Source of the DNA: Amphiscolops sp. MND2022
Taxonomy: Eukaryota
Reading direction: 5' to 3'
NCBI GenBank assembly: GCA_964187785.1
Contig: OZ076409.1
Span: forward strand, 75,394,001-75,458,000
DNA length: 64,000 bases
The notes below the pieces were generated by a model. That model was not told the DNA's origin and searched no databases. It was given only the letters and a program-made list of their open reading frames with translations. Both the position numbers and the translations under genes were made by a program. Positions within the stretch are counted from its first letter, which is position 1; each line of letters opens with the position of its first letter. Shown piece by piece: positions 1 to 64,000 of this stretch.

Positions 1-380
1 GCTCTTGGGTATGGTGTTCACCAGCTAGGAAATAGGGGTCGATTTTTCGGGATCTCCTAAACTAGCCACACGATTTGGCTGAAATTTGGCACACGTACCC
101 CCCTCGGCACGGTGAAGATGATTTCCCACTGACGTTTTTCCCGCAAAATTTTTTTTGTTGTCCAAAATAACGGTTTTTGGGGTAAAATTTTGAATTTTTT
201 TTAAATTTTATCTTATATCTCGCCACCGGTTTACGCTAGCGCTTCAAAACCCTGCTAAAGAAAGCTTGCAAACTGTCTCAGGAATGCGGTGTGAAATTTT
301 CAGCTCAATCGGACTTAAACTCGGGGAGATATAGCGTTTTTCCGGAGCGGGGGGGTTTCATTTTTCTAACGGTCCAGCTT

Positions 381-517
381 ATCTTTGCCATTTTTTCGAA
401 AATGCACTCGCCTAAAGGCCTCCCCTGGCCGGTTTTATTCCCAGCAAAACCATTTGGCCCTAAATACGGAGTTTCAGTGTTCCAGCATTCCCGGGCGAAA
501 AGTTGTGGGACTTAGAA
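381..517 (+). other. Central conserved block of the 1.28 kb family
   Basis: CTAAAGGCCTCCCCTGGCC...CCCAGCAAAACCATTTGGCCCTAAATACGGAGTTTCAGCGTTC...GGGACTTAGAA is recognisable in all 1.28 kb subtypes, while flanks diverge. Confidence 0.85.
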
Positions 518-917
518 AAATTCAAAAATTTTCAAAAATTTTTTTTTCGGTTTTCCGCCCTCCCCCCCGAGGGGAAAAGACCCCCCAACCAGTAATTTGA
601 GTGAATTCATGTGGAAAGGCCATGTTTAGAGGAGAAAAATCCCGTTTAAATCGTCTTTTTATCTTTATTCAACGTTGACTTATGACGTTTTGAAGGTGAT
701 GTTTGGAGGTGTGAAGCACGTGAAAAGTAAACGTTATGAGTATTTATCTGATCTGAAAGCCATTGAGATGCAATCTGTTTTGCTCAAAACGTAATTCATA
801 TCAGTTTGGTAGTCAATCAACACCCTTTGTTGTCATTTGACATCTTTTTTTTGTTGATATAAGAAAAAATTTCGTGTATTTATTCATTTTTTTCTCATCA
901 AATAACTTGAAACAGTT

Positions 918-962
918 GAGTACATTCCATCCCCCCTTCACGGGGGAGATGAGAATGTACTC
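918..962 (+). other. Conserved ~45-nt hairpin GAGTACATT(C/T)CATC...GATGAGAATGTACTC with single-base bulge (one per 1.28 kb-family unit)
   Basis: Arms are reverse complements apart from one extra base on the 3' arm; compensatory variant at 25247-25268. Confidence 0.85.
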
Positions 963-1132
963 GCAAAAAGCCCCAAACTACGGCCCTTACCTTCCCGAGC
1001 TACGCAGTATAAAGATTGCATATTGGTTCCGACATTTTGATAGAGTTATATCTTGGTAATCTGTCTGGGTATGCAGAAAAACCAGCACGTGCTTTTTTTT
1101 ACCAAGTTGCTTACAACGACATTTATTTTATA

Positions 1133-1158
1133 TCAACGCCCCCATCTTTATCAACGCC
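1133..1158 (+). repeat. TCAACGCC direct repeats (iteron-like), ~18-20 bp apart
   Basis: Copies at 1133 and 1151, with a degenerate ACAACGAC at 1113; also at 60867 and 60887 in family L. Confidence 0.8.
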
Positions 1159-1168
1159 CCCCGTCCGT

Positions 1169-1188
1169 GGGCATGCCGAGGCATGCCC
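1169..1188. promoter_or_regulatory. 20-bp dyad GGGCATGCC-GA-GGCATGCCC (47 copies); hairpin/cruciform or p53-family-like site
   Basis: Perfect 9-bp inverted repeat, extendable by CGTC/GACG. Also reads as two abutting RRRCWWGYYY decamers with one mismatch. The motif is certain; its function is inferred. Confidence 0.6.
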
Positions 1189-1228
1189 TTCGACGACGCG
1201 CACCAAAATATTCCCCGAGCGCGTTAGC

Positions 1229-1235
1229 CTAGGTG
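1229..1235 (+). other. Invariant unit junction CTAGGTG (48 copies)
   Basis: Present at every subtype switch; the bases on both sides vary with subtype. Confidence 0.93.
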
Positions 1236-2502
1236 CCGGGATTTCTATTCGTTCGAGTATGTGGCGCGTGTGGGTAGGGCCCCTGGCGCGCTCTTTTATT
1301 TCGGGTACACCTACTCCAAATTCACGATGTGATTTCGACGATCTCGTAAACTAGCCACACGATTTGGCTGAAATTTGGCACACGTACCCCCCTCGGCACG
1401 GTGAAGATGATTCCCTACTGACGTTTTGCCCGCTAAACATTTTTTGTTGACCAAAATAACGGTTTTTGGGGTAAAATTTTCAACTTTTTTTAAATTTCAT
1501 CTTATATCTCGCCACGGGTTTACGCTAGCGCTTCAAAACCCTGCTAAAGAAAGCTTGCAAACTGTCTCAGGAATGCTGTGTGAAATTTTCAGCTCAATCG
1601 GACTTAAACTCGAGGAGATATAGCGTTTTTCCGGAGCGGGGGGGTTTCATTTTTCTAACGGTCCAGCTTATCTTTGCCATTTTTTCGAAAATGCACTCGC
1701 CTAAAGGCCTCCCCTGGCCGGTTTTATTCCCAGCAAAACCATTTGGCCCTAAATACGGAGTTTCAGCGTTCCAGCATTCCCGGGCGAAAAGTTGTGGGAC
1801 TTAGAAAATTTCAAAAATTTTCAAAAAAATTTTTTTCCGTTATTTGGGCCCCCAAAGTGGGGCAAAAGACCCCCCAACCAGTACAGCAAGTGAATGCATG
1901 TGGAAAGCCCTTGTTTAGACGAGAAAAATGCCGTTTAGAACGTTTTTTTATCGTAACTTGACATTGACTTTTGTCGTTTTGAAGGTGACCGTTAGATACG
2001 GAAAATTGATGTTTTGAGTGTTTATCCCATCTGAAAGCCATTGAGATACAACATGTTTTGCTCAAAACGTGTTTCATTGCAGTTTCGCTGTCCATTAACA
2101 CCCTTTGGTGTCTTTTGACGTAATTTTCTTTTCTATAATAACAATTTCTTTGTGTATTTATTCATTTTTTTCTCATCAAATAACTTGAAACAGTTGAGTA
2201 CATTCCATCTCCCTTCCCGGGGGAGATGAGAATGTACTCGCTAAAGGTCAGGAACTACGGTCTATAACTTCCACAACACAAAAGAGATTGCAAATTGTTT
2301 CAGTTTGTCGCAGAAAACTTCTTTTTGCACTCTGTGACTCGACAAAGTGAACGTTTCTTACTTACTTTGAATCTCACCATACCACAACTCATCTCTAACG
2401 TCAACGCCCCCCACACACATCAACGCCCCCCGTCCGTGGGCATGCCGAGGCATGCCCTTCGACGACGTATAGCAAAATATATTCGAACGCGGTAGCAGCT
2501 AG
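1233..2502 (+). mobile_element. Representative complete unit; putative non-autonomous element/cassette bounded by CTAG|GTG (rolling-circle/Helitron-like or recombinase-mobilised; class unresolved)
   Basis: Precise unit boundaries, a CTAG 3' end with subterminal hairpins, and near-identical subtype copies with different neighbours. The start is GTG rather than the TC of canonical Helitrons, and no transposase is present. Confidence 0.45.
1264..1291 (+). other. Post-junction stem-loop with conserved GGG-KAGGGN-CCY apex
   Basis: Found 40-44 nt after CTAG in every subtype checked; stems differ in sequence but stay complementary. Confidence 0.8.
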
Positions 2503-5500
2503 GTGCCGGGATTTCCATTCGATAAGGAATTCTGCGCGTGTGGGTAGGGCCCCTGGCGCGCTCCTGTGTTTTCGGTTTTCCTACTCCAAATTCACACCCC
2601 AGTTATCTCCGATCTCGTAAACTATCCATACGATTTGGCTGAAATTTGGCACACGTACCCCCCTCGGCACGCTGAAGATGATTCCCTACTGACGTTTTGC
2701 TCGCTAAACATTTTTTGTTGACCAAAATAACGGTTTTTGGGGTAAAATTTTCAACTTTTTTTAAATTTCATCTTATATCTCGCCACGGGTACACGCTAGC
2801 GCTTCCAAAACTTGCTGACGAAAGCTTGCAAACTGTCTCAGGAATGCGGTGTGAAATTTTCAGCTCAATCGGACTTAAACTCGGGGAGATATAGCGTTTT
2901 TCCGGAGCGGGGGGGTTTCATTTTTCTAACGGTCCAGCTTATCTTAGCCATTTTTTCGAAAATGTAATCGCCTAAAGGCCTCCCCTGGCCGGTTTTACTC
3001 CCAGCAAAACCATTTGGCCCTAAATACGGAGTTTCAGCGTTCCAGCATTCCCGGGCGAAAAGTTGTGGGACTTAGAAAATTTCAAAAATTTTCAAAATTT
3101 TTTTTTCCGTTATTTGGGCCCCCAAAGTGGGGGAAAAGACCCCCCAACCAGTAAAGCAAGTGAATGCATGTGCAAAGCCCTTGTTTGGACGAGAAAAATG
3201 CCGTTTAGAACGTCTTTTTATCTTGGCTCAACGTTGACTTATGACGTTTTGAAGGTGATGTTTGGAGGTGTAAAGCACGTGAATAGTAAACGTTATGAGT
3301 ATTTATCTGATCTGAAAGCCATTGAGATGCAATATGGTTTGCTCAAAACGTAATTCATTGCAGTTTGACAATCAATCAACACCCTTTGTTGTCGTTTGAC
3401 ATATTTTTTTGTTGTTATAATAAAAAATTTTGTGTATTTATTCATTTTTTTCTCATCAAATAACTTGAAAGAGTTGAGTACATTCCATCCCCCCCTTCCG
3501 GAGGAGATGAGAATGTACTCGCAAAAAGCACCGAACTACGGCCCTTACCTTCCCGAGCTACGCAGTATAAGGATTACATATTGGTTCCGACTTTTTCATA
3601 GAGTTATATCTTGGTAATCTGTCTGGATATGCCGAAAAATCAGCACGTGCCTTTTAATACCAAGTTGCTCACAACAACAATTCTTTTATATCAACGCCCC
3701 CATATTTATCAACGCCCCCCGTCCGTGGGCATGCCGAGGCATGCCCTTCGACGACGTATACCAAGATATGCCATAACGCGTTAGCCTAGGTGCCGGTGTT
3801 TTTTTACACAATGGGGGAAGTTGCGCGTGTGGGGAGGGTCCCTGACGCGCTCCCGGGATTTCGGATTTTTTAACCTTTACGTACCCATCAAAAAATTTGG
3901 GATCTCGAAAACTAGCCGTACGATTTGGCTGAAATTTGGCACACGTACCCCCCTCGGCACGGTGAAGATGATTCCCTACTGACGTTTTGCTCGCTAAACA
4001 TTTTTTGTTGACCAAAATAACGGTTTTTGGGGTAAAATTTTCAACTTTTTTTAAATTTCATCTTATATCTCGCCACGGGTACACGCTAGCGCTTCCAAAC
4101 CTTGCTGACGAAAGTTTGCAAACTGTCTCAGGAATGCTGTGAGAAAATTTCAGCTCAATCGGACTCAAACTCGAGGAGATATAGCGTTTTTCCGGAGCGG
4201 GGGGGTTTCATTTTTCTAACGGTCCAGCTTATCTTTGCCATTTTTTCGAAAATGCACTCGCCTAAAGGCCTCCCCTGGCCGGTTTTATTCCCAGCAAAAC
4301 CATTTGGCCCTAAATACGGAGTTTCACCGTTCCAGCATTCTCGGGCGAAAAGTTGTGGGACTTAGAAAATTTCAAAAATTTTCAAAAAATTTTTTTTCGT
4401 TATTTGGGCCCCCAAAGTGGGGGAAAAGACCCCCCAACCAGTAAATCAAGTGAATGCATGTGGAAAGGCCATGTTTAGAGGAGAAAAATGCCGTTTAGAA
4501 CGTCTTTTTATCTTGGCTCAACGTTGACTTATGACGTTTTGAAGGTGATGTTTGGAGGTGTAAAGCAAGTGAATAGTAAACGTTATGAGTATTTATCTGA
4601 TCTGAAAGCCATTGAGATGCAATATGATTGCTCAAAACGTAATTCATTGCAGTTTGGCAATCAATCAACACCCTTTGTTGTCGTTTGACATACTTTTTTG
4701 TTGTTATAATAAAAAATTTTGTGTATTTATTCATTTTTTTCTCATCAAATAACTTGGAACAGTTGAGTACATTCCATCCCCCCCTTCCGGGGGAGATGAG
4801 AATGTACTCGCAAAAAGCACCGAACTACGGCCCTTACCTTCCCGAGCTACGCAGTATAAGGATTACATATTGGTTCCGACATTTTCATAGAGTTATATCT
4901 TGGTAATCTGTCTGGATATGCCGAAAAATCAGCACGTGCCTTTTAATACCAAGTTGCTCACAACGACAATTATTTTATATCAACGCCCCCATATTTATCA
5001 ACGCCCCCCGTCCGTGGGCATGCCGAGGCATGCCCTTCGACGACCCGCACCAAAATATGCGTTAGCGCGGTAGCTGCTAGGTGCCGGGATTTCTATTCGA
5101 TAAAGTATGTGGCGCGTGTGGGTAGGGTCCCTGGCGCGCTCTTGGGTATGGTGTTCACCAGCTAGGAAATAGGGGTCGATTTTTCGGGATCTCCTAAACT
5201 AGCCACACGATTTGGCTGAAATTTGGCACACGTACCCCCCTCGGCATGGTGAAGATGATTTCCTACTGACGTTTTTCCCGCAAAATTTTTTTTGTTGTCC
5301 AAAATAACGGTTTTTGGGGTAAAAATTTGAATTTTTTTTAAATTTTATCTTATATCTCGCCACCGGTTTACGCTAGCGCTTCAAAACCCTGCTAAAGAAA
5401 GCTTGCAAACTGTCTCAGGAATGCGGTGTGAAATTTTCAGCTCAATCGGACTTAAACTCGGGGAGATATAGCGTTTTTCCGGAGCGGGGGGGTTTCATTT

Positions 5501-7636
5501 TTCTAACGGTCCAGCTTATCTTTGCCATTTTTTCGAAAATGCACTCGCCTAAAGGCCTCCCCTGGCCGGTTTTATTCCCAGCAAAACCATTTGGCCCTAA
5601 ATACGGAGTTTCAGCGTTCCAGCATTCCCGGGCGAAAAGTTGTGAGACTTAGAAAAGTTCAAAAATTTTCAAAAATTTTTTTTTCCGTTTTCCCCCCTCC
5701 CCCCCTAGGGGAAAAGACCCCCCAACCAGTAATTTGAGTGAATTCATGTGGAAAGGCCATGTTTAGAGGAGAAAAATGCCGTTTAGAACGTCTTTTTGTC
5801 TTGGCTCAACGTTGACTTATGACGTTTTGAAGGTGATGTTTGGAGGTGTAAAGCACGTGAATAGTAAACGTTATGAGTATTTATCTGATCTGAAAGCCAT
5901 TGAGATGAATATGGTTTGCTCAAAACGTAATTCATGGCAGTTTGGCAATCAATCAACACCCTTTGTTGTCGTTTGACATACTTTTTTGTTGTTATAATAA
6001 AAAATTTTGTGTATTTATTAATTTTTTTCTCATCAAATAACTTGAAACAGTTGAGTACATTCCATCCCCCCCTTCCGGGGGAGATGAGAATGTACTCGCA
6101 AAAAGCACCGAACTACGGCCCTTACCTTCCCGAGCTACGCAGTATAAGGATTACATATTGGTTCCGACATTTTCATAGAGTTAAATCTTGGTAATCTGTC
6201 TGGATATGCAGAAAAACCAGCACGTGCTTTTTTATACCAAGTTGCTTACAACGACAATTATTTTATATCAACGCCCCCATATTTATCAACGCCCCCCGTC
6301 CGTGGGCATGCCGAGGCATGCCCTTCGACGACGTATACCAAGATATGTTCGAGCGCGTTAGCCTAGGTGCCGGGATTTCTATTCATTCGAGTATGTGGCG
6401 CGTGTGGGTAGGGCCCCTGGCGCGCTCTTGTGTTTCGGGTTTTCCTACTCCTAAACCGCGTTCAGATTTTCGGGATCTCGTAAACTAGCCATACGATTTG
6501 GCTGAAACTTGGCACACGTACCCCCCTCGGCACGGTGAAGATGATTCCCTACTGACGTTTTGCCCGCTAAACATTTTTTGTTGACCAAAATAACGGTTTT
6601 TGGTGGAAAATTTTCAACTTTTTTTAAAATTCATCTTATATTTCGCCCCAGGTTTACGCTAGCGCTTCAAAACCTTGCTGACGAAAGTTTGCAAACTGTC
6701 TCAGGAATGCGGTGTGAAATTTTCAGCTCAATCGGACTTAAACTCGAGGAGATATAGCGTTTTTCCGGAGCGGGGGGTTTCATTTTTCTAACGGTCCAGC
6801 GTATCTTTGCCATTTTTTCGAAAATGCACTCGCCTAAAGGCCTCCCCTGGCCGGTTTTACTCCCAAAAAAACCATTTGGCCCTAAATACGGGGTTTCAGC
6901 GTTCTAGCATTTTCGGGCGAAAAGTTGTGGGACTTAGAATATTTCAAAAATTTTCAAAAAAATTTTTTCCGTTATTTGGGCCCCCAATGTGGGGGAAAGG
7001 ACCCCCCAACCAGTATTTTGAGTGAATGCGTGTGCAAAGCGCTTGTTTAGAGGAGAAAAATGTCGTTTAGAACGTCTTTTTATCTTTACTCAACGTTGAC
7101 TTTTGTCGTTTTGAAGGTGACCGTTAGATACAGAAAATTGATATTTTGAGTATTTATCCCATCTGAAAGCCATTGTGATACAACATGTTTTGCTCAAAAC
7201 GTGTTTCATTGCAGTTCCGCTGTCCATTGACACCCTTTGATGTCTTTTGACGTAATTTTCTTTTCTATAATAACAATTTTTTTGTGTATTTATTCATTTT
7301 TTTCTCATCAAATAACTTGAAACAGTTGAGTACATTCCATCTCCCTTCCCGGGGGAGATGAGAATGTACTCGCTAAAGGTCAGGAACTACGGTCTATATC
7401 TTCCACAACACAAAAGCAATTGAAAATTGTTTCAGTTTGTCGCAGAAAGCTTTTCTTTTTGCACTCAGTGACTCGGCAAAGTGAACGATTTTGACCCATA
7501 TTGAATCTTACTTTACCACAACTCATCTCTAACGTCAACGCCCCCCACACACATCAACGCCCCCCGTCCGTGGGCATGCCGAGGCATGCCCTTCGACGAC
7601 GTATAGCAAAATATATTCGAACGCGGTAGCAGCTAG

Positions 7637-8904
7637 GTGGCCGTGTCTTTTCGACGTGCTTTTGCATTGAGGAGTGGGTAGGGCCCCGCGACGACCTAGA
7701 AGAATTGGATGCTCACCGAAACGTGCAGAATTCTACGAGATCTCATAGTTTGAGCCATACGATTTTTCTGAAATTTGGCATGTGGCCTGGAATTGGTGAG
7801 TAGGTAAAACGTGTAGGAGGTGATTTTTCCCAAATTCCACTGTGAGACGAGATATGGGCAAATAACGGTCCCAAAAATGGCAAAAATGCACTTTTTTCAA
7901 CTTTGTCAGCCCATATCTCGTTCCCAGGTGCCCGGAGCGGGACGCGTTAAGCTGATTATAAACTCTAGGGTGTTGAGGCTGTACGGTGAACTTGGGCCCG
8001 TTCCGATCCGACTTGTAGTCTTGGAGAAATAACGGTATTTTTGGGGAACCTTTTCTAACGGTCCAGCTTATCTTTGCCATTTTTTCGAAAATGTACTGGC
8101 CTAAAGGCCTCCCCCTGGCCGAATTTACTCCCAGCAAAACCATTTGGCCCTAAATACGGAGTTTCAGCGTTCCAGCATTCCCGGGCGAAAAGTTGTGGGA
8201 CTTGGAAAATTTTCAAAAATTTTCAAAAATTTTTTTTTTCGTTTTCCGGGCCCCCAATGAAGGGGAAACGACCCCCCAACCAGTATTTTGAGTGAATTCA
8301 TGTGGAAAGCCCTTGTTTTGACGAGAAAAATACCGTTTAGAACATCTTTTTATCTTGACTCAACGTTGACTTATGACGTTTTGAATGTGATGTAAGGATG
8401 TAGGAGGCATGTGATAAGTTGATGTTTTGAGCCTTATCTCATATGAAAGCGGTTGAGATGCAAGCTGTCCTGCTCAAAACGTCTTTCGTTGTAACTTTCC
8501 AGTGCACCAATACCCTTTGGTGTCATATAAACATACTTTTTGTCGATATATTAACAATTTTAATGTATTTATTCCAATTTTTATTATCTTATAACTCAAA
8601 ACAGTTGAGTACATTTCATCTCCCTTTCGGGGGAGATGAGAATGTACTCGCTAAAGACCTAGCGCCATGACCAAAAATTTGAAACCCACGTTTTTTATCT
8701 TCTTACAGACTTGTTTTTGTATTTTTTCGGAATTTTTTAAAAATTAATATACTTGAAATACATTACTTGACTTTACTACTACAACCCACCTCCAACGACA
8801 ACGCCCCCCTGCTTGCATCAACGCCCACCGTCCGTGGGCATGCCGAGGCATGCCCTTCGACGACGTATGCCAAATGCCCAGTGCCACGCAGTCATTATCG
8901 CTAG
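7637..8904 (+). repeat. Unit subtype B1 (other copies 28099-29366, 37159-38427, 57740-59008)
   Basis: Head GTGGCCGTGTCTTTTCGACG, internal CTCTAGGGTGTTGAGGCTGTAC, tail GCAGTCATTATCGCTAG; lengths 1268-1269 bp. Confidence 0.93.
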
Positions 8905-10190
8905 GTGCCGGGATTTCTATTCGATAAAGTATGTGGCGCGTGTGGGTAGGGTCCCTGGCGCGCTCTTGGGTATGGTGTTCACCAGCTAGGAAATAGGGGT
9001 CGATTTTTCGGGATCTCCTAAACTAGCCACACGATTTGGCTGAAATTTGGCACACGTACTCCCCTCGGCATGGTGAAGATGATTCCCTACTAGCGTTTTG
9101 CTCGCAAATTTTTTTTTGTTGTCCAAAATAACGGTTTTTGTTGTAAAATTTTGAATTTTTTTTAAATTTTATCTCATATCTCGCCACCAGTTCACGCTAG
9201 CGCTTCAAAACCCTGCTAAAGAAAGCTTGCAAACTGTCTCAGGAATGCGGTGTGAAATTTTCAGCTCAATCGGACTCAAACTCGGGGAGATATAGCGTTT
9301 TTCCGGAGCGGGGGGGTTTCATTTTTCTAACGGTCCAGCTTATCTTTGCCATTTTTTCGAAAATGCACTCGCCTAAAGGCCTCCCCTGGCCGGTTTTATT
9401 CCCAGCAAAACCATTTGGCCCTAAATACGGAGTTTCAGCGTTCCAGCATTCCCGGGCGAAAAGTTGTGGGACTTAGAAAAGTTCAAAAATTTTCAAAAAT
9501 TTTTTTTCCGTTTTCCGCCCTCCCCCCCTAGGGGAAAAGACCCCCCAACCAGTAATTTGAGTGAATTCATGTGGAAAGGCCATGTTTAGAGGAGAAAAAT
9601 GCCGTTTAGAACGTCTTTTTATCTTGGCTCAACGTTGACTTATGACGTTTTGAAGGTGATGTTTGGAGGTGTAAAGCACGTGAATAGTAAACGTTATGAG
9701 TATTTATCTGATCTGAAAGCCATTGAGATGCAATATGGTTTGCTCAAAACGTAATTCATGGCAGTTTGGCAATCAGTCAACACCCTTTGTTGTCGTTTGA
9801 CATACTTTTTTGTTGTTATAATAAAAAATTTTGTGTATTTATTCATTTTTTTCTCATCAAATAACTTGAAACAGTTGAGTACATTCCATCCCCCCCTTCC
9901 GGGGGAGATGAGAATGTACTCGCAAAAAGCACCGAACTACGGCCCTTACCTTCCCGAGCTACGCAGTATAAAGATTGCATATTGGTTCCGACATTTTGAT
10001 AGAGTTATATCTTGGTAATCTGTCTGGGTATGCAGAAAAACCAGCACGTGCTTTTTTATACAAAGTTGCTCACAACGACATTTATTTTATATCAACGCCC
10101 CCATATTTATCAACGCCCCCCGTCCGTGGGCATGCCGAGGCATGCCCTTCGACGACGTATACCAAGATATGTTCGAGCGCGTTAGCCTAG

Positions 10191-11477
10191 GTGGCCGGAA
10201 ATTTTTTTTTTCAGCAAAATCTTTGCCATTGGGGGAGGGGCCCCGGATGGCCAGTAGTACGGGATAGCTTCCTACCAAATCCAGGCGGAAAAAACGTGAT
10301 TTTGGAAACTAGCCGTCAGAATTTGCTCAAAATTTGCATACGGCTTCCTATGACAATTCTAAGAACTAATCCTTACTGGCATTTTGCCCAAAAAACGCAA
10401 AAAGTTGGTCAAAATCTTAGTTTTTTGGTCAAAAAATGGCGTTTTTTCGAAAAAAAATTTTTTCAGAGACAATTACTCGTAACTGGTTCACCCAGCGCAA
10501 AAACGTCTAGCTGATTTATTGTTGGGCACTTCATGAGGAGTGCGTATACAAATTTTCGTCCAGATCGGAAGAAAAATGACTAAGTATTGGCCGGAATTCG
10601 GACGCATTTTTTCGCAAATTTTTGAAAACCTAGTCTATCTCTGCCGTTTTTTGCCCAGATTTTTTTCCAGGTCCTCTCCTAAAGGCCTCCCCTGGCCGGT
10701 TTACTTCCCAGAAAAACCATTTGGCCCTAAATACGGAGTTTCAGCGTTCTAGCATTCCCGGGCGAAAAGATGTGGGACTTAGAAAAAATTCAAAATTTTT
10801 CAAAAAAAATTTTTTCGTTTTCCGGCCCCCCAATGAAGGGGAACGACCCCCTAACGAGGATTTTTGGTGAATTCACGTGGAAAGGCCTTGTTTTGTGGAG
10901 CAAATTGCCGTTTAGAGCAACTTTTTATCTTAACTTGACGTTGACCTCTGTCGTTTTGAATTTGATATTAGTATGTGTTGAGCATGTGAAAAGTTGATGA
11001 TTCCAGTTGTTCTCTCGTGTTCAAGCCATTGAGATACAAGGGGTAGTGATCAAATTGTGATTTATCGCAATTTGATGGTGCTTTTGGTGTATTTTGATTC
11101 TTTTAAATAAAAAGTTGTTCTTTATATATTTGGTGTATTGATTCAAATGAACAAGAAACAGTTGAGTACATTTCATCTCCCCCCTTGTGGGGGAGATGAG
11201 GATGTACCCGCTAAATGACACGCACAATTGCCCAATTTTATTTTTATGCGACATTTTCTAGGCTTTTGCGCAAGCCCACTAAAATTTAGACTGGTTTCCT
11301 TTTCTTTTGCTCCAAAATTTTCCGTACTAACCACCTTACGCACCACCAGCTCAACGTAACATCTGTAACGTCAACGCCACACACTCTCACTAACGCCCAC
11401 TGTCCGTGGGCATGCCGAGGCATGCCCTTCGACGACGTATGCCAAATAGCGCCACAGGGCGCAAACTTGTCCGCTAG
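10191..11477 (+). repeat. Unit subtype C (second copy 20433-21718; C-headed variants 17880-19159, 41002-42271, 52650-53921)
   Basis: Head GTGGCCGGAAATTTTTTTT...CTTTGCCATTGGGGGAGGGGCCCCGG; tail GCTAAATGACACGCACAAT. Confidence 0.92.
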
Positions 11478-12752
11478 GTGCCGGGATTTCCATTCGATAA
11501 GGAATTCTGCGCGTGTGGGTAGGGCCCCTGGCGCGCTCCTGTGTTTTGGGTTTTCCTACTCTAAATTCACACATCGGTTATCTCGGATCTCGAAAACTAG
11601 CCACACGATTTGGCTGAAATTTGGCACACGTACCCCCCTCGGCACGGTGAAGATGATTTCCTACTGACGTTTTTCCCGCTAAACATTTTTTGTTGACCAA
11701 AATAACGGTTTTAGGGGTAAAATTTTCAACTTTTTTTAAATTTCATCTTATATCTCGCCACGGGTACACGCTAGCGCTTCCAAACCTTGCCGACGAAAGT
11801 TTGCAAACTGTCTCAGGAATGCTGTGTGAAATTTACAGCTCAATCGGACTTAAACTCGAGGAGATATAGCGTTTTTCCGGAGCGGGGGGGTTTCATTTTT
11901 CTAACGGTCCAGCTTATCTTTGCTATTTTTTCAAAAATGCACTCGCCTAAAGGCCTCCCCTGGCCGGTTTTATTCCCAGCAAAACCATTTGGCCCTAAAT
12001 ACGGAGTTTCAGCGTTCCAGCATTCCCGGGCGAAAAGTTGTGGGACTTAGAAAATTTCAAAAATTTTCAAAAATTTTTTTTTCCGTTATTTGGGCCCCCA
12101 AAGTGGGGGAAAAGACCCCCCAACCAGTAAAGCAAGTGAATGCATGTGGAAAGCCCTTAGTTAGATGAGAAAAATGGCGTTTAGAACGTCTTTTTATCTT
12201 GGCTCAACGTTGTCTTATGACGTTTTGAAGGTGACCGTTAGATACGGAAAATTGATGTTTTGAGTCTTTATCCCATCTGAAAGCCACTGAGATACAACAT
12301 GTTTTGCTCAAAACGTAATTCATTGCAGTTTCGCTGTCCATTAACACCATTTGGTGTCTTTTGACGTATTTTTCTTTTCTATAATAACATTTTTTCTGTG
12401 TATTTATTCATTTGTTTTTCATCAAATAACTTGAAACAGTTGAGTACATTCCATCTCCCTTCCCGGGGGAGATGAGAATGTACTCGCTAAAGGCCGCGAA
12501 CTAAGGGCCTATATCTTCCCCAACACAAAAGAGATTGAAAATTGTTTCATTTTGTGGAAAAAATTCTTCTTTTTGTACACTGTGACTCGACAAAGTGAAC
12601 GTTTCTTACCTATTTTGAAACTTCCCTCACCAAAAACCATCTCTAACGTCAGCGCCCCCCTACTTGCATCAACGCCCCCCGTCCGTGGGCATGCCGAGGC
12701 ATGCCCTTCGACGACGTATACCAAGATATACCTGGAGCGCGGTAGCAGCTAG

Positions 12753-14032
12753 GTGGCCGTGTCTTTTCGACGTGCTTTTGCATCGAGGAGTGGGTAGGGC
12801 CCCGCGACGACCTAGAAGAATTGGATGCTCACCGAAACGTGCAGAATTCTACGAGATCTCATAGTTTGAGCCATACGATTTTTCTGAAATTTGGCATGTG
12901 GCCTGGAATTGGTGAGTAGGTAAAACGTGTAGAAGGTAATTTTTCCCAAATTCCACTGTGAGAGGAGATATGGGCAAATAACGGACCCAAAAATGGCAAA
13001 AGTGCACATTTTTCAACTTTGTCAGCCAATATCTCTTTTCCAGGTGCCCGTAGCGTTCCGCACGTGGACATCAATATTGCTCAGCGCTGTTGGAGGAGTG
13101 CGTGGACAAATTTTGGTTGAAATCGGACTTAAACTTGACGAGAAATTAACGGTTTTTTGGGCGTTTCCGGGGTAAATTTTTTAACGGTCCAGCTTATCTT
13201 TGCCATTTTTTCGAAAATGTACATGCCTAAAGGCCTCCCCCTGGCCGAATTTACTCCCAGCAAACCCATTTGGCCCTAAATACGGAGTTTCAGCGTTCCA
13301 GCATTCCGGGGCGGAAAGTTGTGGGACTTGGAAAAATTTCAAATTTTTTTCAAAATTTTTTTCCCGTTTTCCGGGCCCCCAATGAAGGGGAACGACCCCC
13401 CAACCAGTATTTTGAGTGAATTCATGTGGAACGCCCATATTTGGAGGAGAAAAATGCCGTTTAGAACATCTTTTTATCTTAACTTGACATTGACTTATGA
13501 CGTTTTGAATGTGATGTTAGGATATATAAAGCATGTTAAAAGTTGAAGTTTTGAGTCTTTATCTCATCGGAAAACCATTGAGATACAAGCAGTTTTGCTA
13601 AAAACGATTTTCATTGTAGGTTAGCAGAGTATTAGTACACTTTGATGTCATTTGAGTATTTTTTTCTTCTATATAATAACTGTTTTTATGTATTTATTCC
13701 AATTTATCTCATCTTTTAACATCAAGCAGTTGAGTACATTTCATCTCCCTTTCGGGGGAGATGAGAATGTACTCGCTAAAAAACTAATGCTTTGGCGCCA
13801 ATGTTTGGATGGGAAGTTTTCTATGCTTTGAAAAAAGTTATTTTTAATTACTTGATTTTTTAAAACAATAATTAACATGAAGTACATTACTTGCTCCTAC
13901 TACTACCACCATACATCTCTAACGTCAACGCCCCCTGCTTGCATCAACGCCCCATCGTCCGTGGGCATGCCGAGGCATGCCCTTCGACGACGTATGCCAA
14001 ATGCCCAGTGCCACGCAGTCTTTCCCCGCTAG
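12753..14032 (+). repeat. Unit subtype B2 (other copies 26818-28098, 31972-33252, 43560-44841; B2-headed chimera 56461-57739)
   Basis: Same head as B1 but internal GGTGCCCGTAGCGTTCCGCACGTGG and tail GCAGTCTTTCCCCGCTAG; lengths 1280-1282 bp. Confidence 0.93.
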
Positions 14033-15317
14033 GTGCCGGGATTACTATTCGTTCGAGTATGTGGCGCGTGTGGGTAGGGCCCCTGGCGCGCTCTTTTATT
14101 TCGGGTACACCTACTCCAAATTCACGATGTGATTTCGACGATCTCGTAAACTAGCCACACGATTTGGCTGAAATTTGGCACACGTACCCCCCTCGGCACG
14201 GTGAAGATGATTCCCTACTGACGTTTTGCCCGCTAAACATTTTTTGTTGACCAAAATAACGGTTTTTGGGGGAAAATTTTGAACTTTTTTTAAATTTCGT
14301 CTTATATCTCGCCACGGGTTTACGCTAGCGCTTCAAAACCTTGCTAACGAAAGTTTGCAAACTGTCTCAGGAATGCGGTGTGAAAATTTCAGCCCAATCG
14401 GACTTAAACTCGAGGAGATATAGCGTTTTTCCGGAGCGGGGGGGTTTCATTTTTCTAACGGTCCAGCTTATCTTTGCCATTTTTTCGAAAATGCACTCGC
14501 CTAAAGGCCTCCCCTGGCCGGTTTTATTCCCAGCAAAACCATTTGGCCCTAAATACGGAGTTTCAGCGTTCCAGCATTCCCGGGCGAAAAGTTGTGGGAC
14601 TTAGAAAAGTTCAAAAATTTTCAAAAAATTTTTTTTCCGTTTTCCGCCCTCCCCCCCTAAGGGAAAAGACCCCCCAACCAATAATTTGAGTGAATTCATG
14701 TGGAAAGGCCATGTTTAAAGGAGAAAAATGCCGTTTAGAACGTCTTTTTATCTTGGCTCAACGTTGACTTATGACGTTTAGAAGGTGATGTTTGGAGGTG
14801 TAAAGCACGTGAATAGTAAACGTTATGAGTATTTATCTGAACTGAAAGCCATTGAGATGCAATATGGTTTGCTTAAAACGTAATTCATGGCAGTTTGGCA
14901 ATCAATCAAACCCTTTGTTGTCGTTTGACATACTTTTTTGTTGTTATAATAAAAACTTTTGTGTATTTATTCATTTTTTTCTCATCAAATAACTTGAAAC
15001 AGTTGAGTACATTCCATCCCCCCCTTCCGGGGGAGATGAGAATGTACTCGCAAAAAGCACCGAACTACGGCCCTTACCTTCCCGAGCTACGCAGTATAAA
15101 GATTGCATATTGGTTCCGACATTTTCATAGAGTTATATCTTGGTAATCTGTCTGGATATGCAGAAAAACCAGCACGTGCTTTTTTATACCAAGTTGCTCA
15201 CAACGTCATTTATTTTATATCAACGCCCCCATATTTATCAACGCCCCCCGTCCGTGGGCATGCCGAGGCATGCCCTTCGACGACGTATACCAAGATATAC
15301 ATCGGGCGTGTGCCTAG

Positions 15318-16606
15318 GTGCCGGGATTTCTATTCGTTCGAGTATGTGGCGCGTGTGGGTAGGGCCCCTGGCGCGCTCTTGTGTTTGGGGGTTTCCTACT
15401 TCTAAATCACGTTCAGATTTCCGGGATCTCGTAAACTATCCATACGATTTGGCTGAAATTTGGCACACGTACCCCCCTCGGCACGGTGAAGATGATTTCC
15501 TACTGACGTTTTTCCCGCTAAACATTTTTTGTTGACCAAAATAACGGTTTTTGGTGGAAAATTTTTGATTTTTTTTAAATTTTATCTTATATCTCGCCAC
15601 GGGTCCACGCTAGCGCTTCCAAACCTTGCTGACGAAACCTCGCAAACTGTCTCAGGAATGCTGTGTGAAATTTTCAGCTCAATCGGACTTAAACTCGGGG
15701 AGATATAGCGTTTTGCCGGAGCGGGGGGGTTTCATTTTTCTAACGGTCCAGCTTATCTTTGCCATTTTTTCGAAAATGCACTCGCCTAAAGGCCTCCCCT
15801 GGCCGGTTTTACTCCCAAAAAAACCATTTGGCCCTAAATACGGAGTTTCAGCGTTCTAGCATTCCGGGGCGAAAAGTTGTGGTAATTAGTAAATTTCAAA
15901 AATTTTCAAAAATTTTTTTTTCGTTATTTGGGCCCCCAAAGTGGGGGAAAAGACCCCCCAACCAGTAATTTGAGTGAATTCATGTGGAAAGGCCATGTTT
16001 AGCGGCGAAAAATGCTTTTTAGATCGTCTTTTTATTTTAACCTGTTGTTGACTTATGTTGTTTTGAAGGTGATGTTTGGATGTGTGAAGCATGTGAAAAG
16101 GTAATTTTTTGTGTCTTTATCTCTTCTAAAAGCCATTGAGATGCAATCTGTTTTGCTCAAAACGTAATTCAATGCAATTTGGCAGTCAATGAACACAATT
16201 TGGTGTCTTTTGTTATATTTTTCTGTTGATATAATAAAAAATTTTGTGTCTTTATTAATTTTTTTTAAATAAAATAACTTGAAACAGTTGAGTACATTCC
16301 ATCCCCCCCCTTCCGGGGGAGATGGAAATGTACTCGCTAAAAGCCGCGAACAAGAGCCCATACCTTCCTGCGCTACGCAGTATAAAGATTGCATGTTGGT
16401 TCCGACTTTTTGGTAGTGTTATATCTTGGTAATTTGACTGAATAGGGAGAAAAATCAGCAAGTGCTCTTTTATAGCAAATTGCTGACAACGACAATTTTT
16501 TTATATCAACGCCCCCATATTTATCAACGCCCCCCGTCCGTGGGCATGCCGAGGCATGCCCTTCGACGACGTATACCAAAATATGCGTTAGCGCGGTAGC
16601 CGCTAG
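15318..16606 (+). repeat. A-family unit variant (second copy 46115-47404)
   Basis: Shared diagnostic segments CTTCTAAATCACGTTCAG, GCCGCGAACAAGAGCCC and GATGGAAATGTACTC. Confidence 0.9.
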
Positions 16607-19159
16607 GTGCCGGGATTTCTATTCGTTCGAGTATGTGGCGCGTGTGGGTAGGGCCCGTGGCGCGCTCTTTTATTTCGGGTACACCTACTCCAAATTCACG
16701 ATGTGATTTCGACGATCTCGTAAACTAGCCACACGATTTGGCTGACATTTGGCACACGTACCCCCCTCGGCACGGTGAAGATGATTTCCTACTGACGTTT
16801 TTCCCGCTAAACATTTTTTGTTGACCAAAATAACGGTTTTTGGGGTAAAATTTTCAACTTTTTTAAAATTTCATCTTATATCTCGCCGCGCGTACACGCT
16901 AGCGCTTCCAAACCTTGCTGACGAAAGTTTGCAAACTGTCTCAGGAATGCTGTGTGAAATTTTCAGCTCAATCGGACTTAAACTCGAGGAGATATAGCGT
17001 TTTTCCGGAGCGGGGGGGTTTCATTTTTCTAACGGTCCAGCTTATCTTTGCCATTTTTTCGAAAATGCACTCGCCTAAAGGCCTCCCCTGGCCGGTTTTA
17101 CTCCCAAAAAAACCATTTGGCCCTAAATACGGAGTTTCAGCGTTCTAGCATTCTCGGGCGAAAAGTTGTGGGACTTAGAAAATTTCAAAAATTTTCAAAA
17201 AAAAATTTTTTTGTTATTTGGGCCCCCAAAGTGGGGGAAAGGACACCCCAACCATTAATTTGAGTGAATGCATGTGCAAAGCCCTTGTATAGAGGAGAAA
17301 AATGCCGTTTAGAACGTCTTTTTATCTTTACTCAACGTTGACTTATGACGTTTTGAAGGTGACCGTTAGATATGGAAAATTGATGTTTTGAGTTTTTATC
17401 TCATCTGAAAGCCATTGAGATACAACATGTTTTGCTCAAAACGGGTTTCATTGCAGTTTCGCTGTCTATTAACACCCTTTGGTGACTTTTGACATATTTT
17501 TGCTTTTATATAAAACCAATTTTTTGTGCATTTTTTCTTTTTTTTCATCTAATATCTTGAAACAGTTGAGTACATTCCATCTCCCTTCCCGGGGGAGATG
17601 AGAATGTACTCGCTAAAAGCCAAGAACTACGGCCAATACCTTCCCGAGCTATGCACTACAAATATTGCATATGCATGCAGACCTTTTGATACATTTTTAT
17701 CTTTGTAGATTGACTGGAAAAACCGAAAACTCTGTCCTGATTATACAAAGTTTCCTCACAACGACACATGTTTACGTCAACGCCCCATAGTTCTTATCAA
17801 CGCCCCCCGTCCGTGGGCATGCCGAGGCATGCCCTTCGACGACGTGCACCAAAATATATTCGAGCGCGGTAGCCGCTAGGTGGCCGGAAATTTTTTTTTT
17901 CATCAAAATCTTTGCCATTGGGGGAGGGGCCCCGGATGGCCAGTAGTTCGGCTTGGCTACCTGCAAAATCAGGTACAAAAAAACACGATCTCAAAATTGG
18001 CTCGTCAGAAATCGCTCATTTTTTGCATGCGGCCCTAAAATCAATATATAAGAACAAAGTCCTGCTGACGTTTTGCCGAAAAAACATTTTTTGTTGACCA
18101 AAAATAACATTTTTCATGCCAAAATGACCGTTTTTTCACATTTTTCAACTTTGAGAGCTCATATCTCGTTCCCAGGTGCCCGGAGCGGTTCGCACGTGAA
18201 CTGCAATATTGCTCAGCGTTGTTAACAGAGTGCGTGGGCAAATTTTGGTCCAAATCGGACTTAAACTCGGGGAGATATAAACGGATTTTTGGGGGTTTCC
18301 GGGGTAAATTTTTTAACGGTCCAGCTTATCTTTGCCATTTTTTGGAAAATGTACTCGCCTAAAGGCCTCCCCCTGGCCGAATTTACTCCCAGCAAAACCA
18401 TTTGGCCCTAAATACGGAGTTTCAGCGTTCTAGCATTTCCGGGCGAAAAGTTGTGGGACTTAGAAAAAATTCAAAATTTTTCAAATTTTTTTTTATTCGT
18501 TTTCCGGCCCCCCAATGAAGGGGAACGACCCCCCAACTAGGATTTTTGGTGAATCCATGCGAAAAGGTCTTGTTTGGTGGAGAAAAATGCCGTTTAGAGC
18601 GACTTTTTATCTTAACTTGACGTTGACTTATGTCGTTTTGAATTTGATATTAGTATGTGTTGAGCATGTGAAAAGTTGAATATTTCAGTTGTTCTTTCGT
18701 GTTAGCCATTGAGATACAAGCTGTAGTGATCAAATTGTGATTTTTTGCAGTTTCGTGGTGCTTTTGGTATATTTTGATTCTTTTGATAAAAAAGTTGTTC
18801 TTTATATATTGACAATTTTGGTGTATTGATTCAAATGAACATGAAACAGTTGAGTACATTTCATCTCCCTCTTGGGGGAGATGAGAATGTACTCGCTAAA
18901 GTCCTAGTACTATGGCCCATTTTTGTTTTTTTTCAGACGCAGATACTGCCAACCGATACTTTTTGTTGGTGCAACTTTCCTGTGCACAATGTCTTTAGAA
19001 GCTAGAAAACTCTATGTCTCTAGCTTACTTCTCCTACAAATTCGTCACCGACGTCAACGCCACACACTCTCACTAACGCCCACCGTCTGTGGGCATGCCG
19101 AGGCATGCCCTTCGACGACGTATGGCAAATAGCGCCACAGTGCGCCCAATTTTGTCTAG

Positions 19160-20432
19160 GTGGCCGCGTCTTTTGTCGAACTTTAACCATGGAGGCGCGG
19201 GTAGGGTCCTGCGCCGACTTAGTGCCTTTACTATGATACAAAAATAGGTACCTGAGTAAACGATCTCGAAGATGAGCCGTCAGAAATTCCTGAAAATTTG
19301 CATGTGGCCCCCAATTGGCGAGCATATGAAAAGTGTAGGAGGTCATTTTTCCCAAATTCCACTGTGAGACGAGATAAACGCGAAAAATGAGGTAAAAAAT
19401 GGACCTATTTTTGATAAATTTTGCAATATCTCGTTCCAGAGGCATCGGAGGTACCGTATACCTGACGTGGAAAATGCTCGGCATGTGAAGGGGGTTACGT
19501 GGACAAATTTTCGTCCAAATCGGATAAAAATTGACAGAGTAATAACAAATTTTTTTGTGCATTTTGGCGACTTTTTCAGAAAACCCAGTTTATCTCTGCC
19601 GTTTTTTGCCCAGATTTTTTTCTAGAACCTCTCCTAAAGGCCTCCCCTGGCCGGTTTACCTCCCAAAAAAACCATTTGGCCCTAAATACGAAGTTTCAGC
19701 GTTCTAGCATTCCCCAGTGAAAAGTTATGGGACTTAGAACTTTTTCAAAAATTTTCAAAATTTTTCTAAAAAAGTTCAAGCCGCCCAAAGTGAAGAAACT
19801 TCCACACAACTAGTATTGCAAGTGAATGCATGTGGAAAGCCCTGCACTTGACGAGAAAAATGCCGTTTAGAACGTCTTTTTATCTTAACTTGATGTTGAC
19901 TTATGATCTTTTGAGTAGCGTATAACACGTGATCACAGTAGTGAAAATCCTAATTTTCAATAATTTTCAAACAATAACGCATGAAACGAACCTGGAAAAG
20001 GTTCCGATGGGTCAGTTGGGATGTCTGAAGCATGTGTACTTTTCCGTAGTGTATAGCGGATGTATTTGGGACTTATTAGAAATTGTGATATATTTTATAC
20101 AAGTCTTTGTTTCTCTTAGAATCTTATGCAGTTGAGTACATTCCATCTCCCTCTCAGGGGAGATGTGAATGTACGTTTGCCAAACGCCTTGTAAAGCTCA
20201 CAAATTAGATGGATTCAAATAACTAAACAAGTGTGATTTGCGTTTGCCGAACCACTGCGACAAAATATCCTAAATCTATAGCGAGATTGTATGGTTTTTG
20301 TATTTAGTGTTTCGTCTTGTGTAGCCGACTTCCACATCCAAATATCAACGCCCGCCGTCCGTAGGCATGCCGAGGCATGCCTTTCGACGACGTATGCCAA
20401 ATACCCAATGCCACATAGTCTTTTCCCGCTAG
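19160..20432 (+). repeat. Divergent single-copy unit (subtype D)
   Basis: Head GTGGCCGCGTCTTTTGTCG. Retains central block, bulged hairpin and a dyad variant AGGCATGCCGAGGCATGCCT; 1273 bp. Confidence 0.9.
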
Positions 20433-23400
20433 GTGGCCGGAAATTTTTTTTTCATCAAAATCTTTGCCATTGGGGGAGGGGCCCCGGATGGCCAGTAGTA
20501 CGGGATAGCTTCCTACCAAATCCAGGCGGAAAAAACGTGATTTTGGAAACTAGCCGTCAGAAGTTGCTCAAATTTTGCATACGGTTTCCTATGACAATCC
20601 TAAGAACTAATCCCTACTGGCATTTTGCCCGAAAAACGCAAAAAGTTGGTCAAAATCTTAGTTTTTTGGTCAAAAAATGGCGTTTTTTCGAAAAAAAAAT
20701 TTTTTAGAGACAATTACTCGTAACTGGTTCACCCAGCGCAAAAACGCCTAGCTGATTTATTGTTGGGCACTTCATGAGGAGTGCGTATACAAATTTTCGT
20801 CCAGATCGGAGGAAAAATGACTAAGTATTGGCCGGAATTCGGACGCATTTTTTCGCAAATTTTTGAAAACCTAGTCTATCTCTGCCGTTTTTTGCCCAGA
20901 TTTTTTTCCAGGTCCTCTCCTAAAGGCCTCCCCTGGCCGGTTTACTTCCCAGAAAAACCATTTGGCCCTAAATACGGAGTTTCAGCGTTCTAGCATTCCC
21001 GGGCGAAAATATGTGGGACTTAGAAAAAATTCAAAATTTTTCAAAAATTTTTTTTTTCGTTTTCCGGCCCCCCAATGAAGGGGAACGACCCCCCAACGAG
21101 GATTTTTGGTGAATTCACGTGGAAATGCCTTGTTTTGTGGAGCAAATTGCCGTTTAGAGCAACTTTTTATCTTAACTTGACGTTGACCTCTGTCGTTTTG
21201 AATTTGATATTAGTATGTGTTGAGCATGTGAAAAGTTGATGATTTCAGTTGTTCTCTCGTGTTCAAGCCATTGAGATACAAGGGGTAGTGATCAAAATGT
21301 GATTTATCGCAATTTGATGGTGCTTTTGGTGTATTTTGATTCTTTTAAATAAAAAGTTGTTCTTTATATATTTGGTGTATTGATTCAAATGAACAAGAAA
21401 CAGTTGAGTACATTTCATCTCCCCCCTTGTGGGGGAGATGAGGATGTACCCGCTAAATGACACGCACAATGGCCCAATTTTATTTTTATGCGACATTTTC
21501 TAGGCTTTTGCTCAAGCCCACTAAAATTTAGACTGGTTTCCTTTTCTTTTACTCCAAAATTTTCCGTACTAACCACCTTACGCACCACCAGCTCAACGTA
21601 ACATCTGTAACGTCAACGCCACACACTCTCACTAACGCCCACCGTCTGTGGGCATGCCGAGGCATGCCCTTCGACGACGTATGGCAAATAGCGCCACAGG
21701 GCGCCCAATTTTGTCTAGGTGCCGGGATTTCCATTCGATAAGGAATTCTGCGCGTGTGGGTAGGGCCCCTGGCGCGCTCCTGTGTTTTCGGTTTTCCTAC
21801 TCCAAATTCACACATCGGTTATCTCGGATCTCGAAAACTAGCCACACGATTTGGCTGAAATTTGGCACACGTACCCCCCTCGGCACGGTGAAGATGATTC
21901 CCTACTGACGTTTTTCCCGCTAAACATTTTTTGTTGACCAAAATAACGGTTTTTGGGGTAAAATTTTCAACTTTTTTTAAATTTCATCTTATATCTCGCC
22001 ACGGGTACACGCTAGCGCTTCCAAACCTTGCTGACGAAACCTTGCAAACTGTCTCAGGAATGCTGTGTGAAATTTTCAGCTCAATCGGACTTAAACTCGA
22101 GGAGATATAGCGTTTTTCCGGAGCGGGGGGGTTTCATTTTTCTAACGGTCCAGCTTACCTTTGCCATTTTTTCGAAAATGCACTCGCCTAAAGGCCTCCC
22201 CTGGCCGGTTTTATTCCCAGCAAAACCATTTGGCCCTAAATACGGAGTTTCAGCGTTCTAGCATTCCCGGGCGAAAAGTTGTGGGACTTAGAAAATTTCA
22301 AAAATTTTCCAAAAATTTTTTTTCCGTTATTTGTGCCCCCAAAGTGGGGGAAAGCACCCTCCAACCAGTAAAGCAAGTGAATGCATGTGCAAAGCCCTTG
22401 TTTAGAGGAGAAAAATGCCGTTTAGAACGTCTTTTTATCTTGGCTCAACGTTGACTTATGACGTTTTGAAGGTGATGTTTGGAGGTGTAAAGCACGTGAA
22501 TAGTAAACGTTATGAGTATTTATCTGATCTGAAAGCCATTGAGATGCAATATGGTTTGCTCAAAACGTAATTCATTGCAGTTTGGCAATCAATCAACACC
22601 CTTTGTTGTCGTTTGACATACTTTTTTGTTGTTATAATAAAAATTTTGTGTATTTGTTCATTTTTTTCTCATCAAATAACTTGAAACAGTTGAGTACATT
22701 CCATCCCCCCTTCCGGGGGAGATGAGAATGTACTCGCAAAAAGCCCCAAACTACGGCCCTTACCTTCCTGAGCTACGCAGTATAAAGATTGCATATTGGT
22801 TCCGACATTTTGATAGAGTTATATCTTGGTAATCTGTCTGGATATGCAGAAAAACCAGCACGTGCTTTTTTATACCAAGTTGCTCACAACGACATTTATT
22901 TTATATCAACGCCCCCATGTTTATCAACGCCCCCCGTCCGTGGGCATGCCGAGGCATGCCCTTCGACGACGTATACCAAGATATGCGTTAACGCGTTAGC
23001 CTAGGTGCCGGGATTTTCTATTCGACAAGTTTGCGCGCCTTGGGGAGGGTCCCTTTGCGCGCTTTAAGATCCAGGTGTTTCCAACTCCTAAACGGGCATG
23101 TGATTTCGACGATCTCCTAAACTAGCCATACGATTTGGCTGAAATTTGGCACACGTACCCCCCTCGGCACGGTGAAGATGATTCCCTACTGACGTTTTTC
23201 CCGCTAAACATTTTTTGTTGACCAAAATAACGGTTTTTGGGGTAAATTTTTGAACTTTTTTTATATTTCATCTTATATCTCGCCACGAGTACACGCTAGC
23301 GCTTCCAAACCTTGCTGACGAAACCTTGCAAACTGTCTCAGGAATGCGGTGTGAAATTTTCAGCTCAATCGGACTCAAACTCGAGGAGATATAGCGTTTT

Positions 23401-24275
23401 TCCGGAGCGGGGGGGTTTCATTTTTCTAACGGTCCAGCTTATCTTTGCCATTTTTTCGAAAATGCACTCGCCTAAAGGCCTCCCCTGGCCGGTTTTATTC
23501 CCAACAAAACCATTTGGCCCTAAATACGGAGTTTCAGCGTTCCAGCATTCCCGGGCGAAAAGTTGTGGGACTTAGAAAAGTTCAAAAATTTTCAAAAAAA
23601 ATTTTTTCCGTTATTTGGGCCCTCAAAGTGGGGGAAAAGACCCCCCAACCAGTAAAGCAAGTGAATGCATGTGGAAAGCCCTTGTTTAGACGAGAAAAAT
23701 GCCGTTTAGAACGTCTTTTTATCTTAACTTGACATTGACTTTTGTCGTTTTGAAGGTGACCGTTAGATACGGAAAATTGATGTTTTGAGTATTTATCCCA
23801 TCTGAAAGCCATTGAGATACAACATGTTTTGCTCAAAACGTGTTTCATTGCAGGTTCGCTGTCCATTATCACCCTTTGGTGTCTTTTCACGTAATTTTCG
23901 TTTCTATAATAACAATTTTTTGTGTATTTGTTCATTTATTTCTCATCAAATAACTTGAAACAGTTGAGTACATTCCATCTCCCTTCCCGGGGGAGATGAG
24001 AATGTACTCGCTAAAGGTCAGGAACTACGGTCTATATCTTCCACAACACAAAAGGGATTGCAAATGGTTTCAGTTTGTCGCAGAAAACTTCTTTTTGCCC
24101 TCTGTGACTCGACAAAATGAACGTTTCTTACTTACTTTGAAACTCAGCATACCACAACTCATCTCTAACGTCAGCGCCCCCCTACTTGCATCAACGCCCA
24201 CCGTCCGTGGGCATGCCGAGGCATGCCCTTCGACGACGTATGCCCAAGATATACCCCGAGCGCGGTAGCCGCTAG

Positions 24276-25540
24276 GTGCCGGGATTTCTATTCGATAAGG
24301 AATTTTGCGCGGTTGGGTAGGGCCCCGTGAGCGCGCCAGGGGATAGTGTTAGAACAACAAGGATTTGGGCATCAGTTGGGAGCGATTTTCTAAACTATCC
24401 GTACGATTTGGCTGAAATTTGGCATGAAGCTTCCTTGGAACATTCTAAGAACAAATCCCTACTGGCGTTTTGCCGGGAAAAATCGAAATGTTGGTCAAAA
24501 ATGCAATTTTCCGACCAAATTTTCGGGTAAAATTTTTTTGAAACGTTATATCTCGCCACAGGGTTACGCTAGCGCCTCGCAACCTATGATCGGGTTTTGT
24601 AGGGCGTTGTCTGTAGAACACGTATGCCAAATTTGGTGGCGATCGGACTTAAACTCAGGGAGATATAACGATTTTTTAGGTGCATTTTTTGACATTTTTT
24701 GCGTTTGCCGATTTATCTCTGCCGTTTTTTGCCCAGATTTTTTTTGAGACCCTCTCCTAAAGACCTCCCCTGGCCGGTTTACCTCCCAGCAAAACCATTT
24801 GGCCCTAAATACGAAGTTTCAGCGTTCTAGCATTCCCGGGCGAAAAGTTGTGGGACTTAGAAAATTTTTTTGGAAACGCAAAATGTGTAAAGTCAACTTC
24901 TGGCCTCCCAAAGTCAAGGAACTTCCACACAACTAGTATTGCAAGTGAATGCATGTGGAAAGTACTTGAATAGACGAGGAAAATGAGCTGTAGAACGTCT
25001 CTCTAGCTTAACCTGACGTTGACTTATGACCTTTTGAGTGTGAGCTTGCTATGCGAGAAAAAATGCAAAACATGAAAATGGAAGCAAAGTATCGTCGAAA
25101 ACCCATCATAAGATGTTCAACTCATCCTAGAGCGGTTTATTTACAGTTGTTTAGTAGAGCAACACCATTCATGATCATGTGACCCATTTTTATGGGGAAT
25201 GAGATTGTCTTATTCATCCGATAGCCCAAAGCAGTTGAGTACATTCCATCTCACCTCCGTGTGAGATGAGAATGTACTAGCTAAAGTCCAGGTACTACAG
25301 CCCATATTGGTTTTATGCGACGCGCTGTATGCAAATGAGCATACTTGAAATTTTTTTAGCTGATATTTTTTTAAACTGCACTTTGACTCGGACCTGACAT
25401 ACTGAATATTTAGTCCTTATAACATACACATAATTAACGTCAACGCCCCATCCTTGCATCAACGCCCACCGTCCGTGGGCATGCCGAGGCATGCCCTTCG
25501 ACGACGCGCACCAAAATATTCTCCGAGCGCGTTAGCCTAG
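24276..25540 (+). repeat. Divergent unit subtype E (head reused at 47405-48714)
   Basis: Head ...GCGCGCCAGGGGATAGTGTTAGAAC; hairpin variant CATCTCAC/GTGAGATG. Confidence 0.88.
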
Positions 25541-26817
25541 GTGCCGGGATTTCTATTCGATAAAGTAAGTTGCGCGGTTGGGTAGGGCCCCGTGAGCGCG
25601 CCCGTGTCTGTGTTTTTTGAACCTGAATTTGCGGGTGCCAAAATAGACGATCTCCTAAACTATCCATACGATTTGGCTCAAATTTGGCATACGGGTTCCT
25701 GAGACAGATATAAGAACTAATTCCTACTGGCGTTTTGCCCGGAAAATTTTTTTTGTTGCGCAAACTTGAAATTTTTGACAAAAAAATGCGATTTTTTTTG
25801 AAAAATTTTTTTTGAGAGGCCATATCTTTTTTCAGGGTGCCCGGAGCGGGACGCGTTAAACTGATTATAAACTCTACGGTTCACGGGCCGTACGGGGAAC
25901 CTATTTTTGTTGGAATCCGACTTGTAGATTTTGAGATATATTATCAAATTTGGGTGTTTTTTTTTCAATTTTTCGAAAAACCTGGTTTATCTCTGCCGTT
26001 TTTTGCCCAGATTTTTTTCTAGACCCTCTCCTAAAGGCCTCCCCTGGCCGGATTACGTGTCAGCAAAACCATTTGGCCCTAAATACGAAGTTTCAGCGTT
26101 CTAGCATTCTCGGGCGAAAAGTTGTGGGACTTAGAAAAATTTTTTTTAAAACGCAAAATGTGTAAAGTCAACTTCAGGCCTCCCAAAGTCAAGGAACTTC
26201 CACACAACTAGGATTGCAAGTGGATGCATGTGGAAAGTGCTTGAAGAGACGAGGAAAATGAGCTATTATAAAACTCTGTAGCTTAACCTGACGTTGACTT
26301 ATGACAATTTTAGTGTGAGCTTGCTATGTGAGAAAAAATTTCAAAAATTGAAAATCGAAGCTAAGTCTCATCCAAAACTCATCGGAATACGTTCAATCCA
26401 TTCCAAAGCGGTTTACTTCCAGCTATAGACTGCAGCAACACTTTTCAAGACCATTGTACCCCTTTATATTAGTTTTGACATTGTATTATTCATCCGAGAG
26501 CACAAAGCAGTTGAGTACATTCCATCTCCCTTTCGGGGGAGATGAGAATGTACTCGCTAAAGAACAGGTACTACAGCCAATTTTTGTATTTATGCGAAGC
26601 CATTCTATGCTAGTGCACATAACAACTATGCTATTGACTTAATTTTGCCTACACTTTGTTATGACATATGCTAAACGTTTGGTCCTTACAACAACATACA
26701 CATGACTAACGTCAACACCACATACTGTTACCAACGCCCACCGTCCGTGGGCATGCCGAGGCATGCCCTTCGACGACGTATGCCAAATACCTTCCAGCGA
26801 CGCTCGCGCTCCTCTAG
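25541..26817 (+). repeat. Unit subtype F (second copy 55181-56460)
   Basis: Head ...GATAAAGTAAGTTGCGCG...CCCGTGTCTGTG, tail CCTTCCAGCGACGCTCGCGCT; two near-identical copies ~29.6 kb apart. Confidence 0.92.
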
Positions 26818-29800
26818 GTGGCCGTGTCTTTTCGACGTGCTTTTGCATTGAGGAGTGGGTAGGGCCCCGCGACGACCTAGAAGAATTGGATGCTCACCGA
26901 AACGTGCAGAATTCTACGAGATCTCATAGTTTGAGCCATACGATTTTTCTGAAATTTGGCATGTGGCCTGGAATTGGTGAGTAGGTAAAACGTGTAGAAA
27001 GTAATTTTTCCCAAATTCCACTGTGAGAGGAGATATGGGCAAATAACGGACCCAAAAATGGCAAAAATGCACATTTTTCAACTTTGTCAGCCAATATCTC
27101 TTTTCCAGGTGCCCGTAGCGTTCCGCACGTGGACATCAATATTGCTCAGCGCTGTTGGAGGAGTGCGTGGACAAATTTTGGTTTAAATCGGACTTGAACT
27201 TGACGAGAAATTAACGGTTTTTTGGGCGTTTCCGGGGTAAATTTTTTAACGGTCCAGCTTATCTTTGCCATTTTTTCGAAAATGTACATGCCTAAAGGCC
27301 TCCCCCTGGCCGAATTTACTCCCAGCAAACCCATTTGGCCCTAAATACGGAGTTTCAGCGTTCCAGCATTCCGGGGCGGAAAGTTGTGGGACTTGGAAAA
27401 ATTTCAAATTTTTTTCAAAATTTTTTTTCCCGTTTTCCGGGCCCCCAATGAAGGGGAACGACCCCCCAACCAGTATTTTGAGTGAATTCATGTGGAACGC
27501 CCATGTTTGGAGGAGAAAAATGCCGTTTAGAACATCTTTTTATCTTAACTTGACATTGACTTATGACGTTTTGAATGTGATGTTAGGATATATGAAGCAT
27601 GTTAAAAGTTGAAGTTTTGAGTCTTTATCTCATCGGAAAACCATTGAGATACAAGCAGTTTTGCTAAAAACGATTTTCATTGTAGGTTAGCAGAGTATTA
27701 GTACACTTTGATGTCATTTGAGTATTTTTTTCTTCTATATAATAACTGTTTTTTTGTATTTATTCCAATTTATCTCATCTTTTAACATCAAGCAGTTGAG
27801 TACATTTCATCTCCCTTTCGGGGGAGATGAGAGTGTACTCGCTAAAAACCTAATGCTATGGCGCCAATGTTTGGATGGGAAGTTTTCTATGCTTTGGAAA
27901 AAGTTATTTTTAATTACTTGATTTTTTAAAACAATAATTAACATGAAGTACATTACTTGCTCCTACTACTACCACCATACATCTCTAACGTCAACGCCCC
28001 CTGCTTGCATCAACGCCCCATCGTCCGTGGGCATGCCGAGGCATGCCCTTCGACGACGTATGCCAAATGCCCAGTGCCACGCAGTCTTTCCCCGCTAGGT
28101 GGCCGTGTCTTTTCGACGTGCTTTTGCATTGAGGAGTGGGTAGGGCCCCGCGACGACCTAGAAGAATTGGATGCTCACCGAAACGTGCAGAATTCTACGA
28201 GATCTCATAGTTTGAGCCATACGATTTTGCTGAAATTTGGCATGTGGCCTGGAATTGGTGAGTAGGTAAAACGTGTAGGAGGTGATTTTTCCCAAATTCC
28301 ACTGTGAGACGAGATATGGGCAAATAACGGTCCCAAAAATGGCAAAAATGCACTTTTTTCAACTTTGTCAGCCCATATCTCGTTCCCAGGTGCCCGGAGC
28401 GGGACGCGTTAAGCTGATTATAAACTCTAGGGTGTTGAGGCTGTACGGTGAACTTGGGCCCGTTCCGATCCGACTTGTAGTCTTGGAGAAATAACGGTAT
28501 TTTTGGGGAACCTTTTCTAACGGTCCAGCTTATCTTTGCCATTTTTTCGAAAATGTACTCGCCTAAAGGCCTCCCCCTGGCCGAATTTACTCCCAGCAAA
28601 ACCATTTGGCCCTAAATACGGAGTTTCAGCGTTCCAGCATTCCCGGGCGAAAAGTTGTGGGACTTGGAAAATTTTCAAAAATTTTCAAAAAATTTTTTTT
28701 CGTTTTCCGGGCCCCCAATGAAGGGGAAACGACCCCCCAACCAGTATTTTGAGTGAATTCATGTGGAAAGCCCTTGTTTTGACGAGAAAAATACCGTTTA
28801 GAACATCTTTTTATCTTGACTCAACGTTGACTTATGACGTTTTGAATGTGATGTAAGGATGTAGGAGGCATGTGATAAGTTGATGTTTTGAGTCTTTATC
28901 TCATATGAAAGCGGTTGAGATGCAAGCTGTCCTGCTCAAAACGTCTTTCGTTGTAATTTTCCAGTGCACCAATACCCTTTGGTGTCATATAAACATACTT
29001 TTTGTCGATATATTAACAATTTTAATGTATTTATTCCAATTTTTATTATCTTATAACTCAAAACAGTTGAGTACATTTCATCTCCCTTTCGGGGGAGATG
29101 AGAATGTACTCGCTAAAGACCTAGCGCCATGACCAAAAGTTTGAAACCCACGTTTTTTATCTTCTTATAGACTTGTTTTTGTATTTTTTCGGAATTTTTT
29201 AAAAATTAATATACTTGAAATACATTACTTGACTTTACTACTACAACCCACCTCCAACGACAACGCCCCCCTGCTTGCATCAACGCCCACCGTCCGTGGG
29301 CATGCCGAGGCATGCCCTTCGACGACGTATGCCAAATGCCCAGTGCCACGCAGTCATTATCGCTAGGTGCCGGTGTCTTTTTACACAATGGGGGAAGTTG
29401 CGCGGTTGGGGAGGGTCCCTGACGCGCTTCCGTGAGATCAGGTTTTTCAACTAGTGAAATCGACAAAGAAAATTGGGATCTCGTAAACTAGCCATACGAT
29501 TTGGCTGAAATTTGGCACACGTACCCCCCTCGGCACGGTGAAGATGATTCCCTACTGACGTTTTTCCCGCTAAACATTTTTTGTTGACCAAAATAACGGT
29601 TTTCGGGGTAAAATTTTCAACTTTTTTTAAATTTCATCTTATATCTCGCCACGGGTGCACGCTAGCGCTTCCAAACCTTGCTGACGAAAGTTTGCAAACT
29701 GTCTCAGGAATGCTGTGTGAAAATTTCAGCTCAATCGGACTTAAACTCGAGGAGATATAGCGTTTTTCCGGAGCGGGGGGTTTCATTTTTCCAACGGTCC

Positions 29801-32800
29801 AGCTTATCTTTGCCATTTTTTCGAAAATGCACTCGCCTAAAGGCCTCCCCTGGCCGGTTTTATTCCCAGCAAAACCATTTGGCCCTAAATACGGAGTTTC
29901 AGCGTTCCAGCATTCTCGGGCGAAAAGTTGTGGGACTTAGAAAATTTCAAAAATTTTCAAAAAATTTTTTTTTCGTTATTTGGGCCCCCAAAGTGGGGGA
30001 AAAGACCCCCAACCAGTAAATCAAGTGAATGCATGTGGAAAGGCCATGTTTAGAGGAGAAAAATGCCGTTTAGAACGTCTTTTTATCTTGGCTCAACGTT
30101 GACTTATGACGTTTTAAAGGTGATGTTTGGAGGTGTAAAACAAGTGAATAGTAAACGTTATGAGTATTTATCTGATCTGAAAGCCATTGAGATGCAATAT
30201 GATTGCTCAAAACGTACTTCATTGCAGTTTGGCAATCAATCAACACCCTTTGTTGTCATTTGACATCTTTTTTTGTTGATATAAGAAAAACTTTCGTGTA
30301 TTTATTCATTTTTTTCTCATCAAATAACTTGAAACAGTTGAGTACATTCCATCCCCCCTTCACGGGGGAGATGAGAATGTACTCGCAGAAAGCCCCGAAC
30401 TACGGCCCTTACCTTCCTGAGCTACGCAGTATAAGGATTACATATTTGTTCCGACATTTTCATAGAGTTAAATCTTGGTAATCTGTGTGGATATGCCGAA
30501 AAATCAGCACGTGCCTTTTAATACCAAGTTGCTCACAACGACATTTATTTTATATCAACGCCCCCATATTTATCAACGCCCCCCGTCCGTGGGCATGCCG
30601 AGGCATGCCCTTAGACGACGTATACCAAAATATATTCGAGCGCGGTAGCCGCTAGGTGCCCGGATTTCTATTCATTAAAGTATGTTGCGCGTGTGGGTAG
30701 GGCCCCGTGGCGCGCTCTTGTGTCCCTGTTTTAAAATCTGCAATTTCCGGCTGCTTTCGGAGCGATTTTCTAAACTATCCATACGATTCGGCTGAAATTT
30801 GGCATGTGAGTTCCTATGACAGTTCTAAGAAACATTTCCTACTGGCGTTTTGCCCGGAAAATTTTTTTTGTTGACTTATAACGGTTTTTTTGGCCAAAAA
30901 ATGCAATTTTTTCAAAAATTTTTTTTTTCGGAGCCCATATCTTTTTTCAGGGTGCCCGGAGCGGGACGCGTTAAACTGATTATAAACTCTACGGTTCATG
31001 GGCTTTACGGAGAACCTAGGCTCGTTTCGATCGGACAAATAGTCTTGGAGATATAACGGCATTTTTTGGGAATTTTTTGGAAATTTTTCTAACGGTCCAG
31101 CTTATCTTTGCCATTTTTTCGAAAATGTACTCGCCTAAAGGCCTCCCCTGGCCGGTTTTAATCCCAGCAAAACCATTTGGCCCTAAATACGGAGTTTCAG
31201 CGTTCCAGCATTCCCGGGCGAAAAGTTGTGGGACTTAGAAAAATTTCAAAATTTTTCAAAATTTTTTTTTTCCGTTTTCCGCCCTCCCCCCCGAGGGGAA
31301 AAGACCCCCCAACCAGTAATTTGAGTGAATTCATGTGGAAAGGCCATGTTTAGAGAAGAAAAATGCCGTTTAGATCGTCTTTTTATTTTAACCTGTCGTT
31401 GACTTATGTTGTTTTGAAGGTGATGTTTGGATGTGTGAAGCATGTGAAAAGGTAATTTATTGTGTCTTTAGCTCTTCTAAAAGTCATTGAGATACACGGT
31501 GTGTGACTCAGAACGTGTTTAATTCTAATTTAGCAATGCATCAACACTTTTTTGTGTCTCTTGACTCTGTTAAAAAAACTTTTTTCCTCATAAATTGAAA
31601 AAATTTTACCAATTTTTCATTTTTTTTCTGATCTAATGACTCGAAACAGTTGAGTACATTCCATCTCCCTTCCCGGGGGAGATGAGAATGTACTCTCTAA
31701 AGACCAGCTACTACAGTACTTACCTTCCCCGAGCAACGCCCCATAAAAATTGCGTTTTGATCATTCTATTTTGACATAAATCTATCTTTGTAATTTGACT
31801 GGAAATGAAGAAAATGCCGCACGTGCTCTTTTATATCAAGTATCTTAACAACGCCATCTCTTTTACGTCAACGCCCCATAGTTCACATCAACGCCCACCG
31901 TCCGTGGGCATGCCGAGGCATGCCCTTCGACGACGTATGCCAAGATATATCCCAAGCGCGGTAGCCGCTAGGTGGCCGTGTCTTTTCGACGTGCTTTTGC
32001 ATTGAGGAGTGGGTAGGGCCCCGCGACGACCTAGAAGAATTGGATGCTCACCGAAACGTGCAGAATTCTACGAGATCTCATAGTTTGAGCCATACGATTT
32101 TTCTGAAATTTGGCATGTGGCCTGGAATTGGTGAGTAGGTAAAACGTGTAGAAGGTAATTTTTCCCAAATTCCACTGTGAGAGGAGATATGGGCAAATAA
32201 CGGACCCAAAAATGGCAAAAATGCACATTTTTCAACTTTGTCAGCCAATATCTCTTTTCCAGGTGCCCGTAGCGTTCCGCACGTGGACATCAATATTGCT
32301 CAGCGCTGTTGGAGGAGTGCGTGGACAAATTTTGGTTTAAATCGGACTTAAACTTGACGAGAAATTAACGGTTTTTTGGGCGTTTCCGGGGTAAATTTTT
32401 TAACGGTCCAGCTTATCTTTGCCATTTTTTCGAAAATGTACATGCCTAAAGGCCTCCCCCTGGCCGAATTTACTCCCAGCAAACCCATTTGGCCCTAAAT
32501 ACGGAGTTTCAGCGTTCCAGCATTCCGGGGCGGAAAGTTGTGGGACTTGGAAAAATTTCAAATTTTTTTCAAAATTTTTTTTCCCGTTTTCCGGGCCCCC
32601 AATGAAGGGGAACGACCCCCCAACCAGTATTTTGAGTGAATTCATGTGGAACGCCCATGTTTGGAGGAGAAAAATGCCGTTTAGCACATCTTTTTATCTT
32701 AACTTGACATTGACTTATGACGTTTTGAATGTGATGTTAGGATATATGAAGCATGTTAAAAGTTGAAGTTTTGAGTCTTTATCTCATCGGAAAACCATTG

Positions 32801-35800
32801 AGATACAAGCAGTTTTGCTAAAAACGATTTTCATTGTAGGTTAGCAGAGTATTAGTACACTTTGATGTCATTTGAGTATTTTTTTCTTCTATATAATAAC
32901 TGTTTTTTTGTATTTATTCCAATTTATCTCATCTTTTAACATCAAGCAGTTGAGTACATTTCATCTCCCTTTCGGGGGAGATGAGAGTGTACTCGCTAAA
33001 AACCTAATGCTATGGCGCCAATGTTTGGATGGGAAGTTTTCTATGCTTTGAAAAAAGTTATTTTTAATTACTTGATTTTTTAAAACAATAATTAACATGA
33101 AGTACATTACTTGCTCCTACTACTACCACCATACATCTCTAACGTCAACGCCCCCTGCTTGCATCAACGCCCCATCGTCCGTGGGCATGCCGAGGCATGC
33201 CCTTCGACGACGTATGCCAAATGCCCAGTGCCACGCAGTCTTTCCCCGCTAGGTGCCGGGATTTCTATTCGATAAGGTATTTTGCGCGTGTGGGTAGGGT
33301 CCCTGGCGCGCTCTTGGGTATGGTGTTCACCAGCTAGGAAATAGGGGTCGATTTTTCGGGATCTCCTAAACTAGCCACACGATTTGGCTGAAATTTGGCA
33401 CACGTACCCCCCTCGGCACGGTGAAGATGATTTCCTACTGACGTTTTTCCCGCAAAATTTTTTTTGTTGTCCAAAATAACGGTTTTTGGGGTAAAATTTT
33501 CAACTTTTTTAAAATTTCATCTTATATCTCGCCGCGCGTACACGCTAGCGCTTCCAAACCTTGCTGACGAAAGTTTGCAAACTGTCTCAGGAATGCGGTG
33601 TGAAATTTTCAGCTCAATCGGACTTAAACTCGGGGAGATATAGCGTTTTTCCGGAGCGGGGGGGTTTCATTTTTCTAACGGTCCAGCTTATCTTAGCCAT
33701 TTTTTCGAAAATGTACTCGCCTAAAGACCTCCCCTGGCCGGTTTTATTCCCAGCAAAACCATTTGGCCCTAAATACGGAGTTTCAGCGTTCCAGCATTCC
33801 CGGGCGAAAAGTTGTGGGACTTAGAAAAATTCAAAAATTTTCAAAAAAAATTTTTTCCGTTTTCCGCCCTCCCCCCCTAGGGGAAAAGACCCCCCAACCA
33901 GTAATTTGAGTGAATTCATGTGGAAAGGCCATGTTTAGACGAAAAAATTGCCGTTTAGAACGTCTTTCTATCTCAACCTGACATTGACTTATGAAGCTTT
34001 AAAGGTGATGTTTGGACGTGTGAAGCATGTAAAAAAAGGAATTTTTTTGATTTTATTTCATCAGAAAGTCATTGAATCACACGCTGTGAAGCCCAGAGCG
34101 TGGTTTCTAATAGTTTGGTATCGTTTAAACGCATTTTGGTGTCTTTTTACTCTGTTTAAAAAACTTTTCTCCTGAAAATTAATAAATTTTGATTACTTTT
34201 CTTACTTTCCATTAATTTTTTTTCTTATATTTTTACTTGAAACAGTTGAGTACATTCCATCTCCCTTCCCGGGGGAGATGAGAATGTACTCGCAAAAAGC
34301 CGCGAACTACGGCCCATACCTTCCCGAGATACGCAGTATAAAGATAACATAATGGTCCAGACATTTTAATGGAGTTGTATCTTGGTAATATGTCTGGATT
34401 TGCAGAAAAATCAGCACGTGCCATTTTATACCAAGTTGCTCGCAACGACAATTAATTTAAATCAACGCCCCCCACAAAAATCAACGCCCCCCGTCCGTGG
34501 GCATGCCGAGGCATGCCCTTCGACGACGTGCACCAAAATATGCCCCGAGCGCGTTAGCAGCTAGGTGCCGGGATTTCTATTCGATAAAGTATGTGGCGCG
34601 CCTTGGGTAGGGTCCCTTGCGCGCTCTTGGGTATGGTGTTCACCAGCTAGGAAACAGGGGTCGATTTTTCGGGATCTCCTAAACTAGCCACACGATTTGG
34701 CTGAAATTTGGCACACGTACTCCCCTCGGCACGGTGAAGATGATTTCCTACTGACGTTTTTCCCGCAAAATTTTTTTTGTTGTCCAAAATAACAGTTTTT
34801 GGGGTAAAATTTTGAATTTTTTTTAAATTTTATCTTATATCTCGCCACCGGTTTACGCTAGCGCTTCAAAACCCTGCTAAAGAAAGCTTGCAAACTGTCT
34901 CAGGAATGCGGTGAGAAATTTTCAGCTCAATCGGACTTAAACTCAGGGAGATATAGCGTTTTTCCGGAGCGGGGGGGTTTCATTTTTCTAACGGTCCAGC
35001 TTATCTTTGCCATTTTTTCGAAAATGTACTCGCCTAAAGGCCTCCCCTGGCCGGTTTTAATCCCAGCAAAACCATTTGGCCCTAAATACGGAGTTTCAGC
35101 GTTCCAGCATTCCCGGGCGAAAAGTTGTGGGACTTGGAAAAATTTCAAAATTTTTCAAAAATTTTTTTTTCCGTTTTCCGCCCACCCCCCCGAGGGGAAA
35201 AGACCCCCCAACCAGTAATTTGAGTGAATTCATGTGGAAAGGCCATGTTTAGAGGAGAAAAATGCCGTTTAGATCGTCTTTTTATTTTAACCTGTCGTTG
35301 ACTTATGTTGTTTTGAAGGTGATGTTTGGATGTGTGAAGCATGTGAAAAGGTAATTTATTGTGTCTTTAGCTCTTCTAAAAGTCATTGAGATACACGGTG
35401 TGTGACTCAGAACGTGTTTAATTCTAATTTAGCAATGCATCAACACTTTTTTGTGTCTTTTGACTCTGTTTTAAAAAATTTTTCCGACTAAAATCAAAAA
35501 TTATTTATAATTATTCACATTTTTTTTCTGATCTCATGACTCGAAACAGTTGAGTACATTCCATCTCCCTTCACGGGGGAGATGAGAATGTACTCTTTAG
35601 AGACCAGGTACTACAGTACTTACCTTCCCCGAGCAACGCCCCATAAAAATTGCGTTTTGATCCAGATATTTTGACATAATTTTATCTTTGTAATTTGACT
35701 GGAAATGAAGAAAATGCCGCACGTGCTCTTTTATATCAAGTATCTTAACAACGCCATCTCTTTTACGTCAACGCCCCATAGTTCACATCAACGCCCACCG

Positions 35801-38800
35801 TCCGTGGGCATGCCGAGGCATGCCCTTCGACGACGTATACCAAGATATACTCCCGAGCGCGGTAGCCGCTAGGTGCCGGGATTTCTATTCGATAAAGTAT
35901 GTTGCGCGTGTGGGTAGGGTCCCTGGCGCGCTCTTGGGTATGGTGTTCACCAGCTAGGAAATAGGGGTCGATTTTTCGGGATCTCCTAAACTAGCCACAC
36001 GATTTGGCTGAAATTTGGCACACGTACCCCCCTCGGCACGGTGAAGATGATTTCCTACTGACGTTTTGCTCGCAAAATTTTTTTTGTTGTCCAAAATAAC
36101 GGTTTTTGGGGTAAAATTTTGAACTTTTTTTAAATTTCATCTTATATCTCGCCACCGGTTTACGCTAGCGCTTCAAAACCCTGCTAAAGAAAGCTTGCAA
36201 ACTGTCTCAGGAATGCTGTGTGAAAATTTCAGCTCAATCGGACTTAAACTCGGGGAGATATAGCGTTTTTCCGGAGCGGGGGGGTTTCATTTTTCTAACG
36301 GTCCAGCTTATCTTTGCCATTTTTTCGAAAATGTACTCGCCTAAAGACCTCCCCTGGCCGGTTTTATTCCCAGCAAAACCATTTGGCCCTAAATACGGAG
36401 TTTCAGCGTTCCAGCATTCCCGGGCGAAAAGTTGTGGGACTTAGAAAAGTTCAAAAATTTTCAAAAAATTTTTTTTCCGTTTTCCGCCCTCCCCCCCTAG
36501 GGGAAAAGACCCCCCAACCAGTAATTTGAGTGAATTCATGTGGAAAGGCCATGTTTAGAGGAGAAAAATGCCGTTTAGAACGTCTTTTTATCTTGGCTCA
36601 ACGTTGATTTATGACGTTTTGAAGGTGATGTTTGGAGGTGTAAAGCACGTGAATAGTAAACGTTATGAGTATTTATCTGATCTGAAAGCCATTGAGATGA
36701 ATATGGTTTGCTCAAAACGTAATTCATGGCAGTTTGGCAATCAATCAACACCCTTTGTTGTCGTTTGACATACTTTTTTGTTGTTATAATAAAAAATTTT
36801 GTGTATTTATTCATTTTTTTCTCATCAAATAACTTGAAACAGTTGAGTACATTCCATCCCCCCTTCCGGGGGAGATGAGAATGTACTCGCAAAAAGCACC
36901 GAACTACGGCCCTTACCTTCCCGAGCTACGCAGTATAAGGATTACATATTGGTTCCGACATTTTCATAGAGTTAAATCTTGGTAATCTGTCTGGATATGC
37001 AGAAAAACCAGCACGTGCTTTTTTATACCAAGTTGCTTACAACGACAATTATTTTATATCAACGCCCCCATATTTATCAACGCCCCCCGTCCGTGGGCAT
37101 GCCGAGGCATGCCCTTCGACGACGTATACCAAGATATACATCGAGCGCGTTAGCCTAGGTGGCCGTGTCTTTTCGACGTGCTTTTGCATTGAGGAGTGGG
37201 TAGGGCCCCGCGACGACCTAGAAGAATTGGATGCTCACCGAAACGTGCAGAATTCTACGAGATCTCATAGTTTGAGCCATACGATTTTGCTGAAATTTGG
37301 CATGTGGCCTGGAATTGGTGAGTAGGTAAAACGTGTAGGAGGTGATTTTTCCCAAATTCCACTGTGAGACGAGATATGGGCAAATAACGGTCCCAAAAAT
37401 GGCAAAAATGCACTTTTTTCAACTTTGTCAGCCCATATCTCGTTCCCAGGTGCCCGGAGCGGGACGCGTTAAGCTGATTATAAACTCTAGGGTGTTGAGG
37501 CTGTACGGGGAAGTCAGGCCCGTTCCGATCGGACCTGTAGTCTTGGAGAAATAACGGTATTTTTGGGGAACCTTTTCTAACGGTCCAGCTTATCTTTGCC
37601 ATTTTTTCGAAAATGTACTCGCCTAAAGGCCTCCCCCTGGCCGAATTTACTCCCAGCAAAACCATTTGGCCCTAAATACGGAGTTTCAGCGTTCCAGCAT
37701 TCCCGGGCGAAAAGTTGTGGGACTTGGAAAATTTTCAAAAATTTTCAAAAAATTTTTTTTTCGTTTTCCGGGCCCCCAATGAAGGGGAAACGACCCCCCA
37801 ACAAGTATTTTGAGTGAATTCATGTGGAAAGCCCTTGTTTTGACGAGAAAAATACCGTTTAGAACATCTTTTTATCTTGACTCAACGTTGACTTATGACG
37901 TTTTGAATGTGATGTAAGGATGTAGGAGGCATGTGATAAGTTGATGTTTTGAGTCTTTATCTCATATGAAAGCGGTTGAGATGCAAGCTGTCCTGCTCAA
38001 AACGTCTTTCGTTGTAACTTTCCAGTGCACCAATACCCTTTGGTGTCATATAAACATACTTTTTGTCGATATATTAACAATTTTAATGTATTTATTCCAA
38101 TTTTTATTATCTTATAACTCAAAACAGTTGAGTACATTTCATCTCCCTTTCGGGGGAGATGAGAATGTACTCGCTAAAGACCTAGCGCCATGACCAAAAG
38201 TTTGAAACCCACGTTTTTTATCTTCTTACAGACTTGTTTTTGTATTTTTTCGGAATTTTTTAAAAATTAATATACTTGAAATACATTACTTGACTTTACT
38301 ACTACAACCCACCTCCAACGACAACGCCCCCCGGCTTGCATCAACGCCCACCGTCCGTGGGCATGCCGAGGCATGCCCTTCGACGACGTATGCCAAATGC
38401 CCAGTGCCACGCAGTCATTATCGCTAGGTGCCGGTGTTTTTTTACACAATGGGGGAAGTTGCGCGGTTGGGGAGGGTCCCTGACGCGCTTCCGTGGTATC
38501 GGGTCTTTCAACCGATGAAAACGACATAAAAAATTGGGATCTCGAAAACTAGCCATACGATTTGGCTGAAATTTGGCACACGTACCCCCCTCGGCACGGT
38601 GAAGATGATTCCCTACTGACGTTTTTCCCGCTAAACATTTTTTGTTGACCAAAATAACGGTTTTTGGGGTAAAATTTTCAACTTTTTTTAAATTTCATCT
38701 TATATCTCGCCACGGGTACACGCTAGCGCTTCCAAACCTTGCTGACGAAAGTTTGCAAACTGTCTCAGGAATGCTGTGTGAAAATTTCAGCTCAATCGGA

Positions 38801-41800
38801 CTTGAACTCGAGGAGATATAGCGTTTTTCCGGAGCGGGGGGGTTTCATTTTTCTAACGGTCCAGCTTATCTTTGCCATTTTTTCGAAAATGCACTCGCCT
38901 AAAGGCCCCCCCTGGCCGGTTTTATTCCCAGCAAAACCATTTGGCCCTAAATACGGAGTTTCAGCGTTCCAGCATTCACGGGCGAAAAGTTGTGGGACTT
39001 AGAAAATTTCAAAAATTTTCAAAAAAATTTTTTTCCGTTATTTGGGCCCCCAAAGTGGGGGAAAAGACCCCCCAACCAGTAAAGCAAGTGAATGCATGTG
39101 CAAAGCCCTTGTTTAGAGGAGAAAAATGCCGTTTAGAACGTCTTTTTATCTTGGCTCAACGTTGACTTATGACGTTTTGAAGGTGATGTTTGGAGGTGTA
39201 AAGCACGTGAATAGTAAACGTTATGAGTATTTATCTGATCTGGAAGCCATTGAGATGCAATATGGTTTGCTCAAAACGTAATTCATGGCAGTTTGGCAAT
39301 CAATCAACACCCTTTGTTGTCGTTTGACATACTTTTTTGTTGTTATAATGAAAAATTTTGTGTATTTATTCATTTTTTCTCATCAAATAACTTGAAACAG
39401 TTGAGTACATTCCATCGCCCCCTTCCGGGGGAGATGAGAATGTACTCGCAAAAAGCACCGAACTACGGCCCTTACCTTCCCGAGCTACGCAGTATAAGGA
39501 TTACATATTGGTTCCGACATTTTCAAGAGTTAAATCTTGGTAATCTGTCTGGATATGCAGAAAAATCAGCACGTGCCTTTTAATACCAAGTTGCTCACAA
39601 CGACATTTATTTTATATCAACGCCCCCATATTTATCAACGCCCCCCGTCCGTGGGCATGCCGAGGCATGCCCTTCGACGACGTATACCAAGATATGTTCG
39701 AGCGCGTTAGCCTAGGTGCCGGGATTTCCATTCGATAAGGAATTCTGCGCGTGTGGGTAGGGCCCCTGGCGCGCTCCTGTGTTTTCGGTTTTCCTACTCC
39801 AAATTCACACCCCAGTTATCTCCGATCTCGTAAACTATCCATACGATTTGGCTGAAATTTGGCACACGTACCCCCCTCGGCACGGTGAAGATGATTTCCT
39901 ACTGACGTTTTTCCCGCTAAACATTTTTTGTTGACCAAAATAACGGTTTTTGGGGTAAAATTTTCAACTTTTTTTAAATTTTATCTTATATCTCGCCACG
40001 GGTACACGCTAGCGCTTCCAAACCTTGCTGACGAAAGTTTGCAAACTGTCTCAGCAATGCTGTGTGAAATTTTCAGCTCAATCGGACTTAAACTCGAGGA
40101 GATATAGCGTTTTTCCGGAGCGGGGGGGTTTCATTTTTCTAACGGTCCAGCTTATCTTTGCCATTTTTTCGAAAATGCACTCGCCTAAAGGCCTCCCCTG
40201 GCCGGTTTTATTCCCAGCAAAACCATTTGGCCCTAAATACGGAGTTTCAGCGTTCCAGCATTCCCGGGCGAAAAGTTGTGGGACTTAGAAAATTTCAAAA
40301 ATTTTCAAAAATTTTTTTTCCGTTATTTGGGCCCCCAAAGTGGGGGAAAAGACCCCCCAACCAGTAAAGCAAGTGAATGCATGTGCAAAGCCCTTGTTTA
40401 GAGGAGAAAAATGCCGTTTAGAACGTCTTTTTATCTTGGCTCAACGTTGACTTATGACGTTTTGAAGGTGATGTTTGGAGGTGTAAATCACGTGAATAGT
40501 AAACGTTATGAGTATTTATCTGATCTGAAAGCCATTGAGATGCAATATGGTTTGCTCAAAACGTAATTCATGGCAGTTTGGCAATCAATCAACACCCTTT
40601 GTTGTCGTTTGACATACTTTTTTGTTGTTATAATGAAAATTTTGTGTATTTGTTCATTTTTTTCTCATCAAATAACTTGAAACAGTTGAGTACATTCCAT
40701 CCCCCCTTCCGGGGGAGATGAGAATGTACTCGCAAAAAGCAGCGAATTACGGCCCTTACCTTCCCGAGCTACGCAGTATAAGGATTACATATTGGTTCCG
40801 ACATTTTCATAGAGTTAAATCTTGGTAATCTGTCTGGATATGCAGAAAAATCAGCACGTGCCTTTTAATACCAAGTTGCTCACAACGACAATTATTTTAT
40901 ATCAACGCCCCCATATTTATCAACGCCCCCCGTCCGTGGGCATGCCGAGGCATGCCCTTCGACGACGTATACCAAGATATACATCGAGCGCGTTAGCCTA
41001 GGTGGCCGGGAATTTTTTTTTCAGCAAAATCTTTGCCGCTGGGGGAGGGGCCCCGGGCGGCTGTTAACCGGAATTCATACTATGCAAAACCTATCACAAT
41101 TCTCAGATCTCAGGATCCAGCCAGTAGGATTCGCTCAAAATTGGCACAGAGCCTCCTTGAAAGATTATAAGAACTTTTTCCTTGTGGCGTTTTTCGATTG
41201 AAATATTTTATGTTGACCAAAATTGCGTTTAAAATGCCCATTGTTGCGTTTTTATTGTCTTTTTCGAATTTGACGGTCCATAACTTTTTTTGAGGTGCTC
41301 GGAGCGGGTCGCACGTGGAAAGCAATATTACTCAGCACTAAAAGGGGAGTGCGTGAACAAAATTTCGTCCAAATCGGATGAAAATTGGATGAGTAATAGT
41401 CGGAAATTTGGCGCATTTCGTCGACTTTTTTCGAAAACCCAGTCTATCTCTGCCGTTTTTTGCCCAGATTTTTTTCCAGGTCCTCGCCTAAAGGCCTCCC
41501 CTGGCCGGTTTACATCCCAAAAAAGCCATTTGGCCCTTTTGCCGCAGTTTCAGCGTTCCAGCGTTTCCCGAATAAAAGATAAATGACTTAGAATTTTTTT
41601 CAAAAAATGTTCAAAAAATTTTTTTTTCAATTTCAGGCCTCCCAAAGTCAAGAAACTTCCAAACAACTAGTATTGCAAGTGAATGCATGTGGAAAGTGCT
41701 TGAAGAGACGAGGAAAATGAGCTATTATAAAACTCTTTAGCTTAACCTGACGTTGACTTATGACATTTTTAGTGTGAGCTTCCTATGTGCTAAAAAATCA

Positions 41801-44800
41801 AAAAACGTAAGTCTCTTTGAAAACAAATCGGAATACGTCCAGTCAACCCCAGAGCTGGTAAATTGCCATTGTCTAGTGCAGCAACGCCATTTAGAGTCTT
41901 TTCACCCACTTTGATACCGTTTTGATACCGTCTTATTCATCCGATAGCACAAAACTGTTGCGTACATTCCATCTCCCCCTTTGTGGGGGAGATGAGAATG
42001 TACCCGCTAAATGACACGCACAATGGCGCAATTTTATTTTTATACAATGTTTTCTAGGCTGTCGCGCAAGCCCACTAATATTTAGACTGGTTTCTTTCTC
42101 TTTCACTCCAAACTTTCCCTACTAACCACCTTACACACCATCAGCTCAACGTTACTTCTGTAACGTCAACGCCACATACTCGCATCAACGCCCACCGTCC
42201 GTGGGCATGCCGAGGCATGCCCTTCGACGACGTATGCCCATTAGCGCCACAGGGCGCCCAATTTTTTCTAGGTGCCGGGATTTCTATTCGATAAAGTATG
42301 TGGCGCGCCTTGGGTAGGGTCCCTTGCGCGCTCTTGGGTATGGTGTTCACCAGCTAGGAAACAGGGGTCGATTTTTCGGGATCTCCTAAACTAGCCACAC
42401 GATTTGGCTGAAATTTGGCACACGTACTCCCCTCGGCACGGTGGAGATGATTTCCTACTGACGTTTTTCCCGCAAAATTTTTTTTGTTGTCCAAAATAAC
42501 GGTTTTTGGGGTAAAATTTTGATTTTTTTTTAAATTTTATCTTATATCTCGCCACGGGTTTACGCTAGCGCTTCAAAACCCTGCTAAAGAAAGCTTGCAA
42601 ACTGTCTCAGGAATGCGGTGTGAAATTTTCAGCTCAATCAGACTCAAACTCAGGGAGATATAGCGTTTTTCCGGAGCGGGGGGGTTTCATTTTTCTAACG
42701 GTCCAGCTTATCTTAGCCATTTTTTCGAAAATGTACTCCCCTAAAGACCTCCCCTGGCCGGTTTTATTCCCAGCAAAACCATTTGGCCCTAAATACGGAG
42801 TTTCAGCGTTCCAGCATTCCCGGGCGAAAAGTTGTGGGACTTAGAAAATTTCAAAAATTTTCAAAAAATTTTTTTTCGGTTTTCCACCCTCCCCCCCGAG
42901 GGGAAAAGACCCCCCAACCAGTAATTTGAGTGAATTCATGTGGAAAGGCCATGTTTAGAGGAGAAAAATCCCGTTTAAATTGTCTTTTTATCTTTATTCA
43001 ACGTTGACTTATGACGTTTTGAAGGTGATGTTTGGAGGTGTGAAGCACGTAAAAAGTAAACGTTATGAGTATTTATCTGATCTGAAAGCCATTGAGATGC
43101 AACCTGTTTTGCTCAAAACGTAATTCATATCAGTTTGGTAGTAAATCAACACCCTTTGTTGTCATTTGACATCTTTTTTTGTTGATATAAGAAAAAATTT
43201 CGTGTATTTATTCATTTTTTTCTCATCAAATAACTTGAAACAGTTGAGTACATTCCATCCCCCCTTCACGGGGGAGATGAGAATGTACTCGCAAAAAGCC
43301 CCGAACTACGGCCCTTACCTTCCTGAGCTACGCAGTATAAAGATTGCATATTGGTTCCGACATTTTGATAGAGTTATATCTTGGTAATCTGTCTGGGTAT
43401 GCAGAAAAAACAGCACGTGCCTTTTAATACCAAGTTGCTTACAACGACAATTATTTTATATCAACGCCCCCATATTTATCAACGCCCCCCGTCCGTGGGC
43501 ATGCCGAGGCATGCCCTTCGACGACGTATACCAAGATATGCGTTAACGCGTTAGCCTAGGTGGCCGTGTCTTTTCGACGTGCTTTTGCATTGAGGAGTGG
43601 GTAGGGCCCCGCGACGACCTAGAAGAATTGGATGCTCACCGAAACGTGCAGAATTCTACGAGATCTCATAGTTTGAGCCATACGATTTTTCTGAAATTTG
43701 GCATGTGGACTGGAATTGGTGAGTAGGTAAAACGTGTAGAAGGTAATTTTTCCCAAATTCCACTGTGAGAGGAGATATGGGCAAATAACGGACCCAAAAA
43801 TGGCAAAAATGCACATTTTTCAACTTTGTCAGCCAATATCTCTTTTCCAGGTGCCCGTAGCGTTCCGCACGTGGACATCAATATTGCTCAGCGCTGTTGG
43901 AGGAGTGCGTGGACAAATTTTAGTTTAAATCGGACTTAAACTTGACGAGAAATTAACGGTTTTTTGGGCGTTTCCGGGGTAAATTTTTTAACGGTACAGC
44001 TTATCTTTGCCATTTTTTCGAAAATGTACATGCCTAAAGGCCTCCCCCTGGCCGAATTTACTCCCAGCAAACCCATTTGGCCCTAAATACGGAGTTTCAG
44101 CGTTCCAGCATTCCGGGGCGGGAAGTTGTGGGACTTGGAAAAATTTCAAAATTTTTTCAAAAAATTTTTTTCCCGTTTTCCGGGCCCCCAATGAAGGGGA
44201 ACGACCCCCCAACCAGTATTTTGAGTGAATTCATGTGGAACGCCCATGTTTGGAGGAGAAAAATGCCGTTTAGCACATCTTTTTATCTTAACTTGACATT
44301 GACTTATGACGTTTTGAATGTGATGTTAGGATATATGAAGCATGTGAAAAGTTGAAGTTTTGAGTCTTTATCTAATCGGAAAACCATTGAGATACAAGCA
44401 GTTTTGCTAAAAACGATTTTCATTGTAGGTTAGCAGAGTATTAGTACACTTTGATGTCATTTGAGTATTTTTTTCTTCTATATAGTAACTGTTTTTATGT
44501 ATTTATTCCAATTTATCTCATCTTTTAACATCAAGCAGTTGAGTACATTTCATCTCCCTTTCGAGGGAGATGAGAATGTACTCGCTAAAAACCTAATGCT
44601 ATGGCGCCAATGTTTGGATGGGAAGTTTTCTATGCTTTGAAAAAAGTTATTTTTAATTACTTGATTTTTTAAAACAATAATTAACATGAAGTACATTACT
44701 TGCTCCTACTACTACCACCATACATCTCTAACGTCAACGCCCCCTGCTTGCATCAACGCCCCATCGTCCGTGGGCATGCCGAGGCATGCCCTTCGACGAC

Positions 44801-47800
44801 GTATGCCAAATGCCCAGTGCCACGCAGTCTTTCCCCGCTAGGTGCCGGGATTTCCATTCGATAAGGAATTCTGCGCGTGTGGGTAGGGCCCCTGGCGCGC
44901 TCCTGTGTTTTCGGTTTTCCTACTCCTAAATAGACCCCCTGAATTCCGGGATCTCCCAAACTATCCATACGATTTGGCTGAAATTTGGCACACGTACCCC
45001 CCTCGGCACGGTGAAGATGATTTCCTACTGACGTTTTTCCCGCTAAACATTTTTTGTTGACCAAAATAACGGTTTTTGGGGTAAAATTTTGAACTTTTTT
45101 TAAATTTCATCTTATATCTCACCACGGGTACACGCTAGCGCTTCCAAACCTTGCTGACGAAAGTTTGCAAACTGTCTCAGGAATGCTGTGTGAAATTTTC
45201 AGCTCAATCGGACTTAAACTCGAGGAGATATAGCGTTTTCCCGGAGCGGGGGGGTTTCAATTTTCTAACGGTCCAGCTTATCTTTGCCATTTTTTCGAAA
45301 ATGCACTCGCCTAAAGGCCTCCCCTGGCCGGTTTTATTCCCAACAAAACCATTTGGCCCTAAATACGGAGTTTCAGCGTTCCAGCATTCCCGGGCGAAAA
45401 GTTGTGGGACTTAGAAAAGTTCAAAAATTTTCAAAAAAAATTTTTTCCGTTATTTGGGCCCTCAAAGTGGGGGAAAAGACCCCCCAACCAGTAAAGCAAG
45501 TGAATGCATGTGGAAAGCCCTTGTTTAGACGAGAAAAATGCCGTCTAGAACGTCTTTTTATCTTAACTTGACATTGACTTTTGTCGTTTTGAAGGTGACC
45601 GTTAGATACGGAAAATTGATGTTTTGAGTATTTATCCCATCTGAAAGTCATTGAGATACAACATGTTTTGCTCAAAACGTGTTTCATTGCAGTTTCGCTG
45701 TCCATTATCACCCTTTGGTGTCTTTTCACGTAATTTTCGTTTCTATAATAACAATTTTTTTGTGTATTTATTCATTTTATTCTCATCAAATAACTTGAAA
45801 CAGTTGAGTACATTCCATCTCCCTTCCCGGGGGAGATGAGAATGTACTCGCTAAAGGTCAGGAACTACGGTCTATATCTTCCACAACACAAAAGGGATTG
45901 CAAATGGTTTCAGTTTGTCGCAGAAAACTTCTTTTTGCCCTCTGTGACTCGACAAAATGAACGTTTCTTACTTACTTTGAAACTCAGCATACCACAACTC
46001 ATCTCTAACGTCAGCGCCCCCCTACTTGCATCAACGCCCACCGTCCGTGGGCATGCCGAGGCATGCCCTTCGACGACGTATACCAAGATATACCTGGAGC
46101 GCGGTAGCCGCTAGGTGCCGGGATTTCTATTCGTTCGAGTATGTGGCGCGTGTGGGTAGGGCCCCTGGCGCGCTCTTGTGTTTGGGGGTTTCCTACTTCT
46201 AAATCACGTTCAGATTTCCGGGATCTCGTAAACTATCCATACGATTTGGCTGAAATTTGGCACACGTACCCCCCTCGGCACGGTGAAGATGATTTCCTAC
46301 TGACGTTTTTCCCGCTAAACATTTTTTGTTGACCAAAATAACGGTTTTTGGTGGAAAATTTTTGATTTTTTTTAAATTTTATCTTATATCTCGCCACGGG
46401 TCCACGCTAGCGCTTCCAAACCTTGCTGACGAAACCTCGCAAACTGTCTCAGGAATGCTGTGTGAAATTTTCAGCTCAATCGGACTTAAACTCGGGGAGA
46501 TATAGCGTTTTTCCGGAGCGGGGGGGTTTCATTTTTCTAACGGTCCAGCTTATCTTTGCCATTTTTTCGAAAATGCACTCGCCTAAAGGCCTCCCCTGGC
46601 CGGTTTTACTCCCAAAAAAACCATTTGGCCCTAAATACGGAGTTTCAGCGTTCTAGCATTCCGGGGCGAAAAGTTGTGGTACTTAGTAAATTTCAAAAAT
46701 TTTCAAAAATTTTTTTTTCGTTATTTGGGCCCCCAAAGTGGGGGAAAAGACCCCCCAACCAGTAATTTGAGTGAATTCATGTGGAAAGGCCATGTTTAGC
46801 GGCGAAAAATGCTTTCTAGATCGTCTTTTTATTTTAACCTGTTGTTGACTTATGTTGTTTTGAAGGTGATGTTTGGATGTGTGAAGCATGTGAAAAGGTA
46901 ATTTTTTGTGTCTTTATCTCTTCTAAAAGCCATTGAGATGCAATCTGTTTTGCTCAAAACGTAATTCAATGCAATTTGGCAGTCAATGAACACAATTTGG
47001 TGTCTTTTGTTATATTTTTCTGTTGATATAATAAAAAATTTTGTGTCTTTATTAATTTTTTTTAAATAAAATAACTTGAAACAGTTGAGTACATTCCATC
47101 CCCCCCTTCCGGGGGAGATGGAAATGTACTCGCTAAAAGCCGCGAACAAGAGCCCATACCTTCCTGCGCTACGCAGTATAAAGATTGCATGTTGGTTCCG
47201 ACTTTTTGGTAGTGTTATATCTTGGTAATTTGACTGAATATGGAGAAAAATCAGCAAGTGCTCTTTTATAGCAAATTGCTGACAACGACAATTTTTTTAT
47301 ATCAACGCCCCCATATTTATCAACGCCCCCCGTCCGTGGGCATGCCGAGGCATGCCCTTCGACGACGTATACCAAGATATACTCCCGAGCGCGGTAGCCG
47401 CTAGGTGCCGGGATTTCTATTCGATAAGGAATTTTGCGCGGTTGGGTAGGGCCCCGTGAGCGCGCCAGGGGATAGTGTTAGAACAACAAGGATTTGGGCA
47501 TCAGTTGGGAGCGATTTTCTAAACTATCCGTACGATTTGGCTCAAATTTGGCATACGTGTTCCTGAGACAGATATAAGAACTAATTCCTACTGGCGTTTT
47601 GCCCGGAAAATTCAAAAAGTGGGTCAAAATTGAAATTTTCGGCAAAAAAATGCGATTTTTTTTGAAAAATTTTTTTTGAGAGGCTATATCTTTTTTCAGG
47701 GAGCCCGGAGCGGGACGCGTTAAACTGATTATAAACTCTACGGTTCATGGGCTGTACGGAGAACCTAGGCTCGTTTCGATCGGACTTGTAGTCTTGGAGA

Positions 47801-50800
47801 AATAACGGAATTTTTTGGGAATTTTCGAAAAATTTTTCAACGGTCCAGCTTATCTTTGCCATTTTTTCGAAAATGTACTCGCCTAAAGGCCTCCCCCTGG
47901 CCGAATTTACTCCCAGCAAAACCATTTGGCCCTAAATACGGAGTTTCAGCGTTCCAGCATTTCCGGGCGAAAAGTTGTGGGACTTAGAAAAATTTCAAAA
48001 TTTTTCAAAAATTTTTTTTTCGTTTTCCGGCCCCCTTTGAAGGGGAAAGGACCCCCCTACCAGTAATTTTAGTGAAATCATGTGGAAAGGCCATGTTTAG
48101 AGGAGAAAAATGCCGTTTAGATCGTCTTTTTAATTTAACCTGTCGTTGACTTATGTTGTTTTGAAAGTGATGTTTGGATGTGTGAAGCATGTAAAAGGTA
48201 ATTTATTGTGTCTTTATCTCTTCTAAAAGCCATTGAGATACACGGTGTGCAACTCAGAACGTGTTGAATTCTAATTTAGCAATGCATTAACACATTTCTG
48301 TGTCTTTTGACTCTGTTAAAAATACTTTTTTCCTCATAAATTGAAAAAATTTTAACAATTTTTCATTTTTTTTCTGATCTAATGACTCGAAACAGTTGAG
48401 TACATTCCATCTCCCTTCCCGGGGGAGATGAGAATGTACTCTCTAAAGACCAGCTACTACAGTACTTACCTTCCCCGAGCAACGACCCAAAACAATTGCG
48501 TTTAGATCCAGATATTTTGATATAACTTTATCTTTGTAATTTGACTGGAAATGAAGAAAATTCAGCACGTGCTCTATTATATCAAGTATCTTAACAACGA
48601 CATCTGTTTTACGTCAACGCCCCATAGTTCACATCAACGCCCACCGTCCGTGGGCATGCCGAGGCATGCCCTTCGACGACGTGCACCAAGATATGCTATA
48701 ACGCGTTAGCCTAGGTGCCGGGATTTCCATTCGATAAGGAATTCTGCGCGTGTGGGTAGGGCCCCTGGCGCGCTCCTGTGTTTTCGGTTTTCCTACTCCT
48801 AAATAGGCCCCCTGAATTCCGGGATCTCGTAAACTAGCCATACGATTTGGCTGAAATTTGGCACACGTACCCCCCTCGGCACGGTGAAGATGATTCCCTA
48901 CTGACGTTTTGCCCGCTAAACATTTTTTGTTGACCAAAATAACGGTTTTTGGTGGAAAATTTTTGATTTTTTTTAAATTTCATCTTATATCTCGCCACGG
49001 GTTTACGCTAGCGCTTCCAAACCTTGCTGACGAAAGTTTGCAAACTGTCTCAGGAATGCGGTGTGAAATTTTCAGCTCAATCGGACATAAACTCGAGGAG
49101 ATATCGCGTTTTTCCGGAGCGGGGGGGTTTCATTTTTCTAACGGTCCAGCTTATCTTTGCCATTTTTTCGAAAATGCACTCGCCTAAAGGCCTCCCCTGG
49201 CCGGTTTTACTCCCAAAAAAACCATTTGGCCCTAAATACGGAGTTTCAGCGTTCTAGCATTCTCGGGCGAAAAGTTGTGGGACTTAGAAAATTTCAAAAA
49301 TTTTCAAAAAATTTTTTTTTTGTTATTTGGGCCCCCAAAGTGGGGGAAAGGACCCCCCAACCATTAATTTGAGTGAAAGCATGTGCAAAGCCCTTGTATA
49401 GAGGAGAAAAATGCCGTTTAGAACATCTTTTTATCTTTACTCAACGTTGACTTATGACGTTTTGAAGGTGACCGTTAGATATGGAAAATTGATGTTTTGA
49501 GTATTTATCTCATCTGAAAGCCATTGAGATACAACATGTTTTGCTCAAAACGGGTTTCATTGCAGTTTCGCTGTCTATTAACACCCTTTGGTGACTTTTG
49601 ACATGTTTTTGCTTTTATATAAAACCAATTTTTTGTGCATTTTTTCTTTTTTTTCATCTAATATCTTGAAACAGTTGAGTACATTCCATCTCCCTTCCCG
49701 GGGGAGATGAGAATGTACTCGCTAAAAGCCAAGAACTACGGCCAATACCTTCCCGAGCTACGCACTACAATTATTGCATATGCATGCAGACCTTTTGATA
49801 CATTTTTATCTTTGTAGATTGACTGGAAAAACCGAAAACTCTGTCCTGATTATACAAAGTTTCCTCACAACGACACATGTTTACGTCAACGCCCCATAGT
49901 TCTTATCAACGCCCCCCGTCCGTGGGCATGCCGTGGCATGCCCTTCGACGACGTGCACCAAAATATATTCGAGCGCGGTAGCCGCTAGGTGCCGGGATTT
50001 CTATTCGTTCGAGTATGTGGCGCGTGTGGGTAGGGCCCCTGGCGCGCTCTTGTGTTTGGGGGTTTCCTACTTCTAAATCACGTTCAGATTTCCGGGATCT
50101 CGTAAACTATCCATACGATTTGGCTGAAATTTGGCACACGTACCCCCCTCGGCACGGTGAAGATGATTTCCTACTGACGTTTTTCCCGCTAAACATTTTT
50201 TGTTGACCAAAATAACGGTTGTTGGTGGAAAATTTTTGATTTTTTTTAAATTTTATCTTATATCTCGCCACGGGTCCACGCTAGCGCTTCCAAACCTCGC
50301 TGACGAAACCTCGCAAACTGTCTCAGGAATGCTGTGTGAAATTTTCAGCTCAATCGGACTTAAACTCGGGGAGATATAGCGTTTTTCCGGAGCGGGGGGG
50401 TTTCATTTTTCTAACGGTCCAGCTTATCTTTGCCATTTTTTCGAAAATGCACTCGCCTAAAGGCCTCCCCTGGCCGGTTTTACTCCCAAAAAAACCATTT
50501 GGCCCTAAATACGGAGTTTCAGCGTTCTAGCATTCTCGGGCGAAAAGTTGTGGGACTTAGAAAATTTCAAAAATTTTCAAAAATTTTTTTTTGTTATTTG
50601 GGCCCCCAAAGTGGGGGAAAGGACCCCCCAACCATTAATTTGAGTGAATGCATGTGCAAAGCCCTTGTATAGAGGAGAAAAATGCCGTTTAGAACGTCTT
50701 TTTATCTTTACTCAACGTTGACTTATGACGTTTTGAAATTGACCGTTAGATATGGAAAATTGATGTTTTGAGTATTTATCTCATCTGAAAGCCATTGAGA

Positions 50801-51260
50801 TACAACATGTTTTGCTCAAAACGGGTTTCATTGCAGTTTCGCTGTCTATTAACACCCTTTGGTGACTTTTGACATATTTTTGCTTTTATATAAAACCAAT
50901 TTTTTGTGCATTTTTTCTTTTTTTTTAATCTAATATCTTGAAACAGTTGAGTACATTCCATCTCCCTTCCCGGGGGAGATGAGAATGTACTCGCTAAAAG
51001 CCAAGAACTACGGCCAATACCTTCCCGAGCTACTCACTACAAAAATTGCATATGCATGCAGACCTTTTGATACATTTTTATCTTTGTAGATTGACTGGAA
51101 AAACCGAAAACTCTGTCCTGATTATACAAAGTTTCCTCACAACGACACATGTTTACGTCAACGCCCCATAGTTCTTATCAACGCCTCCCGTCCGTGGGCA
51201 TGCCGTGGCATGCCCTTCGACGACGTGCACCAAAATATATTCGAGCGCGGTAGCCGCTAG

Positions 51261-52649
51261 GTGGTTGGGGCGGTCCCCAGAACGCACAAGGAGGCGCGGG
51301 GAGGGTCCTGCGCCGACGTAGAATAATTTCATATAATACTAGTATCCTACATGGGTGTTTTAGAGGCGATTTTGGAATCTAACCGTAGGATTTGGATAAT
51401 TTTTTGCATGCGGCCATAACTCGAAATTCTAAGAACTTTTTCCTACTGTCATTTTCCCCGCAAATTGTTTTTTGTTGACTTATGGCCGAAAAACCGGAAA
51501 TAACGTCCTTTTTAGACGTTATATCCGAAGTGTCGTCATAACTTTTTTCCAGGGCATGCTAGCGTTCTCGTTCACTCTTACACTTAGTTGCAGCATCTCA
51601 AAATACAACTGGTGGAAAATTTTGGTTGCATTCGGATCACCCCCCACCGAGATAGAAGGGTTCCCCCCTCCAGTTTTACCCCCCAAATTTGCAAAATAGC
51701 CAATTTTGAGCATGAAGCCGAGGATTTAGCGTACCCATACCCTCCTGATGTTTTGTTGTACGTATTGGGGTCAATCTGACGACATGTGTGGTTTTCACCC
51801 CCAACCCCCCCTTGGACCGGAAATGACACTTTTTTGTGTTTTTTGGCAGAATTTAGCCTTTTTCATTATTAGGCAGTCGTTTTAGGGACTCCTAGCAGGA
51901 TATCGAAATTGAAATACAACCTGATCACAACCCAGTGACAACATAGTGGCCACTTGGAGGTATCATCATGACCGGAAGTGGGGTCAACCCCCCTTTTTGT
52001 GACCGCTTTTTGACCTTGTGCACCAAAATGCCAACATCTTGAGGCCTAATGAGGCATTCAAATCTGTACCAAGATAAAATGTTAGACAACCGAAGTCCCG
52101 GAAGACCTTTAGCATATACCGGAAGTTACCCCCCATGACCGGAAGTTACCCAATGTGACCGGAAATGGTCCAAAAATTAATGTAAAGTTGAATTTTTTAC
52201 TATTTCAAGACCACTTAATTGAAACTTTTCAATCTATAAACTAGCGTACTGGCTTGTTTTGCTGAATTTATGGAAATTGATGAGCTCTATCGCCCCCGAT
52301 AGCCTTCGAAGTTGACCTTGCGTCAACTTTGTAGGCTATCGATAAAGAATAAGAAACAACAAAGTACATTGTTGCTCTCGTTTTTTTCCCGTTGTTTTTC
52401 CTCAAACATTCTTGAGACATATACATGGCCGTTAGTTGAAATCAATATTTAGCCCATGTTATAGCTGGAGCAGCGAAGCGTTACACAGACTAGTGTGGTT
52501 TTGAAATCACACTATTTAAATTAACAACTGACCGTCTTAGTCAACTCCACACATTCATACCAACGCCCACCGTCTGTGGGCATGCCGAGGCATGCCCTTC
52601 GACGACGTATGACGAATCCACTCCAACGACACCCGCAGTCCTCAGCTAG
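51261..52649 (+). repeat. 1389 bp unit of the second (L-related) family embedded in the 1.28 kb array
   Basis: Bounded by CTAGGTG on both sides. Lacks the central block and GAGTACATT hairpin; has a GATAGCC...GGCTATC hairpin and ACCGGAART motifs like family L. Confidence 0.88.
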
Positions 52650-53921
52650 GTGGCCGGAAATTTTTTTTTCAGCAAAATCTTTGCCATTGGGGGAGGGGCC
52701 CCGGATGGCCAGTAGTACGGTATAGCTTCCTACCAAATCCAGATGGAAAAAACGTGATTTTGGAAACTAGCCGTCAGAATTTGCTCAAATTTTGCATACG
52801 GCTTCCTATAACAATTCTAAGAACTAATCCCTACTGGCATTTTGCCCAAAAAACGCAAAAAGTTGGTCAAAATCTTAGTTTTTTGGTCAAAAAATTGCGT
52901 TTTTTCGAAAAAAAATTTTTTCAGAGACAATTACTCGTAACTGGTTCACCCAGCGCAAAAACGCCTAGCTGATTTTTTGTTGGGCACTTCATGAGGAGTG
53001 CGTATACAAATTTTCGTCCAAATCGGATAAAAGTTGATTGAGAAATAACTGAAAATTTGAGGCATTTTTTTGGAAATTTTTGAAATCCCAGTCTATCTCT
53101 GCCGTTTTTTGCCCAGATTTTTTTCCAGACACTCTCCTAAAGACCTCCCCTGGCCGGTTTACCTCCCAGCAAAACCATTTGGCCCTAAATACGGAGTTTC
53201 AGCATTCCAGCAAACCCCGGGTAAAAGATAAATGACTTAGAATTTTTTCGAAAAATTTTCAAAAATTTTTTTTTTCAAATTCAGGCCTCCTAAAGTAAAG
53301 AAACTTCCACACAACTAGGATTGCAAGTGATAGCATGTGGAAAGTGCTTGAATAGACGAGAAAAATGAGCTATTATACGACTCTGTAGCTTAACCTGACG
53401 TTGACTTATGATAATTTTAGTGTGAGCTTCGTTTGTGCTTAAAAAATTTAAAAAACCTAAAAGTCTTTTTAAGGTAATCAGGATACGTCCAATCAACCCC
53501 AGAGCTGTTATATTGCCGTTGTGTAGTAGAGCAACACCATTTAGAGTGTTTTGACCCATTTTGACAAGTTTTGATACAGTCTTGTTCATCCAATAGCTTA
53601 AAACAGTTGAGTACATTCCATCTCCCCCCTTGTGGGGGAGATGAGAATGTACTCGCTAAAAGTCAGGTACTATAGCGCCCATTTTGTTTTATTCGACGCT
53701 AGTGATGCTATTGCAGACGAATACAATAGTTTTGTCAAATCATGTTTGACATGATGAATCTTACTTTACCTTTAGTTTACGTTTACCTACTACTACAACA
53801 TCACATCCCTGACGTCAACGCCACATACCCACATCAACGCCCACCGTCCGTGGGCATGCCGAGGCATGCCCTTCGACGACGTATGCCAAATAGCGCCACA
53901 GGGCGCAAACTTGTCCGCTAG

Positions 53922-55180
53922 GTGGTCGGGGCGCTCTCCCAACCTCTTCCGCCGCCTCGGGGAGGGTCCTGATTGGCGGCACCCCTTATGGAAAACTTAC
54001 TGTTAGAAACGCACCAGTGTAATGCTGATTTCGAAAACCACCCGTACGATTTTGCTCAAATTTTGCATGTAGCTCCCAAATTCCAATACAAGAACTAATT
54101 CCTACTGCCATTTTTCCGGGAAAACTCAAAAAGTTGGTCAAAAATGACATTTTCTGAGTGAAAAATGGCCATTTTTTGACTTTTTTATTTTTGATCGGCT
54201 ATAACTTTTTCCAGGGTGCTCGGATCGAAAAAAGTTTGTATAGGTAAAGTTGTTCGGCACTTCGAGTAGAACTCGTAGACAAAGTTTGGTTGAGATCGGA
54301 TGAAAATTGACTGAGGAATAACCGAAAAACCATCGATTTTTTGAAAAAAATTTTGACACACTAGTATGACTCTGCCGTTTTTCGGCCAAAGTTCTTTCTA
54401 GAACCTCGTCTAAAGTCCTCCCCTGGCTGAATTACCTCCCAGCAAAACCATTTGGCCCATTTGCCGAAGTTTCAGCGTTCCAGCATTCCCCGGGTAAAAG
54501 ATAAATGACTTAGAATTTTTACAAAAAAATTTCAAAAAAAATTTTTTTCTTCAAGCTTCCCAAAGTCAAGGAACTTCCACACAACTAGTATTGCAAGTGA
54601 ATGCATGTGGAAAGTGCTCGAATAGACGAAAAAAATGAGCTATTATGAAGCTCTGTAGCTTAACCTGACGTTGACTTATGACAATTTTAGTGTGAGCTTG
54701 CTATGTCGTAAAAATGAAAAAAACTCAAAATCGAAGCTAAGTCTCATCCAAAACTCATCGGAATACGTTCAATCAACCCCAGAGCTGTTCAATCAGCGCT
54801 GTTTAGTGCAGCAACGCTATTTAGGGCCTTAGGATCCATTTTGGTAAGTTTTGAAACCGTCTTATCCTTCTAATAGCACAAAACAGTTTCGTACATTCCA
54901 TCTCCCTCTCGGGGGAGATGAGAATGTACTCACAAAAAACCAAGTATTACACCCCCATTCTACCAGTAGTGGCGTTACAAATGCAGCAGCGTGAGCTTTA
55001 CAGTAGTCTCTACGTGTGTTGACTCTGAGCTAAAAATGTATTTATATCACCAAACGTGAATGAAATGTTTTACTCCAAAATTATTTTACATTTAATATGT
55101 CATCAATGCACGCATTTCAATCTATCTACAACTACTACTACCTACCCCCGTGCTAGTCACGCACAAGCCTGCAGCGCTAG
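53922..55180 (+). repeat. Divergent 1259 bp unit lacking the GGGCATGCC dyad
   Basis: Central block (~54408-54515) and bulged hairpin (~54892-54929) are present. The last ~250 bp are unrelated to other tails but still end in GCTAG|GTG. Confidence 0.88.
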
Positions 55181-58100
55181 GTGCCGGGATTTCTATTCGA
55201 TAAAGTAAGTTGCGCGATTGGGTAGGGCCCCGTGAGCGCGCCCGTGTCTGTGTTTTTTGAACCTGAATTTGCGGGTGCCAAAATAGACGATCTCCTAAAC
55301 TATCCATACGATTTGGCTCAAATTTGGCATACGGGTTCCTGAGACAGATATAAGAACTAATTCCTACTGGCGTTTTGCCCGGAAAATTTTTTTTGTTGCG
55401 CAAACTTGAAATTTTTGACAAAAAAATGCGATTTTTTTTGAAAATTTTTTTTTGAGATGCCATATCTTTTTTCAGGGTGCCCGGAGCGGGACGCGTTAAA
55501 CTGATTATAAACTCTACGGTTCATGGGCTGTACGGGGAACCTATTTTTGTTGGAATCCGACTTGTAGATTTTGAGATATATTATCAAATTTGGGTGTTTT
55601 TTTTCCAATTTTTCGAAAAACCTGGTTTATCTCTGCCGTTTTTTGCCCAGATTTTTTTCTAGACCCTCTCCTAAAGGCCTCCCCTGGCCGGATTACGTCC
55701 CAGCAAAACCATTTGGCCCTAAATACGAAGTTTCAGCGTTCTAGCATTCTCGGGCGAAAAGTTGTGGGACTTAGAAAATTTTTTTTTAAAACGCAAAATG
55801 TGTAAAGTCAACTACAGGCCTCCCAAAGTCAAGGAACTTCCACACAACTAGGATTGCAAGTGGATGCATGTGGAAAGTGCTTGAATAGGCGAGGAAAATG
55901 AGCTATTATAAAACTCTGTAGCTAAACCTGATGTTGACTTATGACAATTTTAGTGTGAGCTTGCTGTGTGAAAAAAAATTTCAAAAATTGAAAATCGAAG
56001 CTAAGTCTCATCCAAAACTCATCGGAATACGTTCAATCCATTCCAAAGCGGTTTACTTCCAGCTATAGACTGCAGCAACACTATTCAAGACCATTGTACC
56101 CCTTTATATTAGTTTTGACATTGTATTATTCATCCGAGAGCACAAAGCAGTTGAGTACATTCCATCTCCCTTTCGGGGGAGATGAGAATGTACTCGCTAA
56201 AGAACAGGTACTACAGCCAATTTTTGTATTTATGCGAAGCCATTCTATGCTATTGCACATAACAACTATGCTATTGACTTAATTTTGCCTACACTTTGCT
56301 ATGACATATGCTAAACGTTTGGTCCTTACAACAACATACACATGACTAACGTCAACACCACATACTGTTACCAACGCCCACCGTCCGTGGGCATGCCGAG
56401 GCATGCCCTTCGACGACGTATGCCAAATACCTTCCAGCGACGCTCGCGCTCCCCGGCTAGGTGGCCGTGTCTTTTCGACGTGCTTTTGCATTGAGGAGTG
56501 GGTAGGGCCCCGCGACGACCTAGAAGAATTGGATGCTCACCGAAACGTGCAGAATTCTACGAGATCTCATAGTTTGAGCCATACGATTTTTCTGAAATTT
56601 GGCATGTGGCCTGGAATTGGTGAGTAGGTAAAACGTGTAGGAGGTAATTTTTCCCAAATTCCATTGTGAGAGGAGATATGGGCAAATAACGGACCCAAAA
56701 ATGGGGAAAATGCACTTTTTTCAAGTTTGTCAGCCAATATCTCATTTCCAGGTGCCCGTAGCGTTCCGCACGTGGACATCAATATTGCTCAGCGCTGTTA
56801 GAAGAGTGCGTGGACAAATTTTGGTTCAAATCGGACTGAAACTTGGCGAGAAATTAACGGTTTTTTGGGCGTTTCCGGGGTAAATTTTTTAACGGTCCAG
56901 CTTATCTTTGCCATTTTTTCGAAAATGTACTTGCCTAAAGGCCTCCCCCTGGCCGAATTTCCTCCCAGCAAACCCATTTGGCCCTAAATACGGAGTTTCA
57001 GCGTTCCAGCATTTCCGGGCGAAAAGTTGTGGGACTTAGAAAAATTTCAAAATTTTTCAAAAAATTTTTTTTCCGTTTTCCGCCCCCCCAGAGGGGAAAA
57101 GACCCCCCAACCAGTATTTTGAGGGATTGCATGTCGAAAGCCCTTGTTTTGACGAGAAAAATACCGTTTAGAACATCTTTTTATTTTAACTTGACGTTGA
57201 CTAATGACGTTTTGAATGTGATGTTTGGACGTGTGAGGCATGTGAAAAGTTGATGTTTTGAGTCTTTATCTCATGTGAAAGCGATTGAGATGCAAGCTGT
57301 ACTGCTCAAAACGTCTTTCGTTGTAGTTTTCCAGTGCCGCAATAACCTTTGATGTCATTTGAATATACTTTTCTTCGATATATTAACAATTTTATTGTAT
57401 TTATTCCAATTTTTGTTATCTTATAACTCAAAACAGTTGAGTACATTTCATCTCCCTTTCGGGGGAGATGAGAATGTACTCGCTAAAAACCTAGTGCTAT
57501 TGCGCCGCAATGATTGCAAAAGTTGTTTTTACTGCTGTTCCACAAGCATTTTTAAACTGACTTTTTTAAAACTATTAATTAACTTAAAGTACATTACTTG
57601 AACTTACTACTAATACCACCTATCTCTAACGTCAACGCCCCCCTGCTTGCATCAACGCCCACCGTCCGTGGGCATGCCGAGGCATGCCCTTCGACGACGT
57701 ATGCCAAATGCCCAGTGCCACGCAGTCTTTTCCCGCTAGGTGGCCGTGTCTTTTCGACGTGCTTTTGCATTGAGGAGTGGGTAGGGCCCCGCGACGACCT
57801 AGAAGAATTGGATGCTCACCGAAACGTGCAGAATTCTACGAGATCTCATAGTTTGAGCCATACGATTTTGCTGAAATTTGGCATGTGGCCTGGAATTGGT
57901 GAGTAGGTAAAACGTGTAGGAGGTGATTTTTCCCAAATTCCACTGTGAGACGAGATATGGGCAAATAACGGTCCCAAAAATGGCAAAAATGCACTTTTTT
58001 CAACTTTGTCAGCCCATATCTCGTTCCCAGGTGCCCGGAGCGGGACGCGTTAAGCTGATTATAAACTCTAGGGTGTTGAGGCTGTACGGGGAAGTCAGGC

Positions 58101-59008
58101 CCGTTCCGATCGGACCTGTAGTCTTGGAGAAATAACGGTATTTTTGGGGAACCTTTTCTAACGGTCCAGCTTATCTTTGCCATTTTTTCGAAAATGTACT
58201 CGCCTAAAGGCCTCCCCCTGGCCGAATTTACTCCCAGCAAAACCATTTGGCCCTAAATACGGAGTTTCAGCGTTCCAGCATTCCCGGGCGAAAAGTTGTG
58301 GGACTTGGAAAATTTTCAAAAATTTTCAAAAAATTTTTTTTTCGTTTTCCGGGCCCCCAATGAAGGGGAAACGACCCCCCAACAAGTATTTTGAGTGAAT
58401 TCATGTGGAAAGCCCTTGTTTTGACGAGAAAAATACCGTTTAGAACATCTTTTTATCTTGACTCAACGTTGACTTATGACGTTTTGAATGTGATGTAAGG
58501 ATGTAGGAGGCATGTGATAAGTTGATGTTTTGAGTCTTTATCTCATATGAAAGCGGTTGAGATGCAAGCTGTCCTGCTCAAAACGTCTTTCGTTGTAACT
58601 TTCCAGTGCACCAATACCCTTTGGTGTCATATAAACATACTTTTTGTCGATATATTAACAATTTTAATGTATTTATTCCAATTTTTATTATCTTATAACT
58701 CAAAACAGTTGAGTACATTTCATCTCCCTTTCGGGGGAGATGAGAATGTACTCGCTAAAGACCTAGCGCCATGACCAAAAGTTTGAAACCCACGTTTTTT
58801 ATCTTCTTACAGACTTGTTTTTGTATTTTTTCGGAATTTTTTAAAAATTAATATACTTGAAATACATTACTTGACTTTACTACTACAACCCACCTCCAAC
58901 GACAACGCCCCCCGGCTTGCATCAACGCCCACCGTCCGTGGGCATGCCGAGGCATGCCCTTCGACGACGTATGCCAAATGCCCAGTGCCACGCAGTCATT
59001 ATCGCTAG

Positions 59009-62000
59009 GTGCGGGGGGGAAACCCCAACAAATATATTGGAGGATTCGGGTAGGGTCCTGAATCCGATTTTAACTCTAATAGCTATCGATAGGAAATCTT
59101 GCAAAAATTTCGGGATCTCGTGATCTAACCATAGGATTTTAAAGTTGGAGCGGCCCCCACCAGATTTTCCGAAAATTAGCGCCCCCCACCGGGTTCCATA
59201 CCCCGGAAAATTTTTTTCTGGCCACACGGGCGACCGTTAGGGGGTCATTTTAGGGGTAAAAATCATATTGGGCCACATAACTTTTTTTCTGTTGATTTAA
59301 AACTTTGGAACCCTGCTAAAAGTTTCTTGACCGTGTTGCAGGGGCCCCGAAGGTCCAAACCAAATTTTTCTATCTTGAAGCTATCTCCAAGTACCCCCCC
59401 GCTCAAACCGTTATTTTTCCGGAAACGCAGGTTTTTGACCCGGAAGGAGTCGTCTGAGCGCGGGGTCGTTAGGTGATGTATTGGGGACGGCCTTGAGACG
59501 AAGTGGGGGACAAGTAGTTTGCCAACCTCAATTTACCCCCCGGACGGGAAATGACCGTTATATGAGCGTGAAAAATGCCCCCTCCACGTTTTACCGCTAT
59601 TTCCGGTGTGAAGGAGTGGGAGTAGCGCGTCGGGTGCCATATATCAAAAGTAGGTTTAGACAAGGACCTATCGGAAACATGTGGTTTGGGACCCCCTGGA
59701 CCAACCCGTTAGCGGGAAATGGGGCTTCCGCCTCCTTTTTTTACGGTTAAAAACGGAAAATGGGCATTGAGGGGTAAATATCTCGTGAACGCGTGGAGCA
59801 ATCGTGTCCATCACTACTACAAGGTTTCATACCCATGATATGGTGCCTTCAGGGGGGCAAACAGATTTCCGCTATCTATCACCGTTACGGACTTGGCCCC
59901 CCAGCCTAACCGCTATGTGACCGGAAATGTCACTTTTTGAGCCCAAAGGGTCGGTCCCAGCCGGGGAACGTTAGGTAACTTATTGTAGTACTCAGTGAGA
60001 CGAGTTGGGGGATATAGTTTCAGTCACCCCCCGTTACCCCTTGGGACCGGAAATGACCGTTATGTGGGTAAAATTGCAATTTTTATACTTTTTCAAGTGT
60101 ATTTAGGTGCGGAAGGAGTGGTAATAGGTGCTTGGACACTATATGAGGTAAGAGAGGACGTGAGGCGAGCATTCGGAAATAACCGTTATGTTGACCCTAA
60201 AGTCCCCCTGGTACCGTAAACGACCGGAAATGGTCAAATTTTGTGTCTATTGGGTACAAATGTTTTGTATTTTGTAGATAAAAGTATCTATTAGGTGTTT
60301 CGACGGACTACAGTAGTGAACATAGTCATGAAACCTTGTGGGGGGTAACGGTATATAGCACCGGAAGTCAAACCGTTGGAGACAGGATAGGTTTTTTGGT
60401 TTTAAAATGTCTTTCGGCGTAATTTTTTCGACTCTTGTGGACTATTTTTAAAAATTAAAGTTTTTCCATATAGTTTCAGAGACTCCGAAACCTCAACCAA
60501 CATAACCGTTACCTTATGATAGCCTTTCAAGTTGGCCTGGTGTCAACTTGGAAGCGCTATCCTTCTGAAATCGGTAATCAAGAGTGTTTTTGGGTAGGTA
60601 TATATTGCATTAGTACCAATTAGAGCTTCATCAACAGTGTATCAACGACAAAAACTATGCCGTCATGATTCCGTTATTAGAATCATAGTGAGCAAATTGT
60701 TGAAAAAAATGGTTTTTTCCATACAAAATGTGTCCTAAATGCCAGGAAACCTATTTACCTAACAAATGGTGTTAATTGGAATGTTTGTAACAGATTTATA
60801 AAAGTTCAAATTGAATATTACATTTCATTATGGAAGCTGAAACGTCATATTTTAGTTTAATTAACGTCAACGCCACACACTTTACATCAACGCCCATCGT
60901 CTGTGGGCATGCCGAGGCATGCCCTTCGACGACGTATGACAAATCCATATCAAACGACGCCCGTACATGCCGGGCTAGGTGCGGGGGGGTAACCCCTACA
61001 AAGATATTGGAGGATTCGGGTAGGGTCCTGAATCCGATTTTAACTCTAATAGCTATCGATAGGAAATCTTGCAAAAATTTCGGGATCTCGTGATCTAACC
61101 ATAGGATTTTAAAGTTGGAGCGGCCCCCACCAGATTTTCCGAAAATTAGCGCCCCCCACCGGGTTCCATACCCCGGAAAATTTTTTTCTGGCCACACGGG
61201 CGACCGTTAGGGGGTCATTTTAGGGGTAAAATTCATATTGGGCCACATAACTTTTTTTCTGTTGATTTAAAACTTTGGAACCCTGCTAAAAGTTTCTTGA
61301 CCGTGTTGCAGGGGCCCCGAAGGTCCAAACCAAATTTTTCTATCTTGAAGCTATCTCCAATTACCCCCCCGCTCAAACCGTTATTTTTCCGGAAACGCAG
61401 GTTTTTGACCCGGAAGGATTCGTCTGAGCGCGGGGTCGTTAGGTGATGTATTGGGGACGGCCTTGAGACGAAGTGGGGGACAAGTAGTTTGCCAACCTCA
61501 ATTTACCCCCCGGACGGGAAATGACCGTTATATGAGCGGGAAAATTGCCCCCCTCCACGTTTTACCGCTATTTCCGGTGTGAAGGAGTGGGAGTAGCGCG
61601 TCGGGTGTTATATAACAAAAGTAGGTTTAGACAAGGACCTATCGGAAACATGTAGTTTGGGACCCCCTGGACCAACCCGTTAGCGGGAAATGGGGCTTCC
61701 GCCTCCTTTTTTTAGTGCTAAAACCGTAAAATGGGCATTGAGGGGTAAATATCTCGTGAACGCGTGGAGCAATCGTGTCCATCACTACTACAAGGTTTCA
61801 TACCCATGATATGGTGCCTTCAGGGGGGCAAACAGATTTCCGCTATCTATCACCGTTACCGACTTGGCCCCCCAGCCTAACCGCTATGTGACCGGAAATG
61901 TCACTTTTTGAGCCCAAAGGGTCGGTCCCAGCCGGGGAACGTTAGGTAACTTATTGTAGTACTCAATGAGACGAGTTGGGGGATATAGTTTCAGTCACCC

Positions 62001-64000
62001 CCCGTTACCCCTTGGGACCGGAAATGACCGTTATGTGGGTAAAATTGCAATTTTCATACTTTTTCAAGTGTATTTAGGTGCGGAAGGAGTGGTAATAGGT
62101 GCTTGGACACTATATGAGGTAAGGGAGGACGTGAGGCGAGCATTCGGAAATAACCGTTATGTTGACCCTAAAGTCCCCCTGGTACCGTAAACGACCGGAA
62201 ATGGTCAAATTTTGTGTCTATTGGGTACAAATGTTTTGTATTTTGTAGATAAAAGTATCTATTAGGTGTTTCGACGGTTTGCAGTAGTGAACATAGTCAT
62301 GAAACCTTGTGGGGGGTAACGGTATATAGCACCGGAAGTCAAACCGTTGGAGACAGGATAGGTTTTTTGGTTTTAAAATGTCTTTCGGCGTAATTTTTTC
62401 GACTCTTGTGGACTATTTTTAAAAATTAAAGTTTTTCCATATAGTTTCAGAGACTCCGAAACCTCAACCAACATAACCGTTACCTTATGATAGCCTTTCA
62501 AGTTGGCCTGGTGTCAACTTGGAAGCGCTATCCTTCTGAAATCGTTAATCAAGAGTGTTTTTGGGTAGGTATATATTGCATTAGTACCAATTAGAGCTTC
62601 ATCAACAGTGTATCAACGACAAAAACTATGCCGTCATGATTCCGTTATCAGAATCATAGTGAGCAAATTGTTGAAAAAAATGGTTTTTTCCATACAAAAT
62701 GTGTCCTAAATGCCAGGAAACCTATTTACCTAACAAATGGTATTAATTGGAATGTTTGTAACAGATTTATAAAAGTTCAAATTGAATATTACATTTCATT
62801 ATGGAAGCTGAAACGTCATATTTTAGTTTAATTAACGTCAACGCCACACACTTTACATCAACGCACACCGTCTGTGGGCATGCCGAGGCATGCCCTTCGA
62901 CGACGTATACCAAATACATACCTAACGACGCCCGTACATCCCGGGCTAGGTGCGGGGGGGTAACCCCAACAAAATTTTTGGAGGATTCGGGTAGGGTCCT
63001 GAATCCGATTTTGACTCTAATAGCTATCGATAGGAAATCTTGCAAAAATTTCGGGATCTCGTGATCTAACCATAGGATTTTAAAGTTGGAGCGGCCCCCA
63101 CCAGATTTTCCGAAAATTAGCGCCCCCCACCGGGTTCCATACCCCGGAAAATTTTTTTCTGGCCACACGGGCGACCGTTAGGGGGTCATTTTAGGGGTAA
63201 AATTCATATTGGGCCACATAACTTTTTTTCTGTTGATTTAAAACTTTGGGACCCTGCTAAAAGTTTCTTGACCGTGTTGCAGTGGCTCCGGAGGTCCAAA
63301 CCAAATTTTTCTATCTTGAAGCTATCTCCAAGTACCCCCCCGCTCAAACCGTTATTTTTCCGGAAACGCAGGTTTTTGACCCGGAAGGAGTCGTCTGAGC
63401 GCGGGGTCGTTAGGTGATGTTTTGGGGACGACCTTGAGACGAAGTGGGGGACATGTAGTTTGCCAACCTCAGTTTACCCCCCGGACGGGAAATGACCGTT
63501 ATATGAGCGGCAAAAATGTCCCCCTCCACGTTTTACCGCTATTTCCGGTGTGAAGGAGTGGGAGTAGCGCGTCGGGTGCCATATATCAAAAGTAGGTTTA
63601 GACAAGGATCTATCGGAAACATGTAGTTTGGGACCCCCTGGACCAACCCGTTAGCAGGAAATGGGGCTTCCGGCCCGTTTTTTTACGGTTAAAAACGGAA
63701 AATGGGCATTGAGGGGTAAATATCTCGTGAACGCGTGGAGCTACGGTGTCCTTCACCACTACAAGGTTTCATACCCATGATATGGTGCCTTCAGGGGGGC
63801 AAACAGATTTCCGCTATCTATCACCGTTACGGACTTGGCCCCCCAGCCTAACCGCTAAGTGACCGGAAATGTCACTTTTTGAGCCCAAAGGGTCGGTCCC
63901 AGCCAGGGAACGTTAGGTAACTTATTGTAGTACTCATTGAGATGAGTTGGGGGACATAGTTTCAGTCACCCCCCGTTACCCCTTGGGACCGGAAATGACC
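59009..64000 (+). repeat. Homogeneous tandem array of a ~1.97 kb unit (family L): 59009-60978, 60979-62949, 62950-64000 partial
   Basis: Three consecutive near-identical copies starting GTGCGGGGGG after CTAG. Periods are 1970 and 1971 bp. Only end motifs are shared with the 1.28 kb family. Confidence 0.96.
60518..60561 (+). other. Family-L 44-nt bulged hairpin (second copy 62489-62532; related hairpin 52298-52340)
   Basis: GATAGC-CTTTCAAGTTGGC-(CTGGT)-GTCAACTTGGAAG-C-GCTATC: fully paired with two G.T wobbles and one bulged C. Confidence 0.8.

Follow-up and report, generated by a model that had tools for sequence, protein, structure and literature searches.

A conserved long hairpin in the non-autonomous units of a divergent Helitron-like array and its possible single-strand role

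Integron attC cassettes are unlike units joined at a short core, with a tyrosine recombinase as the enzyme, and the enzyme of IS608 is the Y1 TnpA. Among Helitron-like elements, the accessible part of the Helraiser report describes a nick at the left end, strand displacement and circle formation, with double-stranded circles that transpose and a 3' hairpin that serves as terminator (PMC4778049). One family of HLE2, HelenSM92 of Sphagnum, is reported to carry GIY-YIG (PMC11417382), and Replitrons (PMC10288648) and centromere-linked Helitrons (PMC13404089; bioRxiv 10.64898/2026.09.17.752431) have also been described, all in sources that were accessible in part. Two open questions in the Helitron-like field concern the conversion of single-strand circles to the double-stranded form and the choice of target. 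The long hairpin considered here may bear on the first of these. The reading proposed below takes it as a conserved internal part of the non-autonomous copies of a divergent Helitron-like family, one that likely folds on the displaced strand and would mark where the second strand is made; as a whole, we regard this reading as evenly balanced.

The window, meaning the whole stretch of 64,000 nucleotides analysed (1-64000, + strand), lies at 75.39-75.46 Mb of contig OZ076409.1 (C1) in the 1.07-Gb eukaryotic genome of Amphiscolops sp. MND2022 and is made up of 47 complete units and two partial ones, all on the + strand (Table 1). The units are non-autonomous, 1.26-1.97 kb long and arranged head-to-tail with 48 CTAG^GTG junctions, and 44 of the complete ones carry the long hairpin of family 1 (H2a) and three that of family 2 (H2b). 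The open reading frames number 32, each of 100-180 aa with no long frame among them, and an Rfam scan of the window gave no match. Extended by 100 kb in either direction, the sequence comprises 186 units from 31 families, which account for 262,583 of its 264,000 bases. This stretch belongs to an array of ~6 Mb (C1 ~70.5-76.5 Mb), known from sampled pieces, which starts near 70.50 Mb and ends between 76.48 and 76.49 Mb; of 13 places sampled between 70.8 and 76.05 Mb, 12 had junctions, against none of seven outside. At least 66 families, and RepHel lineages that are 32-100% identical, have one junction in common in this mixed array, and the genome contains 4,057 exact matches to a 32-mer taken from the 3' palindrome.

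Table 1. Features of the window (positions within the 64,000 nucleotides; ^ marks the junction between units)
Feature	Position	Strand	Remarks
Family-1 hairpin H2a	918..962	+	45 nt, outer stem of 10 bp, an A unpaired on the 3' arm; unit ends 270 nt further on
H2a variant, bulged T (20166)	20134..20176	+	
H2a variant, compensatory CATCTCAC/GTGAGATG	25237..25279	+	changed pair at 25247-25268
Family-2 hairpin H2b of 1,389-bp unit	52298..52340	+	no bulge, T.T mismatch
H2b, one bulged C	60518..60561	+	44-mer
H2b	62489..62532	+	identical to 60518-60561
Short 3' palindrome H3, GGGCATGC-CGAG-GCATGCCC	1169..1188	+	40-50 nt before unit end
Junction CTAG^GTG	1229..1235	+	one element's 3' end meets the 5' start of the next; putative nick and insertion site
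5' hairpin H1	1264..1291	+	core GGG(T/G)AGGG(T/C)CC invariant
Complete 1,270-bp non-autonomous unit	1233..2502	+	first ~760 bp 88% identical to autonomous RepHel element's 5' end (family representative tested)
1,970-bp unit	59009..60978	+	family representative matches an autonomous element at 92% over 1,187 bp

The order of units is mostly mixed, with some local duplication also shaping the array, since same-family neighbours in the 186-unit stretch number 38 against 25.0 +/- 3.9 expected. The 5' and 3' sides across a junction assort almost freely (NMI 0.42, against 0.38 when shuffled and 0.67 within a unit). Array segments in the opposite orientation occur at C1 76.05 Mb (L096) and in L002, where two arrays converge in a locus that contains 200 N, and large RepHel clusters are not found one per contig. 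An assembly artefact or a simple satellite was ruled out as the source of the array by its family diversity, the solo insertions and the dispersed copies. In two contig sets one 151-nt sequencing record, from a run that is possibly the source sample, spans a junction; it was not counted as support. In other organisms, two short metagenome contigs without element ends were matched, and no viral contigs.

The passengers combine the 5' 760-1,190 bp of an autonomous element (88-92% identical) with a 3' module that bears the long hairpin. Compared end by end, passenger and autonomous termini agree at 88-92% over 756-1,187 bp on the 5' side and at 80-96% over 50-100 bp on the 3' side, and the identity of the 1,970-bp unit takes in the first 57 codons of the autonomous RepHel frame (60019-60189). 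A tblastn search of the autonomous proteins against passengers gave 33 matches, of which the best 30 all fall in the first 57 codons of one RepHel frame. The 5' hairpin H1 is found in both autonomous and passenger elements, and its stems change wholesale between families yet stay complementary; 60 of 95 variants fold with z below -2, and the commonest H1 type folds poorly. The 3' palindrome H3 is common to several autonomous families and is missing in 18 of 66 families, which have no substitute 3' hairpin (z above -1.5 in 18/18) and yet end at CT(A/G)G, and this suggests that termination may occur at the next junction.

Among 310 units, the 3' ends are CTAG in 293, CTGG in 16 and CTTG in one, the junction pattern being limited to these, and all start with GTGC or GTGG, where the pattern permitted only GTG or TTG; the 5' boundary was placed by the flanks of solo copies. 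One common 3' end, with 562 matches, is followed by GTG in 552, by GT and another base in six, by G and a non-T base in none, and by another base in four, including two chance matches. The solo copies found at CTTG^GTT and CTGG^GTG each retain the CTAG of their own 3' end, and insertion therefore occurs without target-site duplication. The possibility that CTAG is itself a target duplication was rejected, as in 65 of 66 families the terminal tetranucleotide goes with the family on the upstream side, and the left flank of the solo copies does not match their own end. The solo unit L001 3612-4871, which interrupts a Gypsy-like LTR retrotransposon at CTTG^GT, has CTTG as its own end and is ambiguous on this point. 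The target sites seen are of the form CT(A/G/T)G^(G/A/T)T. So short a target would occur by chance about a million times in the genome, and a preference for junctions would therefore need something more. The 5' hairpin is the probable candidate, and dispersed copies may in addition be selected against. Cryptic CTTG^GT and CTGG^GT sites in the commonest unit (window 1055-1075; L111/L120) are used as insertion targets elsewhere. A sister family dispersed on C1 (L174-L177, L179-L181) has an unbulged hairpin, the same 5' hairpin and the end CTTG; in L174 and L176 it lies at CTGG^GAT inside a ~170-bp tandem repeat, and target choice therefore differs between families.

Intact elements of 12-14 kb fill the same slots as the passengers and encode a RepHel with an SLX1-like nuclease domain. 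For example, a 13.7-kb unit in a smaller array encodes the 2,377-aa protein P0001, which matches Helitron_like_N (PF14214, E 5e-10), PIF1 (PF05970, E 6e-11) and GIY-YIG in Pfam. The combination typical of the Helitron-like superfamily, a Pif1 helicase joined to an HUH Rep domain that bears two catalytic Tyr, was found, and HUH motifs I-III are present in the array RepHels. The best GIY-YIG matches of the C-terminal domain are SLX1 structures (profile E 3.9e-15; single sequence E 0.028). The Rep region of P0001 has 135 genomic matches at 32-100% identity, and among the matches listed 33 lie in C1 70.5-76.5 Mb, all on the + strand. All ten of the complete autonomous elements that were inspected are bounded exactly by CTAG^GTG, as are the four copies of one 13.7-kb family, which lie on four contigs with different neighbours and are 94-99% identical.

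Other parts of the autonomous elements were observed in passing. The element in L004 has two further ORFs on the minus strand (7359-8027 and 5220-6389) without a Pfam match, and ORF3, downstream of RepHel, looks OB-fold-like (POT1/CTC1/MEIOB-like in a protein atlas, score 0.90-0.93), a lead only, with recognition below threshold. In the same locus, seven tandem hairpin modules of ~77 nt follow the RepHel stop (about 9960-9440, minus) and two more follow ORF3 (about 5270-5130, minus); their internal-loop core is conserved and their outer stems covary, and they are possibly an RNA element. Two autonomous elements in the C1_74854 and C1_73685 regions (L049-L052) are 98% identical over 11.4 kb with unrelated 5' ends, which suggests that 5' modules are swapped. 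The autonomous hairpin of L047-L048 carries paired boxes that we take to be CCAAT-like.

A search of 1.84 billion representatives returned 486 relatives of this RepHel. The motif II spacer has 7-9 residues in 99 of 99 parsable sequences among the 150 relatives listed, and five in the genome's own HLE1 and Helentron-type elements. In a quick tree of 37 rows, built without Repbase references, the array RepHels split from the genome's HLE1 and Helentron rows with an SH-aLRT of 88 and long branches, and they are likely, on these sequence comparisons, a clade separate from HLE1 and HLE2. Helraiser aligns with the array RepHel in the helicase only (E 2.4e-6), against E 8.6e-193 with the genome's own HLE1. 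GIY-YIG was found in 13 of 20 relatives tested and an OTU domain in some relatives, and neither Exo_endo_phos nor DUF6570 was matched in P0001 or 20 relatives, whereas Exo_endo_phos is present in L156 and L163 of the genome. In at least one relative, P0004, the aligned part is identical to this genome's own, and seven Styela clava proteins annotated as uncharacterized (P0097, P0169-P0174) belong to the same RepHel group.

These elements suggest a cycle in which RepHel would nick at CTAG^GTG using the 5' hairpin, the + strand would be peeled off and the process would stop at the next junction, such that a unit could be any DNA between two origins; the released circle would re-insert at another junction and give rise to polarised mixed arrays. 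Such origin-to-origin release, with one junction as origin, terminus and target, is probably how the polarised arrays are built. Solo copies exist, and a downstream origin is therefore not needed for insertion. On the displaced strand, the long hairpin would serve as a priming or processing signal at which the circle is made double-stranded. That the hairpin is a single-strand signal for second-strand synthesis or processing is the weakest part of the proposal, and we hold it as tentative, somewhat short of even likelihood.

The hairpin at 918-962 folds as DNA with z -5.1, and none of 200 dinucleotide shuffles was as stable. One of three classes of long hairpin (H2a, H2b and a third) is carried by 292 of 298 non-autonomous units, always in the 3' part and in one orientation, at a family-specific distance of 255 to about 1,000 nt from the unit end. 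Identity within the hairpin is 0.87 among 31 family representatives and 0.89 among 20, values inflated because the hairpins were chosen by pattern, against 0.52-0.59 in the flanks and 0.47-0.53 in shuffled sequence. The hairpin, 87-89% identical between near-random flanks, is therefore under selection. Outer-stem positions are Watson-Crick paired in 404 of 413 cases in 59 variants, but conservation is mostly at the sequence level with few compensatory changes, and it fits a protein-bound inverted repeat equally well. The A-type left arm (window 920-929) resembles what we take to be a TEAD site.

The inverted repeat might act as double-stranded DNA, either by binding a dimeric protein or a host factor or by forming a cruciform for the SLX1-like domain to cut, and in this way favour mobilisation of the passenger. 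The sequence-level identity, the even strand preference of family 1 and the SLX1-like matches of the C-terminal domain speak for such a role, whereas three hairpin classes with different sequences occupy the same role, and their stems contain bulges and wobbles, which would hinder cruciform extrusion; we consider it distinctly unlikely. H2b variants fold better on the + strand in 19 of 25 cases, a bias that depends on one shared G.T pair, and H2a variants are even (29 vs 29). The + strand is also the transcribed strand, and strand bias therefore cannot separate a DNA role from an RNA role. C-GCA-G or C-GAA-G, both extra-stable as DNA loops, cap the hairpins of the third class and three of the autonomous ones.

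According to the initial annotation, the 3' arm carries a one-base bulge, kept across subtypes, that may be a recognition determinant. All 45 H2a copies of the window do have an extra base or bases on the 3' arm, though 918-962 itself has two unpaired A's. A bulged T at ~20166, a shifted A at ~16326 and the compensatory pair were seen as described. The G bulge ascribed to B-type copies is not a change of the bulged base, since 30 A-type copies and 12 of the B-type have the same 3' arm letter for letter; the register shift comes from C>T on the 5' arm. In fetched DNA, net extra 3'-arm bases occur in 223 of 230 copies of H2a and 59 of 75 of H2b, for the most part at a height of 9-11 pairs in the stem; any of A, G, T and C can be the bulged base, and no lone 5'-arm bulge was found among the fetched H2a and H2b copies. 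The genome has 2,187 exact bulged copies and 237 that are fully paired at the place of the bulge, the two patterns differing in length, and 43 of the first 50 unbulged copies listed lie within arrays, some in tandem runs. Nine of the 75 fetched family-2 copies are also without a bulge, and bulge state changes only twice on a tree of 38 families and loci; the bulge is therefore largely inherited. The tree is unrooted and does not show the unbulged form to be ancestral.

If the bulged base were recognised like the extrahelical bases of attC or of IS608 termini, and determined family specificity, its prevalence and its restriction to one arm would be accounted for. The 237 unbulged copies, many of which form tandem runs within these arrays, the nine unbulged H2b copies and the two state changes count against it, as does the distance of the hairpin from the recombination site, which is the junction 255-480 nt downstream and not the hairpin; we therefore regard bulge recognition as very unlikely. 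Similarly, a role of the hairpin in family specificity finds no support, as bulged, unbulged and family-2 units occur in the same arrays with the same junctions. The bulge thus appears to be a usual, largely inherited and tolerated imperfection that is not obligatory. What survives of the suggested structure-specific recognition site is the selection on the hairpin and a single-strand role, for instance as second-strand origin, made plausible by an HUH-mobilised element; recognition of the attC/IS608 type is unsupported.

The family-2 hairpins had been described as a sequence-unrelated replacement of the same shape in the equivalent position. A bulged C is present at 60518-60561 and 62489-62532 and absent from 52298-52340. 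Unrelatedness is not clear, because the left arms agree at 8.0 of 19 positions on average; in a tested subset (15 x 10 variants) the agreement was 8.2 against 4.7 for permuted columns (P 0.023). Some H2a and H2b variants also have the loop CTTGT in common, and the two hairpins may be homologous. The position is equivalent only roughly: the distance to the end of the unit is 255-277 nt for family 1 and 309 and 417 nt for family 2.

Neither H2a nor H2b was found in a folding scan of ten distinct autonomous elements, and a loose H2 pattern flagged four of twelve, two of which are composites with a passenger. Three of four autonomous 3' hairpins fold better on the + strand. In four of ten complete autonomous elements the RepHel stop is followed at 56-290 nt by a long hairpin, and three more tails have one at +216 to +576; four of ten tails have no long hairpin besides H3. 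A signal for second-strand synthesis in such elements would therefore need to be another one. The hairpins after the RepHel stop, together with the 5' 760-1,190 bp upstream of or into RepHel that passengers retain and the better tolerance of G.T pairs in RNA, could point to an RNA role, with passengers keeping a promoter region and the hairpin acting as a 3' processing, stability or export signal of the transcript. However, a DNA transposon passenger would gain little from its own RNA, Rfam had no match in the window, and the loops are not of the RNA-stable C(UUCG)G type, which makes this role unlikely.

The hairpin might also be a terminator of the Helraiser type that pauses the helicase ahead of the 3' end. 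The 3' hairpin of Helraiser acts as terminator in the accessible part of its description (PMC4778049), the long hairpin always lies in the 3' part in one orientation, and families without H3 still have it; but it stands 255 to about 1,000 nt from the end at family-specific distances, where Helraiser's is close to the end, and no comparable hairpin was found in the last 1.3 kb of seven autonomous family representatives (best -7.8 to -12.3 kcal/mol), such that a terminator seems hardly likely. The single-strand signal thus ranks ahead of, in descending order, the RNA role, the double-strand or cruciform role, bulge recognition and the terminator. What would matter in the hairpin is its 19-20-bp length and its core.

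In the searchable full-text literature, no junction-targeting Helitron-like clade with an SLX1-like domain was found, and the unclassified clusters of HELIANO could contain this RepHel group. The array system is a variant of Helitron-like elements that we did not find described, in which the bulge is a minor feature and of little importance by itself. More tentatively still than the single-strand signal, the arrays may represent a separate and widespread Helitron-like class with a RepHel and an SLX1-like nuclease, in which dozens of families would use mutual junctions as both origin and target, make DNA between junctions mobile and build integron-like, strand-polarised megabase arrays, and whose passengers would compete through a long hairpin used by the SLX1-like domain or a host primase for circle completion. 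Young intact elements, a near-constant junction target and dozens of natural passenger variants, from which the retained signals can be read, bring both questions of the field within direct experimental reach. An HUH integrase that is site-specific, makes no target duplication and lands at a defined junction would also be of interest to genome engineers, and a 6-Mb block of mixed transposons is a route to satellite-scale DNA unlike ordinary tandem amplification.

Compared with integron attC cassettes and IS608, the array has in common unlike units with one short core and imperfect hairpins, whereas its enzyme is an HUH RepHel, it has no cargo genes, and its hairpin lies 255-277 nt from the junction, not at the crossover, with a dispensable bulge. 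HLE1, as described for Helraiser in the accessible parts of the sources (PDB 7lcc; PMC4778049, PMC11417382), is alike in its Y2 HUH Rep fused to a Pif1 helicase, a 3' end of CTAG or CTGG (CTRR), insertion without target duplication, non-autonomous derivatives with common ends, head-to-tail end joining and, as a lead only, a putative OB-fold gene downstream of RepHel. The array elements differ in their 5' end GTG (TC in HLE1), in their target CT(A/G/T)G^GT with their own junctions (A^T in HLE1), in having no obligatory hairpin next to the 3' end (H3 is 40-50 nt away and missing in 18 of 66 families), and in their 5' hairpin, motif II spacer of 7-9 (against 5) and SLX1-like C-terminus.

HLE2 (Helentron, Helitron2), from the accessible part of PMC11417382, resembles them in a RepHel of 2,100-2,800 aa, the OTU domain of some relatives and a hairpin near the 5' end, but the array elements have no T^T target and, unlike Helentrons, no apurinic-type endonuclease (Exo_endo_phos) in P0001 or 20 relatives; the array RepHel groups apart from that of the Helentron-type L156 of the same genome. 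Short asymmetric terminal inverted repeats, a mark of HLE2, were not seen in the examined ends or in the 25 longest inverted pairs of the window. The third Helitron clade of Paramecium, compared by its description in the accessible part of bioRxiv 2025.11.06.686955, is alike in a very long RepHel that forms a clade apart from HLE1 and HLE2, in target-specific, strand-polarised insertion and in its many passengers; its ends are CCAA and its target a telomere repeat, in contrast to the CT(A/G/T)G ends and the use of each other's junctions in the array elements. Tandem and centromeric Helitron arrays (PMC13404089, accessible in part; Xiong et al., 2016, as cited there) are likewise tandem or clustered with passengers, whereas no satellite lies inside the units of the window and at least 66 families are brought together here in one mixed array of ~6 Mb.

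Follow-up and report, generated by a model that had tools for sequence, protein, structure and literature searches.

The window, by which we mean the whole 64,000-nt stretch of DNA analysed, was occupied throughout by an array of units that belong to many diverged families and follow one another head to tail, their order shuffled. The array comprised 47 complete units on the + strand (positions 1229–62945), flanked by partial units at the window edges (1–1228 and 62946–64000). The units were bounded by the heptamer CTAGGTG, which occurred 48 times on the + strand (first at 1229–1235, last at 62946) and never on the − strand, with 3.2 occurrences per strand expected by chance. Forty-four complete units measured 1,259–1,316 bp (mean 1,282, SD 12), one measured 1,389 bp and two measured 1,970 and 1,971 bp. 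They fell into 13 subfamilies at a distance cut of 20% and into 20 at 12%. The 44 units of similar length (within 1229–59004) were held to this narrow range although they were deeply diverged.

The units were non-coding; the longest stop-to-stop frame in the window had 189 codons. The CpG observed/expected ratio of the window was 1.02, i.e. undepleted, and Tandem Repeats Finder (longest period 500) reported short arrays only. In the first complete unit (1229–2498, + strand, 1,270 bp) A-tracts were phased at about 10 bp. Over the whole window the phasing was about 10–10.5 bp, with autocorrelation peaks at 10, 19, 31, 41, 53 and 62, which suggests curved DNA.

Three parts of the array stood apart, all on the + strand. 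Unit 40 (51257–52645, 1,389 bp) belonged to a divergent family with at most 47% identity to the other units, and had the same junctions. Unit 42 (53918–55176) had an unrelated 3′ end and was still joined exactly at CTAGGTG; this end carried a small, different hairpin and offers a natural test case for the requirements at the 3′ end. Family L (59005–64000) consisted of two complete units (1,970 and 1,971 bp, 98% identical) and a partial third, the sole same-family run in the window. The three copies (98% alike) may have arisen as a rolling-circle multimer or by local duplication, and divergent units clustered towards this end of the window. A preliminary description had called the interiors of family L unrelated to the main family, which was correct for the interiors; the last ~100 nt were related.

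The order of the units was random. In the first 39 units none of the lags 1–8 was significant, and no periodicity was detected. With all 47 units lag 1 alone was significant (p 0.011), a signal that we attribute to the family L run. Individual units were internally mosaic, indicating that homologous exchange also acts on the array.

The heptamer as the joining site

Linkage between neighbouring sequences was assessed by comparing identity matrices. The start and the end of one unit, 1.27 kb apart, were linked (Mantel r 0.41, p 0.0002), whereas the 25 nt upstream and the 25 nt downstream of a junction were not (r 0.03, p 0.20). Linkage persisted across the conserved, ~50-nt dyad block close to the 3′ end (r 0.62, p 0.0003). 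Across the 7-mer it disappeared (r 0.05, p 0.14), apart from a weak longer-range term (r 0.11, p 0.02). The heptamer is thus the true joining site. Twenty pairs of units were at least 97% identical (these pairs are clustered and not independent); their exact identity extended for a median of 116 nt inside the heptamer and 1 nt outside it. The next neighbour was common to none of 19 such pairs and the previous one to none of 20. Because the units are shuffled singly, the junction behaves not only like an end but also like a target. This unit-by-unit shuffling is the main point of the locus, and it had been overlooked in the preliminary description.

The letters flanking the heptamer varied (G, C or T before; C or G after), and a G at +10 (1239) was invariant. 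None of the 131 interior CTAG sites coincided with a unit start. The cut probably falls after CTAG; since the heptamer is invariant, its exact position within these seven letters is not readable.

If the array were an ordinary complex satellite, evolving through gene conversion and unequal crossing-over, or the product of an assembly with shuffled repeat copies, the heptamer would be merely a conserved motif. Some observations suit such an origin: the mosaic units indicate that homologous exchange occurs, family L forms a same-family run, in two near-identical pairs identity carried on beyond the 3′ junction, for 67 and 177 nt, and interior linkage fell as low as r 0.21 within a single highly conserved block. 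However, crossover or misassembly would switch sequences within long shared blocks. The switch was located instead at 7 nt with variable flanks, while linkage survived the dyad block, so that neither process explains the boundary. Neighbours were shared in 0 of 39 comparisons (0/19 and 0/20), and neither block inheritance nor periodic order (first 39 units), by which a higher-order-repeat satellite is recognized, was found. The same switch was also seen in a metagenome contig (L015, see below), and one 151-nt record of sequencing run X1 crossed a junction (single contig, depth 2.1). We consider this explanation largely refuted, and its remaining probability very small.

Two other origins of the boundary were rejected. 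A restriction–ligation artefact was ruled out by the single orientation of all 48 sites, the non-palindromic sequence of the site and the 131 unused interior CTAG. Units could also be read as GT…AG introns with AG/GT ratchet points. GTRAG donors were found at 0 of 48 junctions, the pyrimidine fraction was at background (0.53) and a further AG lay within 14 nt in 38 of 48. The junctions of the window and of the related contigs L014, L015 and L021 are readable as AG/GT, resembling recursive splice sites with poor donor and acceptor context.

Hairpins and repeats flanking the junction

Each side of the junction carried a hairpin. The 3′-end hairpin H3 (1162–1195, + strand) consisted of a 4-bp outer stem, a 3×3 loop and a 9-bp inner stem, the latter corresponding to a 20-bp dyad (1169–1188). 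The dyad was present at 47 of 48 junctions, 38–50 nt before CTAG, and all nine inner pairs were intact in 47/47 copies, with one compensatory change from G-C to A-T. The region between the dyad and CTAG showed no folding signal (mean z 0.0 over 32 sequences). Upstream of H3 lay direct repeats of TCAACGCC (1113–1158, + strand), with copies at 1133 and 1151 and a degenerate copy (6/8) at 1113. Two copies with at most one mismatch, 18–20 nt apart, were found at 43 of 47 junctions and the third, degenerate copy at 23 of 47. Junction 43 (55177), at the end of unit 42, had neither dyad nor repeats.

The 5′-end hairpin H1 (1264–1291, + strand) was built around the invariant core GGGKAGGGNCC (1272–1282), of which the + strand had 48 copies and the − strand none. 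Its outer stem was family-specific and covarying. The distance from the C of CTAG to the core was 42–46 nt at all 48 junctions and exactly 44 nt at 35 of them. Compared with the 38–50 nt upstream, the downstream spacing is therefore fixed and the upstream spacing loose. Folding of H1 was more stable than that of shuffled sequences (z < −1) in 24 of 26 distinct sequences; it was poor in the family of junction 6. In an arm-swap test with 10 families, own arms paired better than swapped ones (−8.6 versus −5.6 kcal/mol, p 0.00015), the own arm being the best in 3/10. The column-wise pair count was modest (73.6% paired, a level reached by 11 of 500 shuffles; for covariation, by 47 of 500), which we ascribe to shifts in stem register. 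The end and the start of the same unit folded together no better than random pairs (−3.2 versus −2.9 kcal/mol).

A third, long interior hairpin, H2 (918–962, + strand, z −7.5), had its centre ~260–430 nt before the 3′ junction in 9/9 window unit types scanned, and also in L015 and L021. Its stem of 16–21 bp was built from four unrelated sequences (main family versus unit 40 and family L; L015; L021). H2 is a candidate origin for the second (lagging) strand.

The preliminary description had placed these elements accurately: the repeats with their degenerate copy, the dyad, CTAGGTG at 1229 (40 nt after the dyad) and the hairpin core, as well as their counterparts in family L (60867, 60887, 60905–60924 and 60975, with the hairpin core at 61018). 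Its near-identical spacing held downstream of the site and not upstream, where dyad and CTAG were 50 rather than 40 nt apart in family L. The repeats, said to abut the dyad, ended 10 nt before it and abutted the extended hairpin H3 instead. Their presence at the junctions was borne out for two copies and only partly for a third.

Related junctions in metagenome contigs

A pattern combining the heptamer and the H1 core occurred at 52 metagenome loci, three of which (contigs L014, L015 and L021) were homologous to the units. A unit profile aligned to L014, to two junctions of L015 and to L021, each match starting with profile position 1 at CTAGGTG and covering 180–520 positions; the E values for the four junctions were 5.8e-51, 1.3e-10, 5.3e-6 and 1.4e-17. 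The motif letters at three of the four were demanded by the search pattern; the homology beyond them and the second junction of L015 are independent of it. GTG followed CTAG at 4/4 junctions (three of them selected by the pattern).

The two junctions of L015 were 1,607 bp apart. The sequences preceding them remained 88% alike until 6 nt beyond the heptamer, where they diverged; this is the same switch as in the window. In L021 the DNA upstream of the junction matched the middle of a unit, and L021 is therefore also tandem. Its H3, 45 nt before CTAG, had a 10-pair stem of different sequence with the same 3×3 loop, and in the outer stem a T-A pair was exchanged for A-T. An interior block of ~110 nt (1690–1810 in the window, and equivalents) was 85–95% conserved across main-family units and partly conserved in L014 (539–625) and L021 (83–169). 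Upstream of the junction in L014 (1–93), a short palindrome resembled the outer stem of H3 only; this may be another type of 3′ end or host flank. All three contigs were short, with no long open reading frame where checked.

The heptamer with its surroundings is a real, non-random cis-site, and the array is present in several samples. The view that the junction is the cis-acting joining site is upheld by the linkage break at the heptamer, by homologues that begin there and by hairpins that pair despite sequence change.

In geminivirus and nanovirus origins, the nick site lies in the loop of a stem-loop, and Rep-binding iterons stand beside the hairpin. The junction had been likened to such an origin. 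Here the site lay outside a stem-loop, the longest enclosing perfect stem being at most 3 bp at 43 of 48 junctions (maximum 5). The TCAACGCC repeats, putative as Rep-binding iterons, were conserved within the array and had no match with up to one mismatch at any of the four related junctions, nor even with two mismatches in L015. Since the repeats are not kept in the relatives, spacing varies upstream and the heptamer does not sit in a hairpin loop, the analogy fails. IS200/IS605 elements carry, at the 5′ foot of each hairpin, a guide tetranucleotide that pairs with the cut site. No such guide was apparent in the window, as the foot of H1 had 14 variants and that of H3 six, none of them invariant.

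L015 also contained, within its 1,607-bp unit, two tandem tRNA-like heads (1250–1334 and 1385–1467) that were 73% alike, each with A-box and B-box patterns. ARAGORN called no tRNA in them; they are possibly polymerase III cargo or a SINE insertion. They bear on the possibility that the units are site-specific, non-autonomous retroelements, copied through a SINE-like RNA intermediate by target priming at the junction, with the hairpins acting as RNA structures. Target-specific non-LTR elements do form mixed, same-orientation arrays, for example R1 tandems (10.1101/158386). Telomeric arrays are another case. Against this, none of the 47 units was 5′-truncated or had a poly(A) or simple-repeat tail, and strict A/B box patterns were absent from the window, L014 and L021. 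The tRNA search found none, and Rfam gave sub-threshold hits only, with no match at the gathering score. A retroelement origin is thus very improbable in our judgement.

Searches for an enzyme, circles and further relatives

Exact and gapped dyad patterns matched nothing in viral, GTDB or metagenome contigs. The pattern of junction and H1 occurred at 0 viral, 28 GTDB and the 52 metagenome loci, and looser or interior patterns at 2 and 120 viral and 28 GTDB loci. Across all 230 pattern loci the unit profile revealed homology in three, and the remainder was treated as chance; none of the 56 GTDB and 122 viral loci was homologous. Searches with blastn against phages and plasmids gave no match. 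This lack of homologues, together with 64 kb devoid of genes, makes a eukaryotic host probable. The window and the 230 loci fetched yielded neither a transposase nor an autonomous unit, and no free circles, empty sites or dispersed copies. Two sequencing runs contained a small share of the window, and no RNA run was among those listed. Pieces from these two runs were short and unjoined, their loose ends did not reach a junction, and no empty site or flank was seen in them. In the parts of the literature available, no description of a mixed, shuffled array of whole units at a fixed site was found; Repbase and Dfam were outside this search, and the array may be an unclassified repeat there.

These searches bear on a further explanation, in which co-replicating minicircles, either organellar or resembling satellite viruses, would have fused at a shared nick site into a concatemer or megacircle, so that the array would not be a chromosomal array of transposons. 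The tight constraint on length and the phased A-tracts would suit small circles, and relaxases form cointegrates at shared nick sites (PMC5714925). However, related units measured 1,389, 1,607 and 1,970 bp, and no homologue was found in five viral scans, phages or plasmids. A genomic flank was not visible in the window, which speaks neither way. We regard an origin from minicircles as improbable.

A proposed model of self-targeting rolling-circle cassettes

Units were joined precisely, singly and in one orientation at a 7-mer between covarying hairpins, and their ends recurred in other samples. Our best explanation, to which we assign a probability of roughly one half, is that the units are non-autonomous HUH rolling-circle elements that follow the logic of IS91 and Helitrons, with the junction doubling as their own target. 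Rolling-circle chemistry, our leading inference, was also what the preliminary description had favoured; no enzyme was found. An HUH nuclease encoded elsewhere and supplied in trans would bind H1 at a fixed distance and nick one strand after CTAG. Displacement of one unit would stop at the following CTAG, with H3 signalling a pause or termination, and the unit would close into a circle whose junction reads CTAGGTG again. H2 would prime the second strand, and strand exchange at that same nick would then insert the circle into a junction already present. As the unit end recreates the target, the array would grow cassette by cassette, in one orientation and with mixed families; homologous exchange between units would add mosaics on top.

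The HUH reading draws on the conservation of structure rather than sequence at both ends, and on the combination of a rigid 5′ end with a loose, replaceable 3′ end (unit 42). The latter parallels Helraiser, in which the left end is described as essential and the right end, with its hairpin terminator, as dispensable (PMC4778049). Helraiser circles have precise head-to-tail junctions (PMC5876387). For IS801 and IS1294 the cleavage and target tetranucleotides are reported to be identical (GTTC), with subterminal palindromes next to them (PMC13181058); with such identity an end can recreate its target. Recombination by HUH relaxases at shared nick sites (PMC5714925) also supports this reading. 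CTAGGTG differs from the Rep_1 nick site CTTGATA (PMC10378824) by one transversion and two transitions, and the IS91-family sites CTTG, GTTC and CTCG lie beside subterminal palindromes (PMC13181058); with respect to the window both are resemblances only.

Several observations count against an HUH nuclease. Among them are the unsuccessful search for a transposase, an autonomous unit, a free circle, an empty site or a dispersed copy, the absence of 5′ TC, sub-terminal inverted repeats and TT flanks, and, from the folding tests above, the own arm of H1 being best in only 3/10 families, its modest pair count and unit ends and starts that fold together no better than random pairs. The junctions were whole in 47/47 units, unlike those of known rolling-circle arrays, in which inner copies are 3′-truncated according to the source available (PMC7492417). 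Furthermore, the pattern of ends across samples was the reverse of that reported with HELIANO, where Helitron left ends were more diverse than right ends (PMC11417382).

The precision of the junctions suits a site-specific recombinase as well, and such an enzyme is the main rival to the HUH reading. A tyrosine recombinase (as in Cryptons and integrons), or a serine recombinase acting at the central GG (as in IS607), would excise and integrate circles, the crossover taking place in a CTAGGTG core. In integrons, attC sites are recognised in their folded single-stranded form, and covarying hairpins are therefore compatible with a recombinase. The invariant 7-bp core would suit the 6–8 bp spacer of a tyrosine recombinase and the 4–6 bp terminal direct repeats of Cryptons (PMC3212892), and IS607 circles are reported to integrate at a GG dinucleotide with no target duplication (PMC10690162). 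However, no inverted binding arms were detected around the 2-bp or 6–8-bp cores tested (symmetry 0.15–0.33 versus ~0.25 by chance), the site was set apart from both hairpins by 38–50 nt instead of lying at the base of a stem, and IS607 ends are described as lacking palindromes in the source available (PMC10690162). A recombinase is a serious but doubtful alternative.

Still within the HUH reading or its rival, a broader proposal can be made tentatively. The array may represent an undescribed eukaryotic system of self-targeting cassettes, that is, mobile circles present in several host lineages, with a single-strand nuclease or recombinase for which the cassettes' own junction is the sole landing site, forming integron-like arrays of diverse whole cassettes that can carry cargo (the polymerase III heads of L015). 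If so, it would be a natural integrator that works at one site, in one orientation and cassette by cassette, and a eukaryotic mobile element that spares its host by landing in its own junction alone. Large satellite-like arrays could then arise without unequal crossing-over, and an array would be a cassette-by-cassette record of insertion history. The short cis-site, a 7-mer with two hairpins, offers a handle for finding the missing enzyme, a candidate precise and orientation-specific integrator.

Comparison with known systems

Bacterial integrons accumulate shuffled cassettes in the same orientation at one site. The window array was alike in this respect and differed in that its cassettes were non-coding and no integrase was seen.

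With Helitrons (HLE1, Helraiser) the array shared a 3′ CTAG after a hairpin, in agreement with the CTRR terminus, CTAG being present at 48/48 boundaries (with the exact cut inferred). It also shared precise head-to-tail junctions as in circles and tandem arrays, and a dispensable 3′ hairpin (PMC4778049, PMC5876387). The defining features of HLE1 and of HLE2/HINE were taken from the available parts of PMC11417382, PMC4067079 and PMC13085455. By these, canonical Helitron ends were not borne out: the 5′ TC was absent, the junction reading CTAG-GTG instead of CTAG-TC (48/48), and the hairpin lay 38–50 nt from the end, not ~11 nt as in Helitrons. Unlike Helitrons, the units had a conserved 5′ hairpin at +44. 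No long open reading frame that could encode the RepHel transposase of an autonomous partner was seen in the window, and the related contigs were short. Tandem transposons formed by double insertion or as rolling-circle concatemers are known (10.1101/158386), and in Helitron tandems inner copies are often truncated (PMC7492417). Helitron arrays repeat one family, whereas the array of the window mixed many families singly.

Motifs in the interiors of the units may recall HINE cores. Non-autonomous Helentrons (HLE2; HINE, DINE-1) are also non-coding, with a hairpin at each end (here H1 and H3) and a palindrome 38–60 bp from the 3′ end (PMC4067079, PMC13085455). Their sub-terminal inverted repeats of 11–18 nt were absent from the window, where the longest end-to-end inverted match (1 mismatch) was at most 10 nt in 46 of 47 units, and their T-rich ends and T/T insertion flanks were absent from the junctions. 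HINEs are dispersed in both orientations (PMC7492417), whereas the units had one.

Members of the IS91 family (IS91, IS801, IS1294) insert in one orientation without duplicating the target, carry a palindrome at either end and, next to the origin, a tetranucleotide whose second letter is T, and form circular junction intermediates (PMC13181058). The layout of the junctions in the window was the same, but CTAG is not among the tetranucleotides reported in that source, as far as available. IS91 elements are prokaryotic and encode a Y2 HUH transposase, whereas the units had no open reading frame and none of the 56 GTDB loci was homologous. A tetranucleotide target would strike many sites, and the array used none of its 131 interior CTAG.

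[quoted passage not shown] Replitrons encode a Y1 Rep transposase, and of the units no autonomous copy was found in the window or the loci fetched. Replitron-1 differs in its RG target, fuzzy ends and variable duplications, the window junctions being exact; the available part of this source describes no mixed self-targeted arrays. Cryptons have a short core shared by both ends and a proposed circular intermediate (PMC3212892). The 7-bp shared site of the window is one base longer than their 4–6 bp terminal direct repeats, and the 11–13 bp inverted arms around a 6–8 bp spacer, as in tyrosine recombinase sites, were absent (symmetry at chance). As in IS607-like elements, GG was present in the core; unlike in those, both ends carried conserved hairpins (PMC10690162). 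On our reading the array works like a rolling-circle element of the IS91/Helitron type, yet differs in defining features tested from Helitrons, Helentrons, Cryptons and IS200/IS605.

Follow-up and report, generated by a model that had tools for sequence, protein, structure and literature searches.

In Helraiser, transposition is reported to start with a nick at the left end, after which the 5' base is held covalently, the helicase peels off the strand, a circle with an RTS-LTS junction forms and reinsertion follows (PMC4778049, PMC5876387). The LTS is described as essential, and in the RTS hairpin the stem can be swapped whereas the loop cannot (PMC4778049). As reported with the HELIANO tool, HLE1 elements target A|T and HLE2 elements T|T, at least four clusters are unclassified and one HLE2 family has captured a GIY-YIG domain (PMC11417382). 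For IS91, the target CTTG is reported to lie beside oriIS, and terIS is cut at CTCG (bioRxiv 2025.01.24.634351). Both terminal hairpins and tandem Helitrons are already known. Helitron-derived tandem arrays were reportedly described in 2016 by Xiong. Which feature of the left, initiating end a Helitron transposase recognises is poorly defined, and a hairpin whose arms covary around an unchanging apex provides a precise, testable determinant. In the literature searchable as full text outside subscription journals, we found no description of a RepHel-GIY-YIG lineage, of a CTNG target for a Helitron or of the hairpin reported here.

The DNA analysed here, hereafter the window, is a 64,000-nt stretch of the 1.07-Gb genome of Amphiscolops sp. 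MND2022 (C1:75.39-75.46 Mb, within an array region at C1 ~70.6-76.5 Mb). It is a heterogeneous head-to-tail array on the + strand, the units of which measure 1.26-1.39 kb, except for the last two, which are 1.97 kb; the median pairwise identity among the complete units is 65%. The junction CTAG|GTG occurs 48 times on the + strand and never on the - strand. In the whole genome, the head pattern after CTAG has at least 3,829 matches (control, 0), and a slightly wider head pattern after CTGG, CTTG or CTCG has 656. The window is one of several arrays with thousands of GTG...CTAG junctions in this genome. Unit heterogeneity rules out a simple rolling-circle concatemer of one monomer. We consider it probable (about 0.7) that the hairpin found in the unit heads is the left-end subterminal (origin) ssDNA signal of a Helitron-like family, read mainly via its GGG-NAGGG-N-CC apex by RepHel or an RPA-like partner and licensing a CTNG|GT nick ~40 nt upstream. 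The features of the window are as follows.

1..64000, + strand: whole mixed array, 47 complete non-autonomous Helitron-like units
1264..1291, + strand: head hairpin of the GCGCG/CGCGC type, with an internal loop
7674..7689, + strand: head that keeps the apex without a stable outer stem (this type makes up 9 of the 48 heads)
10225..10251, + strand: head hairpin of the GCCAT/ATGGC type
19194..19215, + strand: head hairpin of the GGCGC/GCGCC type
41035..41061, + strand: head hairpin of the GCCGC/GCGGC type, with two adjacent compensatory changes relative to 10225-10251
53949..53979, + strand: head hairpin of the CCGCC/GGCGG type
57740..59008, + strand: upstream unit of 1,269 bp with the weak-outer-stem head type
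58711..58753, + strand: another long hairpin inside the unit, the second, lying ~250-300 nt short of the 3' end
58940..58959, + strand: palindrome of 20 nt, almost invariant, found in the tails of most non-autonomous units
59005..59008, + strand: CTAG, the 3' terminal tetranucleotide of the upstream unit, which also fits the target rule CTNG|DT
59009..60978, + strand: non-autonomous element of 1,970 bp, GTG...CTAG, bearing the focal hairpin
59042..59065, + strand: subterminal hairpin at the left end (LTS) of the unit that begins at 59009, with a 9-bp stem including one G.T pair and a 6-nt TAGGGT loop

Long units in the same arrays encode proteins of 2,373 and 2,853 aa. The domains of the autonomous RepHel identified with Pfam are Helitron_like_N, PIF1 and a C-terminal GIY-YIG; PF14214 and PF05970 score above the curated cut-offs in the L051 and L053 proteins, and RepHel carries an HxH motif and a Walker A. 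Within C1 71.6-76.5 Mb there are 13 Pfam matches in open frames of 2,350-2,545 aa (two examined at the sequence level). A four-base target together with many intact 2,370-aa transposase genes points to a possibly active, more site-selective rolling-circle system. A PDB sequence search with RepHel matched the helicase part only (Helraiser 7LCC, E 1e-6), and viral contigs yielded no relative. Downstream of RepHel lies an accessory ORF, which is found clade-wide, including in metagenomic relatives. The modeled structure of its product (pLDDT 83) contains OB folds like those of RPA, CST and MCM10 (Z up to 9.3), and the protein is predicted to be an RPA-like OB-fold ssDNA binder. Its nearest OB-fold matches include telomere proteins, with RPA and MCM10 scoring equally. 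Three accessory ORFs look like SGNH proteins; in Pfam, two of them have no match and one a weak match to DUF459.

Database relatives of RepHel number 53, at 24-99% identity; many have GIY-YIG and none is informatively named. Among 50%-identity representatives, the relatives at E<=1e-30 form 350 clusters. We compared 27 clade members with 23 HLE1-type and 21 HLE2-type proteins, labeled by motif and Pfam, leaving out L285 and P0298. The 27 form one split with support 1.0 in the unrooted Rep, Hel and joint FastTree trees. The clade is 18-19% identical to HLE1-type or HLE2-type proteins, which are 24% identical to each other. Counted from E to the second H, its HUH motif spans 13-15 residues and has no RG, as opposed to 11-12 residues with RG-type spacing in the others. 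DUF6570 is absent in all seven clade RepHels scanned with Pfam and present in six of six HLE2-type ORFs of the same genome. On these sequence comparisons RepHel groups apart from HLE1 and HLE2, and its lineage may be among the unclassified clusters of HELIANO.

As far as the published descriptions go, the family shares with HLE1 and Helraiser a RepHel with a Y2-type Rep and a PIF1 helicase and a CTRR-like 3' end of the coding strand (PMC4778049, PMC5876387, PMC11417382). It also shares the lack of target duplication, an RPA-like gene downstream of RepHel and a head-to-tail arrangement that is the expected circle junction. Unlike HLE1 as described, it has a 5' GTG rather than TC, the target CTNG|DT rather than A|T, a conserved hairpin near the 5' end with an inconsistent one at the 3' end, a 13-15-residue HUH motif without RG, a C-terminal GIY-YIG and a separate branch in the tree. 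HLE2 (Helitron2/Helentron, including HLE2-reverse and proto-Helentron) is reported to keep a 5' hairpin by compensatory changes (PMC3627910, PMC11417382), a likeness in kind only, since the hairpin here is subterminal (loop at +40) and has a fixed apex. An OTU-like domain in some members and the GIY-YIG captured by one HLE2 family are further likenesses, whereas DUF6570, the T|T target and a common branch are lacking here. The 'third clade' Helitrons of Paramecium also fall outside HLE1 and HLE2, and their insertion is described as orientation- and sequence-specific, with a target similar to the final four bases of the element itself (CCAA, telomeric repeats; PMC13085455). By contrast with our family, that target is telomeric, the main text makes no mention of GIY (PMC13085455), and in Hel01Copy001, the one copy inspected by eye, the HUH motif is of the canonical kind, 11 residues with RG, which differs from all 27 clade members. 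The IS91 family, as reported, is similar in having a tetranucleotide target beside the origin end that resembles the terminator cut site, no duplication and subterminal palindromes (bioRxiv 2025.01.24.634351). However, IS91 is bacterial and its transposase lacks a helicase (PMC10288648), whereas here PIF1 is fused and the genome is one of 1.07 Gb; the IS91 transposase is reported not to be the closest relative of the Helitron Rep (PMC6213432), and the likeness is functional. The fused PIF1 helicase also sets the family apart from Replitrons, described as having a Y1 Rep without a helicase (PMC10288648). The family does not follow the A|T and T|T target rules on which Helitron finders rely (HELIANO searches for TC/CTRR or TIRs) and would therefore be missed or left unclassified.

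The original prediction placed a stem-loop with a conserved KAGGG loop just after every junction. The apex GGG[GT]AGGG[GTC]CC indeed follows all 48 junctions of the window, its loop beginning 40-44 nt past CTAG in each, as proposed, and the motif occurs nowhere else on the + strand of the window. The stem is less general. By DNA folding, 39 of the 48 heads reach -6 kcal/mol or better, whereas the other nine, all of one type, lack a stable outer stem and form a short inner stem only (-2.2 to -3.2 kcal/mol, z +0.7). The first loop base is G or T throughout the window, as KAGGG implies, but some copies elsewhere in the genome have C at this position and metagenomic relatives have A. Moreover, although all 48 heads bear the apex, they do not amount to 48 independent examples, as they collapse to 17 types at 85% identity, the last three being of a single type. 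The five hairpins originally put forward as examples are correct in position and sequence, and re-reading of both sites confirmed the double compensatory change from GCCAT/ATGGC to GCCGC/GCGGC. Compared with shuffles, the five have moderate extra stability (z -1.1 to -2.5); the focal hairpin as DNA has -6.6 kcal/mol and z -2.5, and its - strand -4.5. To extend these observations, 329 heads from the window and fetched loci were reduced to 112 distinct hairpin windows and 47 clusters, over which the mean z versus shuffles is -1.6. The loop lies 38-50 nt from the end in 325 of the 329 heads (full range 38-57 nt). The outer apex pair is G-C in 33 clusters and G.T in 14, and the top strand is the better folder in 41 of the 47 with DNA parameters, to which the G-rich composition is expected to contribute. 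A search of Rfam at the gathering threshold, suggested earlier as a check, returned no match for the head hairpin.

Elements start with 5' GTG (GTT in one solo copy) and end with 3' CTAG, CTGG or CTTG. Before the 329 heads, CTAG is found 245 times and CTGG 72 times; CTTG is the 3' end in L107 and L122. For the commonest type of tail, 4,642 of 4,705 copies are followed by GT (CTAG|GT), and in the other 63 CTAG is followed by another base. The search for free 3' flanks excluded G as the next base, and 27 of the 46 distinct flanks start with AT and 12 with TT (39/46). Forty of the 63 free 3' ends were fetched with 8 kb upstream, and 16 gave a left boundary; no recognisable head lies within 8 kb upstream of 21 of the 40. 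The left-flank count omits L161, the head of which is doubtful, and L156 and L178 are arrays extending beyond the 8-kb stretch. The 16 free left flanks are CTTG in six cases, CTCG in four, CTAG in three and other tetranucleotides in three, so that 13 of 16 fit CTNG. In L153, the filled site reads CTTG|GTG...CTAG|AT, and the empty site reads CTTG|AT in L151 and L030; of the empty-site paralogues, two are exact and one has a changed base. Therefore, insertion occurs without target-site duplication, and CTNG belongs to the target. For L107, the paralogue L175 reads CTGG|GT; among the loci examined, L153 and L107 were the only tested solo copies for which an empty paralogue was found. Heads preceded by a non-G base number 41, compared with 12 in the control. 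The target rule is CTNG|DT, IS91-like instead of A|T, and thus matches the head-to-tail junction CTAG|GT itself. A 4-bp target duplication of CTAG is ruled out by the empty site and by CTTG or CTCG left flanks beside CTAG right ends.

Across window junctions, the type of a tail shows no association with that of the following head (p 0.50), but within a unit the head type is linked to its own tail (p<2e-4); units are therefore shuffled as whole modules at the junction. Furthermore, units of 1.0, 1.3 and 2.0 kb and autonomous ones of 13 kb are intermixed at many loci. Neighboring units have an identical head type in 8 of 47 cases versus 4.0 expected (p 0.04), and local duplication therefore contributes. 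We propose that the hairpin would fold in the displaced single DNA strand, where recognition of its apex by RepHel or the RPA-like partner would lead to a nick at CTNG|GT. By analogy with Helraiser and IS91, RepHel would then keep hold of the 5' G, the helicase would peel off the strand and a cut would follow the 3' CTAG or CTGG; the circle, closed with the junction CTAG|GTG, would then integrate at a CTNG|DT site. The best possible target would be a head-to-tail junction that is already resident, with its ideal tetranucleotide and a hairpin at the right distance, and new copies would be drawn into arrays by such junctions. Preference for resident junctions would account both for the 4,642 tails followed by GT and for the shuffling of subfamilies exactly at the junction. 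Protein probably binds the hairpin, new copies are possibly directed into resident junctions, and host recombination probably also enlarges the arrays. If true, self-targeting would be a direct path from transposon to megabase tandem array.

The best-surviving alternative, which we regard as unlikely although not negligibly so, is that the arrays result mainly from host recombination or rolling-circle amplification of a few insertions, giving a Helitron-derived satellite in which the hairpin is an end signal without any steering to junctions. This would explain the slight excess of identical neighbors and the run of one head type at the end of the window, and there are reports of Helitron-derived tandem arrays (PMC12001565) and of centromeric transposon tandem arrays copied by host recombination (bioRxiv 2026.09.17.752431). 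However, the statistics of tails and heads indicate that modules are exchanged at the junction itself, the 48 neighbors comprise 17 head types with units of 65% median identity, and four unit lengths, including the 13-kb autonomous one, are mixed at many loci.

The origin reading of the hairpin depends on the direction of the element. The RepHel ORF reads from the GTG head towards CTAG, and therefore the hairpin is at the left (5') end. In all five autonomous elements with the junction reached (L051, L288, L290, L292 and L053), the apex lies 1.0-3.4 kb upstream of the ORF, and the window units share with the autonomous 5' region a block of ~250-300 bp at 72-79% identity. The tails, by contrast, belong to several unrelated types, 67 in all. 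A terminal hairpin 10-15 nt before the 3' end is present in some of these and missing from many, including autonomous tails, and none of the four autonomous elements with the 3' end seen carries the 20-nt palindrome in its tail. The head hairpin is the sole structure common to all subfamilies and the autonomous copies, and is therefore taken as the origin determinant. The combination of a swappable stem and a fixed loop would have a direct precedent in the Helraiser terminator hairpin. Three observations fit the origin reading less well: the nine heads without an outer stem are of an abundant type; tail-only short copies, the chief difficulty, are poorly explained and need abortive integration or later deletion; and the end-cleavage determinants of Helraiser are reported to lie within the terminal 40 bp (PMC4778049), as against a loop at 40-44 here.

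We also considered the reverse direction, with the CTAG tail as origin and the hairpin as a terminator read on the bottom strand. Many short copies indeed retain only the 3' ~80-270 nt with an intact tail and no head, and many tails are without a consistent hairpin 10-15 nt before CTAG. Moreover, RepHel genes inverted relative to the ends are described as possible in Helitron2 and Paramecium elements (PMC3627910, PMC13085455), and the hairpin of Helraiser with its swappable stem and fixed loop is a terminator (PMC4778049). Nevertheless, G.T pairs favor folding of the top strand, the 3' ends CTAG, CTGG and CTTG are as in Helitron1 and in reported Helraiser truncations (PMC4778049), and tails unrelated between subfamilies would be unexpected for an essential origin, which makes this orientation improbable.

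In a register-tolerant count of pairs over the outer arms of the 47 clusters, cognate arms score 6.13 and permuted arms 5.00 (p<1e-5). Among 23 disjoint pairs of closest relatives, picked from a tree of flanking sequence, cognate arms are better in 14, equal in seven and worse in two (sign p 0.002), whereas the slid-arm control of this test gives 9 versus 8. In 18 bulge-free stems, which were hand-picked in a way that favors pairing, 78% of cells are paired versus 58% when shuffled, slid registers all remain at or below 49.5%, and there are 42 double-change cells versus 20 shuffled, with none of 500 shuffles reaching the observed value. A cruder nearest-relative test of duplex energy is flat (14/11/13 with DNA parameters and 18/8/12 with RNA parameters), and RNAalifold on a 25-head alignment retains only four pairs because bulges shift the register. 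We read the arm covariation as real, although of modest power, and that predicted earlier, for which loss after correction for relatedness was to be decisive, survives the paired test. The proposal that selection acts on a single strand that folds, its conserved loop probably being read by a protein, a feature for which a neutral satellite would have no need, fits these data as well: the stem varies, the apex is kept, and the apex is found beside distant RepHels. Selection most likely acted on transposon families during their spread, rather than on each array copy. Where ssDNA and RNA had been left open, we favor DNA, as the HUH transposase family is reported to work on ssDNA (PMC4778049).

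Covariation also bears on the idea that GGGNAGGG is bound by protein as double-stranded DNA, or forms half of a G-quadruplex or of a telomere-like motif, with the inverted repeats on either side serving as half-sites for binding or arising as by-products. A dimer reading the sequence would not need arms that change yet stay complementary, and only one of the strands tolerates the non-canonical G.T pairs. We therefore hold a double-strand site to be quite improbable, although the apex is conserved far above the arms, the outer stem is all but missing in one abundant head type, and telomere proteins are among the nearest OB-fold matches, with RPA and MCM10 scoring equally. Least probable is a role in RNA at the element transcript's 5' end (a promoter-proximal hairpin, or an export or silencing-escape signal), for although G.U pairs fold well, the top strand is the better folder in 46 of 47 clusters with RNA parameters and the hairpin precedes the RepHel ORF on the sense strand, the constant spacing is that to the DNA nick site (38-50 nt) and not that to the ORF (1.0-3.4 kb), ORF-less copies retain it, and Rfam holds no match.

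The apex is not confined to this genome, being common to dozens of subfamilies and to distant relatives. Four matches to the strict motif GGG-N-AGGG-N-CCY (L194, L198, L199 and L228) occur among 65 metagenomic RepHel loci totalling 443,763 bases; L198 and L199 are one element, leaving three independent cases. All four lie upstream of RepHel in sense orientation, within a zone making up 6% of the searched strands, and sit inside predicted stems, that of L199 being cut by the contig end. Block shuffles of these loci give 0.7 matches anywhere, and 2 of 200 reach four. The strict motif is absent in 20 of the 24 metagenomic loci with >500 nt upstream, which may stop short of the element end, and no element left end is identifiable in L194, L198 or L228. 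A model trained on this genome only, which has four pairs, recovers the metagenomic matches and adds L188; two of its five matches have E<0.01. In L188, the strand that points into the element has GTG 40 nt ahead of the loop, and this GTG is preceded by GTCT and not CTNG. The apex recurs in three to four distant metagenomic relatives of RepHel. It is tempting to go further and posit an additional, undescribed major Helitron lineage (RepHel-GIY-YIG plus an RPA-like protein, in an animal and aquatic metagenomes, with hundreds of 50%-identity clusters) that has an IS91-like tetranucleotide target and a clade-wide fixed-apex origin hairpin, homes to junctions of its own because the hairpin makes resident copies ideal targets, and so creates mixed arrays of megabase size through transposition, a chromosome domain resembling a satellite but laid down by an HUH transposase that targets itself; we advance this tentatively, at slightly less than even odds.

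Several minor observations concern individual units. Solo copies with unique flanks, L167 and L172, share the head type of the element at 59009..60978. Inside the upstream unit (57740..59008), the block at 58198-58489 shares 78% identity with the 5' region of the autonomous RepHel element L051. The 3' arm of the second internal hairpin (58711..58753) occurs 44 times in the window. The window also contains 11 ORFs of 120-180 aa, none of which relates to the hairpin described here. Finally, in one sequencing run, possibly of the same sample, a different tail is joined at CTAG to the head at 62946.

At the base of the head-hairpin stem, the left arm carries GAG and the right arm CGA in 24 of the 47 head clusters (clusters 23–39, 42, 45 and 46 among these), which could form tandem G·A pairs. 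Two further structures are found towards the tail:

Window 58711–58753 and equivalents: second long hairpin, before the 3' end
Window 58940–58959, and L139, L141, L142, L155, L158, L175 and L177: tail palindrome

The hairpin is located ~250–300 nt upstream of the 3' end in most 1.3-kb units. The palindrome is near-invariant in array copies and reduced to a single arm in dispersed tail-only copies (80–110 nt). Flanking sequence was also noted for two copies: the solo copy L148 is inserted within a tRNA-like sequence, with CTAG doubled at its left flank, and the 3' end of the metagenomic relative L204 is close to CTAG, followed by telomere-like TTAGGG-type repeats.

Intact transposase genes are numerous in the large GTG...CTAG arrays of the host assembly:

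C1 ~70.6–76.5 Mb: large arrays, one strand
C1 3.49–3.64 Mb and 37.9–38.2 Mb: large arrays, one strand
C2 ~102.0–102.4 Mb: large array, one strand
C7 ~16.15–16.21 Mb: large array, one strand
C8 ~25.6–25.7 Mb: large array, one strand

The longer RepHel frames contain, in their N-terminal region, a ...GIESNPGP motif, which we take to be 2A/StopGo-like; one of them also has a weak OTU match (E 0.05):

L053:931–9492 (-), L019 and L018:4321–5169 (-): RepHel frames, motif near the N-terminus

RepHel is adjoined by an ORF of ~200 aa:

L052:3059–3727 (-): RepHel-adjacent ORF
L055:8417–9016 (-): RepHel-adjacent ORF
L291:5737–6387 (+): RepHel-adjacent ORF
L292:5784–6659 (-): RepHel-adjacent ORF, weak DUF459 match

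A G-A-S motif close to the start of these ORFs resembles that of SGNH hydrolases, and DUF459 in the L292 ORF is their sole, weak match in the Pfam search. Canonical HLE1-type RepHels and HLE2-type RepHels with DUF6570, both with long open frames, are also encoded in the host genome (loci L274–L276 and L278–L285).
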